DNA of 64,000 bases from a virus. Lineage: Duplodnaviria > Caudoviricetes. The notes beneath the pieces are model-generated. The model was not told where the DNA came from. It searched no databases and was given only the letters and a program-made list of their open reading frames with translations. The DNA is taken from the IMG/VR virus record IMGVR_UViG_3300012157_000001, positions 115,402 through 179,401 of that record. The stretch is one strand, 5' to 3'. Below are positions 1-64,000 of this stretch, piece by piece (position 1 is the stretch's first letter; every line of letters begins with the position of its first letter). Both the position numbers and the translations under genes were made by a program.

Positions 1-44
1 GAGGGCAGCGCGCCTATCGATCTCCGCTTGCGCTTCAGCAGCAG

Positions 45-383
45 TCACTTTTCGCATTCCCGAGCGAGTGCGCCGAGGATGGCGTAAGGATCTGCGCTGC
101 CTCGCTGCACACGCTCCGTGAGCACACGGACAGCACCTTCGAGACTCAGACCGCCGAGCGGCGTGCCGCGCGCAGCTTCTTTTGGATCGACCCACAAGTT
201 AAAGTCGATAAGTACGTTCGGGCGCCGTTGCAGTTCCCGCGGCGGCAGACCGCGACAGTGTCGGCAGTACCGTTCAAGCGCCGCCTCGAACGTCTTCTCC
301 CAACCGCCGAGCGCCCCGAATGCGACCTCGCGTTCGACTTCGTCCGAGGCGCTCACCCGCCTTCCTTCCAGGCGCGCACGCAC
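45..383 (-). CDS. hypothetical protein
   Basis: ORF coupled to the ASCH gene; true start probably the GTG near 356. Confidence 0.5.
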   Translation of the reverse strand: MRARLEGRRVSASDEVEREVAFGALGGWEKTFEAALERYCRHCRGLPPRELQRRPNVLIDFNLWVDPKEAARGTPLGGLSLEGAVRVLTERVQRGSADPYAILGALARECEK

Positions 384-784
384 CGCCTAACAGCATCTGC
401 CACGTCGTCGGGAATGCGGAAGAAACCGAGTGCGCCTTTGCATGGGAGTGGCTCCGGCAGCGCAATGACATCCGCCAACGTCAGAGCGCCAGGGCCAACG
501 AAGTAGGGCGAGTCGTGCTCTTCGACAAAACCCGTGATCGTCATCGCGCCGACGATCGCGCCGCGCGGCAGCTCGCCGAGCGGAGGCACCCGCAGGCCAG
601 CCACCTCCAGAATGAACGCCGCGGCGTCCTGGTACTCCCGCTTGCCGCAGCCGGACGAGGCGTGCAGCAGCACACGTCCCCGGAACAGTCGATTCGGGTT
701 GTCCGGCTGCCAATCTCTGTTCTCGACGGGCTTGCCGTTCAGAATGGCGAAGGCCCATGGTTGCCGGACCGACAGGCCTCTCAC
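353..784 (-). CDS. ASCH domain protein
   Basis: LSVRQPWAFAILNGKPVENR...GRVLLHAS, the ASCH GxKxxExR signature. Confidence 0.9.
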   Translation of the reverse strand: MRGLSVRQPWAFAILNGKPVENRDWQPDNPNRLFRGRVLLHASSGCGKREYQDAAAFILEVAGLRVPPLGELPRGAIVGAMTITGFVEEHDSPYFVGPGALTLADVIALPEPLPCKGALGFFRIPDDVADAVRRCVRAWKEGG

Positions 785-1251
785 GTCCCGCGCTCCACCG
801 ACCGGCGTCGCAATTTCCGCGCGATACGGATCCCGCGCAGAGCCGCGAGCAGTCGGCGTGCATCATCTCCGCTTTCCACGGCCGTGGACAGGCTGCCGGC
901 GCGCACTAAGTACGCCACGCGCAGGCAGCCTGTACCCTCGCTCAGCGATTCGCCGGAGAGTGCCGCCATCGCGCGTTGACGATCGATCTCCCGAAACGCT
1001 TCCGGGTGCGCATGGAATGCGAGGTGACCCTCGTCGTCCATCTCGACAACATGCATCTCGTCGCCGCATCGGACGCGGTACCTGCGACTCACGGCTCCTC
1101 CGAATACCAAGGCTTCGGTCGGGGGGCCCACGCACAGTCGCACCAGAGACGCCGTTTGCACTCGCCCACGTCGTAGTCGCAGATGAGACTGTCTGCCTCG
1201 GCGTTGGGAAGGCAGTAGACGAGCGAGCGACCTAGCACGGGTCGTTCGCAC
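781..1251 (-). CDS. hypothetical protein (start uncertain)
   Basis: stop overlaps the ASCH start; C-terminal part reads as a real protein. Confidence 0.45.
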   Translation of the reverse strand: MRTTRARSLARLLPSQRRGRQSHLRLRRGRVQTASLVRLCVGPPTEALVFGGAVSRRYRVRCGDEMHVVEMDDEGHLAFHAHPEAFREIDRQRAMAALSGESLSEGTGCLRVAYLVRAGSLSTAVESGDDARRLLAALRGIRIARKLRRRSVERGT

Positions 1252-1357
1252 GCCTGCATCGAGTCGTCTTCAACGAAGACGTCCCAGAGCCGCGCGTGGT
1301 GCGTCTCCCAGGCCACGAGCGCCAGGCCGACGGCTGCCGAGATGAACGCGATGCGCC

Positions 1358-2719
1358 TCATGCAGCCTTTTCCTTCGGATCGCGAATCTTGAGCACACGC
1401 TTCGCGTATCGCGGCGGCGGGTAGTGCTCCTCCACACCCGAGTCTGGATTCAAGATTCCGATCACCAGCTGGCAGCCACGCGGCGGATCTGCGGGCCACG
1501 GCGTGTAGCCATCCGTGAGTACGATGATGACGTTCGCGCGAAGCTTTTGCGCCGCCTCGATGCCGATACCCATATCGGTCCCGCCGCCACCGGCAAGCTC
1601 GACGTCGAACGCATTCGAGACACGCTGAACGCCGCCGTGAACCGCCGCGTCGCAGCAGAGCACCGGCACACGCCGCTGTCCGACCGCACGCAGGATGCCC
1701 TTGATTTCGATCAGTGCCCTGGCGAGCATGAGCTCACCCATCGATCCAGACGTGTCTACGACCACGGCCGCGTCCGGATTCGGCCGAACAAGCGCTGGCA
1801 TGAGCACGCCATGGAAGTTGCCGCGGCGAGCGATCTTCGCATACGAGTAGTCGCACATGCCCCGCGCCATCGTGACGGCGTTCTTCACGAGCGCCGAGAG
1901 CTCACGCTCCCAGGGCACCACCGGCGGTTCGAGCAGCGCCTCGGCCCAGCGCTTCCAGCCGGCGGGCACGTTGCCGCGCGCCGCGGCTGCCTGAATCTCG
2001 CGTGCTACCTGCTGGCGCAGCAGATCGCCCTCGGCTTCGCCAATGCCTGGCTCCTTAGTCGCACCGCCCGGCGCCGGGAGCTCGTACTCGCGCGGCACGC
2101 CGTGCGCACCGCTGCCGCAGTCGCACTTGTCCGGCATCGTGCCGCCGCCGCCTTTGCCGGATTTGCCCTTGCTGCCCAGAGCTCCCTTGCTACCACCGCC
2201 GCCTCCCGACGGCGGCGGCGGGTTCTTCAGGAGCATCTGATAGTACTCCTCCCAGAGCCGCCCCTCAGGATAACCGTACTTGTGCGGCATCGGCGGATCG
2301 CCCGGCAGCGGCATGCCCTCGTTCTTGAGGTCGTCGTTCAGCTCGCAGTCTTCCGCTACGTTGACCAGATGGCGCGTCTGCTCCTGCTGTTCGAGCGGCG
2401 CCGCACACAACACCATGTCGGCGCGTTCATGGTGCTTTCTGAGCCAGTGTCCAATTTCGTGCACGAGCACGCTCGCCGCCTCCTCGACGGACCATTTGTC
2501 CTGCGGCACACCCGTGCCGATGTGGATCCTGTTCGGATCGATGTAAACCCGGCCGTACTTGTCCACGGCCATAGTGAGCGGCATGAGGATGCCGCCGCCA
2601 AGATCGACCATCGTATTGGGGCGCGGCACGAGATGCATCGCGAAGAGCGCCGTCGCGAAGTACGGTCGCTTGTGCGCCGCAAGGAAGCGAACCGTTGCGA
2701 TCTTCGTCTTGTCGTCCAT
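1358..2719 (-). CDS. VWA-like protein with N-terminal HExxH metallopeptidase-like domain (DUF2201 type)
   Basis: LVHEIGHWL; MIDAS VVVDTSGSM; GGGGTDM; LTDGYTPWP. Confidence 0.88.
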   Translation of the reverse strand: MDDKTKIATVRFLAAHKRPYFATALFAMHLVPRPNTMVDLGGGILMPLTMAVDKYGRVYIDPNRIHIGTGVPQDKWSVEEAASVLVHEIGHWLRKHHERADMVLCAAPLEQQEQTRHLVNVAEDCELNDDLKNEGMPLPGDPPMPHKYGYPEGRLWEEYYQMLLKNPPPPSGGGGGSKGALGSKGKSGKGGGGTMPDKCDCGSGAHGVPREYELPAPGGATKEPGIGEAEGDLLRQQVAREIQAAAARGNVPAGWKRWAEALLEPPVVPWERELSALVKNAVTMARGMCDYSYAKIARRGNFHGVLMPALVRPNPDAAVVVDTSGSMGELMLARALIEIKGILRAVGQRRVPVLCCDAAVHGGVQRVSNAFDVELAGGGGTDMGIGIEAAQKLRANVIIVLTDGYTPWPADPPRGCQLVIGILNPDSGVEEHYPPPRYAKRVLKIRDPKEKAA

Positions 2720-2721
2720 GT

Positions 2722-2934
2722 TCAGTTTAGCCTCTGTTGGGGGTCCGGCTGCACGAGTGCCTTGATGAGCTTCCTTTGTGACTCGATCAGCTGCATGTCC
2801 GCCTCTCGCGCGCGCTTGTAGGTGGCGACACTTCTCCGGTACGACTCTATCGTTTTCCCGTAGCTCCGTCGGACGACAAGGGTGAGGATCAGCGACGCGA
2901 CTGCGACCGCAAGCGTGAATAGATTGAGCAGCAT
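2722..2934 (-). CDS. small membrane protein
   Basis: N-terminal hydrophobic helix; fits operon spacing. Confidence 0.6.
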   Translation of the reverse strand: MLLNLFTLAVAVASLILTLVVRRSYGKTIESYRRSVATYKRAREADMQLIESQRKLIKALVQPDPQQRLN

Positions 2935-2952
2935 TAGCCTCTCGTTCTTACG

Positions 2953-3417
2953 TCAGAGCCAGCGGCTCGCTTCCTCGCAGAGCTCGTAGCAGCGCTTCCT
3001 GGCGCGCTCGATCCCGAGCACGATCCGCAGCGCGACATCGACGTCGGTTCCGGCGCGGTGCGCAAGTTCCTTTGCCGCGAGGCCAGCGTCCATGTGGCGT
3101 CGAGAAGCGCCGCGCGCCGGATGAATCGTCACCAGCGGCGTAGGCTTTGTGTCGAAGGTGCCGTCCGGGTACGCGCTCTTCAGCGCCAGATGGATGTGGA
3201 CAGTCGCGCCGCGCCGGAGCGCGACTCGGATGTAGTCGCGCCCGGCCTTGCTCCTGCGGAGATCCCGCACCGCTTCGATGAGCCCACACTTTCCGAGCGA
3301 GAGGCGCACGTCCCGGTAGTTGCCGAGCCCCTTACGGAGGAGGGCCTCCACTGGCTCGCTACCGGTGCCGCCGCTCAGCGCGGCTACCGCAACTTCTCGT
3401 CGTAGATTCGCCTTCAT
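2953..3417 (-). CDS. hypothetical protein
   Basis: ATGA-coupled ORF in the minus-strand operon. Confidence 0.6.
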   Translation of the reverse strand: MKANLRREVAVAALSGGTGSEPVEALLRKGLGNYRDVRLSLGKCGLIEAVRDLRRSKAGRDYIRVALRRGATVHIHLALKSAYPDGTFDTKPTPLVTIHPARGASRRHMDAGLAAKELAHRAGTDVDVALRIVLGIERARKRCYELCEEASRWL

Positions 3418-3680
3418 CCTGAGAACTCCTCGTCCGGGCGCACCAGTTCGTTCCGGTCCTGCTCAAACGTCTCTGCCGTTGGGCCGTCGAGCACGATCAC
3501 CAAGGCGTCGCGCCGAGCATGAAAGAGAATGCCCGTAGGACGGCGCACCACGCGGCCCGGAGTCCGAAGGCCGACGCTGTCGATGCTCAGGCCTATCTGG
3601 ACTTCCTTCGGTGCGAGTCCACGTGCCTCACAGAACCGAAGGAGGTCCAGCAGCGTCAGCCTTTTGCCGTCCAATCGCAT
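3414..3680 (-). CDS. hypothetical protein
   Basis: MRLDGKRL... start overlaps the ATPase stop. Confidence 0.55.
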   Translation of the reverse strand: MRLDGKRLTLLDLLRFCEARGLAPKEVQIGLSIDSVGLRTPGRVVRRPTGILFHARRDALVIVLDGPTAETFEQDRNELVRPDEEFSG

Positions 3681-4852
3681 CAGATGATCCCTGCCGCTTT
3701 CAGAATCGGCACGAACGCCGAGACCTCCTTCGGCAGCTTGGTGTCGCCCGGTCGGTTCTGCGCGAGCAGCCGCGCGCTCGACGCAGCAACGTCCGGACGC
3801 TGCTGCGTCGTTGCCTTCGCGAGCACGGCCCAGCCCGCGTTCCACCGCTTCGGTGTGTTGTTCGCGAGAACGACCGCAACCACGGCCGTGAGCACGGCGA
3901 ACGCGCGGTCTCCACGCTCCGGCAGCTTGAGCGACTCCGGGTTCGCCAGCACCACCTCCGGGTCCGGTAGGTCGAGCTCGCTGATGTACTGAACGAACTC
4001 CAAACCAGCTCCGGGGCCTACGCAGCCGCCAACGCACTGCACGAGCACGTCGTGCGGGAGCGCGCCCCTCGTGTCGCCGACGCCGTAGCCGATCGCCTTG
4101 CACGCGGCGATGAGACGCTCCGCCATCGTCCACGACCGAAACGTCGGAAACGGCTTCGACCGCAGCGCGGCTTCGTCGGGCATCTTGACGATCGCATCCG
4201 GCCGAGCGTTTGCGAATGCGGCCACCATGGTCCGCGCCCATGGCAGGTTCTTCTCCCACTCCTTCGGCAGCTCGGCGCCGCAATCCGGATCCGGGAACCC
4301 GGCGATGTGCTGCTGGTTCCAGTACGCGACGGGCATCTCCCATCCGAGCTGGCAGAACCGGTTCGAGAGCGGCGCCGAGAGCTCGTAGCCGCTCTCAGCG
4401 ATCTCCGGCGGGTTCATCGCAACGACCGTGGCGAGGTTCTTGATCTCCACCTCTCCCCACACACCGTCGGTCACACCGCGCATCGTTGCCGACCGCGTAG
4501 CCGGCGCGCCGTTCGAGAACTCGTCGAGGAACAGGCCGGGGCGCTTCGCCCTTGCGAGACGTCGGAGCCAGCGGAGCGGCACCATGTCCACGCAGCGGCC
4601 GTCCTCTGACCGGCGCTCGATCACGTGACCGTCCTTCCCCGTCTCCGCAACGGGAACGTCCGGAACGGGAAACCCGCCGTACTCCGTCGGCTCATGCAAC
4701 GCGACGATCGAGAGCGCATGGTCGTCGCACCATCTCTTGAACAGCGTCCGCACGATCGCTGTCTTCGCCTCTCCCACGCCGCCCTCTAAGAGCGCCGGGA
4801 CTTGGGTCTGGATGCAGAGTGACAGCGCCTTGATCTTGGACTCGAAGTTCAT
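3680..4852 (-). CDS. MoxR-like AAA+ ATPase
   Basis: Walker A GGVGEAKT, Walker B LFLDEFS, AMNPP, LSAPLSNRF, RSW; near a VWA gene. Confidence 0.88.
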   Translation of the reverse strand: MNFESKIKALSLCIQTQVPALLEGGVGEAKTAIVRTLFKRWCDDHALSIVALHEPTEYGGFPVPDVPVAETGKDGHVIERRSEDGRCVDMVPLRWLRRLARAKRPGLFLDEFSNGAPATRSATMRGVTDGVWGEVEIKNLATVVAMNPPEIAESGYELSAPLSNRFCQLGWEMPVAYWNQQHIAGFPDPDCGAELPKEWEKNLPWARTMVAAFANARPDAIVKMPDEAALRSKPFPTFRSWTMAERLIAACKAIGYGVGDTRGALPHDVLVQCVGGCVGPGAGLEFVQYISELDLPDPEVVLANPESLKLPERGDRAFAVLTAVVAVVLANNTPKRWNAGWAVLAKATTQQRPDVAASSARLLAQNRPGDTKLPKEVSAFVPILKAAGII

Positions 4853-4874
4853 CGTCGTCGGTTCCCTTTCTTTA

Positions 4875-5165
4875 TCAGACGGCAGCAGTGCTGCCAGAGT
4901 TTTCGCCGCGCAGCAAGCCCATCGCGAGATCCAGCACTTCCGCGCCCGGATCGCCCAGCACCCGCCAGACCACCAGGGCCACCGGGCGGCTCGGCCTCCG
5001 CGACCAGTCCCGGATGTCCGCCGCCGCCTCGGCCAGTTCCTCGGCCGATAGGCCGTGACGCGCCGCGGCCGCTGCGATGCGTTCCGCGTCTACGCTCGGC
5101 CTAGTTTCTAGGTCGCCCTTCCGGAGCGCCCGGTCGATTGCTGCCAGTGCTGCCATGCTAGCCAT
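4875..5165 (-). CDS. hypothetical protein
   Basis: ORF with upstream AGGAAGGA RBS. Confidence 0.5.
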   Translation of the reverse strand: MASMAALAAIDRALRKGDLETRPSVDAERIAAAAARHGLSAEELAEAAADIRDWSRRPSRPVALVVWRVLGDPGAEVLDLAMGLLRGENSGSTAAV

Positions 5166-5306
5166 TCCTTCCTACGCCCGCGCCGTACCGAACCTTCCCC
5201 GGTGGGTAACGCAGGTTAGACGTAGCGACCGGTCCGTTTATTCAGTAGCGCCAGTGGTAGCAGTGCAGCCACTCCCGCATGGGGGCACCGGTCCGCGGTG
5301 ATTGGT

Positions 5307-6425
5307 TCACAGGCTCGTCTGACAAGGTCCCGCTGTACCGGCCGTGCCGCCCGCCGTTCCGACCGCGGCGCCGCCAGGCCCTCCCGCGGCGCCGGTGATC
5401 ACGGTGCAGTAATTATTGTTGATGTCCCAGAGCACAATGAGGCCCCCGTCGCCACCGTTTCCCCCGTCGCCACCGTTGAGGGATCCGGTCCCGCCGACAC
5501 CGCCTCTTCCGCCACTTGCATTGATCCAATTCACCCCTGGGGCTGATCCGAGAAGCTCTTCGTACACGATAAGGATGACACCGCCACCGCCACCGCCACC
5601 CGCGCCGCCGCCACCCTTGGATCCGGCGCTCGCGTTGCCTCCCGCACCGCCTATTTGGCCTCCAGCAAAGATCGTGTCCGCGATAGTCAGAGGGCCTCTC
5701 TTGATCTTCCTCGCGAAGATTGCGATCGTAAATCCAGCGGCGCCCCCCGCTCCCGCTCCGGCGCCGCTTGCACCGTCCCCGCCGCCGCCGCCACCTCCGG
5801 CGCCGCCAGCACCAGGACGGCCGGCGACTGCTCGCACGGCAGTACCGGTAACGTAGTTTCGAAAGAGGTTCGCGACGACGTGATCGAGTCTCGGTCGCGC
5901 GAGGCACACTCCTCCCGCGCGGGCGATGCCTCCGATGCCGGAGCTCCCGTCTCCGCCCTTACCGCTCGCACCTCCGTTTCCCCCTAACCCTGTGTTCTGG
6001 TTTGCCGGAGCCACTGCTTGCACGCCAGCGGCGATGCCGCCGGCACCGCCCGTGCTCCCGCCGCCTCCTCCACCGGCCGTGTTACCGTCTACGTCGGGAC
6101 GGCCCGCTGGGGCTATGCCGCCAGCGCCGCCCGCAGCTCCGGCAGGTGCGGGGGACGCTGCGGGGGTGTTTTGGATGGTGCCAGGTATCACCCCGGCTTG
6201 TGATAGGTCGAGCGTGTCGTTCACGTAGAGGTTGTAGGTGACCATCACGATCTGACTGCCGCCGGGTACCTTCGTGACGTTTCGCCAGAACTCGTCTCCC
6301 CCTAAGTTGTGGTTCGAGCCGGTACTGACGACGAGGTTACCGCTATTGCCGCTCCCGAAGATCATGCTTCGAAAGCAGTTTGGGACCAGGTTCCCTTCGA
6401 TCTGAACGTCGCGGATGATGTTCAT
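5307..6425 (-). CDS. glycine-rich protein, putative virion/fibre protein
   Basis: Gly/Ala runs; paralog of 6422-7531 (SMIFGSG, DTLDLS, VYEELLGS). Confidence 0.8.
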   Translation of the reverse strand: MNIIRDVQIEGNLVPNCFRSMIFGSGNSGNLVVSTGSNHNLGGDEFWRNVTKVPGGSQIVMVTYNLYVNDTLDLSQAGVIPGTIQNTPAASPAPAGAAGGAGGIAPAGRPDVDGNTAGGGGGGSTGGAGGIAAGVQAVAPANQNTGLGGNGGASGKGGDGSSGIGGIARAGGVCLARPRLDHVVANLFRNYVTGTAVRAVAGRPGAGGAGGGGGGGDGASGAGAGAGGAAGFTIAIFARKIKRGPLTIADTIFAGGQIGGAGGNASAGSKGGGGAGGGGGGGVILIVYEELLGSAPGVNWINASGGRGGVGGTGSLNGGDGGNGGDGGLIVLWDINNNYCTVITGAAGGPGGAAVGTAGGTAGTAGPCQTSL

Positions 6426-7531
6426 AGATTGGACGTCGTGACGGCTCCGAGTCCGCCAGTACCTCCGATGAGCCCAGACGCCGCGCTGCCGCCGCTACCG
6501 TTCACTCCTATGACGATCGTGAACACGCCGGTTTTGATGTTGCAAAGCACGATGACGCCGCCGCCTCCGCCAGCCGCACCGTTGCCGCCGGCATTGGTGC
6601 CGTCACCGCCGTCACCGCCGTTGCCGCCGGAAACATCGAGCCACGCAGAAGGTGGAAGAGAACCGAGAAGCTCTTCATACACGATGTAGATGACGCCTCC
6701 GCCACCGCCGCCGCCTGCTCCGCCTCCACCGCGCGTGCCCGCTGGGGCAGTGCCGCCTTTTCCGCCCTTGAATCCTATTGCTTGGATGCACCCCGCTGGA
6801 GTATCGGCGTCCCGCTTGATTCTGCGCGCGTAGATCCAAATGTCGCCTGCGCCGCCCGCTCCGCCGCCCCCGCCGGCCCCAGCAACGCCACCGCTACCGC
6901 CACCGCCACCGCCGCCGGCACCGCTAGCACCACCGCGTACGGGAATGGCCCGAACCGCTGTCGTGATGGCGTAGACGACGAACGGGGACGTGAGGACGCG
7001 AAAGATTCTCGGTATGCCGGTGATGATGCCGCCGGCTCTCGCGCCTCCGCCTGCACCCGCAGTTCCGGCGCCTCCGGCACCACTGGCTCCGCCACTTCCA
7101 CCGCGGCCTCCGATGAGGTTCGTGACGATGCCCCCTAGGCCCCCGGTCGTTGCGCCGCCGGTGCCGCCGATCGTTCCTGGATTCGTACCACCGAGAGTCG
7201 AGCCGTCCACTTCTGCGAGCGCCGCGCCAGCCGTGCCGGCTGTGGCGGTCGCGCCGCCGGTGCCGCCGGTACCGGCGATGTTATTCGTGTTGATGGCTGC
7301 GATGGGTGCGACAGAGAGGTCGAGCGTGTCTCGGACGTAGATCGTAGAGAGACCAGGTTGAAGAGCGCCGGTCCCCGAGATGGTGAGGTTTTCGGCGTAC
7401 AAGTCCTGCGCAAGCAGAGTCGTGCCGGCGGCGATGGCTTGGTCGCCGTCTAGGCCACTGCCGAAGAGCATCGAGCGCGCAACGTTCGGTACGAACGTCG
7501 GGTCGATCTGTTTTCCTTGAATGAGTGGCAT
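6422..7531 (-). CDS. glycine-rich protein, putative virion/fibre protein
   Basis: SMLFGSGLDGD, DTLDLS, VYEELLGS shared with its neighbour. Confidence 0.8.
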   Translation of the reverse strand: MPLIQGKQIDPTFVPNVARSMLFGSGLDGDQAIAAGTTLLAQDLYAENLTISGTGALQPGLSTIYVRDTLDLSVAPIAAINTNNIAGTGGTGGATATAGTAGAALAEVDGSTLGGTNPGTIGGTGGATTGGLGGIVTNLIGGRGGSGGASGAGGAGTAGAGGGARAGGIITGIPRIFRVLTSPFVVYAITTAVRAIPVRGGASGAGGGGGGGSGGVAGAGGGGGAGGAGDIWIYARRIKRDADTPAGCIQAIGFKGGKGGTAPAGTRGGGGAGGGGGGGVIYIVYEELLGSLPPSAWLDVSGGNGGDGGDGTNAGGNGAAGGGGGVIVLCNIKTGVFTIVIGVNGSGGSAASGLIGGTGGLGAVTTSNL

Positions 7532-7546
7532 CCGGCGCGACCCTAC

Positions 7547-8140
7547 CTATGACGACACGTCGTAAAAGAAGCTGACCTGATCCTTAGTCGCGTCAAGGTT
7601 GAAGCCGGCCACGCTCATGTTCCAATAGAGAAAGTCTCCTGCGACGACGTCCCGAAGCAACCGCGCCGTGACTCCTCCGTCGCCTGAGAAGTAGCAGTCG
7701 ACTCCTACTTTCGTGCCATCGCCTACGATGTACGGGAACGCCGGGTTTATGCCCACGCCGATATATCCTCCGTTTGCTGAGGATGAAGCCGGAGTGAGGG
7801 CAACCGGCGTTGGACACGCTAGGTCCCCGTCCACCGTAGTGGTCGCAGCTGTCATGCCCTTATTCGCGGTAGTCGGCGTTGCGTTTACGGTAGGCCCCGA
7901 GGACGACGCAGCGAGCCATCGACCTGGGCCATTCAATGGTGCAAGCACCAGGTTTCCGTCGGGCGCAGCGGTGCTCTGCTTGTCCAGGCGGTAGGCGAGC
8001 TGAGCTTCGATGCAGTAGACGACCGCGCCGTCCGCGAGCGGCGTCGTGTTGAGTCCGACTACGCTCGACCCCGGGTCTCCCGCCTTCGTGAGACGCGGGC
8101 TCAGGATCATCAGCGCTGGCGGAAAGTCCTGGTAGCTCAT
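7547..8140 (-). CDS. putative fibre/spike protein with shared N-terminal module (copy 1)
   Basis: MSYQDFPPALMILSPRL...DGN...GPGRWLAA also begins 46565 and 47318. Confidence 0.75.
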   Translation of the reverse strand: MSYQDFPPALMILSPRLTKAGDPGSSVVGLNTTPLADGAVVYCIEAQLAYRLDKQSTAAPDGNLVLAPLNGPGRWLAASSSGPTVNATPTTANKGMTAATTTVDGDLACPTPVALTPASSSANGGYIGVGINPAFPYIVGDGTKVGVDCYFSGDGGVTARLLRDVVAGDFLYWNMSVAGFNLDATKDQVSFFYDVSS

Positions 8141-8225
8141 GGTTTCTCTCGTTGTGGAAGCCAGGCCAGCCGCCAAGGGTAGCGCCGCGATGGAGAGCCG
8201 CGCTACTTTTGTGCCCCGGGTTCAC

Positions 8226-8804
8226 ATGGTTGATTCTTCTAGGCGCCAGGGGTCAGGTGACGGCCACATTTTGATTTCCGGCACAGGGCGCGCCGGGACC
8301 ACGCTGCTCGTCAAGTACTTCACTGCGCTCGGCTTCGATACCGGATTCACCAAAGAGCACGCGCAGTCGATCAACACGGGGCTAGAACATGTTTCAGACA
8401 AGGAGCCGCTGCCCTACGTGATCAAGTCTCCGCACTACGCCGACCTCCTGGGAGTGTGCCTGGAGCAGCGTACCCTCGACATCAAGTGCTGCATCGTTCC
8501 AGTGCGCCGACTTTTCGATGCTGCCGAGAGTCGGCGACAAGCGGGTTTGGTTTGGCTGACCAAGGAGCCGCAACACCAAGAGGGTGTGCTCACATCGCAG
8601 CTCTACAAGTTGATCGAGGCGCTAGTCCGCCACGACGTTCCGACGTACTTCTTGCACTTTCCTACGTTCGCGGCATCGGCGGAACGCCTTTACCTGGGAC
8701 TGAAGCGCGTGCTCGACGAGCACGGAGTATCTCGCGAGGAGTCCGACGCTGCACACCGCGAAGTCGTCGATCTTCAGCTCATCCACCGGTTTTCGAGCGA
8801 CTGA
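8226..8804 (+). CDS. sulfotransferase-like P-loop protein
   Basis: ILISGTGRAGTTLL (5'-PSB-like loop), IKSPH, VRRLFDAAESR. Confidence 0.6.
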   Translation: MVDSSRRQGSGDGHILISGTGRAGTTLLVKYFTALGFDTGFTKEHAQSINTGLEHVSDKEPLPYVIKSPHYADLLGVCLEQRTLDIKCCIVPVRRLFDAAESRRQAGLVWLTKEPQHQEGVLTSQLYKLIEALVRHDVPTYFLHFPTFAASAERLYLGLKRVLDEHGVSREESDAAHREVVDLQLIHRFSSD

Positions 8805-8805
8805 C

Positions 8806-9381
8806 TCAAACTCGTTTTAGCACCGTGAGACCGTTGTTGTTGGTGCGTCGCTCAGCGAGCGACCACTCTGGATGCCTACCGAGAAACTCCTCCACGGCGC
8901 CCCAGAGCCCCGGCGCTGCGCCGTCCTCACCCTTGGGGCCGAACGTTTCTGTGTCGTGCATCGCGATGTACCTACGCACATGCTCGCTGTGACGTTCGAG
9001 CTCGACCAGTAGCTGGTGATAGACGTGGTAGGTGTCGATGAAGAGGAGATCGGTCGGTTCGATGGTCAGCGTGAGCGTATCAGCTTGCTCGAACTTAAAG
9101 TTGATCTCCGCCTGCTCCGACAGCCGCTCCTGCAGCTCCAGATCGGTGCCCCGGTAGTTCCGGTTCGCCTGGTCCCTGCTCAGCAGATCGTAGCTCCGCA
9201 GTGTCCGAGGCCGTGCCTGCAGAAAGGCCCAGGTCGAGCGACCGATGCCGAACTCCGTGACGTGCGCGCACTCTTCGGCGAGCTCACACAATCGGCGCAT
9301 GTGCTCGTTGATGTCCGTCTGCATCTCGCAGGACTCCAGGAACGTGCGCTCGATTTCATCTATCGGTGCGATTGCCTCCAT
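8806..9381 (-). CDS. class I SAM-dependent methyltransferase (Methyltransf_24-like)
   Basis: HVTEFG, DLLFIDTYH, IAMHDT. Confidence 0.8.
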   Translation of the reverse strand: MEAIAPIDEIERTFLESCEMQTDINEHMRRLCELAEECAHVTEFGIGRSTWAFLQARPRTLRSYDLLSRDQANRNYRGTDLELQERLSEQAEINFKFEQADTLTLTIEPTDLLFIDTYHVYHQLLVELERHSEHVRRYIAMHDTETFGPKGEDGAAPGLWGAVEEFLGRHPEWSLAERRTNNNGLTVLKRV

Positions 9382-9388
9382 GGCGACT

Positions 9389-10018
9389 TCACCGCGAGTA
9401 GACGGCCCAAAAGTTGTCCGGACCGGTCTCCACTCGAACGAAGCCGGCAGCCTCCAGGATACCGAGCGCGCGCCGCATGCTCGGCCAGTTCGTGTCGTCA
9501 GCGATCCAGACCGCTCGCTTGGCCATCTTCGGGAGCCACGTCGTGACATCTCGGCACGACACGAGCTCGGAGTGGTTCGAGTCAAGATGCATCAGATCGA
9601 TCGAACCGTCCTCGTAGTCGCTCAAGGCGTCGGTGGTACGCTTGCGAACGACACTAGCAAAGTCCGCCACATCGAACCGTTTCACTCCGTCGATCGTGTG
9701 GCGTACCAGCGCCTCGTAGTCCGTGTCATGTCCCCAGAGCTTCTTGTCGACGTCTGACTGCTCACCTTCCAAGCAGTCCTCGCTCGACCACGAATCGATG
9801 CCGTCGATCCTTCCACGACCCGCGAGCTTCAACCCGAGAGCGAGCGCCACAAGGCTCCTACCTCCGTAGACGCCTAGCTCCACCGCTCGTTCGCCCCCAA
9901 GGGCTGCAGCCTCAAGAGCGATGTGCATGATGCGCTTCGCCTTGTACGGGGTGCACCAGCCAGGGAGCGAGGTGATCTGGGCATCGAGCAAAGCTTCGGC
10001 TTCAACAAAACTCTTCAT
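9389..10018 (-). CDS. class I SAM-dependent methyltransferase (Methyltransf_24-like)
   Basis: VELGVYGGRS, IDLMHLDSNHS, IADDTNW. Confidence 0.88.
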   Translation of the reverse strand: MKSFVEAEALLDAQITSLPGWCTPYKAKRIMHIALEAAALGGERAVELGVYGGRSLVALALGLKLAGRGRIDGIDSWSSEDCLEGEQSDVDKKLWGHDTDYEALVRHTIDGVKRFDVADFASVVRKRTTDALSDYEDGSIDLMHLDSNHSELVSCRDVTTWLPKMAKRAVWIADDTNWPSMRRALGILEAAGFVRVETGPDNFWAVYSR

Positions 10019-10021
10019 GGC

Positions 10022-10657
10022 TTACTCCGGAATGTAGGTGTCGAACTGTTCGAGAATGCGAGGCAGCACCGTGTATACGCGGGACATCCGCGGGAACGAG
10101 TGGAAACCGAGTGAAAGGTCGATCGGCGCGTAGCAGCGCGCCTCGTCTTGGGTCGCGATGAGCGTTTCGAGTGCGGTGCGCCGAACGATGTATCCGTGCG
10201 TACAGGCCGGCCATTTCACCTCGTACACCTCCCCAGAGATGTGCTTTCGATGCCTACCCTGGGTGCAACACGAGCCCACGTACAACACGTCGAAGTGGCC
10301 GGCGTCCTCCACCGCTCGATCTAAGCGCTCTCGCCAATTCTCCGGAAACTTTGCGTCGTCCTCGACGACGAAGAACAGTTGATCCGGCAGGAGCAACAAT
10401 GCCGCCCAGAGAGCTCGGTGCGAGAGCCAACAACCGGTTGGCTTCGGGCCCATGCGAAAGCCGCATCCGGGTCCCCCGTCGACCTCGTAGGGAAGCGTCG
10501 TCTCGACTCCTAGCTTGGGTGCGTTTAGCCCGTAGAAATAGGCTGCGTCTACGCCTCGCTCGGCAAAGTGCTGCCGCGTACGCTCGCCAGTGCGAATTCC
10601 CACGCCCGGCGTCTGTGCCTCGTAGCTACCGAACAACGTCACACAGACGATCTTCAT
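10022..10657 (-). CDS. glycosyltransferase family 25
   Basis: GCWLSHRALW, VVEDDAKF, THGYIV, PIDL. Confidence 0.85.
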   Translation of the reverse strand: MKIVCVTLFGSYEAQTPGVGIRTGERTRQHFAERGVDAAYFYGLNAPKLGVETTLPYEVDGGPGCGFRMGPKPTGCWLSHRALWAALLLLPDQLFFVVEDDAKFPENWRERLDRAVEDAGHFDVLYVGSCCTQGRHRKHISGEVYEVKWPACTHGYIVRRTALETLIATQDEARCYAPIDLSLGFHSFPRMSRVYTVLPRILEQFDTYIPE

Positions 10658-11355
10658 TTGTTTGCCTCACCGTTGAATGGACGGTCGTACTTCTCCGCCC
10701 CGGGCATGCCGCCCCATTTCGCCACGTACCGATCTCGGTTGGCGACCCAGCGCTCTTGAAACCACGCGCTCTTCTCGCCCGTTGAGCCTTGGTACCCGGC
10801 ATGTTCGATGAGCCATCCGTGCGTGATGCCCGAGGCATAGGTTGCGCGTCCGTAAGACGGCCGGCTCACCTCTTTGATGGGCCACTCGTCGATCTGCTCG
10901 CCCGCCAGCCGAAGCCGACGACGATAATCGGTGTCCTCCCAGTACGCGGGGTAGTATTCCTCGTCGAACTCTCCCACGCGCCGCCACACCTCCTCGTCAA
11001 GCCGATACGCCGAGAAGCCCTGCGCAGCCACCACACGGCGCGCCGAATCCATCATCCGGGAGAAGGTATCTCTGGCGACGGCGCAATCGCCGTTCAGGAT
11101 GATGATCGTGCCGACGCCGTCCTCGTCGAACACGGTGCGACAGAGCAGATTCCACGAGCCGGCACAGCCGACGTTGCGGGTTGGTCGCAGAACATCAAAG
11201 CCTGCTACAGCGCCGAGCAGGCTTTCACCATCGTCCACCACCAGCCTTCGGATCGGCGGCAGATCGCTCGCAAGCGCCGACTCGATAGTCTCCCGCCAGA
11301 CCCAGTCGGGCTCGTTGTAGCGAGTAATCCCCAACACGAACGGCGGCCGGCTCAT
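10654..11355 (-). CDS. glycosyltransferase family 2
   Basis: VVDDG, NVGCAGSWN, ILNGD, GEFDEEYYPAYWEDTDY. Confidence 0.85.
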   Translation of the reverse strand: MSRPPFVLGITRYNEPDWVWRETIESALASDLPPIRRLVVDDGESLLGAVAGFDVLRPTRNVGCAGSWNLLCRTVFDEDGVGTIIILNGDCAVARDTFSRMMDSARRVVAAQGFSAYRLDEEVWRRVGEFDEEYYPAYWEDTDYRRRLRLAGEQIDEWPIKEVSRPSYGRATYASGITHGWLIEHAGYQGSTGEKSAWFQERWVANRDRYVAKWGGMPGAEKYDRPFNGEANK

Positions 11356-11978
11356 CGTTTACGGTACACCTTCCAGCCGCCGTGATCTTCGAGCTCGCTG
11401 AAACCGAGAGCTTCGAGCTCTCGTTGAGCTTTCTTGGTGGTCGGCCAGTCCGTGTCATCAAATACCCAAAGGCCGCCGCTGCGCACCTTGGGAGCCCAGA
11501 GCGCGACCTCTTCGCACGACACCTCTTCAGAGTGGTTCGAGTCTTGGTGCAACAGGTCGATAGTTCCGTCTCCGTAGAACCCGACGACGTCCCGTGAGCT
11601 CATTCGAATGAGCCGTGCGTACCAGACCAGGTCTAGTCGGTAGAGCGCCTCTTGGGCGCTTCGCGCGACTACTTCGTAGTCCACCTTCTGACCCCACCAC
11701 TTGTCATTTTCGGGATCATTGGTTCCCTCCAGGGCAGCCCCTGGAGTGAACGGGTCGATGCCGTCAACCCTTCCGAAGTCATTGCGTCCGCACCGCACTC
11801 CTAGCGCAATCGCGACAAGACTTCTGCCGCCGAACACGCCTAGCTCCACGCAGAGATTTTGGTCACGTGCGAGCGCCGACAACCGATAGGCTTTTTCGAT
11901 CGTGCACCATCCAAGCATGCCCGGTAGCTCCCGATCGATAATCGCTTCGACTTCCGACCGGCTCATGGAGTGACCCAT
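11352..11978 (-). CDS. class I SAM-dependent methyltransferase (paralog of 9389-10018)
   Basis: VELGVFGGRS, IDLLHQDSNHS, VFDDTDW. Confidence 0.88.
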   Translation of the reverse strand: MGHSMSRSEVEAIIDRELPGMLGWCTIEKAYRLSALARDQNLCVELGVFGGRSLVAIALGVRCGRNDFGRVDGIDPFTPGAALEGTNDPENDKWWGQKVDYEVVARSAQEALYRLDLVWYARLIRMSSRDVVGFYGDGTIDLLHQDSNHSEEVSCEEVALWAPKVRSGGLWVFDDTDWPTTKKAQRELEALGFSELEDHGGWKVYRKR

Positions 11979-13954
11979 GTCATGGTGCTGAGCTCTTTCT
12001 TATCGATGCGAGCGAACCACGCTTCACAGTCTTTGATGCCGTAGGTCAGAACAAGATCCGGACCATCCTCCACGAGGCCGGCGCAGAACTCGATGCCGTA
12101 GACCTGGAAGATCCAAGACGGAGACACTGCCGCCACATTGAACTCGGCGTCGAGCTTCACAAATCGATGCAGGTAGATTCTGGTTTCAACCGCCTCGATC
12201 GTTTCGTGGACCACACACAAGTAGCCGCCCTCGAACGCAATCGCTGCGCCGCCGCGCGCATGGTCGAGAGCGAGCGGACACGCTCTACGCGCGTCCCCAG
12301 GGATCACTACCGTGGGATCAAGCGAATAGATGAACCGGATGTCGCCACCAACGACAACCGGCATCCAGTTCTTTTCATGCGTCTGCCGGCTCTCCTGTAC
12401 GTGAGCGTGGGTGACGTTGCCGTCGCGATCGAGGTCGAGCTTAGCGATCATTCTCCGAGCAGCATCGCGGTCGCACACGGTACAGCTCCCGGCTAGCATT
12501 GGACCTTCCGGGCCCTTTAGCGATACCAGTCGGATGTCTTCGTATCCGACGATCTTCGAGTCTTGCCGAGGTGACGGATCCAGGTCTCGCATCCGCTTGG
12601 GATCGATCAACTCGCCAGAAGGCCCGAGACGTCCCAGGTAGTTCTCGGTTCGAACGATCCTGTCCGGGTCGTCGATGGAGTATTTCCTGCCGCTCATCGA
12701 ATAGTTCACAGCACGCACGACGCACCAGAGCTCGCCATTATGGCGACAAACGCTTGGGTTCATCGGCCGATAGCCGTCGGGCGGCTCGAACTTGATCTTC
12801 GTGCTCTTCGCGCTCGGCAGCAGCTTTCCCAGCGCAAGGGGGCGGAGCATGCCCCGCGCCTCGTCACGACGTATATGCGGCGCTCGCGGCGAGACGCTCA
12901 GCCGATCCAGTTCTTCTTGGCTGCCAACGCCCAGTCGTTCCAGCTTCGCCTGAACAAAGTCACGCTCTGCCTGCGCGCGCTCTTCTCCTTCCGGGAGCGC
13001 ATACCTCAAAATGTCGTATGGGAGCTCGTAGAGCGCGGGTAGGTGTTTGAAGTGCTCTCGATCGGCCGCGTGCACCCTACCGCTTCCTTTGAATCGTCCC
13101 CCCGCCTCAGCCAAGCGTGCCCACGCAATCGCCTGGTTCTTTCTACCAAGCTTAAATGCTGCCAGCGCTGCCATCCACGCACACTCGGAGTAGGTAGAAT
13201 CGGCCGCCAGACCGCGCGCCGCGGCGTAGATGGCTCCATCGAACTGCTTCATCAGGTACAGCATCTCCGCATGCTTGTACGCTGCCCACGCTGCCTCGCC
13301 GCCGAACTTGCCCAGGACAACGCAACGGTTGAAGGCATCCGCCGCCCGCTTGGGATCACCAAGTCCCTCGTACGAGGTGCCGAGGTAGTACCACCACCGC
13401 GCAGCGGTAGGCTCTTTCTTCACGTACTCCGAGAGCAATGCGACGTCTTGGATATACTTCCTGGCGTACTGTTCCTTCGATTTTTCGAGCTCCAGGAACG
13501 ATGCTCCCTTTAGGGTCGTCCTGGACCCACAGTGCAGGAACTCATGCGTCGGTCCGGTGAAGCACGCGCCTCGACGGGCGCGAATGATCTTCTCCTTCGA
13601 GTAGAAGCCCGTGAAGCTCTCCATGAGCACCACTTCTTCTTTGATCGCCGCAAGCGAGGATCTCAGATCCCGCTCTCCGAAGCTGAGTCGCTCGTCCGAG
13701 TCGACAATGACAATCCAAGTCGCTCCTAACTCTTCGGCGAAGCGGAAGCCCGCGTTCCTGGCAGTCGAAAAGTCGACCCAGGCGTGCTTGGCCAGGCGCA
13801 GCTTCTCCTTCGCTACCTCTCGCGCCACCGCTTCCGTGCCGTCCTTGATTCCGGTGTCAACGAGAAGCACCCGATCGACGTGATCAACCACGCTTCGAAT
13901 CGCGTCGCCGATCTCTGATTCGCGGCTATCGGTGATGGTGACAGAAACGATCAA
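11963..13954 (-). CDS. GT2 glycosyltransferase with TPR repeats and a C-terminal beta-propeller (glycosidase-like) domain
   Basis: VDTG, DFSTARN, VDSDE, THE; TPR-like YYLG helices; NPS, GYEDIRL, EKNWMP, GIEFCAGL. Confidence 0.82.
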   Translation of the reverse strand: MIVSVTITDSRESEIGDAIRSVVDHVDRVLLVDTGIKDGTEAVAREVAKEKLRLAKHAWVDFSTARNAGFRFAEELGATWIVIVDSDERLSFGERDLRSSLAAIKEEVVLMESFTGFYSKEKIIRARRGACFTGPTHEFLHCGSRTTLKGASFLELEKSKEQYARKYIQDVALLSEYVKKEPTAARWWYYLGTSYEGLGDPKRAADAFNRCVVLGKFGGEAAWAAYKHAEMLYLMKQFDGAIYAAARGLAADSTYSECAWMAALAAFKLGRKNQAIAWARLAEAGGRFKGSGRVHAADREHFKHLPALYELPYDILRYALPEGEERAQAERDFVQAKLERLGVGSQEELDRLSVSPRAPHIRRDEARGMLRPLALGKLLPSAKSTKIKFEPPDGYRPMNPSVCRHNGELWCVVRAVNYSMSGRKYSIDDPDRIVRTENYLGRLGPSGELIDPKRMRDLDPSPRQDSKIVGYEDIRLVSLKGPEGPMLAGSCTVCDRDAARRMIAKLDLDRDGNVTHAHVQESRQTHEKNWMPVVVGGDIRFIYSLDPTVVIPGDARRACPLALDHARGGAAIAFEGGYLCVVHETIEAVETRIYLHRFVKLDAEFNVAAVSPSWIFQVYGIEFCAGLVEDGPDLVLTYGIKDCEAWFARIDKKELSTMTWVTP

Positions 13955-14052
13955 GAGCTCTCGTGGACTCTATATCGTTTTGTGCCTAAAACGCATCCAT
14001 CTTTTTGCTCGGAGGCGCCAATGCAGCCAATTCAGCCACAAAGACGCACTGC

Positions 14053-14823
14053 TCATTGTGGGATCGGCGAGAGCGACAGCGAGTGAATCGAAAGATCTTG
14101 GTTCCCGTCGAACTTGGATCCCAATGGACGGAGCGTGTCGCCGTTGTTCAATGTGACCCGTCGCTGAGAAGTGATCGAGATGCCGCCGCCGCTAACCAGG
14201 TCAGCGTAACCTGCGCCCGCTGCCGATGCGGCAGCCGAGAACATCGCTGCGCCGGTGAGATCGCCGTTGAGCGCAATCGCGACGCCGCACGTGCCGCTCA
14301 GGCCGTCGGTGCCCTCGAAGCTACAAGAGAGCGCGACCAGAAAACTGCGCCCGCTCACGCCGTTGTAGGTGAGCACGGAAGACGCGGCAGTCAGTGTGAA
14401 ATCCGACGTGCCGTCATACGAAAAATCGGATCCAACCACCTCGCGCCATATCGCCGAGTTGCCATTGGTGTCAAAGGTGTTGGTGAAGTCGTCGGTGACT
14501 TGAGACGTGCCGCCGGTGAACGAGGGCCCCGTCGGTCCGCCGGGCCCCGTCGGTCCGCCGGGTCCGGTCGGTCCGCCGGGTCCGGTCGGTCCGCCGGGTC
14601 CGGTCGGTCCGCCGGGTCCGGTCGGTCCGCCGGGTCCGGTCGGTCCATCAGCGCCGGCTGGTCCGCCAGGGCCCGTTGGTCCGGCCGGCCCCGTCGCCCC
14701 GCCGCCACCATCGGAGGGCCCGGTCGGTCCGGGAGGGCCGGGCGGTCCCGAGGGCCCCGTTACTCCCGGCTCGCGCGGGTCGAGTATCGGGGTGCCTACG
14801 TGGTCCTTCGGTAGCTGCGACAC
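14053..14823 (-). CDS. collagen-like protein with C-terminal globular domain
   Basis: GPT/GPG triplets (GPTGPG)n. Confidence 0.85.
14525..14650. repeat. 18-bp tandem repeat encoding GPTGPG
   Basis: ccgggtccggtcggtccg repeated about 6 times. Confidence 0.9.
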
Positions 14824-14867
14824 GTGCTGGCAACGGTACCGGAGGCCTCCCCTGAGGCGCCATTTTT

Positions 14868-15425
14868 GTGTCCCAGAAAAGCTCCTGGTACGGTTTGTCC
14901 ATGCGCTACGTGCCGCCGCCTCCGCCGCGCAGAGCGCGCGCCGAAACGTCCGAGCAGCTTCGCCGTCTCGTTGAGACCGAAGAGGCGCGCCATCGCGCAG
15001 AAGATCGGCCCTTTGATCCCGAAGCGCCTCGCGAGCATTACGCGGGCGCGCATCATTTTTCCGTCAACGCGCGAGCCCAAGCTGCCGTCGACTCCCATGC
15101 TGCGACCGAGCTCGTACTCTTCATCGAGAACACCGCCGACCTCTCGCCCGACGGTCCCCAAGGACAGGGTCATAGTGTGCTCCTGAATGCGCTTCGCAAG
15201 TGGCGTAAGGGTACGTACGAGCCGGCCCTCGCCATCCGTTTGTTTGAGTACCTCACCGAGTCCGGCGCAAAGCGCTACGCGCGCGAGTTCGACCATCCGT
15301 CACGTTGGAGCGAGATCTTCAATCCGGCGACCCGGCGCGAGGCCGCGCGGCAACTGGAAGAGGGCTTCCGTAACTCAGCCGAACGAGGCGAGTACAACGA
15401 CGTCGATTCACGTATCCGCCGCTGA
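14868..15425 (+). CDS. hypothetical protein
   Basis: protein-like composition ([14 protein letters not shown]...RKWRKGTY); start uncertain. Confidence 0.65.
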
Positions 15426-15450
15426 TCGCTAGCCGTCGGTGCCGAGGTTC

Positions 15451-16119
15451 CTACGCTCTGAGCTTCATATTTCGCATCCAGCCGAGCGTGAAGTTCCCAT
15501 CGGATGTGTGCCGTCTCGGATGATGATGGTGCCCTAGCAGCGACGGCGAGAACTGATGCTCAACAAGCGACGGCACGTGTACGCAAATACGCCTGCCCAT
15601 TGTCCTGATTGCATGCGAGACGGCGATGTCGGTGTGCGGCAGCGTCCCTCCCAGCGCGTCCCGCCACGAGTATACGTGCCGCAGAAGCTCTGGGAGGTCG
15701 TCGCGACGGAATAGAAGCCCTACGCTGCAGTGTAACGACGGACGACGAAGCCAGCGGCCGCGTCCATCGTGGCGCCGTCCGTAGATGTAGTCGATGATGC
15801 TGAACGCCGCCCCGCCGGGGTTGATGAGCCATCCAACGCCAAACCGTGGATCCGCCACATCCGTCCACGTCGTCACGTTTTCTACAATGTGCCGGTTGAC
15901 GAGCGCATCGTCCTCTAGGAACAGCACCAACCGCGTCGTCGCCGTCCGCGCACGCTCCATGACCGCTCGATAGTGAGCGAGCACAGTCACCCCTGCAGGA
16001 TGTTCGTGCCACTCGTAGTTCGTTCCGATGTCGCTCGCCTCGATCGATGCTCGGCAACGGTCGCTCACGGCACCGCGTCGGGGCGCAGCCATCACCAGCA
16101 CAGTTACGTCGTCGGCCAT
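15451..16119 (-). CDS. glycosyltransferase-like protein (GT-A fold)
   Basis: LVLFLEDDA, HTD, HVPSLVEH. Confidence 0.65.
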   Translation of the reverse strand: MADDVTVLVMAAPRRGAVSDRCRASIEASDIGTNYEWHEHPAGVTVLAHYRAVMERARTATTRLVLFLEDDALVNRHIVENVTTWTDVADPRFGVGWLINPGGAAFSIIDYIYGRRHDGRGRWLRRPSLHCSVGLLFRRDDLPELLRHVYSWRDALGGTLPHTDIAVSHAIRTMGRRICVHVPSLVEHQFSPSLLGHHHHPRRHTSDGNFTLGWMRNMKLRA

Positions 16120-16426
16120 ATGTGGCTACCTGGTTCGACGTACAAGCCACCGACCGATGTACACTCCGGCCACCGTGGCGATCACATCGGCAGCGTGGTT
16201 CGCTAGCGAGCTCGCCGGCACGACTCGGTCGAAGGCAGCGCGCCGTGCGCCGTTCTTCGCTGCGAGCCACGCAAACTCGACACCTAACGAGGCCAGCACC
16301 GCGGACGTCAGACCGATTCCAAGCAGACCAGATACGACGCCGATGCTGCCGTGCACAGCGGTGTCCCGGTCGATTACCGCGACGTGCTGCTCGGCTGCAT
16401 TGCTGGCTACCAGCATCGTCCGACCG

Positions 16427-17491
16427 TCACAGAAGGCGCTCTCCGGTTCGAGCTTCGTAGCGCCGGACGAGTCGGAAGCTCGCCGACTCGGGGTCGAAAC
16501 CGAGCGAGACAGCTCTATCGTGCGCGCCTTCCGTTGCTCCGATGCGAGCGAACGTCTTGGCGCTCTCCAGGGTTTCGTACGGACCCCATGGGCCTTCAGC
16601 GAGTGGTTCGTTCGAGCCACTCGCGAGCGCCCATACGTAGTAGCCGGAGGCGTTCGGCCGCTGCGACGGCGGTTCCCTTCCGAACATCTGCCTCCACAGC
16701 TCGGCCTGGCTCCGCTGCGCGCCCCCGGGCCGCGCAATATGGCTGCCGGACCGTATCCGGTTCCCAATCTCTTCGGCGAGAGCAGGATCGACCGGACGCA
16801 CCAGATCCCGCAGCGACGCGAGGCTCATCGAGCGCGTACCGCTCTCGCTCCATCCGAGCGCCTCCGCGATCCTGCGGTGCAGGCTATCGTTCGCCGCTTG
16901 ACCAAGCGGACCCGTGCGGGCTTCGTAGTCCGCCCATGCGGCGCGGGACGCCTCCTGCCGAGCCCGCCACTCTTCGAGCCCTTGGGCCTCTGCCGCCTGG
17001 TAGGCGCGCGCGTAGACTTCACGCCAGGTGAGATCCTCGTTCGGCGTCAGCGTGACAGCTATCCCTAGGTGGGCCAGGTCACGCGGCTCAGCGTACCCTT
17101 CCAGCGAATCGCCGCGCTTCCAGTCCGCTGGCACGTGCGCCTGCATCGTGTGCACGCCGATCGTCGCGTCCGGCCGTTCCAACAGGATCGTCCGAACCGC
17201 GTCTCGCGCAGGCTCGCGCCGCGTGAACAACTCGCTCAAGTACTTCCCCGTGCGCGTGTCCGCGACGACGAAGCCCAGATTCACGAGCTTGCTGCGCACA
17301 TTAGGATTCATGCGGCTTCCTCCCGATGCTCCACGTGGAGCAGTGCTTTCAGCGACTACGCGAATGTCGGCGGGGAACCCATCGTGTTCTACCAGCGACC
17401 GGCGCACCTCGTCCGCGCTCATGTCGGAATCGAAAAACACTCGATTCACCACGCGCCCGCGCTGCACCACATCCCAGCCTTTTTGGCTCAT
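16427..17491 (-). CDS. hypothetical multi-module protein
   Basis: start overlaps the amidase stop (ATGA); GGAG RBS. Confidence 0.65.
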   Translation of the reverse strand: MSQKGWDVVQRGRVVNRVFFDSDMSADEVRRSLVEHDGFPADIRVVAESTAPRGASGGSRMNPNVRSKLVNLGFVVADTRTGKYLSELFTRREPARDAVRTILLERPDATIGVHTMQAHVPADWKRGDSLEGYAEPRDLAHLGIAVTLTPNEDLTWREVYARAYQAAEAQGLEEWRARQEASRAAWADYEARTGPLGQAANDSLHRRIAEALGWSESGTRSMSLASLRDLVRPVDPALAEEIGNRIRSGSHIARPGGAQRSQAELWRQMFGREPPSQRPNASGYYVWALASGSNEPLAEGPWGPYETLESAKTFARIGATEGAHDRAVSLGFDPESASFRLVRRYEARTGERLL

Positions 17492-18321
17492 GCAGCCATC
17501 TCCTGTTCCGTCCACTCCAGCACGAGTCCAATTGGGTAGCTTGGTCCGCAGTCGTAGTGGCGACTGCCTTTTCCAGGATAAGCATGAGTCACGTCGATGT
17601 GCTCGCAAATGCCGCGCGCGCCGGCAACGATCTCATCTGGGTTGAGCCACACGAGCGGCACCGAGTACTGCCTGCACTTCGCCGCGACGAGCTTCGCCAC
17701 GAGTCGCAGCATCCGTTGACCGTAGGGGTCGAGCCACTCCTCGCGAGTTTGCTTCGCGTACCCGGCCTGCTCGATGCCGAGGGAGCGCCCATTCACGCCC
17801 GGAGCATGGAAGGCGATATCCTTGTCCTTGACGTACTGCTGGATCGAATCGTCATCGACGCCGTAGTGGCACGAGGCCGGCTTCGGCATTCCCAGTCTAA
17901 ACGCATGACCGAGCGCTTCGGCGCTTGAGTGAAACTCCCCGATTTCGGCGGAGTGGAGCACGATGATGTCGATCGCCGTTCGGTTGCCCCAGCCGTAGTC
18001 ACGAGCCTGGACAAACGTGATCGGTGGCAGAGCACCGTCGGGCGCCACTGGGCCTGGAGTTGCGAAGAGCGTTGGATCGACGAGCGCCCGAGTCGCTGCG
18101 TCCACCACGCCAGTGACTGGAAGCCCGCGACGCACCTGGTATGCCTTCGTTGCCGCTTCAGTGCGTGGGCCGAACTGTCCGTCGGCTGCAAGCGGCCAGC
18201 GCCAGGCCCACCCGGCGGGCGGCGACTCGCGCCGAAGGACGGACTGCCACGCGACCACATCGTGGCCAGACACGCCGAGCTTGAGCTCGCGCCACTCCGA
18301 CGGGGACGGCTTCAGCAGCAT
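17488..18321 (-). CDS. endolysin: peptidoglycan-binding domain plus N-acetylmuramoyl-L-alanine amidase
   Basis: DGQFGPRTEAATKAYQ...GLPVTGVVD; IVLHS, SCHY, AFHA, SLGIE, H..DCG. Confidence 0.9.
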   Translation of the reverse strand: MLLKPSPSEWRELKLGVSGHDVVAWQSVLRRESPPAGWAWRWPLAADGQFGPRTEAATKAYQVRRGLPVTGVVDAATRALVDPTLFATPGPVAPDGALPPITFVQARDYGWGNRTAIDIIVLHSAEIGEFHSSAEALGHAFRLGMPKPASCHYGVDDDSIQQYVKDKDIAFHAPGVNGRSLGIEQAGYAKQTREEWLDPYGQRMLRLVAKLVAAKCRQYSVPLVWLNPDEIVAGARGICEHIDVTHAYPGKGSRHYDCGPSYPIGLVLEWTEQEMAA

Positions 18322-18413
18322 TAGCGCTTAAGAAAAGCCTACGGCCTAGGCAGAACAGGCCGCAACTTTTCAGCTCTTCCGCGTCCGCAGAAAGACGCCG
18401 GGCCCCGCTGTTT

Positions 18414-18824
18414 TTACGTCGTCAGCCTGAACAAGGCGACAGCCATGTACGTCGGGCCGTCGCCGGCACCGGCGACGACCGTCTTGTGAACTACGCTCGG
18501 CGCCACACCGATCTCCGCCGCGAGCCGCTGCTTGACGTAAAAGAGTGCCTCGGCCGGGCTTCCTGCAACGGCCGCCACCGCCTGTAGGCTGGCGAGCGGT
18601 GCATTCGGTGTGTCCACCGACGTGCCGGTGACGAACCAGCCCTGCCACAGCAGCCCACTGCCGGCGCCGGCAATCTTGAAGTCGGCCATCCGTACTTCCC
18701 CTGCGGCAACGGCGGCTGCGATCTCGTTCGTGAGGCGGCTGACCATTTCATCGGCATCGCCAGCCTCGACGGCCCTGATGTTGAAAACAGGAGCCGGGGC
18801 GAAGGGAGCATTAAAGAGTGCCAT
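18414..18824 (-). CDS. hypothetical protein, tandem paralog 3
   Basis: FNIRAVEAGDADEMVSRL...AGAGDGPTYMAVA. Confidence 0.8.
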   Translation of the reverse strand: MALFNAPFAPAPVFNIRAVEAGDADEMVSRLTNEIAAAVAAGEVRMADFKIAGAGSGLLWQGWFVTGTSVDTPNAPLASLQAVAAVAGSPAEALFYVKQRLAAEIGVAPSVVHKTVVAGAGDGPTYMAVALFRLTT

Positions 18825-18854
18825 TTCTGGGTTCCTACGCTTTCTGTACGCTGA

Positions 18855-19286
18855 TCAGCCGGGAGGTGGTTCTTCCGCTGCCGTGACGCCGAACATGGCG
18901 ACGGCCATGTACGTCGGGCCATCTCCAGCTCCGGCGACCTCGACCTTGAAGACGGTGGAAGCAGTCGCGCCAATAGCAGCCGCCAGGCGTTGCTTCAGAT
19001 AGAACAGCGCCTCGTCGGGATTTCCGGCGACTGCTGCCACGAAGCGCGGAAAGTTCACGGCAAAGTCTGCTTCGAGCGGCGAACCGTCTCCCGTGACGAA
19101 CCACGCCTCCCACTCGGGTCCACTGCCCGCGCCCGCCAGCATGAAGTCGACGATTGCCTCTTCGCCGGCTGCGACTGCCGCGGCGACTTCATTCGTCAGC
19201 CGCGAGACCATTTCATCGGCGTCGCCAGCTTTGACAGCGCGCACGTTGAAGGCGCCCGGACCAAATTCCATTTCAATGAGAGCCAT
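18855..19286 (-). CDS. hypothetical protein, tandem paralog 2
   Basis: FNVRAVKAGDADEMVSRL...AGAGDGPTYMAVA. Confidence 0.8.
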   Translation of the reverse strand: MALIEMEFGPGAFNVRAVKAGDADEMVSRLTNEVAAAVAAGEEAIVDFMLAGAGSGPEWEAWFVTGDGSPLEADFAVNFPRFVAAVAGNPDEALFYLKQRLAAAIGATASTVFKVEVAGAGDGPTYMAVAMFGVTAAEEPPPG

Positions 19287-19328
19287 TTGCTTTCCTTCCT
19301 GCGATGGGGCCGGTGTGCCCGCTTCTCA

Positions 19329-19742
19329 CTATCCCTCTTCGGCGAGGTACACCGCTACGGCCATGTAGCTCCGGCCATCGGCCGCTCCGGCGACGACCAC
19401 CTTGAAAATGTTCTGCGGCGTGATCGGCGCCTCGTTCAGACGCTTCAGCAACAAGAACACCGCTTCGGTCGGGTTTCCCGCCACTGCCGCGGCAAAAAAG
19501 AGTTCCTGCAGCTCGATCGATACCGGCTCTGCTGCGGTGCTACCGGTGACCATCCATGACTGCCACTTGGGGCCGCTGCCGGCGCCGGCAATCTGAAAGT
19601 CTTCCAGCTGATCATCGCCGGCCGCAATCGCTGCAGCCGCTTCATTCGCCAGCCGACTCTCCATTTCGGCGGCATCGCCGGCCTCCACGGCTCGGAGATT
19701 GAACGCTGGTGGAGCTCCGTACGACATACTGATGAGTGCCAT
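19329..19742 (-). CDS. hypothetical protein, tandem paralog 1
   Basis: FNLRAVEAGDAAEMESRL...; GAAGGAG RBS. Confidence 0.8.
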   Translation of the reverse strand: MALISMSYGAPPAFNLRAVEAGDAAEMESRLANEAAAAIAAGDDQLEDFQIAGAGSGPKWQSWMVTGSTAAEPVSIELQELFFAAAVAGNPTEAVFLLLKRLNEAPITPQNIFKVVVAGAADGRSYMAVAVYLAEEG

Positions 19743-19752
19743 GTGTTCTCCT

Positions 19753-20337
19753 TCAAGCGACCTGCACGCTAACGGGCAGCAGAGAAAATCCGGACGGCTC
19801 CGGTAGGCGCAGTCCGCAGCGTGCGACGTCCTGCGGGACAGCAAGCTTTCTGCCTCCGGCGCACCACGCGGCGCTCGGAGAGAGCTCGGTCGCTGCGCGT
19901 AGTCCGCGCAGCGCGAGCCATGACGACGGATCGATTGGGGTCAACTTCAGCGAACCGTCGGCTAGGCGCGTGAGCTGCGCGACAGAAAGGTCGATGCTCA
20001 CGGCTTGTCCAAGCACCTTGCCCGCGGACACACGCTGCCCAGGCGTCAGGCCGGCCGTTGGAATCATGACGCCCGCGTAGGCGACGATCACTGGTTCGAC
20101 ATTGCTCGTGATCTCGACGCGGCTCTCCGTCATTCGCGTCACGACGCCGCTCACGACTGAGTACACTGGCGACGGCGCGCCCGTCGCGCTCCTGATTCGT
20201 AGCGCCGGGGCACAGCTAGGTCCGCCCGCGCAGCTCGACACTTCGCCCATGTCGAACACGGCGCGCACCGGGCGCACCAGTGCTCGGTAGGCCGCGAGAG
20301 CGGCAACGCTGGTCCAGACGATTGCCCCGAGGGACAT
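19753..20337 (-). CDS. membrane-anchored protein with degenerate M23-peptidase-like fold
   Basis: PVYSVVSGVV, GQRVSAGKVLG, IDPSSWL; no HxxxD/HxH. Confidence 0.5.
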   Translation of the reverse strand: MSLGAIVWTSVAALAAYRALVRPVRAVFDMGEVSSCAGGPSCAPALRIRSATGAPSPVYSVVSGVVTRMTESRVEITSNVEPVIVAYAGVMIPTAGLTPGQRVSAGKVLGQAVSIDLSVAQLTRLADGSLKLTPIDPSSWLALRGLRAATELSPSAAWCAGGRKLAVPQDVARCGLRLPEPSGFSLLPVSVQVA

Positions 20338-20388
20338 GCTTCCGAGGAGGCTAGCCGGCCTTCCCCGCGGCGCGCAAAAAGTTGGTAT

Positions 20389-20763
20389 TCAGTCGAGCCC
20401 GAGCCGGCGAAACAGCCGAATCACGCCCGGGTGTAGCGGCGCAGGAAGCCTTTGCACGGCAAACCAGCCCGCCGCCGTGTGCTCCGGATTCAGGCGCACC
20501 CGAAATTCGGTCGGTACGTGGCCACCGAAGGTCCAGTAGACGAGCCCGGTCGGGTTTCGGGTGACGTCAATCGACGCTCGTTCGAGATTCACGTGGCCGC
20601 GATATCCCGTCTCCTCGGCGAGCTCCCGCAGTGCCGCGTACGGCGGTCCAGCATCGGTGTGTTCGACATGACCTCCTGGCAGCGCCCATGTGCCGTCGTC
20701 CGAACGCCGGAGCAGCAGAACGCGACCGGTTGGCGCGACGAGTAGAATGCCAGCGGCGTTCAC
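20389..20763 (-). CDS. NUDIX hydrolase
   Basis: WALPGGHVE...AALRELAEETG Nudix box. Confidence 0.92.
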   Translation of the reverse strand: MNAAGILLVAPTGRVLLLRRSDDGTWALPGGHVEHTDAGPPYAALRELAEETGYRGHVNLERASIDVTRNPTGLVYWTFGGHVPTEFRVRLNPEHTAAGWFAVQRLPAPLHPGVIRLFRRLGLD

Positions 20764-20785
20764 TCGCTCAGGTTATCACGGACCG

Positions 20786-21100
20786 TCAGTCTTCGTCTTC
20801 TCCGCTCGACTCGTCTTCGGCCTCGGACTCACCGTCACCGTCGCTTGGCGACGTCTCACCCATCAGCCGATCGAGCTCGGCGAGCTCCGCTGCGGTAGGC
20901 GTGCGCGACGTGACGATGTACGTGTCCGCCCCTTGAAACTCTCGCACGCAAATTCGGTATTCGGTATCGGGTTCGAGCGACTCCAACGCTTCCGTGATGT
21001 CTCCGGGCGGCTCATCGCAGCCGATGAGCAATGGGGCTCCGTCCGGTCCACCCAGTGAGCGTTCGAGCTCCTTCAGCCTTTTCATCGCGTCGTCGGACAT
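20786..21100 (-). CDS. acidic hypothetical protein
   Basis: ORF in minus-strand run. Confidence 0.55.
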   Translation of the reverse strand: MSDDAMKRLKELERSLGGPDGAPLLIGCDEPPGDITEALESLEPDTEYRICVREFQGADTYIVTSRTPTAAELAELDRLMGETSPSDGDGESEAEDESSGEDED

Positions 21101-21142
21101 GGTTGCGGATGCTACCGCTGCTGTCGTGCCAGGAGCAAGACT

Positions 21143-21340
21143 TCACTCCACGCAGGCAAATACGCCGTCGAACGTGAACTTGTCCGCGGCGCACTTTGGA
21201 CATTCGCCCTGATGGGGCCAGGCCCAGTGTCGGCACGCCTTGCGTCCGGCTAGTGCATCGACCGCTGCCTCTCCGTCGCTGTAAGGCTTCAGGTCATCAG
21301 GCCTCTTCAGCGCTTCGCGCGCGTCACGCGGCAGCCCCAT
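21143..21340 (-). CDS. small Cys/His (Zn-binding-like) protein
   Basis: EAAVDAL.G...CRH..WPH..G.CP.CA shared with next ORF. Confidence 0.65.
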   Translation of the reverse strand: MGLPRDAREALKRPDDLKPYSDGEAAVDALAGRKACRHWAWPHQGECPKCAADKFTFDGVFACVE

Positions 21341-21660
21341 CAGGGCTCCGAGCCAAAGATCTGCTTACATACCTTCACGGCGGCTTCACCGGCGCAAAGC
21401 GGGCAGATACCACCCTCGTGGGGCCACCGCCCGTGTCGGCACGGCTCCTTACCCGAGAGGGCGTCCACCGCCGCCTCCTGCTCGTCGTATGGTTTCTCGG
21501 GAGTGAAGGCTCGAACGATGGCATCGAGCACCGAACGCCTTGCCGGGGTTTTGCGTATGATGCGTCGTTGCCGCGGGCGCGACCGCCGCTTCGACGAAGC
21601 ACTGTGCTTGACCTGACGCTTCCGGCGCTTCTTTGATGGCGAGACCGTCGCTCTCATCAT
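21340..21660 (-). CDS. basic protein with Cys/His motif
   Basis: Arg/Lys-rich N-terminus plus the same motif as 21143-21340. Confidence 0.65.
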   Translation of the reverse strand: MMRATVSPSKKRRKRQVKHSASSKRRSRPRQRRIIRKTPARRSVLDAIVRAFTPEKPYDEQEAAVDALSGKEPCRHGRWPHEGGICPLCAGEAAVKVCKQIFGSEP

Positions 21661-22187
21661 CGGAGCCCCTGCGGCCTAGCCTTGCCGCGGTCGAACGTCT
21701 GGAGCTTGCACGGCCCACCGTACCCGATGCGCCGACCCGTGACACGCTCTGCGATGGCGTCCGCCATGTACTCGATGACGTCGTCGTCGCGCTTCTCCCA
21801 GTCCTTGAGCCACGTGATCCAGCGGTCGTCGTTTTCGAGCCCGTTGCGCTGGCGCCGCACTGCCGACCGGTTTTCCCCGAGCACGAATTCCCCCGGGTAC
21901 AGGAAGTCCGTCGCGTGCCCGAACTCGTGCGCGATGATCGCGGCCGTCGTCGGCTCCGGTAGCTCGACCATCTCGGGCGCCAGCATGATGACGGTGCCGT
22001 CTTCCCGTGCACCCGCGAAGTGCCGCGGGGAATCGTGCATCGCGGGCGCGACGTACAGCCGGACACGCTTTGTCTCCGCGAGGCCCGCTTCCACGAATCG
22101 CTCTTGCATCGCGATGAAGTACGGCTCCAGGATGGCGAACGCCTCGTCGAGCGTCACCGTCGTGGTCGTGTCGGCGCACGTGCTCAT
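21657..22187 (-). CDS. HExxH metallopeptidase-like protein
   Basis: IIAHEFGHATD...EYMAD. Confidence 0.65.
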   Translation of the reverse strand: MSTCADTTTTVTLDEAFAILEPYFIAMQERFVEAGLAETKRVRLYVAPAMHDSPRHFAGAREDGTVIMLAPEMVELPEPTTAAIIAHEFGHATDFLYPGEFVLGENRSAVRRQRNGLENDDRWITWLKDWEKRDDDVIEYMADAIAERVTGRRIGYGGPCKLQTFDRGKARPQGLR

Positions 22188-22205
22188 GCGCTCGATGCCT
22201 GGCGG

Positions 22206-22646
22206 CTACCTCGCGTACTGTCCGGCTCGCTGACGGAGCTGGGTGATCGCGTTCTGGACGTACGCCGCTGGCACGTGCCCAGCTTGCTGTCCGGCACGCA
22301 GATGACGGGACGCTTCGTCCGGCGTGAGCATGATGAGCGTATCGCGACGGCCGCACTGACAGCACCCGACGTTCGGGTGAAGCGCGCCGTGACGTGCAGA
22401 GTATGCCCACGGCCCACTGCCGGTCTGCGCATTGCCCGGCGGCGGCTGACCCTGCGACACGAAGATGAGCTCGTCCCAGGAGACTTCGATGTACTGGCGC
22501 TGACCGCACGTGTCGCAGCAAATCTCGAAGCGCGTGCAGTGCGGCTGGTAGCTCGATCGCGTGGCGTAGTGATCGTCCGCGCCGGCTCCGCCGAGTGCAC
22601 CGGTTCCAAACTGGGACAGGTCGATGTCGCTGAAGTCGTCAGCCAT
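22206..22646 (-). CDS. Zn-finger hypothetical protein
   Basis: CDTC...CCQC; AAGGA RBS. Confidence 0.6.
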   Translation of the reverse strand: MADDFSDIDLSQFGTGALGGAGADDHYATRSSYQPHCTRFEICCDTCGQRQYIEVSWDELIFVSQGQPPPGNAQTGSGPWAYSARHGALHPNVGCCQCGRRDTLIMLTPDEASRHLRAGQQAGHVPAAYVQNAITQLRQRAGQYAR

Positions 22647-22928
22647 GGTCCTGGGTATTCCTTTCGTCGCTCGGTCCCGGAGGATAGCCCAGGAGCACCC
22701 TGTTCGCCTACTTTTCGAGAACCAGGCTGCCAGAGCCGCCACCGGCAGCGGGGGGAGCGGACAGTTTCGTGGCCTTCCGTAGCGCCCGGATCATCTTATC
22801 AAGCGCGCCGTTGGCCTCCTGCTCGACCTCGACCTGCGACTGCATTGCCCGGATGACCTTTGCCTTGATCGGCGCTCCTGAGGCCGAGCGCGTTGGCGTC
22901 GAGGCCGGCGGTGTCGACAGCGAAAACG

Positions 22929-23270
22929 TCACCTGCTTCCTTGGCCTCGGTACCATGCTTCAATTGCTCCGGTTGCGTGGCCGACTTTCTCCGTGAGCGC
23001 CGTGACTGCGGCGCTCGTGTGAGAAGTATAGGTCGAGAATTCTTCGTCGGATACCGAGCGCGCGACCCGCTCTTCGAGGCGCTTTTGCGTGTCCTTGATC
23101 TCCGCGACATCCTTCTGGATGTCGTCGAGCCGCTGTCGCAGGAGCGCGAGGCTCTCGTCCTCGGCGATGCCCTTTTTGATCTTCCCTGGCACCTTCGCGT
23201 AGCCCGCAAACCCGGCGACCGCTCCGGCTGCCGCGGCGCCGAGCAGCTTTGCAATTTCTTCGATCGCCAT
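22929..23270 (-). CDS. membrane-anchored coiled-coil protein
   Basis: hydrophobic N-terminus followed by heptads. Confidence 0.65.
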   Translation of the reverse strand: MAIEEIAKLLGAAAAGAVAGFAGYAKVPGKIKKGIAEDESLALLRQRLDDIQKDVAEIKDTQKRLEERVARSVSDEEFSTYTSHTSAAVTALTEKVGHATGAIEAWYRGQGSR

Positions 23271-23286
23271 AGTTTCGGAGCATCAC

Positions 23287-24234
23287 TCAGCTTGGGTTCG
23301 ATCCAGCAAACACATAGATCCCCAAGTCGGGGAACGGCTTGTGGCTCGACCCCTCGGAGCCCGGGAATGCGGCAGTGCCATACAGGTTCGAGAATTCAAA
23401 ATCGTCCGTGCTGAAGTCCCACAGCAGATGCCCATCGAGAACGTTATTCCGGAAGGCTAGAATGATCAGCTCGTCGCCCTTTGCTACCGTGAAGTATGGC
23501 CTGAACAGGGCCGTCGGCGCTGAGTTCGAGATCCTCGGATCAATGATGCCCTGCTGGAGGAAGCCGAGCGGCGTTACGCTCGTGCCTGGCGGCGTAGGAA
23601 ATCCAGGAAACCCACCATTGAAATTGGGCGCGGCATTGGGCGGCAGCAGCGGCAGCCCTGATGTCGGAGGGAGCACCTCCAACAGATCACTCGGAACCGC
23701 GACTAGCTCCGTTCGCAGGTTGCCTCTGCCTGGTCCGGGCGTCGTATCGGCCGGCGGCGTTCCTGGGGTCGGCTCCGGCTGTTGATAAAGAACGGTTTCC
23801 GTAGCCGCCGGCAGCACGAACTGGTTCTCTGGATCTGTAGAAGTGCCAGCAAGGAACGAGTCCGGCGCGCCGAACGATTCTTTGGACAGGTGGTACGGCT
23901 TCTGTCGCCTTTGAAAGTCTCCGACGTTCCGGAGGCGCCAGACGAGCTCGTACTTGTAGTCGAGTATCGGCGGAGACCCCTCCTGGCTGGTGTCGCGACC
24001 AACCACCGCTGGAAACCAAAGCTGCATCTTTGCTCCCATCGGCACCTGTAGGCCCTTCAGCAGGTACGGAGAGAAGCCCGGCTTGCCGGCATCCTCGTCG
24101 AGCACTCCAGGAAAAGCGATCGGGGTGAATATCGTTTGGCCCTGATAAACGAATTCGAACCCATCGAAGGGTCGCAGCACCGCAGCAAGGGTGAACTGCG
24201 CATCGGCAAGTACGTTCATGCTGGTCACTGTCAC
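23287..24234 (-). CDS. hypothetical protein, possibly structural
   Basis: 315-aa Pro/Phe-rich ORF, GTGA-coupled. Confidence 0.7.
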   Translation of the reverse strand: MTVTSMNVLADAQFTLAAVLRPFDGFEFVYQGQTIFTPIAFPGVLDEDAGKPGFSPYLLKGLQVPMGAKMQLWFPAVVGRDTSQEGSPPILDYKYELVWRLRNVGDFQRRQKPYHLSKESFGAPDSFLAGTSTDPENQFVLPAATETVLYQQPEPTPGTPPADTTPGPGRGNLRTELVAVPSDLLEVLPPTSGLPLLPPNAAPNFNGGFPGFPTPPGTSVTPLGFLQQGIIDPRISNSAPTALFRPYFTVAKGDELIILAFRNNVLDGHLLWDFSTDDFEFSNLYGTAAFPGSEGSSHKPFPDLGIYVFAGSNPS

Positions 24235-24683
24235 TCTCCCGTTCGTTTTTCGTAAACGCGGTAACCGAGGTAGCCGCCGAGCAGTGCACCGAAAAGCGCG
24301 AGCGCTGCACTTGTGCCGGCCTCCTGCCGCACGACCGCGTCAGGATTGCGCCAATCCCTCGTCGCCCGCAACGTGTTTCGGGCGGCTCCGACGAGCAGCA
24401 GACCGGAGCCTGCGCCGATCGGTCCGCCGATCCAGAATCCGACGCCCGTACCCGTCACCGCGAGCAGCAGGCCTATCCCCGCGCCGCGGCGCGCGGCTTG
24501 ATACTGCTGCTCCGGCGGTACGACCCCTCCGTGCTCGGTCAGTCCCGGAAGCGGCGGCGTCACCGGCAGCATCGTCGGCGCATTCATCATCGCCGACGGC
24601 GCGTGTGACCCTGAATCGGCGTCGGTGCCGTAGGCCGTCAGCGGGGAAGGCGCGGGTGCGTCCATGCCGTGCCCGGTCAGCAT
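24231..24683 (-). CDS. membrane protein
   Basis: three hydrophobic segments. Confidence 0.65.
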   Translation of the reverse strand: MLTGHGMDAPAPSPLTAYGTDADSGSHAPSAMMNAPTMLPVTPPLPGLTEHGGVVPPEQQYQAARRGAGIGLLLAVTGTGVGFWIGGPIGAGSGLLLVGAARNTLRATRDWRNPDAVVRQEAGTSAALALFGALLGGYLGYRVYEKRTGE

Positions 24684-24719
24684 ACCGAACCGGTCCGACT
24701 TCGGAAAGTTTCGTGCCTG

Positions 24720-25115
24720 TTAGGCACGCGGAACCGACGGATCAACGGGCGTCGGTGGTTCCGGTTTTGGTCCCCGATCCGGCGTTGGGGGTACTTTCAT
24801 GAGCCCGGGAAGGGCCACATCTTTGCCGTCACGTATGGCCCCCACGATCGTTTCATGGCCTGCGATAGCGACGAAGCCGGACACGACGCCGCCGAGGATC
24901 GCATCACGCCAAGGCGTGCCCGTCGAGGCCGCCTGCAGAACACCGCTCGCGATACCGAGCCCAATTGCGAGCAGTGGACGCCAGCGAGCTGGGACTGCGA
25001 ACGGAGGAAACCGCGAGTCGGCCTTCATGAGCCGTACGAGCAGCCCAATAATCAGCGCGGCGAGTCCTACCCACTCATGCTTCGCGATCAAGTCGAGGAA
25101 CGGTTTCGGATCCAT
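24720..25115 (-). CDS. holin-like membrane protein
   Basis: three TM helices, 131 aa, conserved upstream promoter motif. Confidence 0.55.
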   Translation of the reverse strand: MDPKPFLDLIAKHEWVGLAALIIGLLVRLMKADSRFPPFAVPARWRPLLAIGLGIASGVLQAASTGTPWRDAILGGVVSGFVAIAGHETIVGAIRDGKDVALPGLMKVPPTPDRGPKPEPPTPVDPSVPRA

Positions 25116-25396
25116 CCCCCCAACGTACCGAAAGTGCTAGCCGGTCAGCAACTTTTCGGTCTCGTACCGCACGTGCTTCCGGATCACCGCGACGATGCGT
25201 TGCATCATGGATCGTTCTTGCTCGGCCGCTCCGGCCGCATCGCACAGAACGCGCACGCCGGATCGTCGCAGTCCGACTCCAGCCATCGGTCGCAGTCGAT
25301 GCAGGCGTAGGCGTCGTAGCGCTCGATCAAGAGCCCCGGGCCGTGCTCTGGACAGCTCGGATGACGCTTCGGGTGAGTCGACTTCTGCAACGGGGC

Positions 25397-26293
25397 TTAC
25401 TCGCGCACTAGCACGGACACTCCGACCTTGCCCTCCGCGTGGCGCTCGACGACGAGCGCGAACAGACGCCCGTCGACCGACTCTCGGCGCTCGTAGCCCG
25501 GAACGACGTCGGGCCGCCTGCCGATCTCGGCGACGATGCCGTCGGCTGCCGTCTTGATCGGATGTGGCACTTCATTGGGTGCCGCTCGCCGGAAGCCAGG
25601 GTGCTCTTTCTTCTCGTGATCGGGCCGCGAGGCCATCATGCGGACCCACCGATCCGCGCGCTCCCAGGAACGCTCTGCCGGCGTACACTTGCCGCCGCTA
25701 CCGTAGCTCGCGAGCATCCAAGCAACACGCCGACGGTCCGCACGCTGTCCAAAGTACACGCCGCACTGCTTCGCCTGAGCGACGACGACGCGCAGTCCGT
25801 ATTGCGCGCAGAGGTGGACCGCGTCCTTGCCCTCCCCGACAAGCTTCTCCCAGACTTCCGGCGGTACGATACCAGAGGCATGCAGCTGCATGCCACACCG
25901 CGCGAGGCCGTGGTCCTGATTCCAGATCGGGTGCTCTTCGCCCGCCTGAATGCGACGATCGAATAACGTCTCGCCCTGCCAAATCACTCCGCCCGCGGCG
26001 GCGAGCTCGGTCAGCGACCAGCCCTTACCGTCGGCGAACTGTCGAGCTTCATGCACCAGCGCGACCGAGATCTCTTGTACCCTAGCCTCGAATTCTTCCC
26101 GTGTTTCGCCCGGCGCTCGGGACTTCGGCAGCTTGAGCAGCTCAGTCGTGAGCCACTCGGACACGACGCGATCGGAAATCGCGTGGGCGTCCCCCGGACT
26201 CAAGACGGCGACAAGCAGAACTGCGGCGACTGCCGCGACCCTCGTGTTCAAGCGAGCGCCCCCATACGCTCGCACCCAGTGTGCGATGAACAT
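25397..26293 (-). CDS. secreted hypothetical protein (possibly lysozyme-like)
   Basis: signal peptide ending AHA; ET.F...DHG.ARCGMQ is reminiscent of lysozyme-like folds. Confidence 0.55.
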   Translation of the reverse strand: MFIAHWVRAYGGARLNTRVAAVAAVLLVAVLSPGDAHAISDRVVSEWLTTELLKLPKSRAPGETREEFEARVQEISVALVHEARQFADGKGWSLTELAAAGGVIWQGETLFDRRIQAGEEHPIWNQDHGLARCGMQLHASGIVPPEVWEKLVGEGKDAVHLCAQYGLRVVVAQAKQCGVYFGQRADRRRVAWMLASYGSGGKCTPAERSWERADRWVRMMASRPDHEKKEHPGFRRAAPNEVPHPIKTAADGIVAEIGRRPDVVPGYERRESVDGRLFALVVERHAEGKVGVSVLVRE

Positions 26294-26303
26294 GTGGCGG
26301 ACC

Positions 26304-26600
26304 CTACCGAGGGGCCGCCGGTCCGTCAACTTCTCCGACGTACTCGAACCGTTGCGCGTACTTCGGTTCGAACGGCAGGTTTCGGGAATCGAGCATGCCA
26401 CGATTCAGATTCACTTCGTCGAGCCATCCGTCCGGATCGCCTGGCGTTCCTCGCATGGGTCGTACCGTGACGCCGCCCTGTTCGTGGCACACGTACACGA
26501 CCTGTTTCGCGCGTGTCTCGTGGTGCTCCGCAACGAACAGCACGGTGTACAAACCGCCCTTGTAGTGACGATACTGTCCTGGCCTTACTTCTTCCTTCAC
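26304..26600 (-). CDS. DUF1653 domain protein
   Basis: GQYRHYKGGLYTV..VAEHHET...VVY...VRP...RF. Confidence 0.85.
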   Translation of the reverse strand: MKEEVRPGQYRHYKGGLYTVLFVAEHHETRAKQVVYVCHEQGGVTVRPMRGTPGDPDGWLDEVNLNRGMLDSRNLPFEPKYAQRFEYVGEVDGPAAPR

Positions 26601-26608
26601 TTGCGCTC

Positions 26609-29266
26609 CTAACCGACGTCCGGAGTTGCCCAGTCGAACAGCGCCGGATCCAACTCAACCTCCGGGTTCGCCTGCATGCTCTCCGTCAGCTGTGCGAACA
26701 TGTCACGCACCACGACATCCTGCGCCTCGTCCTCGTCCAGATCGGTACCGTCGATGACCTCCGCAGCAGTTGCAGTTTTTTCAGCTAGCAACGCGGCGAG
26801 CTTGTCATCGATCGTGTTCGCGCCGTCGTAGTACGTGATCACGCATTGGTTCTTCTGGCCGTAGCGGTGAATCCGGTCCTCGGCTTGCACCAGATCGAAT
26901 GGGCGCCACACGCGCTCGAAGATGAACATGTCCTGCGCTCGCGTCAGCGTCAGCCCGACCCCTGCTGCTGTGATCGAGCACACGAGCGCGTCGAGATACT
27001 TCCGCTTCTCCGGCGGTCGGTTGAGGGGCAATCCGCTCTGGAATTCATCGATCGCTTTTTCGCGCGCGCGGCCCGTCACCTTGCCGGTGATCATGCCGAT
27101 GCGGAAACCGAGGTGCTCTAGCCCGGCTTCGATTGCGCTCAGCGCTTCGTCGTGATGCCCCATGATGATCAGCGGCCTGCCAGTGTCACGCAGGAACGCC
27201 GCCGACTCCGCGAGCACCGTATCGACCTTGCCGATTCCGGTGATCCGCCGCAGCGCCGTCAGCCGCGCAATGACCTCGGCTCTTGCGGCACGCATTGCTG
27301 CCGCTGGTCCGCCACGCCGACGTACCCATGCCAAAAACTCTGCCGCTGCTTGCCGATATTCGGTGGCGGCTTCCTCGGAGAGACCAATGGATCGGTACTC
27401 GCGAACCTTCTCGGGCAGGTTCAGAACTTCCTTGGTCCGTCGGAAGAGGTAATGCCCGCTCGTGCGCTCGCGAAGCTCACCGAGGTTCGCGTGGCCATGC
27501 ACGTTCAACATTGTTTTGCCGCCGGGGATGTGCACCTCCTGCGGATCGCAGTAGCGCCACCAGTACTCTTCCTGATTTGCCCAATCCTTCGGGGCCACCA
27601 TGTTGAGAAGCGGGAATAGCTCGTACGGGCGCCCGTTGATCATCGGCGTGCCGGTCAAAAAGAACCGCCGCGGGATGATTTGCGAGAGCCGGTAGAGCGC
27701 CGCTGCTCGCTTCGGATCTTTCCCGGGATAGTGGCCGCCTTTTTCGTTCTCATAGACGCGGAGCTCCTTCACTGCCTGCGCCTCGTCCACGATGAGCGTG
27801 GCAAACCGACGGCGCTTCAGCTTGTCGAGCACCTCCGCATCCGACGCGGCCTCGTATCCGATGATGACACAGCTCGCCTTCAGCGCCTCGTCGGTTAGCT
27901 CGGCCGCCTTTTCTATTTTCGCGACGACCAGGTCGGGGCGCCACTTCATCGCTTCGCGCCGCCAGTTCTCACGGAGAGACGCGGGCACGACCACCAGCAC
28001 GGGCGCATCCATCGCCGCGAGCGCGGTCGGCGTCTTGCCGGTGCCCTGCTCCATGGCGAGGACGCCGCTGCCCTTGTCGTTGAGCCAGAGGACTCCTTCT
28101 CGCTGCCACGGCTGCAGACCCTCTGGAATGTCGCGTTTCGCCGCGGCCGGCGCCACACGCTCGCCTGTCGCCTCCTCGATTGCCTCTTTCTCCGCCTCGG
28201 TCGGTAGCTTCAGCTTCACCTCTTTGAGGCCGCAGAACCCGGCGTTGTACTTCTTGAAGAAGAGATAACCGAAACGCTCCATGCTGAGCTCGGCATCTTG
28301 GAGCGTCATCAAGCCGATCCACTGGCCCTTTGCGTTCGTTCCCGTGCGCGCGACGACCATGCGGCGACCGTCGTGGAGCTCAATCCGGTCACCTTCCTTG
28401 ACCTGAATGGCCGCCGCGGGCGCTGGTTCGTCCACGGTGGTGGGCGCGCCCGCCGCCTGTCCCTCTGGCGCGGGGACGGGGAGCGCCGTGTGCGGCACCA
28501 TGAACGTCTCGCCGCTCGGCATAACGCCCAGGGTGCCGGCCAGCGTGTCCACGAGCGAATTCAAGACGAGCAGCCACTGCCGCTCCGTCGCTGGGAATAC
28601 GTCGTGCCACTTGCCGCGCCCGTCCTTGTACGTGATCACGCCCGCGGCCTTCATCGCGTTCTTCGTCTGCCGCCACGTGTCGCCCTGAATGAACGGCAGC
28701 ATGACCTCCCAACCCGCCTGACCCGTGCGCGACGGCTCGCCCTCCCGCACGACGATGCCCTTGGGCTTCCCGTGCTCGATCGCGTTGCCCTCTTCGTCGT
28801 ACTTCCACCCCTCGATGAACACGCGCTGCAGCGCATGCGCAGTACCGGCATAGCCGAGCGCGGTCGCGAGCTCCATCGCGCTGCCGATGTAGTGGCTAGC
28901 GTCGGACTGCTGGCGCTCCCAGGCGCTGCCGGCGGCATGTATCGCTGCGCTCACCGCAGCGCGCGAATCCATCATACCGCCCTTCGCCTCAATCGATTCG
29001 CGCATCGGCTGCGGCGCCGTCTCGATTGCGGCCTCGTACGCCGCCCGATCGGGACTCGCCGTCTCCGCAAACATCTTGTGCTTCTCGGCGCAGTACGGGC
29101 CGACGCCTCGCTCGATGCTCGCCGGGTCGCGAAGCGGGCGGCCGCAGATGAGGCACGACTTCGCGAGCATGAGCGTGCCTGCTTCGTGCTCGTAACCGTT
29201 CCATGCGTAGTGAGTCGGCCCTTCGTCCTCGGGCTCGTAGTCGTACGGCTGCATGACCTGGGCCAT
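26609..29266 (-). CDS. SNF2-family helicase (HARP-like) with N-terminal DUF6011-like Zn domain
   Basis: CLICGRPLRDPASIERGVGPYC; MEQGTGKT, VDEAQ, LTGTP, GVGLTL, QAEDRIHRYGQ. Confidence 0.9.
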   Translation of the reverse strand: MAQVMQPYDYEPEDEGPTHYAWNGYEHEAGTLMLAKSCLICGRPLRDPASIERGVGPYCAEKHKMFAETASPDRAAYEAAIETAPQPMRESIEAKGGMMDSRAAVSAAIHAAGSAWERQQSDASHYIGSAMELATALGYAGTAHALQRVFIEGWKYDEEGNAIEHGKPKGIVVREGEPSRTGQAGWEVMLPFIQGDTWRQTKNAMKAAGVITYKDGRGKWHDVFPATERQWLLVLNSLVDTLAGTLGVMPSGETFMVPHTALPVPAPEGQAAGAPTTVDEPAPAAAIQVKEGDRIELHDGRRMVVARTGTNAKGQWIGLMTLQDAELSMERFGYLFFKKYNAGFCGLKEVKLKLPTEAEKEAIEEATGERVAPAAAKRDIPEGLQPWQREGVLWLNDKGSGVLAMEQGTGKTPTALAAMDAPVLVVVPASLRENWRREAMKWRPDLVVAKIEKAAELTDEALKASCVIIGYEAASDAEVLDKLKRRRFATLIVDEAQAVKELRVYENEKGGHYPGKDPKRAAALYRLSQIIPRRFFLTGTPMINGRPYELFPLLNMVAPKDWANQEEYWWRYCDPQEVHIPGGKTMLNVHGHANLGELRERTSGHYLFRRTKEVLNLPEKVREYRSIGLSEEAATEYRQAAAEFLAWVRRRGGPAAAMRAARAEVIARLTALRRITGIGKVDTVLAESAAFLRDTGRPLIIMGHHDEALSAIEAGLEHLGFRIGMITGKVTGRAREKAIDEFQSGLPLNRPPEKRKYLDALVCSITAAGVGLTLTRAQDMFIFERVWRPFDLVQAEDRIHRYGQKNQCVITYYDGANTIDDKLAALLAEKTATAAEVIDGTDLDEDEAQDVVVRDMFAQLTESMQANPEVELDPALFDWATPDVG

Positions 29267-29277
29267 CCCTCCCGGAT

Positions 29278-29460
29278 CTATCCGGTGCTGTCAGTGCTGT
29301 CAAGACGGGCGCGCTGCCGCAGGCACCAGCGGGCGAGCTCGACGTTGTGGAACTCGACCGCCTCGTGTTGCATTCGGATGAGCTCCCGCAGGTATTCACG
29401 CCGAAAAACCGGGTCGGTCAGTTGTTCTTCGACCCATGGTTCGCGGCGAGTGGTGGACAC
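29278..29460 (-). CDS. small hypothetical protein
   Basis: EEQLTDPVFRREY resembles N-termini of HTH antitoxin-like proteins; promoter motif upstream. Confidence 0.45.
   Translation of the reverse strand: MSTTRREPWVEEQLTDPVFRREYLRELIRMQHEAVEFHNVELARWCLRQRARLDSTDSTG
29285..29304 (-). promoter_or_regulatory. TTGACA -35 box with 9-bp direct repeat, upstream of the SNF2 gene
   Basis: CTTGACAGCACTGACAGCAC on the minus strand. Confidence 0.65.
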
Positions 29461-29535
29461 AACACGCCGAGCGTACAGTGCGGCTGGACGCGCGCGCCAG
29501 TTTTACGTGCCGCGCGCGCATTCGATGCACATATC

Positions 29536-30950
29536 GTCGGATATTGTTTGCCTCTCCGTGGGCGCTTCTCAAGGGGGATCCTCGGAGGCATACGGGCCCC
29601 TCCGCGGGCGCTTTTGACAGCAGTGAAGTCGCCGGGCTCAAAAGGGAGAGGCCCGCCGGAGACACGACGCCTCTCCGTGGGCACTGAGCTCCCTCATCTT
29701 TCTCGGAGCAACGATGCCACTCCGCGGGCGCTCGGGGGCAATTTGTCCATGGTCGGAGTCACAACGCCACTCCGCGGGCACCGAAGGAAACAGAGCGGCC
29801 CGGAGGTACGACGCCTCTCCGTGGGCTTCCGCTGGCCAGTCGGGTGTCGTCGGAGGCACTACGCCGCTCCGCGGGCGCTGATGACGAAGCACTACATCAC
29901 CTCGGAGAGACCTCGCCGCTCCGCCGGCTCTGATCGCGCCCCCATCGGGGAACGTCGCAATGTGGCGCATATGCCCGGAGACACGACGCCTCTCCGCGGG
30001 CGCTGATGGCCCCCAACCGGAGATCCTGAATGAACCCCGCCAACGCCTCGGAGACACGACGCCTCTCCGCGGGCGCTGACGGCTTTCCGAAGACAGGCGG
30101 CTCGTGCGCATGTTGCGGCCCGGAGACACAACGCCCCTCCGCGGGCTCTGACGGGAGCATCCTGCTGGTGAGCGGCGCGCCATCGGGGTGCTCTCGGAGA
30201 CACGACGCCCCTCCGCGGGCTCTGCTGGATCGAATGCGGCGTCTGATGGAGCTCGCATCCTCGTCTCGGAGAGAACGACGCCCCTCCGCGGGCTCTGACG
30301 GACGTAGTACGGCACGCCGTACACGCTGCTGGAGAAGCCTCGGAGACACGACGCCCCTCCGCGGGCGCTGATGGTCGTTGCGGCGCCGTAGGCCATTGTG
30401 AAGAGCTGGTCTCGGAGACACGACGCCCCTCCGCGGGCTCTGGCGGTCACGAACACGGAACGCTCCTCGACCTCGACGACTCGGAGAAACCACGCCGCTC
30501 CGCCGGCTCTGATCGCCGGGCACGCGCAGAGCGATGTACTCGATTGCCTGGACCTCGGAGAAACCACGCCGCTCCGCCGGCTCTGATCGTTGCTTCCGCC
30601 GTGGCTTTCGACACTTGGGTCGGCTCGGAGACACGACGCCCCTCCGCGGGCGCTGATGGATGCACCGCCGGAAGTTGGATGCGCGGTCACCCTTTGCTCG
30701 GAGACACGACGCCCCTCCGCGGGCTCTGATTGGGCGTAGATCGAGTTCGCCAAGCCCATCAGGGTGACGTCGGAGACACGACGCCCCTCCGCGGGCTCTG
30801 ATTGGCGGTCAATGCCGAAGACGGTTCGGTCTGGGCGTGGGTCGGAGACACGACGCCCCTCCGCGGGCTCTGATTGGGAGCTCATCCAATTGTCGACACG
30901 ACCGTCAGGACCGGGTCGGAGACACGACGCCCCTCCGCGGGCTCTGATTG
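29536..30950 (-). CRISPR. type V-like CRISPR array, 22 repeats (36 nt) in two blocks
   Basis: plus-strand repeat GTCGGAGACACGACGCCCCTCCGCGGGCTCTGATTG; repeat starts 29536, 29581, 29655, 29702, 29752, 29799, 29849, 29901, 29974, 30047, 30119, 30193, 30265, 30339, 30411, 30480, 30554, 30624, 30697, 30769, 30841, 30915; most uniform next to the cas gene, so leader at the right end. Confidence 0.96.
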
Positions 30951-31022
30951 GGGGCGCCGTAGCGACCCCTTTCGATTCGGGTGCTTGCATTGCATTTTGC
31001 GAGCGGTCCCATGGGCCGCTAC

Positions 31023-33032
31023 TTACTCCGCGGCTGAGACCGTTGGGCCTTCGTCCGTGTTCGCGTTCGTTTCGACGTCGTTTGCGGCATCGCGAGCGGC
31101 TGCCGCCTTTTTCGCGGCACCGGACTGGTCGCGCTCTTTGTAGCGGTCCGGACCGAACGCTGCCTTCAGCGCTGCCTTGAGCTCATGCACGCAGGCGAGC
31201 TGCCGATTGTGTCGTGCCGCCTGGTGGAGCTCGTTCGGCTTGTCCTCGGCCTTGTCCCGAAGCGCGATCTGATCGAGGTCTACCGCGCCGCTCACCTCGC
31301 AGATCTCGAACTGCGTACAAAGCTTCGCCGCGGTCACTCGATAGAAGTCGCGGCGGCGCCCCATTGCGTGGTTGCGCGCACCCGCTGCCATCGCTTCGAG
31401 GTGCTCGTCTTTCCGGCGCCACATCGCGAGCCAGAAGGTGAAAATCGTGTCCGGCGTGGTGAGCCCAAGGATCGCGGCGTACTTGCCGATGTCCGGCTCG
31501 AAGAGATCTTCGTGCGCCGCACGTCGCAGGTCGCGCCAGCGCTTCCACATGGCGTACTCCTCTTCACGCTTGTCGAGTACTTCGAGCATCACAGCCGAGA
31601 CGCGCTTGAGCTTCCAGTGCGCGCGCCACTGCGACAGACCGTGCGCCGCCTCGAACACGCGAGTCGGCTGCGACGCGATCCGCTTGGCGACCTCGGCACG
31701 CGCGCTGTCGAAGAGGGTGTCGGCGACGCTGCGGAGCCTCTCCGCGAACCGCAGCGATTCGACTACTCCCGCCCGGCGGCCACGCTCGTGCGCGCCGCCA
31801 GGAAGCCGGAGCGGCTCGCCGTTGACGTGCGCGACGATCAGCGTCTTGTTCTCGTTGTCCTGCGTCCAGCAGAGGCGCACGTTCACCGTTCCCGTTCCGG
31901 GCGCGCGCTGAATGAGCGGCTCCGTCGGATCGAGGGTGAACTGCAAGCTGTACTCCCAGCGACCCGGCGACTCCTCGCTCGGAACGAGGTACGCCCACCG
32001 CACCTTGGTATCCGGCGGGATCGGCCGGTGGAGCACGACGTCCATGGTCACCCACCAGTTGCCAGCGGGGCCGTCGTACTTCGGCCGGTAGTAGTCCGGT
32101 GCCGCCGCCAATGCCTCGCGCGTCTCGGCGCGCACGCGCATGTGCACGGTCGCGCGCTGCTTGACGCGGCCGCCGTTCGCGCCGCCTTGGTTGCGCACGT
32201 CCGTGATCCGGAGCTCGTTGTTCTTGCCGGCGAGCAGATCGCCCCACGTGGCGTCGTTGATCTCCCAGCCGATCCGGCGGAGCCGCCTGCGGCTATACGT
32301 CGGTCGCCGCTTCGGACGACGGGGCTCGCCGTCGGGCCGCGGCTTCGGGCGCTTGCATGCCGCCGGCAGGTCTACACGCTGAATTGAGTGGTACGTGCCA
32401 ACGGAGAGCAGCCTTGCCTCTTTGATCCAACCACGCAGCGCATCGGCTTGCGTCTCCAGCTGCGCGAGCCGACGCCACGCCTCAGGCCATTGCGCCTCTG
32501 CGAGCATTTCGTCACGCGCCTGAATGTCCGACCGCCGCTTTGCGTGGCGGTCTCCATCATTCGAGCCCCACGCCGAGCGGAGTCGCGCCGACCGCGCCGT
32601 GAACTCTTGCTGCGCCGGCTCCACGACCGCGGCGAACTGGCCACGCATCGGCTTCGCTAGCTCCGCGGCCGCTTTGCGCCAGGCCTTCAGCTCCGTGATC
32701 AGGTCGACCTCGTCCGATACGTCCACGGCTTTCTTCACCGGCTTCACCGGCCGTCCTGTCGCCGCCGTCGCCTTGCGTCGCTTCTCGCGGATGCCTCCGC
32801 GCTTGCCGCCCTTGCCCGCGTGCTCGCCGATCCACTCGTCGAGCTGCTGGTACGCTTCGTCGATCTCGCCGAGCCCCGGCACGGTCTCCGACCGGATCGC
32901 GGCGAACTGTGAGCGGCGCCACCGCTCGATGGTCACGAGCGACTGATAGTACTGCGCTGCCGCGCGCATCTCCGCAAGCGCGAGCGACTCACCGGTCAGG
33001 AACTTTCGAACACCGAACTTGGCAACGAGCAT
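31023..33032 (-). CDS. cas12m: Cas12m-like (type V-U1/V-M) effector, predicted nuclease-dead and C-terminally truncated, 669 aa
   Basis: adjacent to array; AGGAG RBS; YYQSLVTIER, LSVGTYHSI, VVLHRPIPPDTKVRWA, RuvC-I-like TVNVRLCW, LSQWRA, RRRDFYRVTAAKL, RQLACVHELK. Confidence 0.8.
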   Translation of the reverse strand: MLVAKFGVRKFLTGESLALAEMRAAAQYYQSLVTIERWRRSQFAAIRSETVPGLGEIDEAYQQLDEWIGEHAGKGGKRGGIREKRRKATAATGRPVKPVKKAVDVSDEVDLITELKAWRKAAAELAKPMRGQFAAVVEPAQQEFTARSARLRSAWGSNDGDRHAKRRSDIQARDEMLAEAQWPEAWRRLAQLETQADALRGWIKEARLLSVGTYHSIQRVDLPAACKRPKPRPDGEPRRPKRRPTYSRRRLRRIGWEINDATWGDLLAGKNNELRITDVRNQGGANGGRVKQRATVHMRVRAETREALAAAPDYYRPKYDGPAGNWWVTMDVVLHRPIPPDTKVRWAYLVPSEESPGRWEYSLQFTLDPTEPLIQRAPGTGTVNVRLCWTQDNENKTLIVAHVNGEPLRLPGGAHERGRRAGVVESLRFAERLRSVADTLFDSARAEVAKRIASQPTRVFEAAHGLSQWRAHWKLKRVSAVMLEVLDKREEEYAMWKRWRDLRRAAHEDLFEPDIGKYAAILGLTTPDTIFTFWLAMWRRKDEHLEAMAAGARNHAMGRRRDFYRVTAAKLCTQFEICEVSGAVDLDQIALRDKAEDKPNELHQAARHNRQLACVHELKAALKAAFGPDRYKERDQSGAAKKAAAARDAANDVETNANTDEGPTVSAAE

Positions 33033-33104
33033 GGGACTGGTCTCCTTTGTCTTTGGTTCAAGCAGTCGAGGCGAGCGCTTCGCCCCGCGCTGCCATTGAC
33101 CCAC

Positions 33105-33124
33105 GTGCTGCCAGTGCTGTCAAG
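33105..33124 (-). promoter_or_regulatory. TTGACA -35 box with 9-bp direct repeat, upstream of the cas12 gene
   Basis: CTTGACAGCACTGGCAGCAC, 19/20 identical to 29285-29304. Confidence 0.65.
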
Positions 33125-33617
33125 CCGAAGACTCTGGACTCTCGATCTGCGAGGAAAAGCCAGCAAGAAACAGTACCACGCGCTCCCGCTCCGCCTCCGC
33201 TCGCGAAGGCACCCAGTACCGCACAAGTCGCGCGCGGGCCGGCAGCCACGGTCTGCCCACCGCCTTGCGCAAGCGCTCCAGCTCGTCGTCGCTTTCGACG
33301 CGCACCACGATGTACAAGAAGCTCACGGGAGGATCCGTATCGGATGCCGCAGCACGGCCAGCGCCCGGCTCTCGTCCGGCGTTGCTGTACAGGCTGAGCA
33401 GAGCCAAAAGCACATCGGCGCTCTCGCGTCGTCCTGTAGCAGCTCGCATTTTAGCACCACCCAGCCAGCCGGCATGCCGTCGAGCAGCCGGACCGGGGCG
33501 CTCGTTTTGCCAAAACTCACCTGCCGCGCCGCTTGACATGCAGCGCACCGGTACACGTATCGCAGCTCGTGCCCGGCTATGTACTCGCCGCGCCGGCCTC
33601 TTGCGGTCACGCGCGCG

Positions 33618-33962
33618 TTACTGAGCTTCGCCATGCGCCTTCCCGCGGCGCTTCTTCCCGGTGCCAAGTGCCTCCTCGATCAGAAGCTTGCATCGCTGGC
33701 ACGCCGCGATCACTGTGGCGTCCTTCAGCGTGACTGCCTTGAGCTCGATGATGACCGGCTTGTCCACCGCGTAGTGCTCCGGGTATTCGAGCGCGATCGT
33801 GTCCGACGCAGCGAGCTGCCAGAAGCTCGGGTAGTCGATCTTCCGCACGATCGTGCACGCATGCGGCGCCCGGCACCGCCGCGGCGCCACGTCGGCAGTC
33901 CACCCGTGCGTGTGGCCACACTGCCCCGTGCACTGACACATACCGCCCGAACCTTGCCCCAT
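33618..33962 (-). CDS. Cys-rich, degenerate HNH-like protein
   Basis: CQCTGQCGHTH...RC...AACQRC. Confidence 0.55.
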   Translation of the reverse strand: MGQGSGGMCQCTGQCGHTHGWTADVAPRRCRAPHACTIVRKIDYPSFWQLAASDTIALEYPEHYAVDKPVIIELKAVTLKDATVIAACQRCKLLIEEALGTGKKRRGKAHGEAQ

Positions 33963-34198
33963 CAGTGCAGCCTTTGCGGTTCCTGCTCCGACTCACGCGG
34001 ATCCGACAAGATGATCCCTCGCTGGCGGGCGGCCACTATCAACAACTGAATGCTCGCCTCCTGCGAGCCGATGATCTGCACGGCGCGAGCGAGCTTTCGC
34101 CGACCCGCGCGCCGCGAGAGGTACAGGTACACCGCTACGCCGAAGAACAGCGTGCCGTCGATCCGATGCCAGACTTCGAGCGCGCCCGTCCAGCTCAT
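33962..34198 (-). CDS. small membrane protein
   Basis: one TM helix; coupled ORF. Confidence 0.55.
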   Translation of the reverse strand: MSWTGALEVWHRIDGTLFFGVAVYLYLSRRAGRRKLARAVQIIGSQEASIQLLIVAARQRGIILSDPRESEQEPQRLH

Positions 34199-35034
34199 AC
34201 GCCGTCGAGCCCCAGCGCTCTCCGGAGCGCGTCCAGCTTTTCGTTCGCCCGACTCGCATCACACGTGCACTCGTTCGAGTCCCCCGAGTGGGCCTTCCGG
34301 CACCACCGATAGTGCGCCACACTCACGTCGCGCAGAGCCTCAGCCGCACGCGCGATAGCGAGCAGCGTCGGCGCCGCGTTACGAAGGCGCCAGTACAATG
34401 CCTGCTCCGCGTGCGAGACGAACGCAGCGATCGGTGTGCCGCCGGGAACCGGTTGGCCCTTCGGCTGCACCGGCCACACGATTTCCTGGTCCGAGATGCC
34501 CGTGTAGTCCGCCCAGCCCGCGGGCCATCCGTGGCCGGCGAGCTGCTCAACTTCGAGTGGACCGGCGAGTTCTAGGTCACGCGCCAAGCCGGCGACGTCG
34601 AGCGACGCCTGCAGGCCCGGCCACAGTGGACCCATGGGCAGCGCGTCCGTGTTCGGCCCCGCCGGAACGTGAAACGCTTCCATCCCTGACGTCGACGGCG
34701 CCGGTTCAGTCGGGGCATTCGGCACCCCCTCGAAGGTCGAGGGTGCGGCAAGGCCCGCCATGAGCTCCGGTGGCATGGACTCCAACAGGATCCGTCCCTG
34801 TGCCATTTCTAGGGACGTCAGCGACTCGACCAGTGCAGCCACCCGGCCAGCCAGCGCCGCGGCCGGCGCAGGCAACGCTTTACGAATCGCGGTGGCGGCG
34901 CGTACCACCTGGTCCTGTGCCGTCGCGAGCTTTTCATACATCGTCGCGCGCGACTCCGCGCGCTCCAGCCGCTCGCGCAGCTCCGCCTCGTACGGCGTGC
35001 GCGGCGGCACCTCATCGCGACTGACCAGCGTCAC
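34195..35034 (-). CDS. hypothetical protein
   Basis: GTGA-coupled; coiled-coil N-terminus. Confidence 0.6.
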   Translation of the reverse strand: MTLVSRDEVPPRTPYEAELRERLERAESRATMYEKLATAQDQVVRAATAIRKALPAPAAALAGRVAALVESLTSLEMAQGRILLESMPPELMAGLAAPSTFEGVPNAPTEPAPSTSGMEAFHVPAGPNTDALPMGPLWPGLQASLDVAGLARDLELAGPLEVEQLAGHGWPAGWADYTGISDQEIVWPVQPKGQPVPGGTPIAAFVSHAEQALYWRLRNAAPTLLAIARAAEALRDVSVAHYRWCRKAHSGDSNECTCDASRANEKLDALRRALGLDGV

Positions 35035-35273
35035 GGCTCGTCCTTCGGGTCCGGCAGCCCCAGGCGAGCGCATCCGGAATGACCTGTGCGCCCGAACGTC
35101 AGCGTCAGCGTCACGTCGGTCGGGTCGTAACCAGGGAGGTTCGAGAGCTCCGTCAGCTGAGCCGTCAGCGCCATCAGCGCGGCCAGCTCGGTATGCGTAA
35201 GCTGCTCCGGTGGAGTCCCGAGCAGCAGCACGTACTTCGCTTTCGGATTTCCCAGCACCAGTTTCGGGTCCAT
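35031..35273 (-). CDS. hypothetical protein
   Basis: coupled ORF. Confidence 0.5.
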   Translation of the reverse strand: MDPKLVLGNPKAKYVLLLGTPPEQLTHTELAALMALTAQLTELSNLPGYDPTDVTLTLTFGRTGHSGCARLGLPDPKDEP

Positions 35274-35470
35274 TCAGGTCTCTCTTTTGGGTCCTGGAGG
35301 ATTCTCGCACGTGCACGGGTCGCACTCCGGGCATGCGTCCACGCCGTGCTCGCAGACGACAGGGATCGCGCACTCCCTCGCTACGCGAAAGCGGCAGTAG
35401 CGCGCGTGGTTCCAATACAGCGACCGCAGATGTCGCGGGTCGCCGGAGTCGAGCGACTGCCGCGCCTGGC

Positions 35471-35872
35471 TCACTGCTTCACCTGGACGTCGAAGGCCGC
35501 GAGCAACTTCTCCCGAATGTTCCGGCACTCGGCAGAACGCGACTTCCAGCTCTCAGCGAGTCCGGCCGCAAAAGCCGGACCTTCCAGCATCTGCGCATGC
35601 GCAGCGTTGCCGCGCGCAGCGTTGTCGCACTCGTTCACGATCGTCATCACCCGCGCGAAGACGGCTATCGCGCTATCTCCGACGACCAGCTTGGTCATTG
35701 TGCCCGGCCGGTGGCGCACCGCCCGGACGCGATCGAGGTGGACGTCTAGGAACATCGCGCCCGGCGCCGTGCATGGCTTGTCCGTACCTGCGTTGCATGT
35801 CGGGCATACGACCTGAAGAGCCAACACGCGCGTGCCCTGGACGGTCGCCAGCGCTGCTTCCGGTTCAATCAT
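35471..35872 (-). CDS. Zn-finger hypothetical protein
   Basis: CPTCNA....PC.......H..R. Confidence 0.6.
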   Translation of the reverse strand: MIEPEAALATVQGTRVLALQVVCPTCNAGTDKPCTAPGAMFLDVHLDRVRAVRHRPGTMTKLVVGDSAIAVFARVMTIVNECDNAARGNAAHAQMLEGPAFAAGLAESWKSRSAECRNIREKLLAAFDVQVKQ

Positions 35873-36333
35873 CGTTGAGTCTTACCCTGTCCCGCGCACG
35901 CCTCGCACGTCGAGCGCTGTTTGCCCTTCAGCGTGACCTTGCCCGCGCCGAAACACACTCTGCAGTCGTTCGCGTCGAGCGACAAGATCTCGCACCGCGG
36001 CGTGACGGTCTCCGCATGCACCAGAGTCCCAGACGCTGCGTTCTGCTCGAACAGGGCCAGGGCCTGCGCGGTCCCGGCGGTGTGCACCACCAGCTGCTCA
36101 CACGGTCCCGACTCGGCCTCGCGAAACCACTGGAACACGTACGTCCGCGAATGTCGGACCGGCTCGTCCGGCGCGCCACCGAGCAGCGGCTGCAGGGGCA
36201 GCTTCCCCGCGAGCAGCCCATCTCCTTCCACGTCGTCCGCCATCGCCAGCTGCTGGCGGTAGTGATCCTTCGTGGCCGGGTCGGCGATGGCGTCGATCAG
36301 CTCTTCTAACCGTCTTCGTTCTGTGGGCGTCAT
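35869..36333 (-). CDS. hypothetical protein with DnaJ-type CxxCxGxG motifs
   Basis: CRVCFGAG...CEACAGQG. Confidence 0.6.
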   Translation of the reverse strand: MTPTERRRLEELIDAIADPATKDHYRQQLAMADDVEGDGLLAGKLPLQPLLGGAPDEPVRHSRTYVFQWFREAESGPCEQLVVHTAGTAQALALFEQNAASGTLVHAETVTPRCEILSLDANDCRVCFGAGKVTLKGKQRSTCEACAGQGKTQR

Positions 36334-36336
36334 GGA

Positions 36337-36564
36337 TCAGTCCGGCACCTTCCGGCGATGCACGATCTGCCACTGCTCCATCGCGTCCGCGATGCGCCGT
36401 GCCTCGTCGCACTTTGCGATCGGCGCGCCCTCGCACTGGGCGCGGTATGCCCATTCGCGCACGAGCTCGGGACCGAGCATGTCCTGTGCTCGCAGGACAA
36501 AGACGGGCTCGTCCTCTCCCGCCTTCTCCAATGACGTGACGCCTTCCTTTTTTGTTGACGACAT
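36337..36564 (-). CDS. small phage hypothetical protein
   Basis: DEPVFVLRAQD...W motif. Confidence 0.7.
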   Translation of the reverse strand: MSSTKKEGVTSLEKAGEDEPVFVLRAQDMLGPELVREWAYRAQCEGAPIAKCDEARRIADAMEQWQIVHRRKVPD

Positions 36565-36575
36565 TCTTGGTGCCC

Positions 36576-36926
36576 TTACCTTTCTTCAATCGTTTCCTTC
36601 AGTACGTCTGCCAGCTCCGCTACGAGCGTGGCGAGCGCTTCGATGTCGGAGCCGTCGCGCTCGTCGTTGGCTCGGCCACCAATCCGATGGGCCTCGCGCA
36701 CGATGCGTTTCAAGGCGCTCCGCGGCGGCTCGGGGTCGCGAGAGTCCGGTTGCCGCTCGGCCTCCGGCACGTCCGCTGTCGAACCAAAAACTGCGGCGCG
36801 AATAACCGCCGACCGATCCGCCTGTGCGAGCGCCGCTCGGCGATCAATCTCCGCTCTCTCCGCGTCGCTCAGTAGAAACTGAAAGCGGTTGCGGCGCACA
36901 GTTATGCGACCGGAGTTTTTATTCAT
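36576..36926 (-). CDS. ribbon-helix-helix (MobC-like) DNA-binding protein
   Basis: FQFLLSDAERAEIDRRA....RSAVIR; GGAGG RBS. Confidence 0.6.
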   Translation of the reverse strand: MNKNSGRITVRRNRFQFLLSDAERAEIDRRAALAQADRSAVIRAAVFGSTADVPEAERQPDSRDPEPPRSALKRIVREAHRIGGRANDERDGSDIEALATLVAELADVLKETIEER

Positions 36927-37211
36927 GGCAACCTGACCTCCGGCGGTGGCGGCCAGACCTTCACGCCGCGACGATACTCTCCACCGCACCGCCAACAATA
37001 TTGCACTCTACCTCGTTCGGTAGTGATCGTGTGGAACGTGGCTCGAATACGGTTGGCGGCGCAATGCGGACAGGAATCGTTCTTCATGGCTTCACCGGCG
37101 ACGCGCTTCCACCAGAGTTCAGGCGCCCATGCTCCTCAGCCTCGCGAATGCGCTCGGCCGTCAGTCGCACGAGCCTGGTGCCTTCATCGCGACCGGTGTC
37201 GAGCCACAGAT

Positions 37212-37610
37212 TCATCGCCGGCTCCTCCGTTCCTCGTCCAGAATGTCCCGTGCGCCCCGCATGACACGATCAAGCGTCCAGTGGTCGTCGTTGACCTCGC
37301 GCAAGATGTCCGCCACGCGCTGCGCGCAGGCCGGAACCACCGCGGTGGCCTCAATGTGCTGCCGGAGCTCCTGCAGCGCCTCCAGACGCGAGTGGCCGAA
37401 GCCGGTTTCGTTGTCGACCTCTACGCGCCAGTCCATGCGACGCGCACTCGGACGCCCGCGACTCTCGCACCATGAAAAGGTTATCGAGACCGAGCGCGAG
37501 AATGCGGCGCCGTATCTCTCGCGAAGAACGCCCAGCGCCTCGATCAGCAGGTCGTCTACTTCGCCAGGGCCCATTCCGCTGACGACCGCCGCCGCAAGCT
37601 CGTCGCTCAT
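37212..37610 (-). CDS. hypothetical protein
   Basis: coupled ORF with RBS. Confidence 0.55.
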   Translation of the reverse strand: MSDELAAAVVSGMGPGEVDDLLIEALGVLRERYGAAFSRSVSITFSWCESRGRPSARRMDWRVEVDNETGFGHSRLEALQELRQHIEATAVVPACAQRVADILREVNDDHWTLDRVMRGARDILDEERRSRR

Positions 37611-38078
37611 CGCTTCGCTCCCCGCGTGCGGAGCTCAACCTGGTCGCGCTCGGCCGGGTCCATGGCCGCCCACGCCTCGCGGATCCGCGTCCAGAGTTCC
37701 TCTGGAACGTCTCTCGCATCGTTTACCAGGCGCGTGACCTCACCGAAACACGTGAGGTACTCCTGTACGAGCGGACTATCGGGCGCCGGAACGCTCACCG
37801 GTGACGTTTCCCATCCGGAAGCCAGGGCTTGTCCGCCGCGAGTCGCTCCAGCTCGGCCCGAAGCGCCTTGCTGATCCGGGGCCCACTGAACATCTTGCCG
37901 CTCTCCGTTCGAAAGATGACGCGAGCGATCCGGAGCTTCTTCGGACCCCGACCTCGGCGACCGACGACGAGCTCCATCACGCTCGATTCGATGGCCATGT
38001 CGAGCGCGATGGCCCGCCACTCTGTCCGAGTCCGGTTCGACGCCATGCTGTCACCGCTACCACCGCTGTCAGAGGCGG

Positions 38079-38378
38079 TCAACCAGGGCCACGACCCTTG
38101 AGCGCCTGTGCAGCCAATTCGCGCACTAACTCCGGGTTTTCTCGGGCAACGACCCACAGGCGCTCCAGCTCGGTCACTCGATTCACGAGCTCGACCAGGA
38201 CCCGCTGAGCCGACTCCACCCTGTCCATTTCCTCCACGAGCTTCCCGCGGATTTCGGTGAACTTCTCATCGGTGACCTCGGCGTCGCCCTCCTGCCTCTT
38301 TTCGAGACGCCCGAGCCGCGCGTCGATACGCGCCTCCACATCCGCCAGGTCGCCGAGCGAAGCGGGGTATTCGCTCAC
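38079..38378 (-). CDS. coiled-coil hypothetical protein
   Basis: heptad pattern; coupled ORF. Confidence 0.55.
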   Translation of the reverse strand: MSEYPASLGDLADVEARIDARLGRLEKRQEGDAEVTDEKFTEIRGKLVEEMDRVESAQRVLVELVNRVTELERLWVVARENPELVRELAAQALKGRGPG

Positions 38379-38884
38379 GGGTTGAACCTCGCAATCGGGG
38401 GCCAGCTCGAAGTCTGCAGGGCCGTCTGGGCGCTCAGAACGGATTGCGTTGCGCGGCGGCGCTCTTCGGGCCTACCGCTTAGAGCCGCCAAGGCGATCTC
38501 CCGCTCCAGCTCGTCCTTCGGCCCCCGCAGCAGCCGAGCGACTCGCTTGTCGTCGAGACCGCCTTCGAACAGAGCGCGCATCGAAGCGACCGGCTCCGGC
38601 GCGGCATACCATCGGCGCTTGTCGAGCTTCTTGTTCTTCCAGTCCTTGCCGCGTTGGTCGCGGATGACTGTAACCGCCATGCCGGCTTTACTCAGAACGT
38701 TCGCCTCTCGCCACCAGACTTCCACGAGGCCGAGTCGCTCGATGAGCGCAACGCGCGCCGCGTTCGAGCACGCCGCGCTGCCGGCGTGTCGGCTCATGTC
38801 CTTCACCTGTTTGCCGCACGCGGGACACGTCGGACGCGCCGATGTCGGGTTCGTCAGCTGAAGCGGCGGCGGCCTCTGCTTCAT
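38375..38884 (-). CDS. Zn-finger hypothetical protein
   Basis: CPACGK....H....C. Confidence 0.55.
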   Translation of the reverse strand: MKQRPPPLQLTNPTSARPTCPACGKQVKDMSRHAGSAACSNAARVALIERLGLVEVWWREANVLSKAGMAVTVIRDQRGKDWKNKKLDKRRWYAAPEPVASMRALFEGGLDDKRVARLLRGPKDELEREIALAALSGRPEERRRATQSVLSAQTALQTSSWPPIARFNP

Positions 38885-39082
38885 AGGGTCGCTTCCGCGA
38901 GTCGGAACCGAAACTCGCCTGGCCACTCCTCGACGCCGCGCGACGTCCATTTCCTGAACCGCGCTTCGGCGGCGGTTCGCTCCGCGGCCCCGTCGAGCAC
39001 CCATTCCCCCGATCCGTCTGTCAGCGCGCAGATCACGAGCCACCGGTGCCCAGCTGGATGGCGGAGCTCAAGCGACACTCCC

Positions 39083-39367
39083 TCAGCGCCCCGTGAGCAC
39101 CCATATCAGCGCGCACGCGAGCAAGATCACGGCGAATCCCAGGATCCTCACCGTCAGCCGCATCCGCACCATGTCGGCGTCCGCGGCCTCCAGGCTTTCA
39201 ATTAGAGGTTCCTCTCGCAGATCCTGCTCAATCGGATCGGTGCCATAGCTACCGAGACCCGCTTCCCGCGCAATCTCCTGTGCGTCTTCGCCCCAGGTTG
39301 GCGCCTCGCCTTCTGGCGGCGCGCCCGCAGCGGGCGGCGCGAAGTACGGTTTGTCTCGGTCGGTCAT
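39083..39367 (-). CDS. small membrane protein
   Basis: C-terminal TM helix; TTGACA upstream. Confidence 0.6.
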   Translation of the reverse strand: MTDRDKPYFAPPAAGAPPEGEAPTWGEDAQEIAREAGLGSYGTDPIEQDLREEPLIESLEAADADMVRMRLTVRILGFAVILLACALIWVLTGR

Positions 39368-39614
39368 GACGCCAATGCTGCCACCCGTGGGTGCTACTTG
39401 TCAAAGACGATTGCGCCATCGCGCAGAACCGGGCGGCTCTCGGCCCACCAGGCCCGTTTGCACGTTTGGCACTCGCATTCGCAGATCATCGGCAGCGGGC
39501 CCGATCGTCCGGGGGACCCGGTGCACGCCTCGTGCGATTCTCGAACTACGACCGGGCAATCCATGTGCTCCGCGCGCCCCGGCGCAAGCGGTCCCCACGC
39601 GGCGCACACCTGGC

Positions 39615-39989
39615 TCATGGCCCGTGCCCGTCGTCGTACTCGTGGTCGTCGTACGCGCGGTCGATGTCCGCGGTTCCGAGCGCCGCGCGTACCTTCGGCT
39701 TCTCGCGACGCACTGAAAGCCACACGGCTTCGCCCTTTTTTACGTGTACGAGCGCGTCGCGGCCGACGAGCGTCGCGAGCGGCACCTCGAACTCTCGGCC
39801 GTCCACCTCATCGGCGAGCACGAGCGTCTGATCGAGAAGCATAACCTCGGAGACGCGGCAGCGGAGCCCCATGACCTCATGCATCACGGGCGGCGGCCGG
39901 CGCCGACGCCGCTTCGTTTTTGCGCGGCCCTTCCGCGCGCGGCGCTTCGGGCGTCCGGTTCCGATGCCCTGGTAGGTGCCTTTGCTCAT
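39615..39989 (-). CDS. basic hypothetical protein
   Basis: coupled ORF. Confidence 0.5.
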   Translation of the reverse strand: MSKGTYQGIGTGRPKRRARKGRAKTKRRRRRPPPVMHEVMGLRCRVSEVMLLDQTLVLADEVDGREFEVPLATLVGRDALVHVKKGEAVWLSVRREKPKVRAALGTADIDRAYDDHEYDDGHGP

Positions 39990-40477
39990 GCCGGGGGCAG
40001 TGTAGCAGTGGCCTCGCCGTCGACGTAGCCCTTGATCTGTTCGTAGCAGCCACCGCACAACATCTCGTGGCGCTCGCTCTGCTGCACGTAGCGCTCCCAC
40101 TCCTCGTCCGTCACGCGAAACATCTCCGGCCACAGCTCGCCGCAGCGCCGGCAGATGTTCGGGTAGAGAATGAACGGCGTGCGGCCCTTCCCGGCCTCGA
40201 TCCGTCGCCACTCGGCTAGTTGGTGGGCCGGCAGACCGTACTCGTAGACCCGCAGCGGCAGACCGGCAGACGCAGCGCGCTCTTCCTTGGTCATCGCGGC
40301 GAAGTTCTCTGGGAAGTGGTCGCGCCGGTAGCCCGGATAGAACTGTTGGAGCTCGCAGCCGCACGTGATCCGCTGGTGGCCGCAGAACGCGCAGCGCTCC
40401 ATGTCGCAGCCGTCCGCGTGGATCTGCCCCTCTTTGACCCCGCAGTCGCCGCAGGTCGCTCGCTCTGAAAGGGGCAT
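39986..40477 (-). CDS. Cys-rich hypothetical protein
   Basis: CGDCGV..G..H..GCDMERC..CG.Q...C; CRRC; LCGGC. Confidence 0.7.
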   Translation of the reverse strand: MPLSERATCGDCGVKEGQIHADGCDMERCAFCGHQRITCGCELQQFYPGYRRDHFPENFAAMTKEERAASAGLPLRVYEYGLPAHQLAEWRRIEAGKGRTPFILYPNICRRCGELWPEMFRVTDEEWERYVQQSERHEMLCGGCYEQIKGYVDGEATATLPPA

Positions 40478-40577
40478 GCTTCGGAAGCTATCAGCGCTGC
40501 CACCGGCGTCAAGCTCGTGACATTTCCTGTCACTCGTGCGCTTGCAGGCCGCGGCGCAAAGGCGCATATCGTTCTGC

Positions 40578-41540
40578 ATGGCGAGTGCAGCCTATGAAGT
40601 CGTTGTCTCCACGGACGCAGGCCGTCCGGCGTGGCTCAAGGCCCGCGCCGAGCTCGTTACCGCATCCGACGTGCCGGTGATTCTCGGTATCGTGCCGGGC
40701 AAGCCGGCGCTCTGGTACGAGAAGGTCGGTCTCCTCGAACACCACGACGACCCCGAGGACGAAGTGCCGATGATGGGCCACTACCTCGAAGCTGTGAACG
40801 CCGAGGTGCTCTACCGCGGCAAGACGGGCCGCAAAGTTCGACGCTGCCAGAAGCTCCTTCGCAGCAAGCGGTATCCGTGGCTCGGCGCGACGCTCGACTA
40901 CTGGACGTGGCTGCCCGGCGAGTCGAGGCCGGGGCCGCTGGAGCTCAAGGTCACAGGCAACAAGGACAACTGGCCCGACGACGCGCCACCCGCGAGCAAG
41001 TTCCAGGCGCAGCTCCAAACGCAGATGCTGGTCGCCGGCAGCAGCTGGGGCTCGCTCTCGGCGATCATTGGGAGCCCGTACATTCACCACCGGTGGGTCG
41101 ACTTCGAGCGCGACGACGCGCTCTGTGATCACATCCTCGCGGAGACCCAAGCGTTCGCGGAGTCCGTGCGCGCGGGCGTGAATCCGCCTGTGGACGGTGA
41201 CGAGAGCACGAGCGACGCCCTGCGCCACCTAGTCGTCGATGTGCTCGCCGGAACGACCACCGTGTTGCCGCCTGACGCGCTCGACTGGGACCAGGAGCTC
41301 CAGGCGGCGCGCGAGGCGATCCGGACGTGGGAGCACCGCAAGCGCTTCTACGAGAACCTGCTCATGACGGCGATCGGCGATCATGAGGTCGGTGAACTCC
41401 CCTACGGCGTAGGTCGCTACACGTTCAGGCGGCAGACGCGCGCCGCGCACACCGTCTCCGGATCGACATTCCGCCGCCTTCAGCGCGTCGCACGCAAGCG
41501 CCGCCGCGGCGTCATACCGGTGATCACGGCGGCCGCGTGA
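40578..41540 (+). CDS. YqaJ-like viral recombinase (lambda-exonuclease family)
   Basis: WLKAR...TASDV, GHYLE, ATLD, LELK, QLQTQM. Confidence 0.9.
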   Translation: MASAAYEVVVSTDAGRPAWLKARAELVTASDVPVILGIVPGKPALWYEKVGLLEHHDDPEDEVPMMGHYLEAVNAEVLYRGKTGRKVRRCQKLLRSKRYPWLGATLDYWTWLPGESRPGPLELKVTGNKDNWPDDAPPASKFQAQLQTQMLVAGSSWGSLSAIIGSPYIHHRWVDFERDDALCDHILAETQAFAESVRAGVNPPVDGDESTSDALRHLVVDVLAGTTTVLPPDALDWDQELQAAREAIRTWEHRKRFYENLLMTAIGDHEVGELPYGVGRYTFRRQTRAAHTVSGSTFRRLQRVARKRRRGVIPVITAAA

Positions 41541-41574
41541 CACACCTTTTCGCCAACCGAAACGGAGATACCCC

Positions 41575-42807
41575 ATGACCCAGACGCAGACGACACCCGC
41601 CACCGCCCCGAAGGGCCTCACCACCCAACGCTCGAATGCACCGCGCGATCCGAACTCCGAATTTCGAGACGTGCTCCTGAAGCTCCGGCCGCAGCTCACC
41701 GCCGCCCTGCCGAAGCACCTCGATCCAGATCGCCTGCTCCGGATCGTGCTCACGACGGTTCGGAAGACTCCCGCGCTGCTCACCTGTTCGCGTGAAAGCG
41801 TGCTCGCCGCGATCATGCAAGCCGCGCAGCTCGGGCTCGAACCGGATGGAAACCTAGGCCTCGCGTACCTCTTGCCCTACGGCAACCAGTGCCAGCTGAT
41901 CGTCGGCTGGAAGGGCCTCATTGAGCTCGCCCGGCGCTCCGGGCTCGTTACCAACATCACCGCTCACTGCGTGCACTACGGCGATTTCTTCGAGTACGAG
42001 CTCGGGCTCGACCCGAAGCTGCGGCATATCCCGGCCGACGTGCTCGAAATGCCGCAGTACACGCGCGAACGCACGATCGCCGAAGATATGCGGCGTGAAC
42101 AGGTCGTCGGCGCGCTTGCAGGCAATCGCAAGAGCGATCTCGTTGCCGCGTACGCCGTGGTCACTATGAAAGACGGCAGCCGGAACTTCCGTGTCGTGAC
42201 GCGCAAGCTCGTCGAGAAGGTTCGAGCGAAGAGCGCGTCGCGCAACAGCCAGGCGTCCCCATGGAACGAGTGGGAAGAGCAGATGTGGGAGAAGACGGCC
42301 GTGAAGCAGGTGCTCCGCTTCGTGCCGCTCTCGCCGGAGGACAAGACGATCATCGATCACGCCGATGTCGGCCGTGTGCTCGGCAACATCGGTGACGTGC
42401 GCACGCTGAAGGCGCTCGAAGAGGAGCCGCTGCCGCCCGAGGCTATGACCGACCCAGAGGCGCCCGAGCCCGCGCCCGCTGCCGCGGCGACGGCACCCGA
42501 CCCGGCGGCATCCGCGCCCGCTGCCGCGGCGCCCGCGCAAACCGAGACCAAGAAAACCGGACGCCGCAAGGGCGCCCAGGCGCAGGCCCAGCCGATCACG
42601 AAGCCGCCCGAGGACGCGATCTCGGGCGCGCCGGCACCAGCCCCAGCCGCGGCGGCGCCCGCCCAGCCCGTGCCGCCCCCTCCAGGACCGCCACCACCCG
42701 CCGGCTCAGAAGTCGATGGTCCGCAGCAGGGGCTCTTCGGCGACGGCGGAACCGAGGATCCAGGGCCAGGACCCGAAGAAGCTGACGTCACGGCGGCACC
42801 GCGCTGA
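41575..42807 (+). CDS. recT: RecT single-strand annealing protein
   Basis: ALPKHLDPDRLLR, AAQLGLEP, AYLLPY, GWKGLIELARRSG, SPW..WEEQMWEKT. Confidence 0.93.
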   Translation: MTQTQTTPATAPKGLTTQRSNAPRDPNSEFRDVLLKLRPQLTAALPKHLDPDRLLRIVLTTVRKTPALLTCSRESVLAAIMQAAQLGLEPDGNLGLAYLLPYGNQCQLIVGWKGLIELARRSGLVTNITAHCVHYGDFFEYELGLDPKLRHIPADVLEMPQYTRERTIAEDMRREQVVGALAGNRKSDLVAAYAVVTMKDGSRNFRVVTRKLVEKVRAKSASRNSQASPWNEWEEQMWEKTAVKQVLRFVPLSPEDKTIIDHADVGRVLGNIGDVRTLKALEEEPLPPEAMTDPEAPEPAPAAAATAPDPAASAPAAAAPAQTETKKTGRRKGAQAQAQPITKPPEDAISGAPAPAPAAAAPAQPVPPPPGPPPPAGSEVDGPQQGLFGDGGTEDPGPGPEEADVTAAPR

Positions 42808-43080
42808 GATTTCTAGGGCGGCGCTAACGCGCTCGCGTTCATACGAGCAGCTTTCATGCTGCTTTCGAAGCACGCGCAGATCGCAACCAGAATCGCGGTG
42901 CGTCGTGCGAGTTTTTTCTTCGCATCGCTGTAGCGTGTTCTCTTCCCTTGGCACGTCGCGATCTTGCGCGCCGCCGCTCGTGCTCCGCGCGAACCTGAAC
43001 GGATCTTTCGTCGTTGACTGGTCTATCCCGGCTCTAGTAGCGATATATCCCCGGTTCCACCGACCACAGGGAGAGCTCTC

Positions 43081-43269
43081 GTGCCTACGCCGACGAAAAA
43101 GAAGCGCCCACGACAACAGTACCACTTGCTCGTCGCGCTCGATGACGACGACCGACGCGCCCTCGAAGACGCAGCGCAGATCGAAAAGTTGAACAAGGCG
43201 GACAGCGTCCGTCGTGCCATCCGCGCATACCACCGCAAACTCAGGTCTCAAATCGCCGCTGCCGGCTGA
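43081..43269 (+). CDS. CopG/RHH-type regulator
   Basis: LLVALDDDDRRALE.......KADSVRRAI. Confidence 0.65.
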   Translation: MPTPTKKKRPRQQYHLLVALDDDDRRALEDAAQIEKLNKADSVRRAIRAYHRKLRSQIAAAG

Positions 43270-43353
43270 GCGTCACGAAAGCGTCGTGATGCAAGGTACA
43301 GCTATTGCTGTCGGTGCTGTCATCGCTACCATGCGGCAGTTGGAGTCTACCTA

Positions 43354-44337
43354 ATGGCTTGGCTTGCTGATCCGCGCAAGTGGGCCGACGACTGGTGGGC
43401 TGGCCTCTCGTTGGGTGCTCGGTGGATTTGGGAGGCATGCCTCACTGGTCCGTATCGGACGGTAGTGCCGGGGCTCTGTAAGGGTGTGAACCTGTACACG
43501 CTCCACAGCCACGTCGTACGCCGGATCCGCCGACCTGAACGGCGTTTTTCCTTTGATGAGTTCGCTACGGATCTAACGGAGGTACTGGAGCCAGACACGA
43601 ACGGAAAAATTCACCTGTACCTAGACGCCAACACCGAGGTTGCTCGAATCCCGATGGCGCCCGCGTACAACCACGCTGCTAACCCAAGCGTACTCGCATC
43701 GTGGTACCGCCACTGGCGCGACGTCCCGGACTGCGAGCTAAAATTCGAGCACATCGCCAGCCTTCGACTCGGCGTGAACTTCTCTCTCGTAGATAAACAC
43801 GGTCGCCACTCCATGGTCGAAAAGTGGGACGCGACATTCGGCCAACCTGAACGCGCCTACCTCGACGGAAAGCGCCAGCTCAAAACCTACGCTGATCTTC
43901 AGGAACGCCGTGTACCCACCCAAGAAACCCTGCCATATCCCGCTGGTGTTCTGGGCGCCCAACCCGGACACCGTGCCGGACACCGTGCCGGACACCGTGT
44001 CCCTCTCTCAGAGAACAAGGATTTGGATCGGGATCGGGATCTGGATCTGGATCAGACGGTGTCCAACACCGTGCCGGACACCGTGCCGGCACTGGTTGCC
44101 CAACCCCCACGACCAATTGAATCTTCTCGGAAGAAGAGCGAGCTTAAAGCCAATTCCAATGGAGGTGTACACGATGAAACAGGTCGCCCAGGGCTTGGAC
44201 CACACGGCACTGCGAACGGGGAGGGAAGCCGAGCGGCAGTCGCTCAGGGCGGCGGCGGCGGCGGCGGGCGGTCCATCAGCCCTGTTCCGGGACCGTTATC
44301 CGTGCCTCGGCGCCCTTTGCCCCGCGGATTGGAGTGA
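43354..44337 (+). CDS. putative replication initiator
   Basis: directly upstream of loader and helicase; internal repeats and DxDxD tract. Confidence 0.55.
   Translation: MAWLADPRKWADDWWAGLSLGARWIWEACLTGPYRTVVPGLCKGVNLYTLHSHVVRRIRRPERRFSFDEFATDLTEVLEPDTNGKIHLYLDANTEVARIPMAPAYNHAANPSVLASWYRHWRDVPDCELKFEHIASLRLGVNFSLVDKHGRHSMVEKWDATFGQPERAYLDGKRQLKTYADLQERRVPTQETLPYPAGVLGAQPGHRAGHRAGHRVPLSENKDLDRDRDLDLDQTVSNTVPDTVPALVAQPPRPIESSRKKSELKANSNGGVHDETGRPGLGPHGTANGEGSRAAVAQGGGGGGGRSISPVPGPLSVPRRPLPRGLE
43964..44091. repeat. iteron-like repeats, putative origin
   Basis: CCGGACACCGTG x3, GGATCK hexamers, one inverted and two more direct copies. Confidence 0.7.
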
Positions 44338-45067
44338 AGAGTCGCTCGTTGCGCAGACCGTCGCTTGGTACGAGGATTCGGAAGCCCGTCTGACGACGTG
44401 CGCGACGTGTCCGCCATCCGGCGGGGCGTGCGCTCGCGAGCGGATGCTGCTGAAGCCGGGTCAGTTGCCGGTGTGGCAGGGCGACCGGATCGTCGCTGCT
44501 CCATGCGAGCGGTACCGCGAGTGGAGGCTAAGTGAACGGCTTGCCGTGAGTAACGTGCCGGAGCGCTACCGTGGCTGCACGATTGATGGTTTCGAGGTGG
44601 AGACCGACGCGCAGCAACTCGCACGCAATGCGGTCGTAGCTTTCTTCGAATCTCTACAAGCCGGCGTGGAACCGTGGCTGATTGTTTCAGGTCCAGCGGC
44701 GGAGGGTAAGACGCATCTTGCTTGCGCGATGCTGCGAAGCGTACCGCGTGCCATGCCACGGAAACACTTCTGGTACTCGGACATGAACGAGCTGCGGATG
44801 CAGATGAAAAACTACAATTTCGAGTCGCGCGAAGAGAGCCCGATGGACCGGCTGATCGCGACCGAGGTACTCGTGTTCGACAACATGGACGCCACGCGAC
44901 TGTCGAAAGAGGCTTGGTTGAAAGAGCGCGTAGAGGACGTGCTTTACCAGCGATGGAACCGTAAACGAGCGACACTGATCACCACGCACGAAACCAAAGA
45001 CGCAATCGTCGCAACGTTTCCGAGTATCACCACGCTGGGAGAGGCACCGTCGTGCGGCCTGGTGTGA
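44174..45067 (+). CDS. DnaC/IstB-like helicase loader ATPase
   Basis: VPERY, GPAAEGKTHLA, LVFDNM, RW..KRATLITT; GGAGG RBS. Confidence 0.85.
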   Translation: MKQVAQGLDHTALRTGREAERQSLRAAAAAAGGPSALFRDRYPCLGALCPADWSEESLVAQTVAWYEDSEARLTTCATCPPSGGACARERMLLKPGQLPVWQGDRIVAAPCERYREWRLSERLAVSNVPERYRGCTIDGFEVETDAQQLARNAVVAFFESLQAGVEPWLIVSGPAAEGKTHLACAMLRSVPRAMPRKHFWYSDMNELRMQMKNYNFESREESPMDRLIATEVLVFDNMDATRLSKEAWLKERVEDVLYQRWNRKRATLITTHETKDAIVATFPSITTLGEAPSCGLV

Positions 45068-46497
45068 AGAAAGCGGAACCCGCGCAGCTGCGACCGATGC
45101 CGGGTCGCGTGCCACCGCACAACCTCGACGCCGAGGCATCGGTGCTAAGTGCCGTGCTTCTGGTGCCAACTGAGTTCGACGCGGTCGCCGGAGTCCTCCA
45201 GGCTGAGCACTTCTACTCGGACGCCAACCGCCGGATCTTCGAGGCGATGGCATCGCTGAACGTAGCGACGCAACCGATCGACGTCGTGACGGTCGCGACG
45301 TGGCTCCACAACAACGGCCGTCTTGCCCAAGTCGGCGGCACGCCGTACCTGACGATGATCCAAGACGCCATACCGGCTGTGGCGAACGTCGCAACGTACA
45401 CGGAGATCGTACGCGACGCCTGGCAGAAGCGGCAATTCATCGCCCGGTGTCAAACGTTCGCGGCTGAGGCGTACGACACGCCTACGCCGGGGCGTGAGCT
45501 CGTTCAGAACGCAGAGGAGTCTCTTGCTGAGCTCGGGCAGAGCGGCGCGACGAACGCATTCGCCCGCGTCGGCGCGATCGTATCAGCGGAAGTTGAGCGG
45601 CTGGACGACGCCCGCAAGAACGGCATCGCGTCGTTGGCGCTGAGCACTGGTTTCCGCAAGATCGACGAGAATACGGCAGGGTTGCACAAAGGAGACCTGT
45701 ACATCCTCGCGGCGCGCCCCGGTCACGGCAAGTCGAGCTTGGTCATGAACATGGCGGCGAACGTCGCTCGTCCGAAGCGCCACGGCGTGGGTGTGTTCTC
45801 GCTCGAAATGCCCAAAGAGCAGATCGCGGTGCGGCTCGCGTGTGCGGAGCGAGGCATCGACGCAGGCGACGTGCGGCGGAACCGGATGAACGATGATCAG
45901 TGGGCCGAGCTGCAACAGGCTGCTGCCGACCTCGCTCAGATGCCGCTCTGGATCGACGACACCGCGGCGCTGTCGCTACTCGAACTACGCGCGCGCGCTC
46001 GGAAGCTGCAGCGCGACATCGCAGCGGGTCGTACCGACCTAGAATGCGAAGAGCTCGGTCTCGTCTGCGTGGATTACCTGCAGCTCATGCAAGGCATCCG
46101 TGAGCGACAAGACAACAGGGAGCAAGAGATCGGTTCGATCAGCCGCGGGCTAAAGCAGCTAGCGAAGGACTTGAACATTCCAGTCATCGCGCTCTCGCAA
46201 CTGAACCGGTCAACGGAACAACACGGGAAAGATCACCGGCCGAAACTCTCGTCGCTTCGCGAGTCGGGGAACATCGAACAGGACGCGGACAGCGTCTGGT
46301 TCATTTACCGCCCGGACATGTACGACAAGGAAGCGAAGCCCGGCGACGCAGAGTTCATTGTCGCGAAACAGCGCAACGGCCCCCTCGACACAATCGAGAT
46401 GCACTTCCGTGGAGCAACGATGCGCTTCTGCGAGCGTGCCGCGGGCGTCGACGTTGACCAGTTCGACGACTTCGCCGACGCCCTGGGAAACGTGTAG
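45064..46497 (+). CDS. dnaB: replicative DNA helicase DnaB
   Basis: PPHNLDAE, AARPGHGKS, FSLEM, VDYLQL, LSQLNR, LRESGNIEQDAD, KQRNG. Confidence 0.96.
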   Translation: MKKAEPAQLRPMPGRVPPHNLDAEASVLSAVLLVPTEFDAVAGVLQAEHFYSDANRRIFEAMASLNVATQPIDVVTVATWLHNNGRLAQVGGTPYLTMIQDAIPAVANVATYTEIVRDAWQKRQFIARCQTFAAEAYDTPTPGRELVQNAEESLAELGQSGATNAFARVGAIVSAEVERLDDARKNGIASLALSTGFRKIDENTAGLHKGDLYILAARPGHGKSSLVMNMAANVARPKRHGVGVFSLEMPKEQIAVRLACAERGIDAGDVRRNRMNDDQWAELQQAAADLAQMPLWIDDTAALSLLELRARARKLQRDIAAGRTDLECEELGLVCVDYLQLMQGIRERQDNREQEIGSISRGLKQLAKDLNIPVIALSQLNRSTEQHGKDHRPKLSSLRESGNIEQDADSVWFIYRPDMYDKEAKPGDAEFIVAKQRNGPLDTIEMHFRGATMRFCERAAGVDVDQFDDFADALGNV

Positions 46498-46515
46498 GAA
46501 CCGAGCGCTTCCGAT

Positions 46516-46554
46516 ACCGAAAAGTTGCTGGACGCGGAGCAGCGCCGGTAGCCT
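46516..46554 (+). promoter_or_regulatory. repeated phage promoter motif
   Basis: AAAAG-TTGCTG-N18-TAGCCT, recurring at many gene starts. Confidence 0.7.
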
Positions 46555-46564
46555 GCTGGCGACG

Positions 46565-47251
46565 ATGAGCTTCCAGGAGTTCCCGCCCGCCCTGATGGTT
46601 CTGAGCCCGCGCCTGACTACGGCCGGCGATCCCGGTTCTAGCGTCGTTGGGATCAACACGACGCCGCTTGCCGACGGCGCCATCACGTACTGCATCGCCA
46701 ATCAGCTCACGTATCGGTTGAACAAGCAGAGCACGGCCACGCCGGACGGGAACACGATCCTCGCCCCGGTGAACGGTCCTGGGCGCTGGTTGGCGGCGGT
46801 GAACGGTTTGGCTGGCAGCTGGACGACCTACACGCCCAGCTTCAACAGCCAAAACGCCGACGGTGCGCTCGGTGACGGCCTCATCGATGGTCGGTTCAAG
46901 GTCGACGGCGACACGCTTTTTTTCTCGATCTCTCTCCAATGGGGCGCGACGACCAGCGGTGGCACAGGGTTCCTCGTTTTCGGTTTGCCGCCCGGCGCGA
47001 CGATCGACAACGCCAAGATGCTCGGCTTTGGTGTCGGCCTATCATCGGGGATCGCAGCGCAGTCTTCGGTCGCAAACCAGACGTTCCCGCTTATCCAACT
47101 CGCGGCTGCCGACTTTGGTCCGCCACTCGGTCCAGTTGTAGCGTTCGGACTTTCGAGTTCCGCCACCGGGGCGTTTTTAGAGGCAACGTCCCCATTCGCC
47201 TTCGCTGCTGGAGACTTCATCGCAATCCAGGGCACCGTGGCGCTCGTCTGA
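46565..47251 (+). CDS. putative fibre/spike protein with shared N-terminal module (copy 2)
   Basis: MSFQEFPPALMVLSPRL...; C-terminal WTTYTP...GRF..G....LP resembles tail-fibre tip domains. Confidence 0.75.
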   Translation: MSFQEFPPALMVLSPRLTTAGDPGSSVVGINTTPLADGAITYCIANQLTYRLNKQSTATPDGNTILAPVNGPGRWLAAVNGLAGSWTTYTPSFNSQNADGALGDGLIDGRFKVDGDTLFFSISLQWGATTSGGTGFLVFGLPPGATIDNAKMLGFGVGLSSGIAAQSSVANQTFPLIQLAAADFGPPLGPVVAFGLSSSATGAFLEATSPFAFAAGDFIAIQGTVALV

Positions 47252-47269
47252 CGCGAACGAAACCCCGCT

Positions 47270-47308
47270 ACCGAAAAGTTGCTGGTCGAAGCGCGGCGCC
47301 GGTAGCCT
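47270..47308 (+). promoter_or_regulatory. repeated phage promoter motif
   Basis: ACCGAAAAGTTGCTG-N18-TAGCCT. Confidence 0.7.
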
Positions 47309-47317
47309 GCGGGAACC

Positions 47318-48136
47318 ATGAGCTACCAGGACTTTCCGCCCGCCCTCATGATTCTGAGCCCGCGTCTCACGAAGGCCGGTGATCCAGGTTCGAGCGTGGT
47401 TGGGATCAACACAACGCCGGTGGCCGACGGCGCCATCACGTACTGCATCGAGAACAAGCTGGCATATCGGCTGGACAAGACGAGCGTCGCCGCGCCCGAC
47501 GGCAACCTGATCCTCGCGCCGCTCTATGGTCCAGGCCGATGGCTTGCCGCTGTGGCGGGTGGATCGTCGTGCCTCTTGCAGGTCGGTTACGATCAACCAC
47601 CATCAACGATACTATTGCCGACACAAGTAGGTAGCGCGCCGATGCCGCGCACCGATCCGGCGACCACGCCACTTGCCGTAGAGTTCGCCGAAGTCACGCG
47701 CGGCAACGTCGTGGAAGTGTTCTGGGATGCCACTATTGGCAATCCGGGCGGCGACGGCAACGTCACCGAGCTCCAGTTTACGGGCAGCGTCGCCGTGTCG
47801 TTCGTGCCGGCGCCTACGTTCCCCACCGACTTTTTCCTCGTCGCCAATTCGCAAGCGGGCACGCGCATCCCGCCCCCCGTCGGTCCGAATCAATCGGACT
47901 CGACCTACGAGTCGATGAGCGCCCTTGCCGCGTTCACTGTGCCCGCTGGCGTCGGCGCCACGGTGCCTCTCACCGTGTGGATGCTCTACAGCGCGTCACA
48001 ACCTGCGTTTGTCGGCGGCACGAACCTCGCTGGCTTCATTCCCGGCGTGGGGATCACGCTCAAAGCGACCGAGTACAACAGCGATTGTGTGCCCCAGCCG
48101 GGGCCGTTCCAGCTCTTGCCGTTCGGCGAGGGCTGA
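47318..48136 (+). CDS. putative fibre/spike protein with shared N-terminal module (copy 3)
   Basis: MSYQDFPPALMILSPRL...GPGRWLAA. Confidence 0.75.
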   Translation: MSYQDFPPALMILSPRLTKAGDPGSSVVGINTTPVADGAITYCIENKLAYRLDKTSVAAPDGNLILAPLYGPGRWLAAVAGGSSCLLQVGYDQPPSTILLPTQVGSAPMPRTDPATTPLAVEFAEVTRGNVVEVFWDATIGNPGGDGNVTELQFTGSVAVSFVPAPTFPTDFFLVANSQAGTRIPPPVGPNQSDSTYESMSALAAFTVPAGVGATVPLTVWMLYSASQPAFVGGTNLAGFIPGVGITLKATEYNSDCVPQPGPFQLLPFGEG

Positions 48137-48337
48137 TTTCGCGGCGCGTCTTCACGCTTTTTTGACAGCCGGGCTCTGGCGCGCGACCATCGGGCGGCCA
48201 TCCGTCCTTCGGGAAGAGGCCGTCCGCGCGCGCGGCAAACCGTTTGCCCCGGCCCCCGCGCGCGGGCGGCGCAGTTACGGAAACGGCGCCGTCCGAAAAC
48301 TTGCGCGCCGCCGACTGGGCCGCGTAGGCTCTCTCTC

Positions 48338-48640
48338 ATGCGCGTGACCGTGCCGTTGACGCTCGACGTGGGCGCACCCACTGCGTGCATTCCGGATCCG
48401 GAAGCGACCGTGAAGAGCCAGCGCATGCGGATCTTCGACGTCGCGGTGCTCGGCCCGCTCATGATCTGGGGCGGCGCAAAGGCCGGCGGTCTCGGCGGCA
48501 CGGCGCTCGCGTTCTTCGGTGTGACCACGATGTTCTACAACGCACGAAACTACGCGCGCGTTCGCAATATGGCCACGGCGCCCGTGGCTCCTTTGCCACC
48601 ACCGTCCAGTATGCCGCCAGTGGCAGCACCGGCTGCATGA
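48338..48640 (+). CDS. membrane protein
   Basis: KSQRMRIFDVAVLGPLMI...YNARNY; promoter motif upstream. Confidence 0.65.
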   Translation: MRVTVPLTLDVGAPTACIPDPEATVKSQRMRIFDVAVLGPLMIWGGAKAGGLGGTALAFFGVTTMFYNARNYARVRNMATAPVAPLPPPSSMPPVAAPAA

Positions 48641-48659
48641 GCAAAGAGGAACCAGCGGT

Positions 48660-49073
48660 ATGATCACGTTCAAGGATCTCGTCAACCACCCGTTCAGCTT
48701 CGCTATCGGCGTCGGTGTCGCAAACGGCCTCCTCGCAGTCGGTCGCGGCAAGAGCATCGACAAGCCAACCGCGATCACACTGAGCCTCATCCTGGGACTC
48801 GGTGAGATGGCGCTCGTAGCGTTCGAGCCCGAGTCGGAGCGCCCGATGAGCCTAACGGCCATCGGCCTGTGGTCCGTGGCTGGCGTTGCCGTCGGCGTCA
48901 TGCCGTTCATCAGAGAGCACAAGGTGCTCATCCCGGAAGGTGGCTCGTCCAAGCCGTCGTCGTTCCCGTCGCTGCCGATCGCCGCGAATGCGGGAGGCGG
49001 CTCGACGGCGGTAAGCGGGTGGAGCCGCAACGGTCGCCGAGCTGCCGTGCCGCGCCGTCGCCGCCGGGCCTGA
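48660..49073 (+). CDS. membrane protein
   Basis: three TM segments, basic tail, GAGG RBS. Confidence 0.65.
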   Translation: MITFKDLVNHPFSFAIGVGVANGLLAVGRGKSIDKPTAITLSLILGLGEMALVAFEPESERPMSLTAIGLWSVAGVAVGVMPFIREHKVLIPEGGSSKPSSFPSLPIAANAGGGSTAVSGWSRNGRRAAVPRRRRRA

Positions 49074-49098
49074 ACGAAGGAACTGGGCGGAGCGGACG

Positions 49099-49368
49099 AT
49101 GGCACGGACGCACAAAGACGTGGAGTTCGCCGTTGAAGACGGGAGCGGCCACCAACGCACCTTCAAAACTTTCGACGAGGCCGCAGGGTTCGCGCTCGTC
49201 ATGGGCGTCTCGCGCGGGCGCGCGAACCTCGACGTGCTCATCTGGAGCAAGAGCGGCGCACGGTTCTACGGCGGCGACGACGCCGTCGAGCAGTACAACG
49301 AGGATCCCGAGGCGAGCGTCTTCGAGCGCTACCAAATCAGCGTCAACGCCCAGGGACGGATCCCGTGA
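49099..49368 (+). CDS. hypothetical protein
   Basis: GGAG RBS; protein-like composition. Confidence 0.65.
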   Translation: MARTHKDVEFAVEDGSGHQRTFKTFDEAAGFALVMGVSRGRANLDVLIWSKSGARFYGGDDAVEQYNEDPEASVFERYQISVNAQGRIP

Positions 49369-49423
49369 AGCGCCGCTTTCAAAGCCGCTGGCGATGATGA
49401 CTTGACTGACGGCACCGGCTGGG

Positions 49424-49672
49424 GTGATGCTAAAGGCATCATCATGCCGAGCATCGCAGCCGAACTCTTTTTTCGCGCTTCTCTTTCTCGCCGTGATCCT
49501 TTGGGGCGGTGACCGCCTGATCGCGCTTGTTCCCGGTTACGAAAAGTTGAAGCAGGCTGCGCGCATCATCGCGATCGTCGCCGTCGCGCTCTGGTGTATC
49601 AGCCTGGCCGCGTCGCTCGTCGGCGTCTCGTTGCCATGGAGTGCCGGCACGTCGGTACACCGGAGGCACTGA
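49424..49672 (+). CDS. small membrane protein
   Basis: two TM segments; start uncertain. Confidence 0.45.
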   Translation: MMLKASSCRASQPNSFFALLFLAVILWGGDRLIALVPGYEKLKQAARIIAIVAVALWCISLAASLVGVSLPWSAGTSVHRRH

Positions 49673-49678
49673 CCTACC

Positions 49679-49912
49679 GTGACGGTAGTCGACGCGCGAA
49701 GCGGACGCGACGTAGCGCTCGGCCAGACCGTTCGATACGGTGGTGACCCGGGCGCGGACTGGCAGCTCTTGGGTGTCGAGCGCGCGAATCCCCTCGGGGA
49801 CGCGCTGATCATCATCCGTCGGCTGAGCGACAGCACGATTCACCGAGTGCCGTGTCCCGTTCGCTGGTTCATCGGCGGTCGCGTGCTGCCGGTCATCCTC
49901 GCGCCGACTTGA
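49679..49912 (+). CDS. hypothetical protein
   Basis: GGAGG RBS. Confidence 0.5.
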   Translation: MTVVDARSGRDVALGQTVRYGGDPGADWQLLGVERANPLGDALIIIRRLSDSTIHRVPCPVRWFIGGRVLPVILAPT

Positions 49913-49953
49913 CGCCTCGCTCGCCGCGCGGCACCCTGTGAGCCGTCCCCATC

Positions 49954-50291
49954 GGGGCCGATCGGTTTCGACGTGGAGTGAAAGGAAGGCCTGCGCGCAG
50001 GGAGTAGCCCACCCGGACGGGCTCGTTTAGTTGCGAACGACAACAGCACCGCTCTGCCCATCGCGGCTTGAGCCGTCGCTACGGAGAGGAATCCGAGTAT
50101 CCGAAGCGGCGTGACTACACGGGTCGAACTGCGCGGGGCCGCCTCGACGCAGAGGTCATCACGGCGGCCGAGCATACCGGATCATCGCGATAAGGTGCCG
50201 GAAGCCCGCTGCGAGGCTTAGAGCAGCTACGCGCGTGAACGAAGGTCATCTGGAAGCTTTGCGGACCCGGGTTCGATACCCGGCGGCTCCA
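49954..50291 (+). ncRNA. ssrA: tmRNA, tag ANDNSTALPIAA*
   Basis: 5' GGGGCCGATCGGTTTCGAC; tag ORF 50033-50071; 3' GACCCGGGTTCGATACCCGGCGGCTCCA; G3:U Ala acceptor. Confidence 0.95.
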
Positions 50292-50345
50292 CTCCCGCTG
50301 TCACGCGGGATGGTGGAGGCAAGGACGGTCAGTCCTCGCCCCTTG

Positions 50346-50379
50346 GAACGGCTCGGAGACCCCGGGCCGTTTCGCTTTT
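50346..50379 (+). terminator. intrinsic terminator downstream of ssrA
   Basis: GAACGGCTCGG-AGAC-CCCGGGCCGTTTC hairpin followed by GCTTTT. Confidence 0.6.
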
Positions 50380-50434
50380 CGGTTGACCGGTTGCGCGATC
50401 CTCGCTCTCGCGTGTAGGCTTCTGCCACGACCAC

Positions 50435-50920
50435 GTGATCGCACTCGGGATTGCGCCGGGGCTCCGTGCCCTGGGATACGCAGTGCTGCAAGCCAACGGC
50501 GCGCCGCGGGCGGAGCTTTTGGACTCGGACGTGCTCCACGCCGGCCGCGGCATCACGGTGCAAAATGCGATCGACGTGGCTCGCCGCGTCCACGCGCACC
50601 GGCTCGTGCTCGACGTCGTGCTGGCTCGAAACCCCCCTGGCATCGTCGTGCTCGCGCCGCAGGCGGACCTCGCCGAGCCCCCGGAGCACATCGCGCTCGT
50701 GCGGCTCGGGCTGATGGCCCTCGGCCAGGCGTTCCAGGTGCGGATCCTTGATTTGCACAACCCGGCGGACCTCTACGAAGCGCTCGGGATCGAGTCGTCG
50801 AAGGGGATCGCCCCGACGCTCCGGGCCTCGGTGAGGGGGCCGACGGCGGTTCCCAGGGACCGCCGGGTGCTGCTCGCCACGGCGGCCGCCGTGGCGGGGT
50901 GGAGGGAGGTTGCCCGTTGA
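50435..50920 (+). CDS. RuvC-like protein lacking catalytic residues
   Basis: MIALGIAPGLRALGYAVL (canonical GIDPG); 161 aa with RuvC-like layout. Confidence 0.65.
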   Translation: MIALGIAPGLRALGYAVLQANGAPRAELLDSDVLHAGRGITVQNAIDVARRVHAHRLVLDVVLARNPPGIVVLAPQADLAEPPEHIALVRLGLMALGQAFQVRILDLHNPADLYEALGIESSKGIAPTLRASVRGPTAVPRDRRVLLATAAAVAGWREVAR

Positions 50921-50929
50921 GGTTTTCAC

Positions 50930-51391
50930 GTGAAAGGGTTTCACGGTCACATGCGGCGGCGCCGACGAACTGAAGCCGAAATCGCCGCTGGGGTTGAGCT
51001 CCCAGAGCCGGACACCCGGTGGTGCTCGGGGTGCCAGGCCGAACGGCCGAAAGAGGAATTTGCTCGGTGCAAACGCAACGGGCGGCAGCGGCTCTGTCGG
51101 ACTCACCACGCCGAAGCCATGCGCCGCCACCGGGCGGCGCACCCGGGCGCAGAAACAGAGCGTTACCGGGCCGACCCGGCCTACGCCGACAAAGTGCGCG
51201 CCCGCAAACGGGTGAGCATGAGGCGATACCGCCAGCGTTCGGCGAAGCGACCCTGTGAAAACTGCGGCGAGCCCGTGACGCAAGCGCACCATGACGACTA
51301 CACGAAACCGTTGGAGGTGCGCGCGCTTTGCCGCAAGTGCCACGGCGCCCGGCACTACCCAGAAGCGCAGCCGAAGGCCCGGAAGTCCTAG
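50930..51391 (+). CDS. HNH-like Zn-finger protein
   Basis: CSGC; PCENCG....AHHDDYTKPLEVRALCRKCH. Confidence 0.75.
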   Translation: MKGFHGHMRRRRRTEAEIAAGVELPEPDTRWCSGCQAERPKEEFARCKRNGRQRLCRTHHAEAMRRHRAAHPGAETERYRADPAYADKVRARKRVSMRRYRQRSAKRPCENCGEPVTQAHHDDYTKPLEVRALCRKCHGARHYPEAQPKARKS

Positions 51392-51446
51392 CGGTCCGCG
51401 AACTCCCCTTGCGCCGGCCCCTCGACTCGACGGAGCATTCAGACCC

Positions 51447-51983
51447 ATGACGATCACGCTCATTCTCGCGTGCCTCGCTTCTCTCTCCGTAGGGGTTCTG
51501 CTCACCACGCTGCTTCTGCGCCGCCGCAGCCGAGCAGCCGGCGGCGCCGCGCTTGCGTCGCTCGGCCAGATCGACGTCACGATCAAGGATTTGGAGTCGG
51601 CCCTCGCGCTGCAGCGGGAGGAAACGGATCGCGCCCGCGCTCAACGCGACGAGGAAGCGCGTAAGGCTCGCGAGTACTTCGACCGCATCGACGGGATCGT
51701 GAAAGAGGCAGATGACTGCCGCCGGCTGCTCGTGAAGACGGGCGCTGAGCACGGCGCGGCGCAGGCGATGATGCTCGCCGAAATCGACAGCGTGGTGCAC
51801 CAGTACGGCGCGCTGGCGAAGCAGTATCAGGAGGCCACCGGCAAGCCGGCGCCACGGCCCGAGCCGCGGCTCAACGCTGCCATTCAAGTCGTCGCTGCCG
51901 ACTTCCGGGAAGCGCACGTCACGCCCTACCAAAAGGCCACCCCCCAGGCACCTGTCGAGGCGAGTCCTCCCACTGGGGGTTGA
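51447..51983 (+). CDS. membrane-anchored coiled-coil protein
   Basis: N-terminal TM helix plus heptads. Confidence 0.65.
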   Translation: MTITLILACLASLSVGVLLTTLLLRRRSRAAGGAALASLGQIDVTIKDLESALALQREETDRARAQRDEEARKAREYFDRIDGIVKEADDCRRLLVKTGAEHGAAQAMMLAEIDSVVHQYGALAKQYQEATGKPAPRPEPRLNAAIQVVAADFREAHVTPYQKATPQAPVEASPPTGG

Positions 51984-52017
51984 TCGCGGTCCCACAAGGA
52001 CTTAACCTCGAACGCCA

Positions 52018-52815
52018 ATGCCGACGAGCGACGAGGGGCCTGCGAAGGCCCCGGCGGTCCGCCACGAGGTGGAAGGACCGCGGATGGCGGATGCTCTCTA
52101 CGAGCCGTTCAAGAACGAACCGACGCCGATTGGCGTCGATCCTTCGGACGGGCTCCCGCGGCCGATCGTGTCGCAAGCGTGGAAAGACGCTCAGGCGCCC
52201 GCGCTCGACCCGGAGCGGTTCGTGTGCATGGCGGACTGTTCGGTATTCGTCATTCGCGATTCGTGGGGCGCGCCGATCGTGCGACTGGACCCGTCGGAGG
52301 TGGAACGCGCACCGGACGGTCGCTGGCGCGTGAAGGCCGAGACGCTCGCCCTCAAAGTGAAGGATCGGCTCGACGCGGCTCGGGAGGCACGCCGGTCTCG
52401 CGACAAGCGGCACCTGCCCGCCAGTTCTTCCTCGCCTAAGCGCACCGACGCCGAGATGTGCGAATTGGTGTTCGGTGGCTCCGACGGTTACTGCATCGTC
52501 GAGCCGCTACGTCCGCAGTGCCAGCATTACGCGCGGCAGCTCATCCCGTTCCCCGACGATCGGGAGCACACGATGGCGATCCGTCTTTGCACTGCGCGCC
52601 GCACAGACGAAGGGGAGTTTTTGGACGTCGGCAACCAGCAGGTGCTCGCGTGCGAGTTGCGCTCTCCCGTGTTCGGCAACGAAGCCGCCCGCATCGACGC
52701 CTTCGAGGCGAAGACGTTCGAAGATCAGCAGCAGAGCAAGGCCAACGAGGTGGCCGACGACTTTGACCTGGATGCGGCGCTTGGCGCCCAAGACACGACG
52801 ACGAAAGGAAACTGA
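52018..52815 (+). CDS. Cys-containing hypothetical protein
   Basis: 265-aa ORF in operon. Confidence 0.65.
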   Translation: MPTSDEGPAKAPAVRHEVEGPRMADALYEPFKNEPTPIGVDPSDGLPRPIVSQAWKDAQAPALDPERFVCMADCSVFVIRDSWGAPIVRLDPSEVERAPDGRWRVKAETLALKVKDRLDAAREARRSRDKRHLPASSSSPKRTDAEMCELVFGGSDGYCIVEPLRPQCQHYARQLIPFPDDREHTMAIRLCTARRTDEGEFLDVGNQQVLACELRSPVFGNEAARIDAFEAKTFEDQQQSKANEVADDFDLDAALGAQDTTTKGN

Positions 52816-52819
52816 TCGA

Positions 52820-53353
52820 ATGGCTGACGACAGCGACGACAATCTGCAACGACTGGACGCAGTGGTGAACGAGATCGACGCCCACTACGGACGCCTCGTC
52901 CGCGAAGCGAAGCTCGGTAGAGCGACGGTGCCTTCGATCATGCAGGAGCTCGCCGAGACCGTGATGCCTCTCATGAAGGACTTCTCGGTCCGCATGTTCG
53001 CGGAGATGATTGCCGTGCGGCAGTACATCCATCAGGAGGTCGAGCCGGCGCTCCAGCGGATTGGGGACGATCAGGACTCGATGCTCCTGGCAGAGGACGC
53101 CGAGATGATCACCCAACGGCTGCTCTCGTACCGCTCGATGCTCGAAGGAGGGATCGCGCGGCTCACTGGTGACGACAAGGCGCGGATGGAAGCGGAGCTC
53201 GCTGAGGTCGACACAACACTCGCGCGTGTCGCGGAGATCACCGAAGAGGTCGAGCCCGACGACAATCCCGAACCGGGAGACGAGCCCGAAGTCGTGGATG
53301 ACGACGACGAAGAGGAAGAGGTCGAAGGCGGTCGCGCAGCAGGAACGGCGTGA
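52820..53353 (+). CDS. acidic helical hypothetical protein
   Basis: AAGGA RBS; GTGA-coupled to next gene. Confidence 0.7.
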   Translation: MADDSDDNLQRLDAVVNEIDAHYGRLVREAKLGRATVPSIMQELAETVMPLMKDFSVRMFAEMIAVRQYIHQEVEPALQRIGDDQDSMLLAEDAEMITQRLLSYRSMLEGGIARLTGDDKARMEAELAEVDTTLARVAEITEEVEPDDNPEPGDEPEVVDDDDEEEEVEGGRAAGTA

Positions 53354-56154
53354 GCGACGACCAGAACTCGAACGGCGCGGCGGCCGAGACGCCGCCGCGC
53401 GTGAAGCGGCCGCTGAGCGACAAGCAGCGCGAGGTGCTCGCTCGTGGTCAGCAGGCGCTCGCCGCGAAGCGTGCCGAGCGTAAGGCGAACGCTGCGGGCC
53501 TCGTGCAGACGAGCTCGACAGAGATCCGAGAGGCACGGCAGCAAGTGGAACCGGCGCCGCTCCGAACGATGGACGACATCGTCGCTCGTCACATCGCTGA
53601 GCCGGCACCTCCGGTGGATATTCCACCGGTGGAACAGGTTGCTCGCGAGACGAAGCTCTACACCGTCGGCGCGGACCCGCTGCCACCGCCGGAGAACAAT
53701 CCGTTCCTGAACGACGGCGTGATCGCTTCGAGTGAGGGCCCAGCTCCGGATCTGGTGGGTATCCAGCCGCCACGAAACCTTGCCGGTCTGATGGAGATGT
53801 GCCCGACGATCGGCGACGGGCAGTACCACATCGAGGTCGTTCGCCGCGCGCCGCAACAGTACGGCGGCATCGTTTGCAAAGGTATCCAGCGGTCGATCAA
53901 GGAATACATGACCGACACGGACTTCGTGTCGTTCTACGGCGGCGGCGACTACATTCTCACTCTCTACGGGCCGCCGCCACGAGGCGGCATCATCGATGCG
54001 CGCACGGGGCGCCCGCGCAGCAAGGCGCTGTCGCCGCCCGTAAAGCTCGAAATCTCTCCATCGGTGCACCCGCCGAACGTGCAGGCGGCAGTGCTACTAG
54101 ACGACGAAATGCATGCGACGGAAGGCGAAGATCAGATGCGGTACTACCAGCCCGGTTTCCAGACCGGCATGCCGGCACGTCCGGTGACAACTGCGGATGC
54201 TCGGATGCTGGAAGTGCAGCTTACCCACGAGGAAAAGATGCAAGCGCGTCAGGAAGCCAAAGAAAGGGAGCTGCGCGAGCAGCAGTCGGGGATCAGCGCA
54301 TCGCTCGGACCTGTGCTCGATGTCATGCGTCAGAACAGCGCGGAAAGCATGAAGGCGGTGGAACGCACTGCGGAGGCGCGTGCCCGTATCGCCGAGCAGA
54401 CGGCAGAGCGTGCTGAGGCGGACCGAGTTCGCGCCGAGGCCAAGGCCGAACAGGCGCAGCGCGAAGCGCGCCTGGAAATCGAGCGCGAGCGCAGCAAGCC
54501 GACCGACGCTGCGCAGCTCGTTGACGGTTTTTCGAAGATGGCCGCGGTCCTGAGGCCCTCCGACAACGGTTCTGCGGTCGAGGCGAGGGCGGCTGAGAAG
54601 GCGCTCGATCTGGCGCGCCAGGAAATCACGCGCGTGACGCAAGCGCACTCGGAAGAGGTGTCACGGCTTCAGAAGGACCACACGGACACTATCCGGCGCA
54701 TGCAGGAGGACCACCGCGCCGAGATGACGCGCCGGCAGGACCAAGAGCGCAACGAAACGGAACGGCAGCAACGGCAGCATACCGAGGAACTCAGGCGTCA
54801 GGAGGAGCGCCTAAAGGACAACCTGGAGCGTGCCGAGCGACGCGCCGAAGAGGCAGAACGGAAGGCCGAGCAGCGCGTTCAAGAGGCAGAGACACGCACC
54901 GAACGCCGAATGAGTGAGATGCGCGACGAGCACAAGCGCATCCTCGATGACCTACGGACGCAGAACCAACAGCGTCTCGACGACGAACGCCGGCAACACG
55001 ACCGCGATCTGAAGACGCAGGCGGCGACCTACGAAACGCGGCTTTCCGGACAGAAGGACATGTACGACAACCGGATGACGATGGCGGCTCAGGAAGTGAC
55101 GCGCGTCACGTCCGAAGCGGATCGGTATCGGAAGGAGGCGGCGGACAACAAGGATCTGAACAAGCAGATCGAAAAGGCTCAAGAGGCGGCGTCACTCCTC
55201 GGCTGGGGTCCATCCGGCGATGGCGCTGATCAGACGCCGCCCCCGAAGGACTGGAAGGAGATGCTCGGACGAGCCGGCATGGAGCTCGTGTCGAAGCTCC
55301 CGGAGATTGTCCAGAGCGCCGGTGACCAAGTAGCAAAGCTTCGTGGGCAACCGGGGCCGACGCCGGAGCAGGTACAGGCCATGCAGTACGACCAGATGCT
55401 GCGCCAATCGCACCAGACCATGATGGCGCGGCAGATGGGCGGAATGCCGGCCGCCCCGAACCTGCCACCGCCGATGCGGACGGCGAGCGGCGCGGTGTTC
55501 CAACCGGCGCCGCTCCGTTTCGGCACGGAGGACTCGTCTGGACCGCTCGACCCGAGCGCGCCAAGCCCACGCGGGTTCGATCAATTCGACGCGCAGCAGT
55601 CGATGGCACCCGCGTATCAACCACCACCGCCCGCGTATCCGCAGCAGACGTACCAACCGGCACAACCGCCGCAGTACCAGGCGCCACCGCCGCCAGCGTA
55701 CCAAGGACAGCCGTCGCAGTACCAGGCGCCACCGGGGGCGCCACAGACCTATCAACAGGCGGCGCCGCAACCGGGAGCCGTGCCACAGCAGACGTACCAA
55801 CCGGCGCCAGCGCCGCAACAGGCAGCACCGGCAGCGCCGGCAGCGCCACAGATGTCGCAGGCACCACCGGGTTCCGTACCGTCGGTGATTCCGACCGAGA
55901 TGATCGTGCAGTTCGCGCCGGTGCTCGAACAAGCGCTCGCTTCCGGCGCACCAGTCGAGGAGATCGCGCAGGAATTGATCGGGCTGCTCGGGCCGGCGAA
56001 CCTCGCGCAGGTCGTGAACGGCTTGAAGCCAGAGCGCGTCGTGGTCGAGCTCCAGAAGGCGGGCAAGGGATCGAGTCCGCTGGTGCGCCGCCAGGGCCAG
56101 CAGTTCCTGCGGGACATCTGGGGGCACTGCGCGGCGTTGCTCGCGCAGGGATGA
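53350..56154 (+). CDS. large coiled-coil protein with Pro/Gln/Tyr-rich region
   Basis: 934 aa; about 300-aa E/R/Q coiled coil; YQPP repeats. Confidence 0.85.
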   Translation: MSDDQNSNGAAAETPPRVKRPLSDKQREVLARGQQALAAKRAERKANAAGLVQTSSTEIREARQQVEPAPLRTMDDIVARHIAEPAPPVDIPPVEQVARETKLYTVGADPLPPPENNPFLNDGVIASSEGPAPDLVGIQPPRNLAGLMEMCPTIGDGQYHIEVVRRAPQQYGGIVCKGIQRSIKEYMTDTDFVSFYGGGDYILTLYGPPPRGGIIDARTGRPRSKALSPPVKLEISPSVHPPNVQAAVLLDDEMHATEGEDQMRYYQPGFQTGMPARPVTTADARMLEVQLTHEEKMQARQEAKERELREQQSGISASLGPVLDVMRQNSAESMKAVERTAEARARIAEQTAERAEADRVRAEAKAEQAQREARLEIERERSKPTDAAQLVDGFSKMAAVLRPSDNGSAVEARAAEKALDLARQEITRVTQAHSEEVSRLQKDHTDTIRRMQEDHRAEMTRRQDQERNETERQQRQHTEELRRQEERLKDNLERAERRAEEAERKAEQRVQEAETRTERRMSEMRDEHKRILDDLRTQNQQRLDDERRQHDRDLKTQAATYETRLSGQKDMYDNRMTMAAQEVTRVTSEADRYRKEAADNKDLNKQIEKAQEAASLLGWGPSGDGADQTPPPKDWKEMLGRAGMELVSKLPEIVQSAGDQVAKLRGQPGPTPEQVQAMQYDQMLRQSHQTMMARQMGGMPAAPNLPPPMRTASGAVFQPAPLRFGTEDSSGPLDPSAPSPRGFDQFDAQQSMAPAYQPPPPAYPQQTYQPAQPPQYQAPPPPAYQGQPSQYQAPPGAPQTYQQAAPQPGAVPQQTYQPAPAPQQAAPAAPAAPQMSQAPPGSVPSVIPTEMIVQFAPVLEQALASGAPVEEIAQELIGLLGPANLAQVVNGLKPERVVVELQKAGKGSSPLVRRQGQQFLRDIWGHCAALLAQG

Positions 56155-56170
56155 CGGGAGGACGAGACCA

Positions 56171-56680
56171 GTGGCGGACGAGATGCAGCGGATCTTCGAA
56201 GAAGCGGGCTACACCTATCCAGGAAGCCCGGAAGCCGGCGCGCGGCTGTTGCTGTCGGAAGTTCAGCGCAGTCAGCATCAGGCCGACGCAGAGAGCAGGA
56301 AGTACTCCGTCTTGGTGTCGGAGCTCAACGTTGCGCTCGACGCTTCACCGTTGCAATACGCGCCAGGAGATCCAGTGCGGCACATCGCGCTGCTTTGCGA
56401 GCGCGTGCAGGAGCGGCACGTGGCCGCAATTACGAACGCCGTGCGCACGCTGCGAGCGCGCCACCCGAGGCAGAGCGAAGCGCATCGCGACGACGACGAG
56501 TTTCTTTTTGCGATGGACGAGCTGGGCGACGCTGAAGCGGTCGGGCGCCTAATTCCAATCATCGAAGCGAGCGTTGCCTATTGGCAGGCGCTGCAGCGCG
56601 GCGATGACCACGCGAGCGTAGCGGCGGTGCTGACGCGGTGGTCGCAGGCCGTCTCGACTCACCTAGAATCCGCACTCTGA
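56171..56680 (+). CDS. hypothetical protein
   Basis: GGAGG RBS. Confidence 0.65.
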   Translation: MADEMQRIFEEAGYTYPGSPEAGARLLLSEVQRSQHQADAESRKYSVLVSELNVALDASPLQYAPGDPVRHIALLCERVQERHVAAITNAVRTLRARHPRQSEAHRDDDEFLFAMDELGDAEAVGRLIPIIEASVAYWQALQRGDDHASVAAVLTRWSQAVSTHLESAL

Positions 56681-56683
56681 TCG

Positions 56684-56974
56684 ATGGCCGCGATCTACAC
56701 GGTAGAGCGAATCGACAACGGAGTTGAGGTTCGCCTGTCGCGCAACCACGCGCTCGTCTGTCGGGTTTGGGTCAACGACAGCGTCGCTGGGCAGATGCTT
56801 ACCGGCTTGACCGCGGCCAACGAAGCGCGCCTTCGCAAGGAGATGAGGGAGGAGTACGACGCCGTGCTCGCCCGGGTCATCGCGCTGTTCCGGGCGGTCA
56901 TGGACGGTAAGCCGGGGGGCTCGATTACCGCGCCGGACGACTACGCTACGCATCTACTGCCGTTCGTAAACTGA
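56684..56974 (+). CDS. hypothetical protein
   Basis: last ORF of the operon. Confidence 0.6.
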   Translation: MAAIYTVERIDNGVEVRLSRNHALVCRVWVNDSVAGQMLTGLTAANEARLRKEMREEYDAVLARVIALFRAVMDGKPGGSITAPDDYATHLLPFVN

Positions 56975-57248
56975 AAACTCACGCCCGCGACAGCGGCGCC
57001 GCCGGTGCTGCCGATTTTCTCTTGACGTGCTTCGCCGCGTGTGGCAGGCATAGATCGACGCCAATGACCGCTTTCTCCATGCGCTCACCGCAATCCTCGC
57101 GAAGGACAGAATCCTTCGCAGGGTATACGTGTGCGCTACGCGGAGGCGATCACGGTACCTTGTGGGCCCTCCAGAGCGCGACCATCGTCAAGAATCCGGA
57201 GGCACCCACGTAAAGGGCGGCAAGTACTCGAATCAAGGACCAACGAGG

Positions 57249-57277
57249 AAGCCGCCCGGGAAACCGAGGCGGTTTTT
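57249..57277 (+). terminator. intrinsic terminator in the tRNA-array leader
   Basis: AAGCCGCCCGGGAAACCGAGGCGGTTTTT. Confidence 0.65.
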
Positions 57278-57302
57278 GACGTTTTGGGGTCCAGAAAAAC
57301 AC

Positions 57303-57385
57303 GCACCGCTAGACCGTTATGGATACGGGCTCCGCTGTAAACGGAGTGCCTTCGGGCCAGGAGAGTTCGATTCTCTCGCGGTGCA
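57303..57385 (+). tRNA. tRNA-Tyr(GTA)
   Basis: loop CTGTAAA, long variable arm. Confidence 0.85.
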
Positions 57386-57449
57386 CGAAAGAAAGGAACG
57401 AAGTGAAACGCAAGCGAGCGCCGGTAGCTCCGGCAACGAAAGGAGACTC

Positions 57450-57521
57450 GGGTCGTTGGCACCAAGGTGGTGCAGTCGGCTTTTAACCGAAACGAGGCAG
57501 GTTCGATTCCTGTGCGACCCA
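57450..57521 (+). tRNA. tRNA-Lys(TTT)
   Basis: loop CTTTTAA. Confidence 0.85.
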
Positions 57522-57522
57522 C

Positions 57523-57593
57523 GGGCTTGTAGCTCGAAGGTCGAGCAGGCGCCTCTTAAGCGCTCGGTGAGAGTTCGATTCTCTCCAGGCCCA
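57523..57593 (+). tRNA. tRNA-Lys(CTT)
   Basis: loop CTCTTAA. Confidence 0.88.
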
Positions 57594-57599
57594 CAGCAC

Positions 57600-57674
57600 T
57601 CCGGCTTCGTCCAACGGCAAGGACAACGCGCTCTGACCGCGTGAATGGTGGTTCGAATCCATCAGCCGGAACCA
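57600..57674 (+). tRNA. tRNA-Gln(CTG)
   Basis: loop CTCTGAC, CCA. Confidence 0.9.
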
Positions 57675-57681
57675 GAACAAT

Positions 57682-57708
57682 GCTCGCGAGAGCGCTGCTC
57701 TTTGACAA
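57682..57708 (+). promoter_or_regulatory. boxB-boxA antitermination element
   Basis: hairpin GCTC-GCGA-GAGC then TGCTCTTTGACAA. Confidence 0.65.
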
Positions 57709-57809
57709 TCTGCAAGGACGTGACGACGCGCATCGACTGCGATGCGTGTGGCGGTCTCTCCTCGACCAAACAAGACTGAAAGGCGGCGGCCTTCGGGCCG
57801 CCGTCGCAT

Positions 57810-57881
57810 TGCCAGGTGGCGAAGCGGAAACGCAGGCGGCTGTTAACCGCCCTACCGCAGGTTCGAATCCTGCCCTGGCAG
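57810..57881 (+). tRNA. tRNA-Asn(GTT)
   Basis: loop CTGTTAA. Confidence 0.88.
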
Positions 57882-57884
57882 CTA

Positions 57885-57946
57885 GTCCCCGAGTCGCGCA
57901 AGCGACGTGGCGCTTACGACCCCTTCACTGGGCGAGCCCGGGGACG
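57885..57946 (+). pseudogene. degenerate tRNA-Val(TAC)-like element
   Basis: acceptor GTCCCCG/CGGGGAC, loop CTTACGA, collapsed T arm. Confidence 0.4.
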
Positions 57947-57954
57947 AATCGTCT

Positions 57955-58029
57955 GCCGGTCTAGTTCTCGCGGGAGAACCTCCGTTTCGTAATCGGATGA
58001 GAGCGGTTCGACTCCGCTGATCGGCTCCA
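57955..58029 (+). tRNA. tRNA-Thr(CGT)
   Basis: loop TTCGTAA, CCA. Confidence 0.82.
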
Positions 58030-58125
58030 TGCTAGGGAAAAATGCGGGCGTAGGTATCGGCAGATGCGCGTCCCGCAACCCTTAGCAGTTGCCGCTACTC
58101 TGCTGCCGCAGGGTGAGCGGCGCCT

Positions 58126-58197
58126 GCCCCGTTCGACTTCAGGTGAGGTCGCCGGTCCTTCAAACCGGCCAGGTCGGATCGTTACCGACACGGGGTG
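58126..58197 (+). tRNA. tRNA-Glu(TTC), C33
   Basis: stem CCGGT/ACCGG, loop CCTTCAA. Confidence 0.72.
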
Positions 58198-58282
58198 CCT
58201 AGCGCAGCGTGTTCCGGGGGAAGAACCCGGCCCGGGCCCGGTCGTTCCGACACCAGGTCCGGCAAGCGCGACTGCGCGCATC

Positions 58283-58355
58283 GCCCCGACAGCTGACCCG
58301 GTGATAGCGCCTGCCTGAAGAGCAGGAGAGGTTCGTTCGACTCGAACTCGGGGCA
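58283..58355 (+). tRNA. tRNA-Phe(GAA)
   Basis: loop CTGAAGA. Confidence 0.85.
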
Positions 58356-58364
58356 CCGTTCGAC

Positions 58365-58436
58365 CGGAGAGTAGCCTATTGGTCAGGCACTTGATTTGGG
58401 ATCAAGATCAGGCAGGTTCGATTCCTGTCTCTCCGA
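58365..58436 (+). tRNA. tRNA-Pro(TGG)
   Basis: loop TTTGGGA. Confidence 0.88.
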
Positions 58437-58443
58437 CAAGTAT

Positions 58444-58518
58444 GGTGGCCATGGCCGAATGGTTAGGCACGCGACTGTGGCTCGCGGTACGCGGGTTCGA
58501 TTCCCGTTGGTCACCCCA
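58444..58518 (+). tRNA. tRNA-His(GTG)
   Basis: loop CTGTGGC, G-1, CCA. Confidence 0.9.
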
Positions 58519-58519
58519 T

Positions 58520-58592
58520 CTCCCGACCTCTGGACGAGGCGCGTGGTTTCCTAAACCGTGCGAGGCAGGTTCGATTCCTGCTCGGGAGACCA
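58520..58592 (+). tRNA. tRNA-Arg(CCT)
   Basis: loop TTCCTAA, short D arm, CCA. Confidence 0.8.
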
Positions 58593-58594
58593 AT

Positions 58595-58666
58595 GCCCAC
58601 TGACGCGACGGGTGTCGCGGCGCGCCTGTCACGCGCGTGAGACGGATTCGAGTTCCGTAGTGGGCG
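58595..58666 (+). tRNA. tRNA-Asp(GTC)
   Basis: loop CTGTCAC. Confidence 0.8.
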
Positions 58667-58670
58667 CTAC

Positions 58671-58738
58671 AGGCCGGCCTCTGGGAGGTGTGTGGTCTCC
58701 AAAACCGCGCTTGCTCGGTTCGATTCCGAGTCGGCCTG
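58671..58738 (+). tRNA. tRNA-Trp(CCA)
   Basis: loop CTCCAAA, short D arm. Confidence 0.8.
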
Positions 58739-58745
58739 CAAAGAC

Positions 58746-58816
58746 GGGGTCGTCGTCCAATGGGAAGACGCGACGTTCGCAACGTCGAGATGCGGGTTCG
58801 ATCCCCGCCGACTCCA
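58746..58816 (+). tRNA. tRNA-Ala(CGC)
   Basis: loop TTCGCAA, G3:U70. Confidence 0.88.
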
Positions 58817-58821
58817 CGAAT

Positions 58822-58892
58822 GGGGCCTTAGTCCAACGGGAAGACGTCGCGATGGCATCGCGAAAGTGCGGGTCCGACTCCCGCAGGCTCCA
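58822..58892 (+). tRNA. tRNA-Ala(GGC)
   Basis: loop ATGGCAT, G3:U70. Confidence 0.82.
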
Positions 58893-58899
58893 CTAACAT

Positions 58900-58974
58900 C
58901 CGGGTGAAGGCTCAAGGCGGGCCGCGTGTCTGGGGGACACGTGCGGGTTGGTTCGATTCCAATCACCCGGACCA
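58900..58974 (+). tRNA. tRNA-Pro(GGG)
   Basis: loop CTGGGGG, CCA. Confidence 0.8.
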
Positions 58975-58975
58975 T

Positions 58976-59044
58976 GGGGAGTCCGCTGGGGCGGAGTCCG
59001 GTCCTGCAAACCAGACGCGGTCGGTTCGATTCCGACACTCTCCA
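58976..59044 (+). tRNA. tRNA-Ala(TGC), C33
   Basis: acceptor GGGGAGT/ACTCTCC with G3:U70, loop CCTGCAA. Confidence 0.7.
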
Positions 59045-59111
59045 CCGACTCGCGGTTCCAGGGAGGAACTGGACGTCCAAGCCGTTCAAATCGGCAGGCC
59101 GTGAGTTCTTT

Positions 59112-59182
59112 GCCGTCATAGCTCTAAGGCGGAGCACTCCCTCGGTACGGGAGCGGGCTCGGTTCGATTCCGAGTGGCGGCT
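59112..59182 (+). tRNA. tRNA-Thr(GGT), C33
   Basis: loop TCGGTAC. Confidence 0.8.
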
Positions 59183-59187
59183 CTGAT

Positions 59188-59263
59188 GCGGGTGTCTCCT
59201 CAATGGTGAGGACGCTGCCTTCCAAGCAGATGTTGGCCGGTTCGATTCCGGTCACCCGCTCCA
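59188..59263 (+). tRNA. tRNA-Gly(TCC)
   Basis: loop CTTCCAA, CCA. Confidence 0.88.
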
Positions 59264-59265
59264 TC

Positions 59266-59337
59266 GCAGGAGAGGCCGACTGGTGAGGCACGTGCTTGCC
59301 ATGCACGTTCATGCGGGTTCGATTCCCGTCTCCTGCT
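59266..59337 (+). tRNA. tRNA-Gly(GCC)
   Basis: loop TTGCCAT. Confidence 0.85.
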
Positions 59338-59516
59338 CCGAGCTCGGCAGCGAGCTCTAGTGGGAGGCTTGCCAGGTTCTGCACGCACGAGCGTGCACAC
59401 TCGGAGCGTGGTTTATGGAACTACGCGACGCCCTTGGTTCGGTGCCATGTCCACCCCGCGAAGCCTCGGGATCTCGCCATGGAAGGGAACCCCGGGGAGA
59501 AGGCACCACAAATTCT

Positions 59517-59588
59517 GACGCGCAGTTCTGGTGAGCAAACGAGTCTGCAAAACTCGTGAGCGCGGTTCGACTCCGCGGCGCGTCTCCA
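59517..59588 (+). tRNA. tRNA-Cys(GCA)
   Basis: loop CTGCAAA, U73, CCA. Confidence 0.85.
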
Positions 59589-59596
59589 CACGTTAC

Positions 59597-59665
59597 GCCC
59601 CCGCCGACGGCTCGGCGCGCCGCCTTCTAAGCGGAGACGTGGAGGATCGACACTTCCCGGGGGCG
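59597..59665 (+). tRNA. tRNA-Arg(TCT), divergent
   Basis: loop CTTCTAA; atypical T loop. Confidence 0.65.
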
Positions 59666-59672
59666 CCTCAAT

Positions 59673-59748
59673 GTCTCGTTCGTCTAGCGGCCCAGGACAC
59701 GCGCCTCTCACGCGCGTAACGGGGGTTCGACTCCCCCACGAGACGCCA
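59673..59748 (+). tRNA. tRNA-Glu(CTC)
   Basis: loop CTCTCAC, CCA. Confidence 0.92.
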
Positions 59749-59766
59749 GTGACTGCACTGAACAGT

Positions 59767-59837
59767 GCCTCCACCCATGGACGGGTACTGCGGCTACGAA
59801 CCGCGGAAAGAGGGTTCGATTCCTTCTGGAGGCGCCA
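59767..59837 (+). tRNA. tRNA-Arg(ACG)
   Basis: loop CTACGAA, CCA. Confidence 0.82.
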
Positions 59838-59838
59838 C

Positions 59839-59908
59839 GCCCTCGCTGCCGGAAGCAGCGTCTCGGCTCCGAACCGAGAGCGCGGTGGTCCGACTCCACC
59901 CGAGGGCA
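59839..59908 (+). tRNA. tRNA-Arg(CCG)
   Basis: loop CTCCGAA. Confidence 0.78.
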
Positions 59909-59909
59909 C

Positions 59910-59990
59910 TGCGAGGATAGAGCAACGGCTGCTCGACGGGCTCATAACCCGTTGCCTTACGGCTAAGTGGGTTCAATTCCCACCCTCGCT
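59910..59990 (+). tRNA. tRNA-Met(CAT), initiator-like with extended variable arm
   Basis: GGG/CCC anticodon stem, loop CTCATAA, unpaired 1:72. Confidence 0.78.
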
Positions 59991-59993
59991 TCC

Positions 59994-60063
59994 GCCGATG
60001 ACCCATGGTGGGACGAGCGTTTCATAAGCGCTCCCGGCAGGGGTTCGAATCCCCTCATCGGCA
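59994..60063 (+). tRNA. tRNA-Met/Ile2(CAT)
   Basis: loop TTCATAA. Confidence 0.78.
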
Positions 60064-60068
60064 CGAAT

Positions 60069-60140
60069 TCCGGTCTGCCGTGGTCGGCAAGAAAGACTTT
60101 GAATCTTTCGAAGAGGGTCCGATTCCTTCGACCGGAGCCA
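60069..60140 (+). tRNA. tRNA-Gln(TTG)
   Basis: loop CTTTGAA, CCA. Confidence 0.8.
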
Positions 60141-60161
60141 TGACCTTGGTAGGATGGCGCG

Positions 60162-60416
60162 ATGCCAGCCGATCCGTTTCTCGCCGAGTTTGTGACGACG
60201 GCACTGTCGGAGCTGAGCCATAAGTCGCTCCGGCAGATCCAATTCGAGACCGCGATGGTGTGGTACGGGCGCGCGGTCGCGGCGGTGACGCTCGGAAAAA
60301 CGGCCGACGCGATCGAGTACGCGCACGAGTCGATCGAGCACGCCGCGCTCTCGGGAGACATCGGATTGCTTCAAGGCATTCGCGAAGGCCTCCGCAAGAG
60401 CGGCATCGCTCTCTAA
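60162..60416 (+). CDS. small helical hypothetical protein within the tRNA array
   Basis: fills an inter-tRNA gap; AGGA RBS. Confidence 0.6.
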   Translation: MPADPFLAEFVTTALSELSHKSLRQIQFETAMVWYGRAVAAVTLGKTADAIEYAHESIEHAALSGDIGLLQGIREGLRKSGIAL

Positions 60417-60424
60417 AGATTCAT

Positions 60425-60496
60425 CGGAGACAAGGCCCGGGGTGGGCCACTTGTTTCGGGAACAAGCGCTGGCGGGTTCGACTCCCGCGTCTCCGA
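60425..60496 (+). tRNA. tRNA-Pro(CGG)
   Basis: loop TTCGGGA. Confidence 0.82.
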
Positions 60497-60500
60497 CTAC

Positions 60501-60576
60501 GCTGGGCTCCCCGTCGGGTGACGGGCTCTCCCTCACACGGAGGTGCAGAAGGGTTCGAGTCCCTTGCCCAGTACCA
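60501..60576 (+). tRNA. tRNA-Val(CAC)
   Basis: loop CTCACAC, CCA. Confidence 0.8.
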
Positions 60577-60579
60577 TGC

Positions 60580-60659
60580 GGGCCGTGTCCTAAGCCGAAG
60601 GGTGCGTCGGCAGTCGTCTTATCAACGACCGGATCGGGGTTCGACTCCTCCGCGGCCTA
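60580..60659 (+). tRNA. tRNA-Ile(TAT), atypical D arm
   Basis: stem GTCGT/ACGAC, loop CTTATCA. Confidence 0.65.
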
Positions 60660-60667
60660 CAACAAAC

Positions 60668-60740
60668 GCTCTCGGACTGGTCCGGTAGACCGGCTCGCTC
60701 TGATAAAGCGAGTGGCTTGGTTCGACTCCAAGCGGGAGCA
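60668..60740 (+). tRNA. tRNA-Ile(GAT)
   Basis: loop CTGATAA. Confidence 0.8.
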
Positions 60741-60744
60741 CTAC

Positions 60745-60818
60745 GCGCGCCGAGTGTAGCTGGAGAAACCGCGAGCTCGACAAGCTCGATCTGCTGGGTT
60801 CGATCCCCAGGGCGCGCA
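60745..60818 (+). tRNA. tRNA-Val(GAC), C33
   Basis: stem CGAGC/GCTCG, loop TCGACAA. Confidence 0.72.
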
Positions 60819-60859
60819 CAATTCGCGTTCCGCGTCGTGATGGGTTTACGCTTCGGCGC

Positions 60860-61084
60860 ATGCCGGCGTACCCACATCCGCTCGTTGCGCTCGTCGTGGA
60901 CATTTTCGAAGAGGGCGCCGAGTACCCGATCGTTCGACACGAGTTCATCGGGAAGACGCGACAGGAAGCGGAGGGCTACTTTCGGGCGCACCAGCGGACG
61001 GATTCGTTCCTCGCTGGTTGCCTGGTGGGGCACTTCAAGAACATACGCTGCCGCACGAACATGTACTGGAAGCGGCTGCAGTGA
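60860..61084 (+). CDS. small hypothetical protein within the tRNA array
   Basis: fills an inter-tRNA gap. Confidence 0.55.
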   Translation: MPAYPHPLVALVVDIFEEGAEYPIVRHEFIGKTRQEAEGYFRAHQRTDSFLAGCLVGHFKNIRCRTNMYWKRLQ

Positions 61085-61098
61085 CTTCAGACTGATGC

Positions 61099-61187
61099 GC
61101 CGAGGTGGCGGAACCCTGGCAGACGCGCCGCGTTCAGACCGCGGTGTCCTTCGGGACGTGCAGGTTCGACTCCTGTCCTCGGTACCA
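61099..61187 (+). tRNA. tRNA-Leu(CAG)
   Basis: loop TTCAGAC, variable arm, CCA. Confidence 0.92.
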
Positions 61188-61190
61188 AAC

Positions 61191-61276
61191 GCCGACGTGT
61201 TGGAATCTCGGTAGACAAGCGGCCCTGAGATGGCCGTGCTCGTTAGAGCGTGCAGGTTCGATCCCTGTCGTCGGCA
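61191..61276 (+). tRNA. tRNA-Leu(GAG)
   Basis: loop CTGAGAT. Confidence 0.9.
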
Positions 61277-61313
61277 CCGGTTCTGTGGTAGACACGCCTG
61301 GGAAAAGGCACAA

Positions 61314-61742
61314 ATGAAGTCGCGAGCTGCTCGCCCGATAAAGTTCAGCAGGTGGTCCAAATTTGGCAGCTACGTGGCCCGCAAGGTACTGATGAGTGAC
61401 GGAAGAAACGTTACCCAGTATCAACATCGAGCCGTGATGGAAAGGCGGCTGGGAAGGAAGTTGAAGCGCTCGGAGCACGTTCACCACAAGGATGGCGACC
61501 CGTCCAACAACAGAGTCAAAAATCTGGAGCTGATCACAGCATCCGATCACGCAAAGGAACACGCTAAGAACAGACCGCCGGAAATGTTTCGCGGGATCTG
61601 TCCGGAGTGTGGTGCGCGATTCATGAGAAAGGCCCGGTGGGTGCGGAACAATCAAGGCAACCAGGGCAAAGCCGGTCCGTTCTGCGGCAAGAGATGTGCG
61701 GGTAGACACAATGCCCGAATCGGACATTCCCGTAACAGGTAA
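61314..61742 (+). CDS. HNH homing endonuclease
   Basis: YQHRAVME..LGRKL...EHVHHKDGDPSNNRVKNLEL....H; C-terminal CPEC...FCGKRC. Confidence 0.9.
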   Translation: MKSRAARPIKFSRWSKFGSYVARKVLMSDGRNVTQYQHRAVMERRLGRKLKRSEHVHHKDGDPSNNRVKNLELITASDHAKEHAKNRPPEMFRGICPECGARFMRKARWVRNNQGNQGKAGPFCGKRCAGRHNARIGHSRNR

Positions 61743-61744
61743 AC

Positions 61745-61828
61745 GCTCTCCTGGTGGAACTGGTAGTCACGCGGAGCTCAAGCCTCCGTGATCGAAAGAT
61801 CGTGCGAGTTCGACTCTCGCGGAGAGCA
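61745..61828 (+). tRNA. tRNA-Leu(CAA)
   Basis: loop CTCAAGC. Confidence 0.9.
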
Positions 61829-61832
61829 CTAC

Positions 61833-61915
61833 GCTGCCTTGGTGAAACGGAAAACACGCGGAGCTTAAGCCTCCGTGCCCGAAGGGGCTTGCGCGTTCGA
61901 CTCGCGCCGGCAGCA
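61833..61915 (+). tRNA. tRNA-Leu(TAA)
   Basis: loop CTTAAGC. Confidence 0.85.
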
Positions 61916-61978
61916 CTGATTCGCTAACGTACTCAACAACCCAGGCAGGAACCTATGCGACAACGAAGGTGAAGTCCC

Positions 61979-62515
61979 ATGTCCACGCGCACTCTTCTTC
62001 TCTCAAGCTACTACCTCCCGGTGCGGGTCCTGCACTGGCAGGACGCGATCAAGATGGTCTACGAGGGTACGGTTCGTATCGTCGTCGAGTACGACGAGAC
62101 CGTCTCGTCGCCGTCGGTGACGTGGAAGGTCCCCGCGGTGATCGCGCTCAAGCGCTCCGTGCGGAAGTACGTGAAGGGCGCGGTCAAGTTCTCGCGCCGC
62201 AACGTCTACGCGCGCGACAGCTTCAGGTGTCAGTACTGCGGTGGACACTTCTCGGAAGAAGAGCTGACGTACGACCACGTCGTGCCGAAGAGTGGCGGTG
62301 GTCGGCGGACGTGGACGAACATCGTGAGCGCGTGCCGTCCGTGCAACTCGCGGAAGGGCAACCGCTCGTGCGACGACTCCGGGATGTTTCCGCGTCGTTC
62401 GCCTCTGGAACCGAACGTGATGGAGATCCTCTCGCCGGTCATAGATCCGTCGAATGCACCGGATGAGTGGCTCGACTTCCTCGGGGGCATGACGCTCCCG
62501 GCGCGAGTGCGGTAG
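61979..62515 (+). CDS. HNH endonuclease (McrA-like)
   Basis: FSRRNVYARD..CQYCG...TYDHVVPKS.GG...WTNIVSACRPCN..KG. Confidence 0.92.
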   Translation: MSTRTLLLSSYYLPVRVLHWQDAIKMVYEGTVRIVVEYDETVSSPSVTWKVPAVIALKRSVRKYVKGAVKFSRRNVYARDSFRCQYCGGHFSEEELTYDHVVPKSGGGRRTWTNIVSACRPCNSRKGNRSCDDSGMFPRRSPLEPNVMEILSPVIDPSNAPDEWLDFLGGMTLPARVR

Positions 62516-62685
62516 GTCGCTAAGCCGTGGCAGTGACCTACCGCTTCTCGCACCGGATCGGCAAGATGCGGTGCTGCAAGTGCCGGAGCGAATTCGTCGT
62601 TCAACCCGGCGCGCACCCACACGCGGCGTGTCCGAGGTGTCAGTCGCTCTACTACGAGTGGCTCGACTATGAATCGTTCGACATT

Positions 62686-62774
62686 GGAGAGCGAACCGCG
62701 CAGGGCGCGGCGGCCGTTGGAAGCGGTCAGGACGGGATGTGAGTTCCGTTGGGGATCGAGACCTCCGCTCTCCG
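62686..62774 (+). tRNA. tRNA-Ser(GGA)
   Basis: loop TTGGAAG, long variable arm. Confidence 0.78.
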
Positions 62775-62779
62775 CAAAG

Positions 62780-62866
62780 GGATGACGCCGACCATGGTGG
62801 TCAGCTGGCCTTGAATACCAGTGGGGCGCTCGCGAGGGCGCAGCGGCTCGAAACCGTCGTCATCCG
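62780..62866 (+). tRNA. tRNA-Ser(TGA)
   Basis: loop CTTGAAT. Confidence 0.75.
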
Positions 62867-62870
62867 CTAC

Positions 62871-62956
62871 GGAACGTGAAAGCTCAGTGGTGGGCTACTG
62901 GCTTCGAACACCAGGGCACCTTCGGGTGAGCCGTTCGACTCGGCCGCGTTCCGCCA
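62871..62956 (+). tRNA. tRNA-Ser(CGA)
   Basis: loop TTCGAAC, CCA. Confidence 0.82.
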
Positions 62957-63051
62957 GTGGGAAGCGAAAAGTAGCGCTTTTGGTACAAGTGTTGCTGTCC
63001 TACTTCCACTCCCTTGCACCCCGATCCAGTGGTGCGCTAAGACAACGAACG

Positions 63052-63654
63052 ATGATCAAGAGACACCTGCTACCCGCTCTCTCTGCACTCTTGGTGCTGC
63101 TCGCCGCGCCACTCGCTACGGCGGACTCCGTGGCGTTCAGCATCACGACATTCCACTCGTTCGCGACGATCACTCCGGAGAGCGTCTCCGTCACCGTCTG
63201 TCCACACTCGGACGGGACCTATACGAACGTGCATGTAATGGGATCCGGTCCGGTAAGCTCGAACGACCCAAGGATGTCCGGCATCTTCCACGTGGATGCG
63301 ATGATTCTCACGAATGCAGTCGGCGTCGGCGTGTCGCGCGACAAGTGGACCATCACTGATGCCGTGACGGGTGCCGTGAAGGCCAAGGGTGTTGCTCAAG
63401 CACTAGACACCGACATGACGGCACCGGTGCACAGCGCCGTGACGGCTCGCCTCGCCGATGGGAGCTTCATGAGTACGCTCGCCGTAGTGACGTTGCCGTC
63501 TGCCGCAACCGGAGGCCTCATCACCGTCGAGTACGGAGGCCCAGTAGCGACGGACCCCGGTCGTGGGGTCATCATCAGTCGCGATTGCGGCGGTTACTTC
63601 GCCGCGGATCGTCGGGGCTACCGAGCGATCCGAGACAACGACAACGACGACTGA
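63052..63654 (+). CDS. secreted beta-rich hypothetical protein
   Basis: Sec signal peptide MIKRHLLPALSALLVLLAAPLATA. Confidence 0.7.
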   Translation: MIKRHLLPALSALLVLLAAPLATADSVAFSITTFHSFATITPESVSVTVCPHSDGTYTNVHVMGSGPVSSNDPRMSGIFHVDAMILTNAVGVGVSRDKWTITDAVTGAVKAKGVAQALDTDMTAPVHSAVTARLADGSFMSTLAVVTLPSAATGGLITVEYGGPVATDPGRGVIISRDCGGYFAADRRGYRAIRDNDNDD

Positions 63655-63661
63655 TTCGCCT

Positions 63662-63747
63662 GGAAGCTGAATCCCACATGGGTGGGAGCTCCGTTGCTAG
63701 CGGATGCGACGTCGCAAGGCGTTGGGGATCGAGACCTCCGGCTTCCG
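63662..63747 (+). tRNA. tRNA-Ser(GCT)
   Basis: loop TTGCTAG. Confidence 0.78.
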
Positions 63748-63754
63748 CTGTTTC

Positions 63755-63826
63755 GCCGCTGCCTCCGGGGAGGTGCGCCTGTTTGTACCTGGTGCTTGGC
63801 CGGTTCGACTCCGGCTGGCGGCTCCA
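63755..63826 (+). tRNA. tRNA-Thr(TGT)
   Basis: loop TTTGTAC, CCA; weak anticodon stem. Confidence 0.7.
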
Positions 63827-63868
63827 AAAAGTTGCGATGGTCGAGTAGAGGGACGTACCGTTCCAGTC

Positions 63869-64000
63869 ATGATCCTGCAAGGTCTAGGCAAAGGCGGCGG
63901 CGGCGGTGGTCGTGGAGGTGGCGGCGGATTTCGCGGCGGCGGCGGTGGTGGACGTGGAGGTGGCGGCGGATTTCGCGGCGGCGGCGGTGGTGGACGTGGA
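63869..64000 (+). CDS. RGG/Gly-rich protein (partial, runs off the window)
   Basis: MILQGLGKGGGGGGRGGGGGFRGG...; 42-bp tandem repeat; promoter motif upstream. Confidence 0.6.
   Translation, partial: MILQGLGKGGGGGGRGGGGGFRGGGGGGRGGGGGFRGGGGGGRG

Follow-up and report, generated by a model that had tools for sequence, protein, structure and literature searches.

Introduction

Type V-M systems are built around Cas12m, a single effector of the ~600-aa class (MmCas12m2, PDB 8hhl, 8hhm and 8hio, PMC10442227; GoCas12m, PDB 8pm4, PMC11013384; PmCas12m; PDB 23vw and 23vu), which reads its scaffold through a His-Arg pair, uses 36-nt pseudoknot repeats ending in G-A-C and is accompanied by no adaptation genes. 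The crRNA of Cas12m2 comprises a stem and pseudoknot scaffold, the end of which is read by His269/Arg270, and forms a 17-bp duplex, with 7 nt at the 5' end disordered (PMC10442227). Each of the described Cas12m clades retains a triad, and a Cas12m with an intact D-E-D triad still binds without cutting (PMC11013384). Deletion of the TNB (551-578) in PmCas12m sharply reduced or abolished activity (10.64898/2026.03.26.714355). V-M systems on plasmids and prophages are already known. MvCas12m of the myxophage MV-1, reported in 2026, has the acidic triad D-E-D, and no protospacers were found for it; the same preprint doubted host-driven spacer acquisition, citing the dissimilarity of repeats (10.64898/2026.09.14.751636).

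The locus described here lies in a window of 64,000 nt, which is the whole stretch of DNA analysed. It has in common with type V-M the fold, the single effector, the His-Arg scaffold reader, the repeat type and the lack of adaptation genes, and it is expected likewise to bind DNA and leave it uncut. In contrast to those systems, it holds no residue of the described triads (HEK/HQK, HDD, DED, NED, DND), its zinc finger and RuvC-III are deleted, its RuvC-II carries a one-residue insertion, and its arrays are two-tiered, with conserved short guides. A virus-borne Cas12m with an array and without cas1/2/4 is common to this locus, MV-1 and Rctr197k (KX853510); however, the latter two keep an acidic triad, Rctr197k also the zinc finger, and against the doubt raised for MV-1 the leader found here matches host I-G/I-C leaders. 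An exapted dead RuvC and fixed guides, here of putative regulatory use, link the locus to dead TnpB and Cas12f regulators (TldR, PMC10705468; the sigma-associated dead Cas12f, PMC10691335, PDB 9n9c), the second of which has also lost RuvC-III, whereas here the scaffold is that of Cas12m, the guides are many and the arrays have an adaptation leader, and neither a long omega/tracr RNA nor a sigma partner was found. Degenerate repeats, short guides and virus-borne arrays are shared with viral mini-arrays (PMC11656645) and crRNA-like regulatory RNAs. Here, in contrast to these, the virus supplies its own effector together with ~19 short units. Mini-arrays and crRNA-like RNAs reportedly work with a Cas effector of the host or of their own locus and mostly serve to autoregulate cas genes or act in inter-virus conflict. 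The zinc-finger-less variant with conserved mini-guides and a two-tier array appears to be new: a literature search confined largely to papers outside subscription journals found none that describes a Cas12m lacking the zinc finger or V-M arrays in which short guides are conserved.

Results

The cas12m-like gene (31023..33032, minus strand) encodes 669 aa, in which the motifs listed in the sequence-only reading are present, WED, REC and RuvC-I/II are kept and the zinc finger (TNB) and RuvC-III are deleted. Were translation to begin at the in-frame GTG at 33104, the product would have 693 aa; the ATG start is the one used by most close homologues. A promoter- or operator-like motif with a perfect -35 hexamer lies upstream of the gene (33088..33123, minus strand), with near-copies at 29303 (minus strand) and 29614 (plus strand); it recurs elsewhere in the genome and is also kept upstream of the homologues in two related loci (L008 and L014). 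The effector had no match in Pfam, and a sequence search of the PDB gave useful E-values for Cas12m only. Its AlphaFold model (pLDDT 76.7, pTM 0.59, residues 584-609 of low confidence) retrieved Cas12m as all four best structures in Foldseek (E 6e-14 to 2e-9), and VIA likewise ranked four Cas12m structures first (Z 16.4 to 14.8, the next at 12.1), with Z 16.4 and rmsd 6.4 over 498 aligned residues for 8pm4. The WED/RuvC similarity is therefore present, and the Cas12m ancestry that the sequence-only reading had proposed from motifs recognised in this open reading frame is confirmed at the level of sequence and predicted fold.

The residues His335-Arg336 (32025..32030, minus strand) correspond by alignment to His269/Arg270 of Cas12m2, and R336 is invariant in 27 homologues. 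In the REC region R78, R82, R85, R119 and R130 are invariant in the family, with no reliable residue mapping here to R111/R112/R126, the Arg-rich pocket of Cas12m2. The RuvC-I catalytic position is occupied by Arg386 (31875..31877, minus strand), which aligns to the RuvC-I Asp of PDB 23vw and to the His of Cas12m2, and the RuvC-II acidic position by Ser581-Gly582 (31287..31292, minus strand), with a one-residue insertion. The structural match to 8hhl stops at residue 539, ahead of the 8hhl zinc finger (549-572); the five cysteines of the effector are scattered and form no CxxC pair. The earlier suggestion that all three catalytic positions are lost thus held in each part, and the resulting triad (Arg, Ser-Gly, absent) matches none of the four described clades. 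Judged from these residues, the effector is a Cas12m-derived variant and not a canonical V-M member, because it has neither a described triad nor the TNB/RuvC-III features.

Past residue 620, neither a zinc finger nor RuvC-III was found in any of the three frames, so that no frameshift rescues the region; four independent assemblies (87-94% identity) share the same gene end, the loss is common to a whole clade (below), and the stop is hardly a frameshift. The zinc finger and RuvC-III are missing in 27 of 27 close homologues, and among 168 relatives the region is missing in 85 and kept in 83. The same short tail motif ends many relatives both with and without the region, which indicates that the loss is an internal deletion; the description of the protein as C-terminally truncated has to be given up, its Ala/charged tail being leader DNA translated in frame. 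The folded core reaches to about residue 632, and the shortest relatives have 578 aa. In a tree computed without the tail by a quick method, midpoint-rooted and from a set that did not include described Cas12m, the query falls in a zinc-finger-less clade of 61 members (SH-aLRT 99), and a second such clade has 20 members (support 96). Supported branches require at least four changes between loss and retention, and on this tree the second clade lost the region independently. The deletion is consequently not peculiar to this phage. The RuvC-I position drifts in the zinc-finger-less set (R, D, S, A, H, E, K), so that Arg is no clade signature, while relatives keeping the zinc finger have mostly Asn or Asp. 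Identity to the relative L032 at codon position 2 is 98.7-98.8% both N-terminally and across the dead RuvC, against 67% at four-fold sites, a pattern by which the gene is evidently under strong purifying selection, the dead RuvC part included.

The gene stop is separated by 72 nt from the first 36-nt repeat (30950-30915) of an array running over 30950-29536, close to the ~70 bp given before, and the uniform end of the array does face the gene: repeats 1-3 are identical and later repeats diverge. The adjacency of gene and array was confirmed; the array as a whole is not uniform. Units 1-14 (29937..30950, minus strand) consist of 36-nt pseudoknot-type repeats with 33-38-nt spacers, all 14 of them full, and are followed by eight shortened units (15-22; 29510..29936, minus strand), mostly a scaffold core with a guide of ~17-24 nt, unit 20 carrying a scaffold remnant; most of these guides are conserved in related viruses. 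A second array, at genome positions 31245-32770, has a partial leader, no cas gene and both unit classes; neither it nor the conserved mini-guides had been noticed earlier. The minus-strand repeat can form a stem and pseudoknot of the Cas12m2 type and ends in G-A-C or G-A-G. Among 59 distinct scaffolds the fourth pair is G-C in 15, C-G in 13, T-A in 4, T-G in 5 and unpaired in 22, and since the parser demanded pairing, only this variable pair is informative. The same kind of repeat lies downstream of 10 of 10 homologue genes read, as a single repeat in L067. With regard to a tracrRNA, there was no Rfam match and no anti-repeat near the gene. Stand-alone scaffolds ahead of the virus's own genes amounted to four weak isolated matches. 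The SNF2 helicase gene located after the array was rejected as a conserved partner, since it was not found beyond close relatives.

The array leader (30951..31136, minus strand) comprises three motifs: two form an inverted pair with a spacing of 34 nt, and the proximal copy precedes repeat 1 by 55 nt. The leader shares sequence with the final 37 codons of the gene. At the DNA level the tail motif is conserved, with the inverted pair inside the last codons and the third copy past the stop, and in eight viral loci the proximal copy stands 53-55 nt ahead of repeat 1. When bacterial genomes were searched with a pattern derived from these viral leaders, eight stretches matched; four of them (three distinct host loci in all) are leaders of CRISPR arrays, and there the proximal copy precedes the first repeat by 51-54 nt. 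Two belong to type I-G loci (Cas4/1g, Cas2, Csb2) in Myxococcales and Nitrospira genomes and the third to a type I-C locus (Cas3-Cas7c-Cas8c). In type I-F, integration is steered by the shape of the leader and not by the repeat sequence, a precedent for foreign repeats (10.1101/2023.05.26.542337). Neither cas1 nor cas2 adjoins the gene, as noted earlier, and none was found in the whole 179,401-nt record, in a search whose controls gave matches. The agreement of leader motifs and spacing with host I-G/I-C leaders, together with this absence, supports the proposed borrowing of host adaptation machinery, and the array may be written by host Cas4-Cas1-Cas2 via a copied leader.

The relatives used for comparison of the guides were L032 (93% aa identity) and L031 (87%), with synonymous-site identity between relatives of 57-67%. 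None of the 14 full-length spacers of the window is shared with either. Short guides, however, are common to the window, L031 and L032 in the same order, while other units have been gained or lost. Identical runs between the window and L032 measure 20, 16, 17, 21 (of which 17 precede the scaffold remnant) and 13 nt, and the unit-15 guide (29877..29900, minus strand), the reverse complement of which starts with ATG, shows no difference over 20-24 nt among the three viruses. At guide positions 1-16 the window and L032 agree at 89 of 96 positions, compared with 27 of 44 in the interleaved scaffold linkers (Fisher 1e-5); for L031 against L032 the values are 52/64 and 14/29, and for the window against L031 the guides give 46/64, which is not significant (P 0.09). 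A recent block transfer is argued against because the linkers between identical guides, ~61% identical in window and L032, have diverged. The conserved guide length matches the 17-bp duplex of Cas12m2, the missing part being the disordered 5' end, and the short units cluster at 17-24 nt with both stems kept. Among the 29 distinct short guides, an ATG occupies position 4 in 7, where 0.42 were expected from GC-matched windows (P 2e-7 uncorrected, ~5e-6 corrected for positions), a pattern noticed post hoc and with a stop following the ATG in one of the seven; among full spacers it occurs in 1/30 and 0/32. Other short guides carry the reverse complement of an ATG or of a Shine-Dalgarno-like run. 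ATG or CAT at any place also occurs in 14 of 30 full spacers, and by this measure the two classes are not separated (Fisher 0.18). Start-like motifs are found in both orientations across the guides, which fits DNA rather than mRNA targets at gene starts. The preference for position 4 would be accounted for by a PAM located between the ribosome-binding site and the start codon.

The source record of 179,401 nt has terminal repeats and is rated complete. It codes for 32 tRNAs, a tmRNA, DnaB, RecET, an integrase and endolysins. Terminase, portal and HK97 capsid genes did not appear in the top-ranking families given for 71 ORFs, the terminase profile PF03237 had no match in the record, an A32 ATPase was not found there, and the single-sequence model of a candidate capsid protein (pLDDT 39) was unusable. 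The viral origin stands by the IMG/VR record, and the class 'phage' rests on that record and the accessory genes. Over 66-74 nt, the 3' end of the tmRNA shares 81-90% identity with five genomes, all from one family of the phylum to which a Myxococcales genome belongs. The genomes of this family, which reach 16 Mb, would fit Polyangiaceae. A myxobacterial host from Polyangiaceae can be named only tentatively, because the tmRNA search covered that one phylum. No close homologue of the effector was found in GTDB genomes.

Searches for targets gave chance-level results. In the virus genome the best self-targets reached 13-15 of 18 positions with seed runs of 9-11 nt, and the ~19 short units had no match there; GenBank phages and PLSDB plasmids gave no credible match to a spacer or guide, and IMG/VR scans with the repeat, the newest spacer and two short guides gave none or chance matches. 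Across 401 genomes of the phylum of the Myxococcales genome there were 9 matches against 8 for the control, the BLAST results being noise; across all 383 genomes of the best-matching family there was no exact match and 13 one-mismatch matches against ~15 in the control, all inside ORFs, and a second guide had none in 151 genomes. One apparent gene-start target was rejected, since the match sits after a transposase-like element. Either the host species is absent from the genomes searched, or the targets lie in other mobile elements.

Discussion

The locus probably encodes a virus-borne, Cas12m-derived RNA-guided DNA binder and repressor that does not cut, and the combination of such a binder with borrowed host adaptation is quite probable as well. 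Against this reading stand the failure to find a target for any spacer or guide and the crippling effect of TNB deletion in PmCas12m. Gene and array would be transcribed from the minus strand, each unit giving a pseudoknot scaffold and a guide. The complex would then open a PAM-dependent R-loop of ~17-18 bp and block transcription or replication as Cas12m does, and host I-G/I-C Cas4-Cas1-Cas2 would insert spacers at the copied leader, forming a variable tier directed against competing elements. These three steps taken jointly can be regarded as likely. In a further step, useful old spacers might be trimmed to the length that is read and shed the 5' portion of the following repeat, which is not needed, giving a fixed tier at gene starts; this step is an open possibility, one that we put forward with some reserve. 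The existence of a fixed tier of regulatory guides is likewise plausible but tentative, and still more cautiously, the whole may act as a minimal programmable repressor in which a host-written adaptive tier is joined to ~19 fixed guides at host or competitor gene starts.

The short units could instead be old, eroding spacers, conserved only by inheritance, of a working binder that serves inter-virus competition alone. In any array the spacers at the trailing end are the oldest, no target was found, the identity between window and L031 is not above background, and Rctr197k, with its intact triad, also has a few shortened trailing units; the DNA immediately downstream is 83% identical as well, though it probably holds a small ORF. 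Simple erosion nevertheless does not readily account for perfect runs of 20, 16, 17, 17+ and 13 nt alternating with linkers of 61% identity, for lengths clustered at 17-24 nt with both stems kept, for a unit order maintained despite gains and losses elsewhere, or for the excess of ATG at position 4, and we consider it rather unlikely. That the guides act on RNA, blocking translation at ribosome-binding sites or start codons, would agree with Shine-Dalgarno-like or start-codon antisense stretches in several of them (either in 25 of 29, against 16.9 in shuffles), but about half carry a sense ATG that could not pair with mRNA, and the effector retains the WED/REC architecture of DNA binding, which makes such a target very improbable.

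The preferred reading of a non-cutting DNA binder must also be set against two views of the protein itself. It might serve to target a partner protein that itself brings about the silencing; the SNF2 helicase gene, on the same strand as the array and sharing the upstream motif, in a layout found also in L031 and L032, would be a candidate, and without the zinc finger a surface could become available. However, the more distant L012, L017-L020 and L067 have no conserved neighbour, and the helicase gene has a promoter-like motif of its own, one found elsewhere in the genome, so a partner of this kind seems improbable. The disappearance of all catalytic positions, and the crippling effect of an engineered deletion of the same domain, could further be taken as signs of a decayed system, a frameshift or an assembly artefact. 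Against this, the region is missing from 85 of 168 relatives, which include two or more supported clades, purifying selection is strong, no alternative frame restores the region, and the repeats at the leader end are uniform while spacers vary between relatives; decay or artefact is hardly credible.

If the proposed model of a non-cutting binder with fixed guides is true, the virus would encode a multiplexed RNA-guided regulon that expands as former spacers are shortened and become fixed, revealing a route from adaptive spacers to permanent regulatory guides within one array, and the list of guides could name the genes that a myxobacterial virus needs silenced. For the question of how V-M systems lacking cas1/cas2 acquire spacers, the leader offers an answer that can be tested. 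The natural loss of a domain whose engineered removal cripples PmCas12m suggests compensating changes that may help in the design of smaller scaffolds for CRISPRi or base editing, and the conserved segment 584-609 is a candidate for what takes the place of the zinc finger. In Rctr197k, with its intact Cas12m, leader and gene end overlap as well.

A second CRISPR array, built on the same scaffold as the array of the main locus, was found elsewhere in the viral genome (L002:11245-12770, corresponding to genome positions 31245-32770). It comprises about 10 full and about 10 short units divided by a 220-nt insert, and only the two distal motifs are present in its leader. No cas gene was found near this array, and it is probably used in trans. 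In a relative (L008:8008-8253; 92% aa) the proximal leader motif has been lost and the array opens directly with short units, which also predominate in the array of the related virus L032. Some virus lineages look as if they retained the proposed fixed tier alone. Shortened units occur also in the array tail of the virus Rctr197k, whose Cas12m-like protein (L066:5212-8700; KX853510), annotated as transposase-like, possesses the acidic triad and the zinc finger. The leader of its array overlaps the end of the gene, as at the main locus. The loss of both the zinc finger and RuvC-III characterizes also a second, independent clade of 20 members, including P0058, P0063, and P0074. The leader of the viral array is shared by a GC-rich type I-C locus on two contigs labelled Woesearchaeota (L024 and L026), which are possibly misbinned.

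Several copies of a motif that opens with an exact -35 hexamer are located at window positions 33123 (-), 29303 (-), and 29614 (+), the last within the array tail, and at genome position 65290 (+). Related sequences occupy the position equivalent to the array-tail copy in L031 and L032; therefore, this copy possibly serves as an operator, or as a promoter for antisense transcription, and not as a guide. A 60-aa ORF between the array and the helicase gene (window 29278-29460, minus strand) apparently has a counterpart in both relatives.

A terminase was not found in the viral genome, and therefore the virus may be tailless. The Atlas neighbours of a candidate capsid protein (L002:1401-2381) are viral hypothetical proteins; among named families, corticovirus P2 comes closest, but its score of 0.76 makes it no more than a lead. 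The virus also encodes a cluster of 31 tRNAs (window ~57300-62960) and a tmRNA (window 49954-50292), the 3′ end of which is similar to that of one myxobacterial family.

Follow-up and report, generated by a model that had tools for sequence, protein, structure and literature searches.

The closest described relatives of the system presented here are the type V-M CRISPR-Cas12m systems (MmCas12m2, PMC10442227; GoCas12m and others, PMC11013384). Binding by Cas12m proteins is not followed by cutting, the proteins process their pre-crRNA themselves, and PAMs vary from one protein to the next (PMC11013384). In the case of Cas12m2, the heteroduplex comprises 17 bp, an HDD-type site aids DNA binding, and the pseudoknot of the crRNA pairs repeat positions -22..-17 with -8..-3, with the 5' end of the repeat disordered (PMC10442227). 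A phage-borne member, MvCas12m of myxophage MV-1 (bioRxiv 10.64898/2026.09.14.751636), resembles the present case according to the available part of that preprint: a Cas12m and an array occur without cas1/cas2/cas4 in a phage of Polyangiales, and no protospacers were found. MvCas12m has 610 aa, keeps D-E-D and is accompanied by eight spacers, and the same part of the preprint describes no block of short units.

Similar design elements are found in three further kinds of system. Viral Cracr RNAs and arrays (bioRxiv 10.1101/2024.10.29.618823) and CRISPR mini-arrays (10.1101/2023.03.03.530964) are, like the units described below, phage-encoded and stacked, with degenerate repeats and short spacers. 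Cracr arrays act by transcriptional repression with short seed matches; they take over type I or V-A effectors of the host, carry 1-3 spacers and are directed at cas or CreT promoters, and V-M is not mentioned in that preprint (bioRxiv 10.1101/2024.10.29.618823). TldR proteins, the nuclease-dead TnpB repressors of prophages, pair a dead RuvC protein carried by a phage with a conserved, unchanging 16-nt guide for the repression of a host gene, the proven target being host fliC (bioRxiv 10.1101/2023.11.30.569447). The homing crRNAs (atypical or delocalized) of I-F3 and V-K CASTs are likewise fixed guides with diverged repeats that serve a constant target beside a variable array (PMC11656645).

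In this study, we analyzed a 64,000-nucleotide stretch (the window) of a complete virus record of 179,401 bp with direct terminal repeats and 64.6% GC. Its CRISPR locus shares with described type V-M systems the effector fold and sequence family, the register of the pseudoknot handle, the lack of adaptation genes and the predicted non-cutting binding, but it lacks any RuvC acidic residues and the zinc finger, is phage-borne and has two classes of unit in its array. Unlike with Cracrs, the phage brings its own cognate effector beside the array, 7-8 short units lie inside a normal array, and a search for cas-promoter targets in the phage's own effector and leader regions and in 11 host Cas12m loci found none above chance level. 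Whereas TldR uses one guide on a long omega-RNA scaffold, here a CRISPR effector is combined with many short-handle, array-derived guides, for which the targets are candidates only. CAST homing crRNAs, in contrast, direct transposition and occur as single units outside the array or at its end, and nothing suggests a transposase role here. In its proposed action the phage system is thus like TldR and in its construction like Cracr arrays, yet it is a member of neither, because a phage-encoded Cas12m is used and the short units stand inside an ordinary array. The literature searched, in which subscription papers are thinly covered, contained no account of short units kept fixed within a V-M array. 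The presence of a selected panel of minimal guides in this phage Cas12m array is well supported by sequence comparison.

A motif scan of the minus strand found 22 consecutive cores, from 30942 down to 29538, behind the Cas12m-like gene (Table 1). The core-to-core period is 69-74 bp for 14 units and then falls to 52, 50, 47, 50, 47, 73 and 46 bp, which agrees with the original prediction of 14 normal units followed by compact ones (its 74/45 is our 73/46, split one base differently). Each short unit consists of a 28-nt pseudoknot handle followed by a guide of 17-24 nt; the room for the guide between the repeat 3' end and the next core (core-to-core distance less the last two bases of the repeat) amounts to 24, 22, 19, 22, 19, (45) and 17 nt. 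Spacers of 9-16 nt, as first proposed, are obtained only by subtracting a full 36-nt repeat. The accompanying figure of 17-24 nt between cores describes the usable guide and holds for six of the seven intervals, not for the 73-bp unit, which leaves 45 nt. This unit had been taken as normal but represents two fused short units: U20 is a fusion, in which phage L203 joins the start of unit 8 of phage L010 to the tail of unit 9 of L010. The limits first drawn for the block (29536-29936) also proved too narrow, since an eighth orthologous guide follows the last repeat. The distal block is not an artefact of motif picking, because nowhere but inside U20 do the gaps leave space for a skipped repeat.

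All eight distal repeats keep the pairing blocks GCC/GGC and CGGAG/CTCCG, and the sole stem change is ATCCG in the last repeat, as had been noticed from the sequence. In these repeats 1/128 stem positions are substituted compared with 24/57 linker positions (Fisher p 2e-13). The free divergence described for linker and repeat 5' end is confirmed as well, since in the 9 nt preceding the core only 3-5 of 9 positions agree with the consensus distally, versus 5-9 of 9 proximally. Single-strand folding gave a z near 0 with a method that cannot score the pseudoknot. The same handle recurs in a second array (L292; genome position 31249-32740, +), which has no cas gene next to it and contains the same two unit classes, long and short units being intermixed. 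Between its units 13 and 14 lies a 225-bp insert with a small ORF-like stretch.

Table 1. Features of the phage Cas12m locus (window coordinates).
Feature	Position	Strand	Remarks
Cas12m-like effector gene	31023..33032	-	669 aa from ATG at 33032; ORF open to 33104
Leader, effector stop to first repeat	30953..31022	-	70 bp; similar leaders in L001, L010, L011; putative role
Proximal block, 14 ordinary repeat-spacer units	29929..30952	-	period 69-74 bp; spacers not common to relatives
Start of long spacer U14, first 14 nt	29960..29973	-	identical in L204, remainder diverged
Handle 15 + U15	29877..29928	-	handle 29901-29928; guide 29877-29900, 24 nt; first 20 nt identical in five phages
Handle 16 + U16	29827..29876	-	guide 29827-29848, 22 nt; L203 ortholog with 3 changes
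Handle 17 + U17	29780..29826	-	guide 29780-29798, 19 nt; no ortholog in relatives compared
Handle 18 + U18	29730..29779	-	guide 29730-29751, 22 nt; first 16 nt identical in L011, L203
Handle 19 + U19	29683..29729	-	guide 29683-29701, 19 nt; first 17 nt identical in L011, L204; variant in L203
Handle 20 + U20	29610..29682	-	U20 29610-29654; conserved 15-nt guide start, then remains of collapsed unit
Handle 21 + U21	29564..29609	-	guide 29564-29580, 17 nt; first 13 nt identical in L011, first 8 in four phages
Terminal handle 22 + U22	29519..29563	-	handle 29536-29563; guide about 29519-29535; L010, L011 share 16 nt, then diverge

The effector is recognized by neither Pfam nor NCBIfam. A profile built from it nevertheless matches the Cas12m structure 23vw in the PDB with E 1.7e-28 and Cas12m2 with E 6e-8. 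Its structure model (mean pLDDT 74) retrieves 8hhl (E 8e-15) and 8pm4 (E 2e-13) with Foldseek, and the four best matches are all Cas12m structures, at TM 0.33-0.46 and with uncertain domain positions. Judged by sequence and modeled fold, the effector is a member of Cas12m (type V-M). Its RuvC-I acid position is occupied by Arg and is variable across the clade, no acid is conserved in RuvC-II, and a RuvC triad of D-E-D, H-D-D or N-D-D type is missing. In addition, the C-terminal zinc finger is absent: 0/26 effector proteins have a CxxC in the last 110 aa. By these sequence traits the clade is a further-reduced derivative of Cas12m, in line with the dead Cas12 that had been postulated, and binding without cleavage is predicted by analogy with characterized members. 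As the protein has neither the HDD-type site nor the zinc finger, DNA binding is only predicted and its strength uncertain, which counts against a role of the units as silencing guides. The effector is the sole copy in the phage genome, and no match to Cas1 was found in the complete genome with its terminal repeats; the adaptation module is absent.

The architecture of the short units corresponds to what Cas12m2 has been seen to hold. With CGGAG at -23..-19 and CTCCG at -7..-3, the register of the phage handle agrees with that of Cas12m2, and the distal units retain exactly the part that is ordered there, plus at least 17 nt after it. Among 30 sub-43-nt units in five arrays, which include orthologs and hence are not all independent, the guide room ranges from 17 to 39 nt and is below 17 nt in none (0/30). 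Stem substitutions in other arrays are mostly pairing-neutral (17 substitutions, with 3/488 pairs broken), in a motif search that favours intact cores. Compensatory stem variants are present in relatives, namely CGGCG/CGCCG in L004 and CGAGG/CCTCG in L014. At 45-52 nt, such units would represent a minimal Cas12m unit of natural origin that lends itself to compact multiplexed CRISPRi.

Related phages were found via effector homologs at 87-94% (L010, L011, L004) or via helicase homologs (L203, L204). Orthologous short units occur in the same order in four related phages. Five phages have U15, with the same 20 nt in each, though the four-fold sites of the helicase gene differ from the window by 16-45%; U18, U19, U20, U21 and the terminal U22 are each present in three to five phages, U16 in two, and U17 in the window only. 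When the window is compared with L011, guide nucleotides 1-13 differ at 0/65 positions and nucleotides 1-16 at 1/80, versus 27/45 from nucleotide 17 onward (an ungapped count, inflated by indels). In the same units 0/80 stem and 25/37 linker positions differ, and in the effector gene 115/353 four-fold sites (33%). With sites taken as independent, the binomial P of this seed conservation is 7e-12. The gradient recurs across guide-to-ortholog comparisons: positions 1-13 are identical in 16-20 of 20, and positions from 17 onward in roughly half or two thirds. The intact seeds and stems, set against the diverged linkers and synonymous sites, indicate purifying selection rather than decay on the distal handles and 5' guide segments across five phages, as far as sequence comparison can tell. 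Recent transfer of the block does not explain this conservation, since the linkers in the same units have diverged. Long spacers behave differently, as had been anticipated: only 1/36 recurs (U14), and of that only the 5' part, its first 14 nt. From its sequence, U14 looks like a candidate intermediate on the way from an ordinary spacer to a fixed mini-guide. U15 can fold into a 7-bp hairpin (window 29877-29902, minus strand), which may explain why its positions 17-20 are conserved as well.

The idea that these guides are invariant and recombination-resistant did not stand, however. The guides are selected, but judged from the alignments the block is plastic, with units gained, lost and fused between relatives; L204, for instance, lacks the final two handles through loss. 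Short units are not confined to the trailer end: L004 and L011 have some close to the leader, and the second array has some in its middle. More distant effectors (23-63% identity) are accompanied by uniform arrays as far as the contigs reach, several being cut by contig ends, so the short-unit feature seems specific to this phage clade.

Taken together, the original interpretation is partly supported. We consider it probable that the distal block supplies the phage-encoded, non-cutting Cas12m with fixed minimal crRNAs, which would silence constant PAM-adjacent sites outside the phage genome. Most likely, these units arose from ordinary spacers that proved useful, by keeping the 5' seed and shedding the spacer's unused 3' half together with the dispensable 5' end of the repeat that follows. 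Transcription would proceed from the leader into the array, together with or behind the effector gene; Cas12m would excise the units, as other members do, so that short units yield ready-made guides, and loaded Cas12m would park on constant sites, where it would prevent transcription. These sites are most likely genes or 5' regions of a Polyangiaceae host, the alternative being a persistent co-resident mobile element; host genes appear favoured because the seeds have been frozen over large phage divergence. A more far-reaching version, in which a fully dead Cas12m acts as a multiplexed RNA-guided transcription factor, is tentative and in our estimate falls somewhat short of an even chance: spacers would have been domesticated into some 15 fixed guides, spread over two arrays, and these would keep a constant set of host genes repressed, perhaps with a conserved single-domain response regulator among them, while the leader end still takes up new spacers. 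The locus would record a route from an immune-type CRISPR array to a fixed regulatory programme, read from sequence alone and with intermediates still visible (U14, U20). If the silencing reading is true, the conserved guides form a short list of what a myxobacterial phage must silence. The locus is also a warning that, in type V arrays of phages, degenerate trailer repeats can be better conserved than any other part.

Polyangiaceae are inferred as the host family from sequence, because the best named cellular matches of the phage DnaB are from Polyangiaceae and distant Cas12m loci, relatives of the effector, occur in 7/383 genomes of this family. One of these loci (L297, G324:C16:340678-344790) encodes a zinc-finger-bearing Cas12m and has a two-repeat array with a repeat near-identical to that of the phage. 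It is a possible source of the phage system; given its near-identical repeat, cross-loading of phage guides by a host Cas12m is possible as well.

Searches for the targets covered up to 383 Polyangiaceae genomes, IMG/VR and the phage's own genome and returned no shared PAM-adjacent target set, so the common targets that had been envisaged did not emerge; the true host is perhaps outside the genomes searched. In the complete phage genome, 6/8 distal seeds and most other guides have no 13-nt match with at most one mismatch; there are five scattered one-mismatch matches in all and only three TTN-anchored 8-mers. The distal guides match neither the region upstream of the phage's effector nor its leader or the leader of the second array. 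The whole array against 151 family genomes gave at best E 1e-4, with matches only of the low-complexity spacer U7 or of the repeat, and against the phage collection no match. Searched in 41-151 Polyangiaceae genomes, U16, U18, U19, U20, U21 and U22 have scattered matches without a common gene or 5' flank. U18, U20 and U16 have 2, 2 and 4 matches in family genomes versus 2, 3 and 6 for reversed controls; U21, U19 and U22 exceed their reversed controls, with matches in unrelated genes without a common flank, as codon-like words would give. Matches of 9 nt in 11 host Cas12m loci are at chance level (12 seen, some overlapping, versus about 8 expected). Downstream of a host Cas12m locus (L299, about 2600, minus strand), a cysteine-rich repeat gene contains a 13-nt match to the terminal guide of L010 and L011, which is within chance given how many comparisons were made. 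By direct reading, U17, U20 and U21 have purine-rich reverse complements that resemble ribosome-binding regions; such targets would be species-specific and invisible without the genome of the true host.

A single lead comes from U15. An exact 16-nt match is present in 8/383 Polyangiaceae genomes, and in 7/8 it lies antisense in a single-domain response-regulator (receiver-domain) gene, at the HYITKP motif; the eighth is in what we take, from recognition of the sequence, to be an acyl-CoA dehydrogenase-like gene. TTN is the PAM of several Cas12m proteins, and all eight family matches follow TTG or TTC, compared with 3/16 distinct non-host exact matches. However, the eight matches represent two independent sites, with about 1.4 expected by chance on a rough estimate, the TT derives from a Lys or Asn codon, and the match ends at 16 although 20 nt are conserved. 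The reversed control of U15 (28 matches) overlaps the same HYITKP site and is not an independent null. An 18-mer of U15 has 0 exact matches in Myxococcota in GTDB and nine scattered non-myxobacterial ones. Furthermore, TTN-anchored U18-U21 are at chance level in five genomes with the U15 lead, as are U15, U18 and U20 in five genomes with Cas12m loci. We therefore regard the response-regulator gene as a candidate target of U15 that is rather unlikely to be the true one.

Within the silencing reading, the fixed guides may instead be loaded and aimed at conserved genes of a recurring competitor (a phage, satellite or plasmid of the same host), resulting in long-term superinfection exclusion. V-M systems and viral mini-arrays are mostly linked to mobile-element competition (PMC11656645), and such targets would fit the failure to find chromosomal ones in the family; the differences in U22 between the window and L203 are three bases apart, as at codon third positions, which hints weakly in the same direction. 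Yet U15, U18 and U19 have no plausible viral target in IMG/VR (1/52 loci matched by U18 or U19 exceeds 58% GC), the guides have no match in related phage loci, and a target that evolves slowly is suggested by seeds that stayed frozen over 16-45% synonymous divergence. We judge competitor targets unlikely, though a serious contender. A scan of IMG/VR for the repeat found no further array of this exact repeat.

Still less probable is a role of the short units at the RNA level, as docking, processing or decoy sites of Cas12m or as a terminator or attenuator before the downstream helicase gene, with spacers kept for their folding. U20 and U21, each of which ends in a T run, can indeed pair with the handle in front of them (window 29564-29682, minus strand), and the U15 hairpin could be read likewise. 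This spacer-handle pairing is no stronger than with shuffled spacers, though (U20 p 0.16, U21 p 0.55), and free-standing handles in the genome are not above control (8 vs 8-12). Exact conservation of 13-20 nt from the handle 3' end, fading after about 16, is moreover the pattern of a seed, whereas a stem could covary.

Neutral trailer-end decay, in which old units common by descent are shortened by random deletion, is very unlikely, and its original rejection is borne out by the selection on handles and 5' guide segments in five phages. Old spacers are normally shared at trailer ends, and decay does happen, as illustrated by the handle collapsed inside U20 and the two handles lost in L204. It accounts neither for untouched seeds and stems beside diverged linkers in the same units nor for the hard 17-nt floor, nor for the short units found away from the trailer end. 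An overlapping small protein-coding frame is extremely unlikely: several program-listed ORFs overlap the block and gene callers mark ORFs over the arrays of L010, L011, L203 and L204, but the frame is not conserved, whole units are gained and lost, and orthologous unit lengths differ by non-multiples of three (52 vs 51, 47 vs 48, 73 vs 74, 46 vs 45 bp).

Several further features of these loci were observed. Directly downstream of the array, an SNF2-type helicase with DUF6011 is encoded (window 26609-29266, minus strand), the ortholog of which in L203 (L203:685-4617) carries an intein with a LAGLIDADG domain. Between the array end and the helicase gene lies a 60-codon ORF (window 29278-29460, minus strand) with nucleotide-level conservation in L010, L011 and L204. 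Elsewhere in the window (49954-62956, plus strand), the phage carries 31 clustered tRNA genes along with a tmRNA. In all relatives, the handle's variable N reads A ahead of U20 and G ahead of U21. In a 92%-identical relative (L004:7044-7253), a different, very short leader is followed by an array that opens with a short unit and has CGGCG/CGCCG handles, and a 55%-identical relative (L017:7313-7612) shows an exact tandem duplication of its first two spacers.
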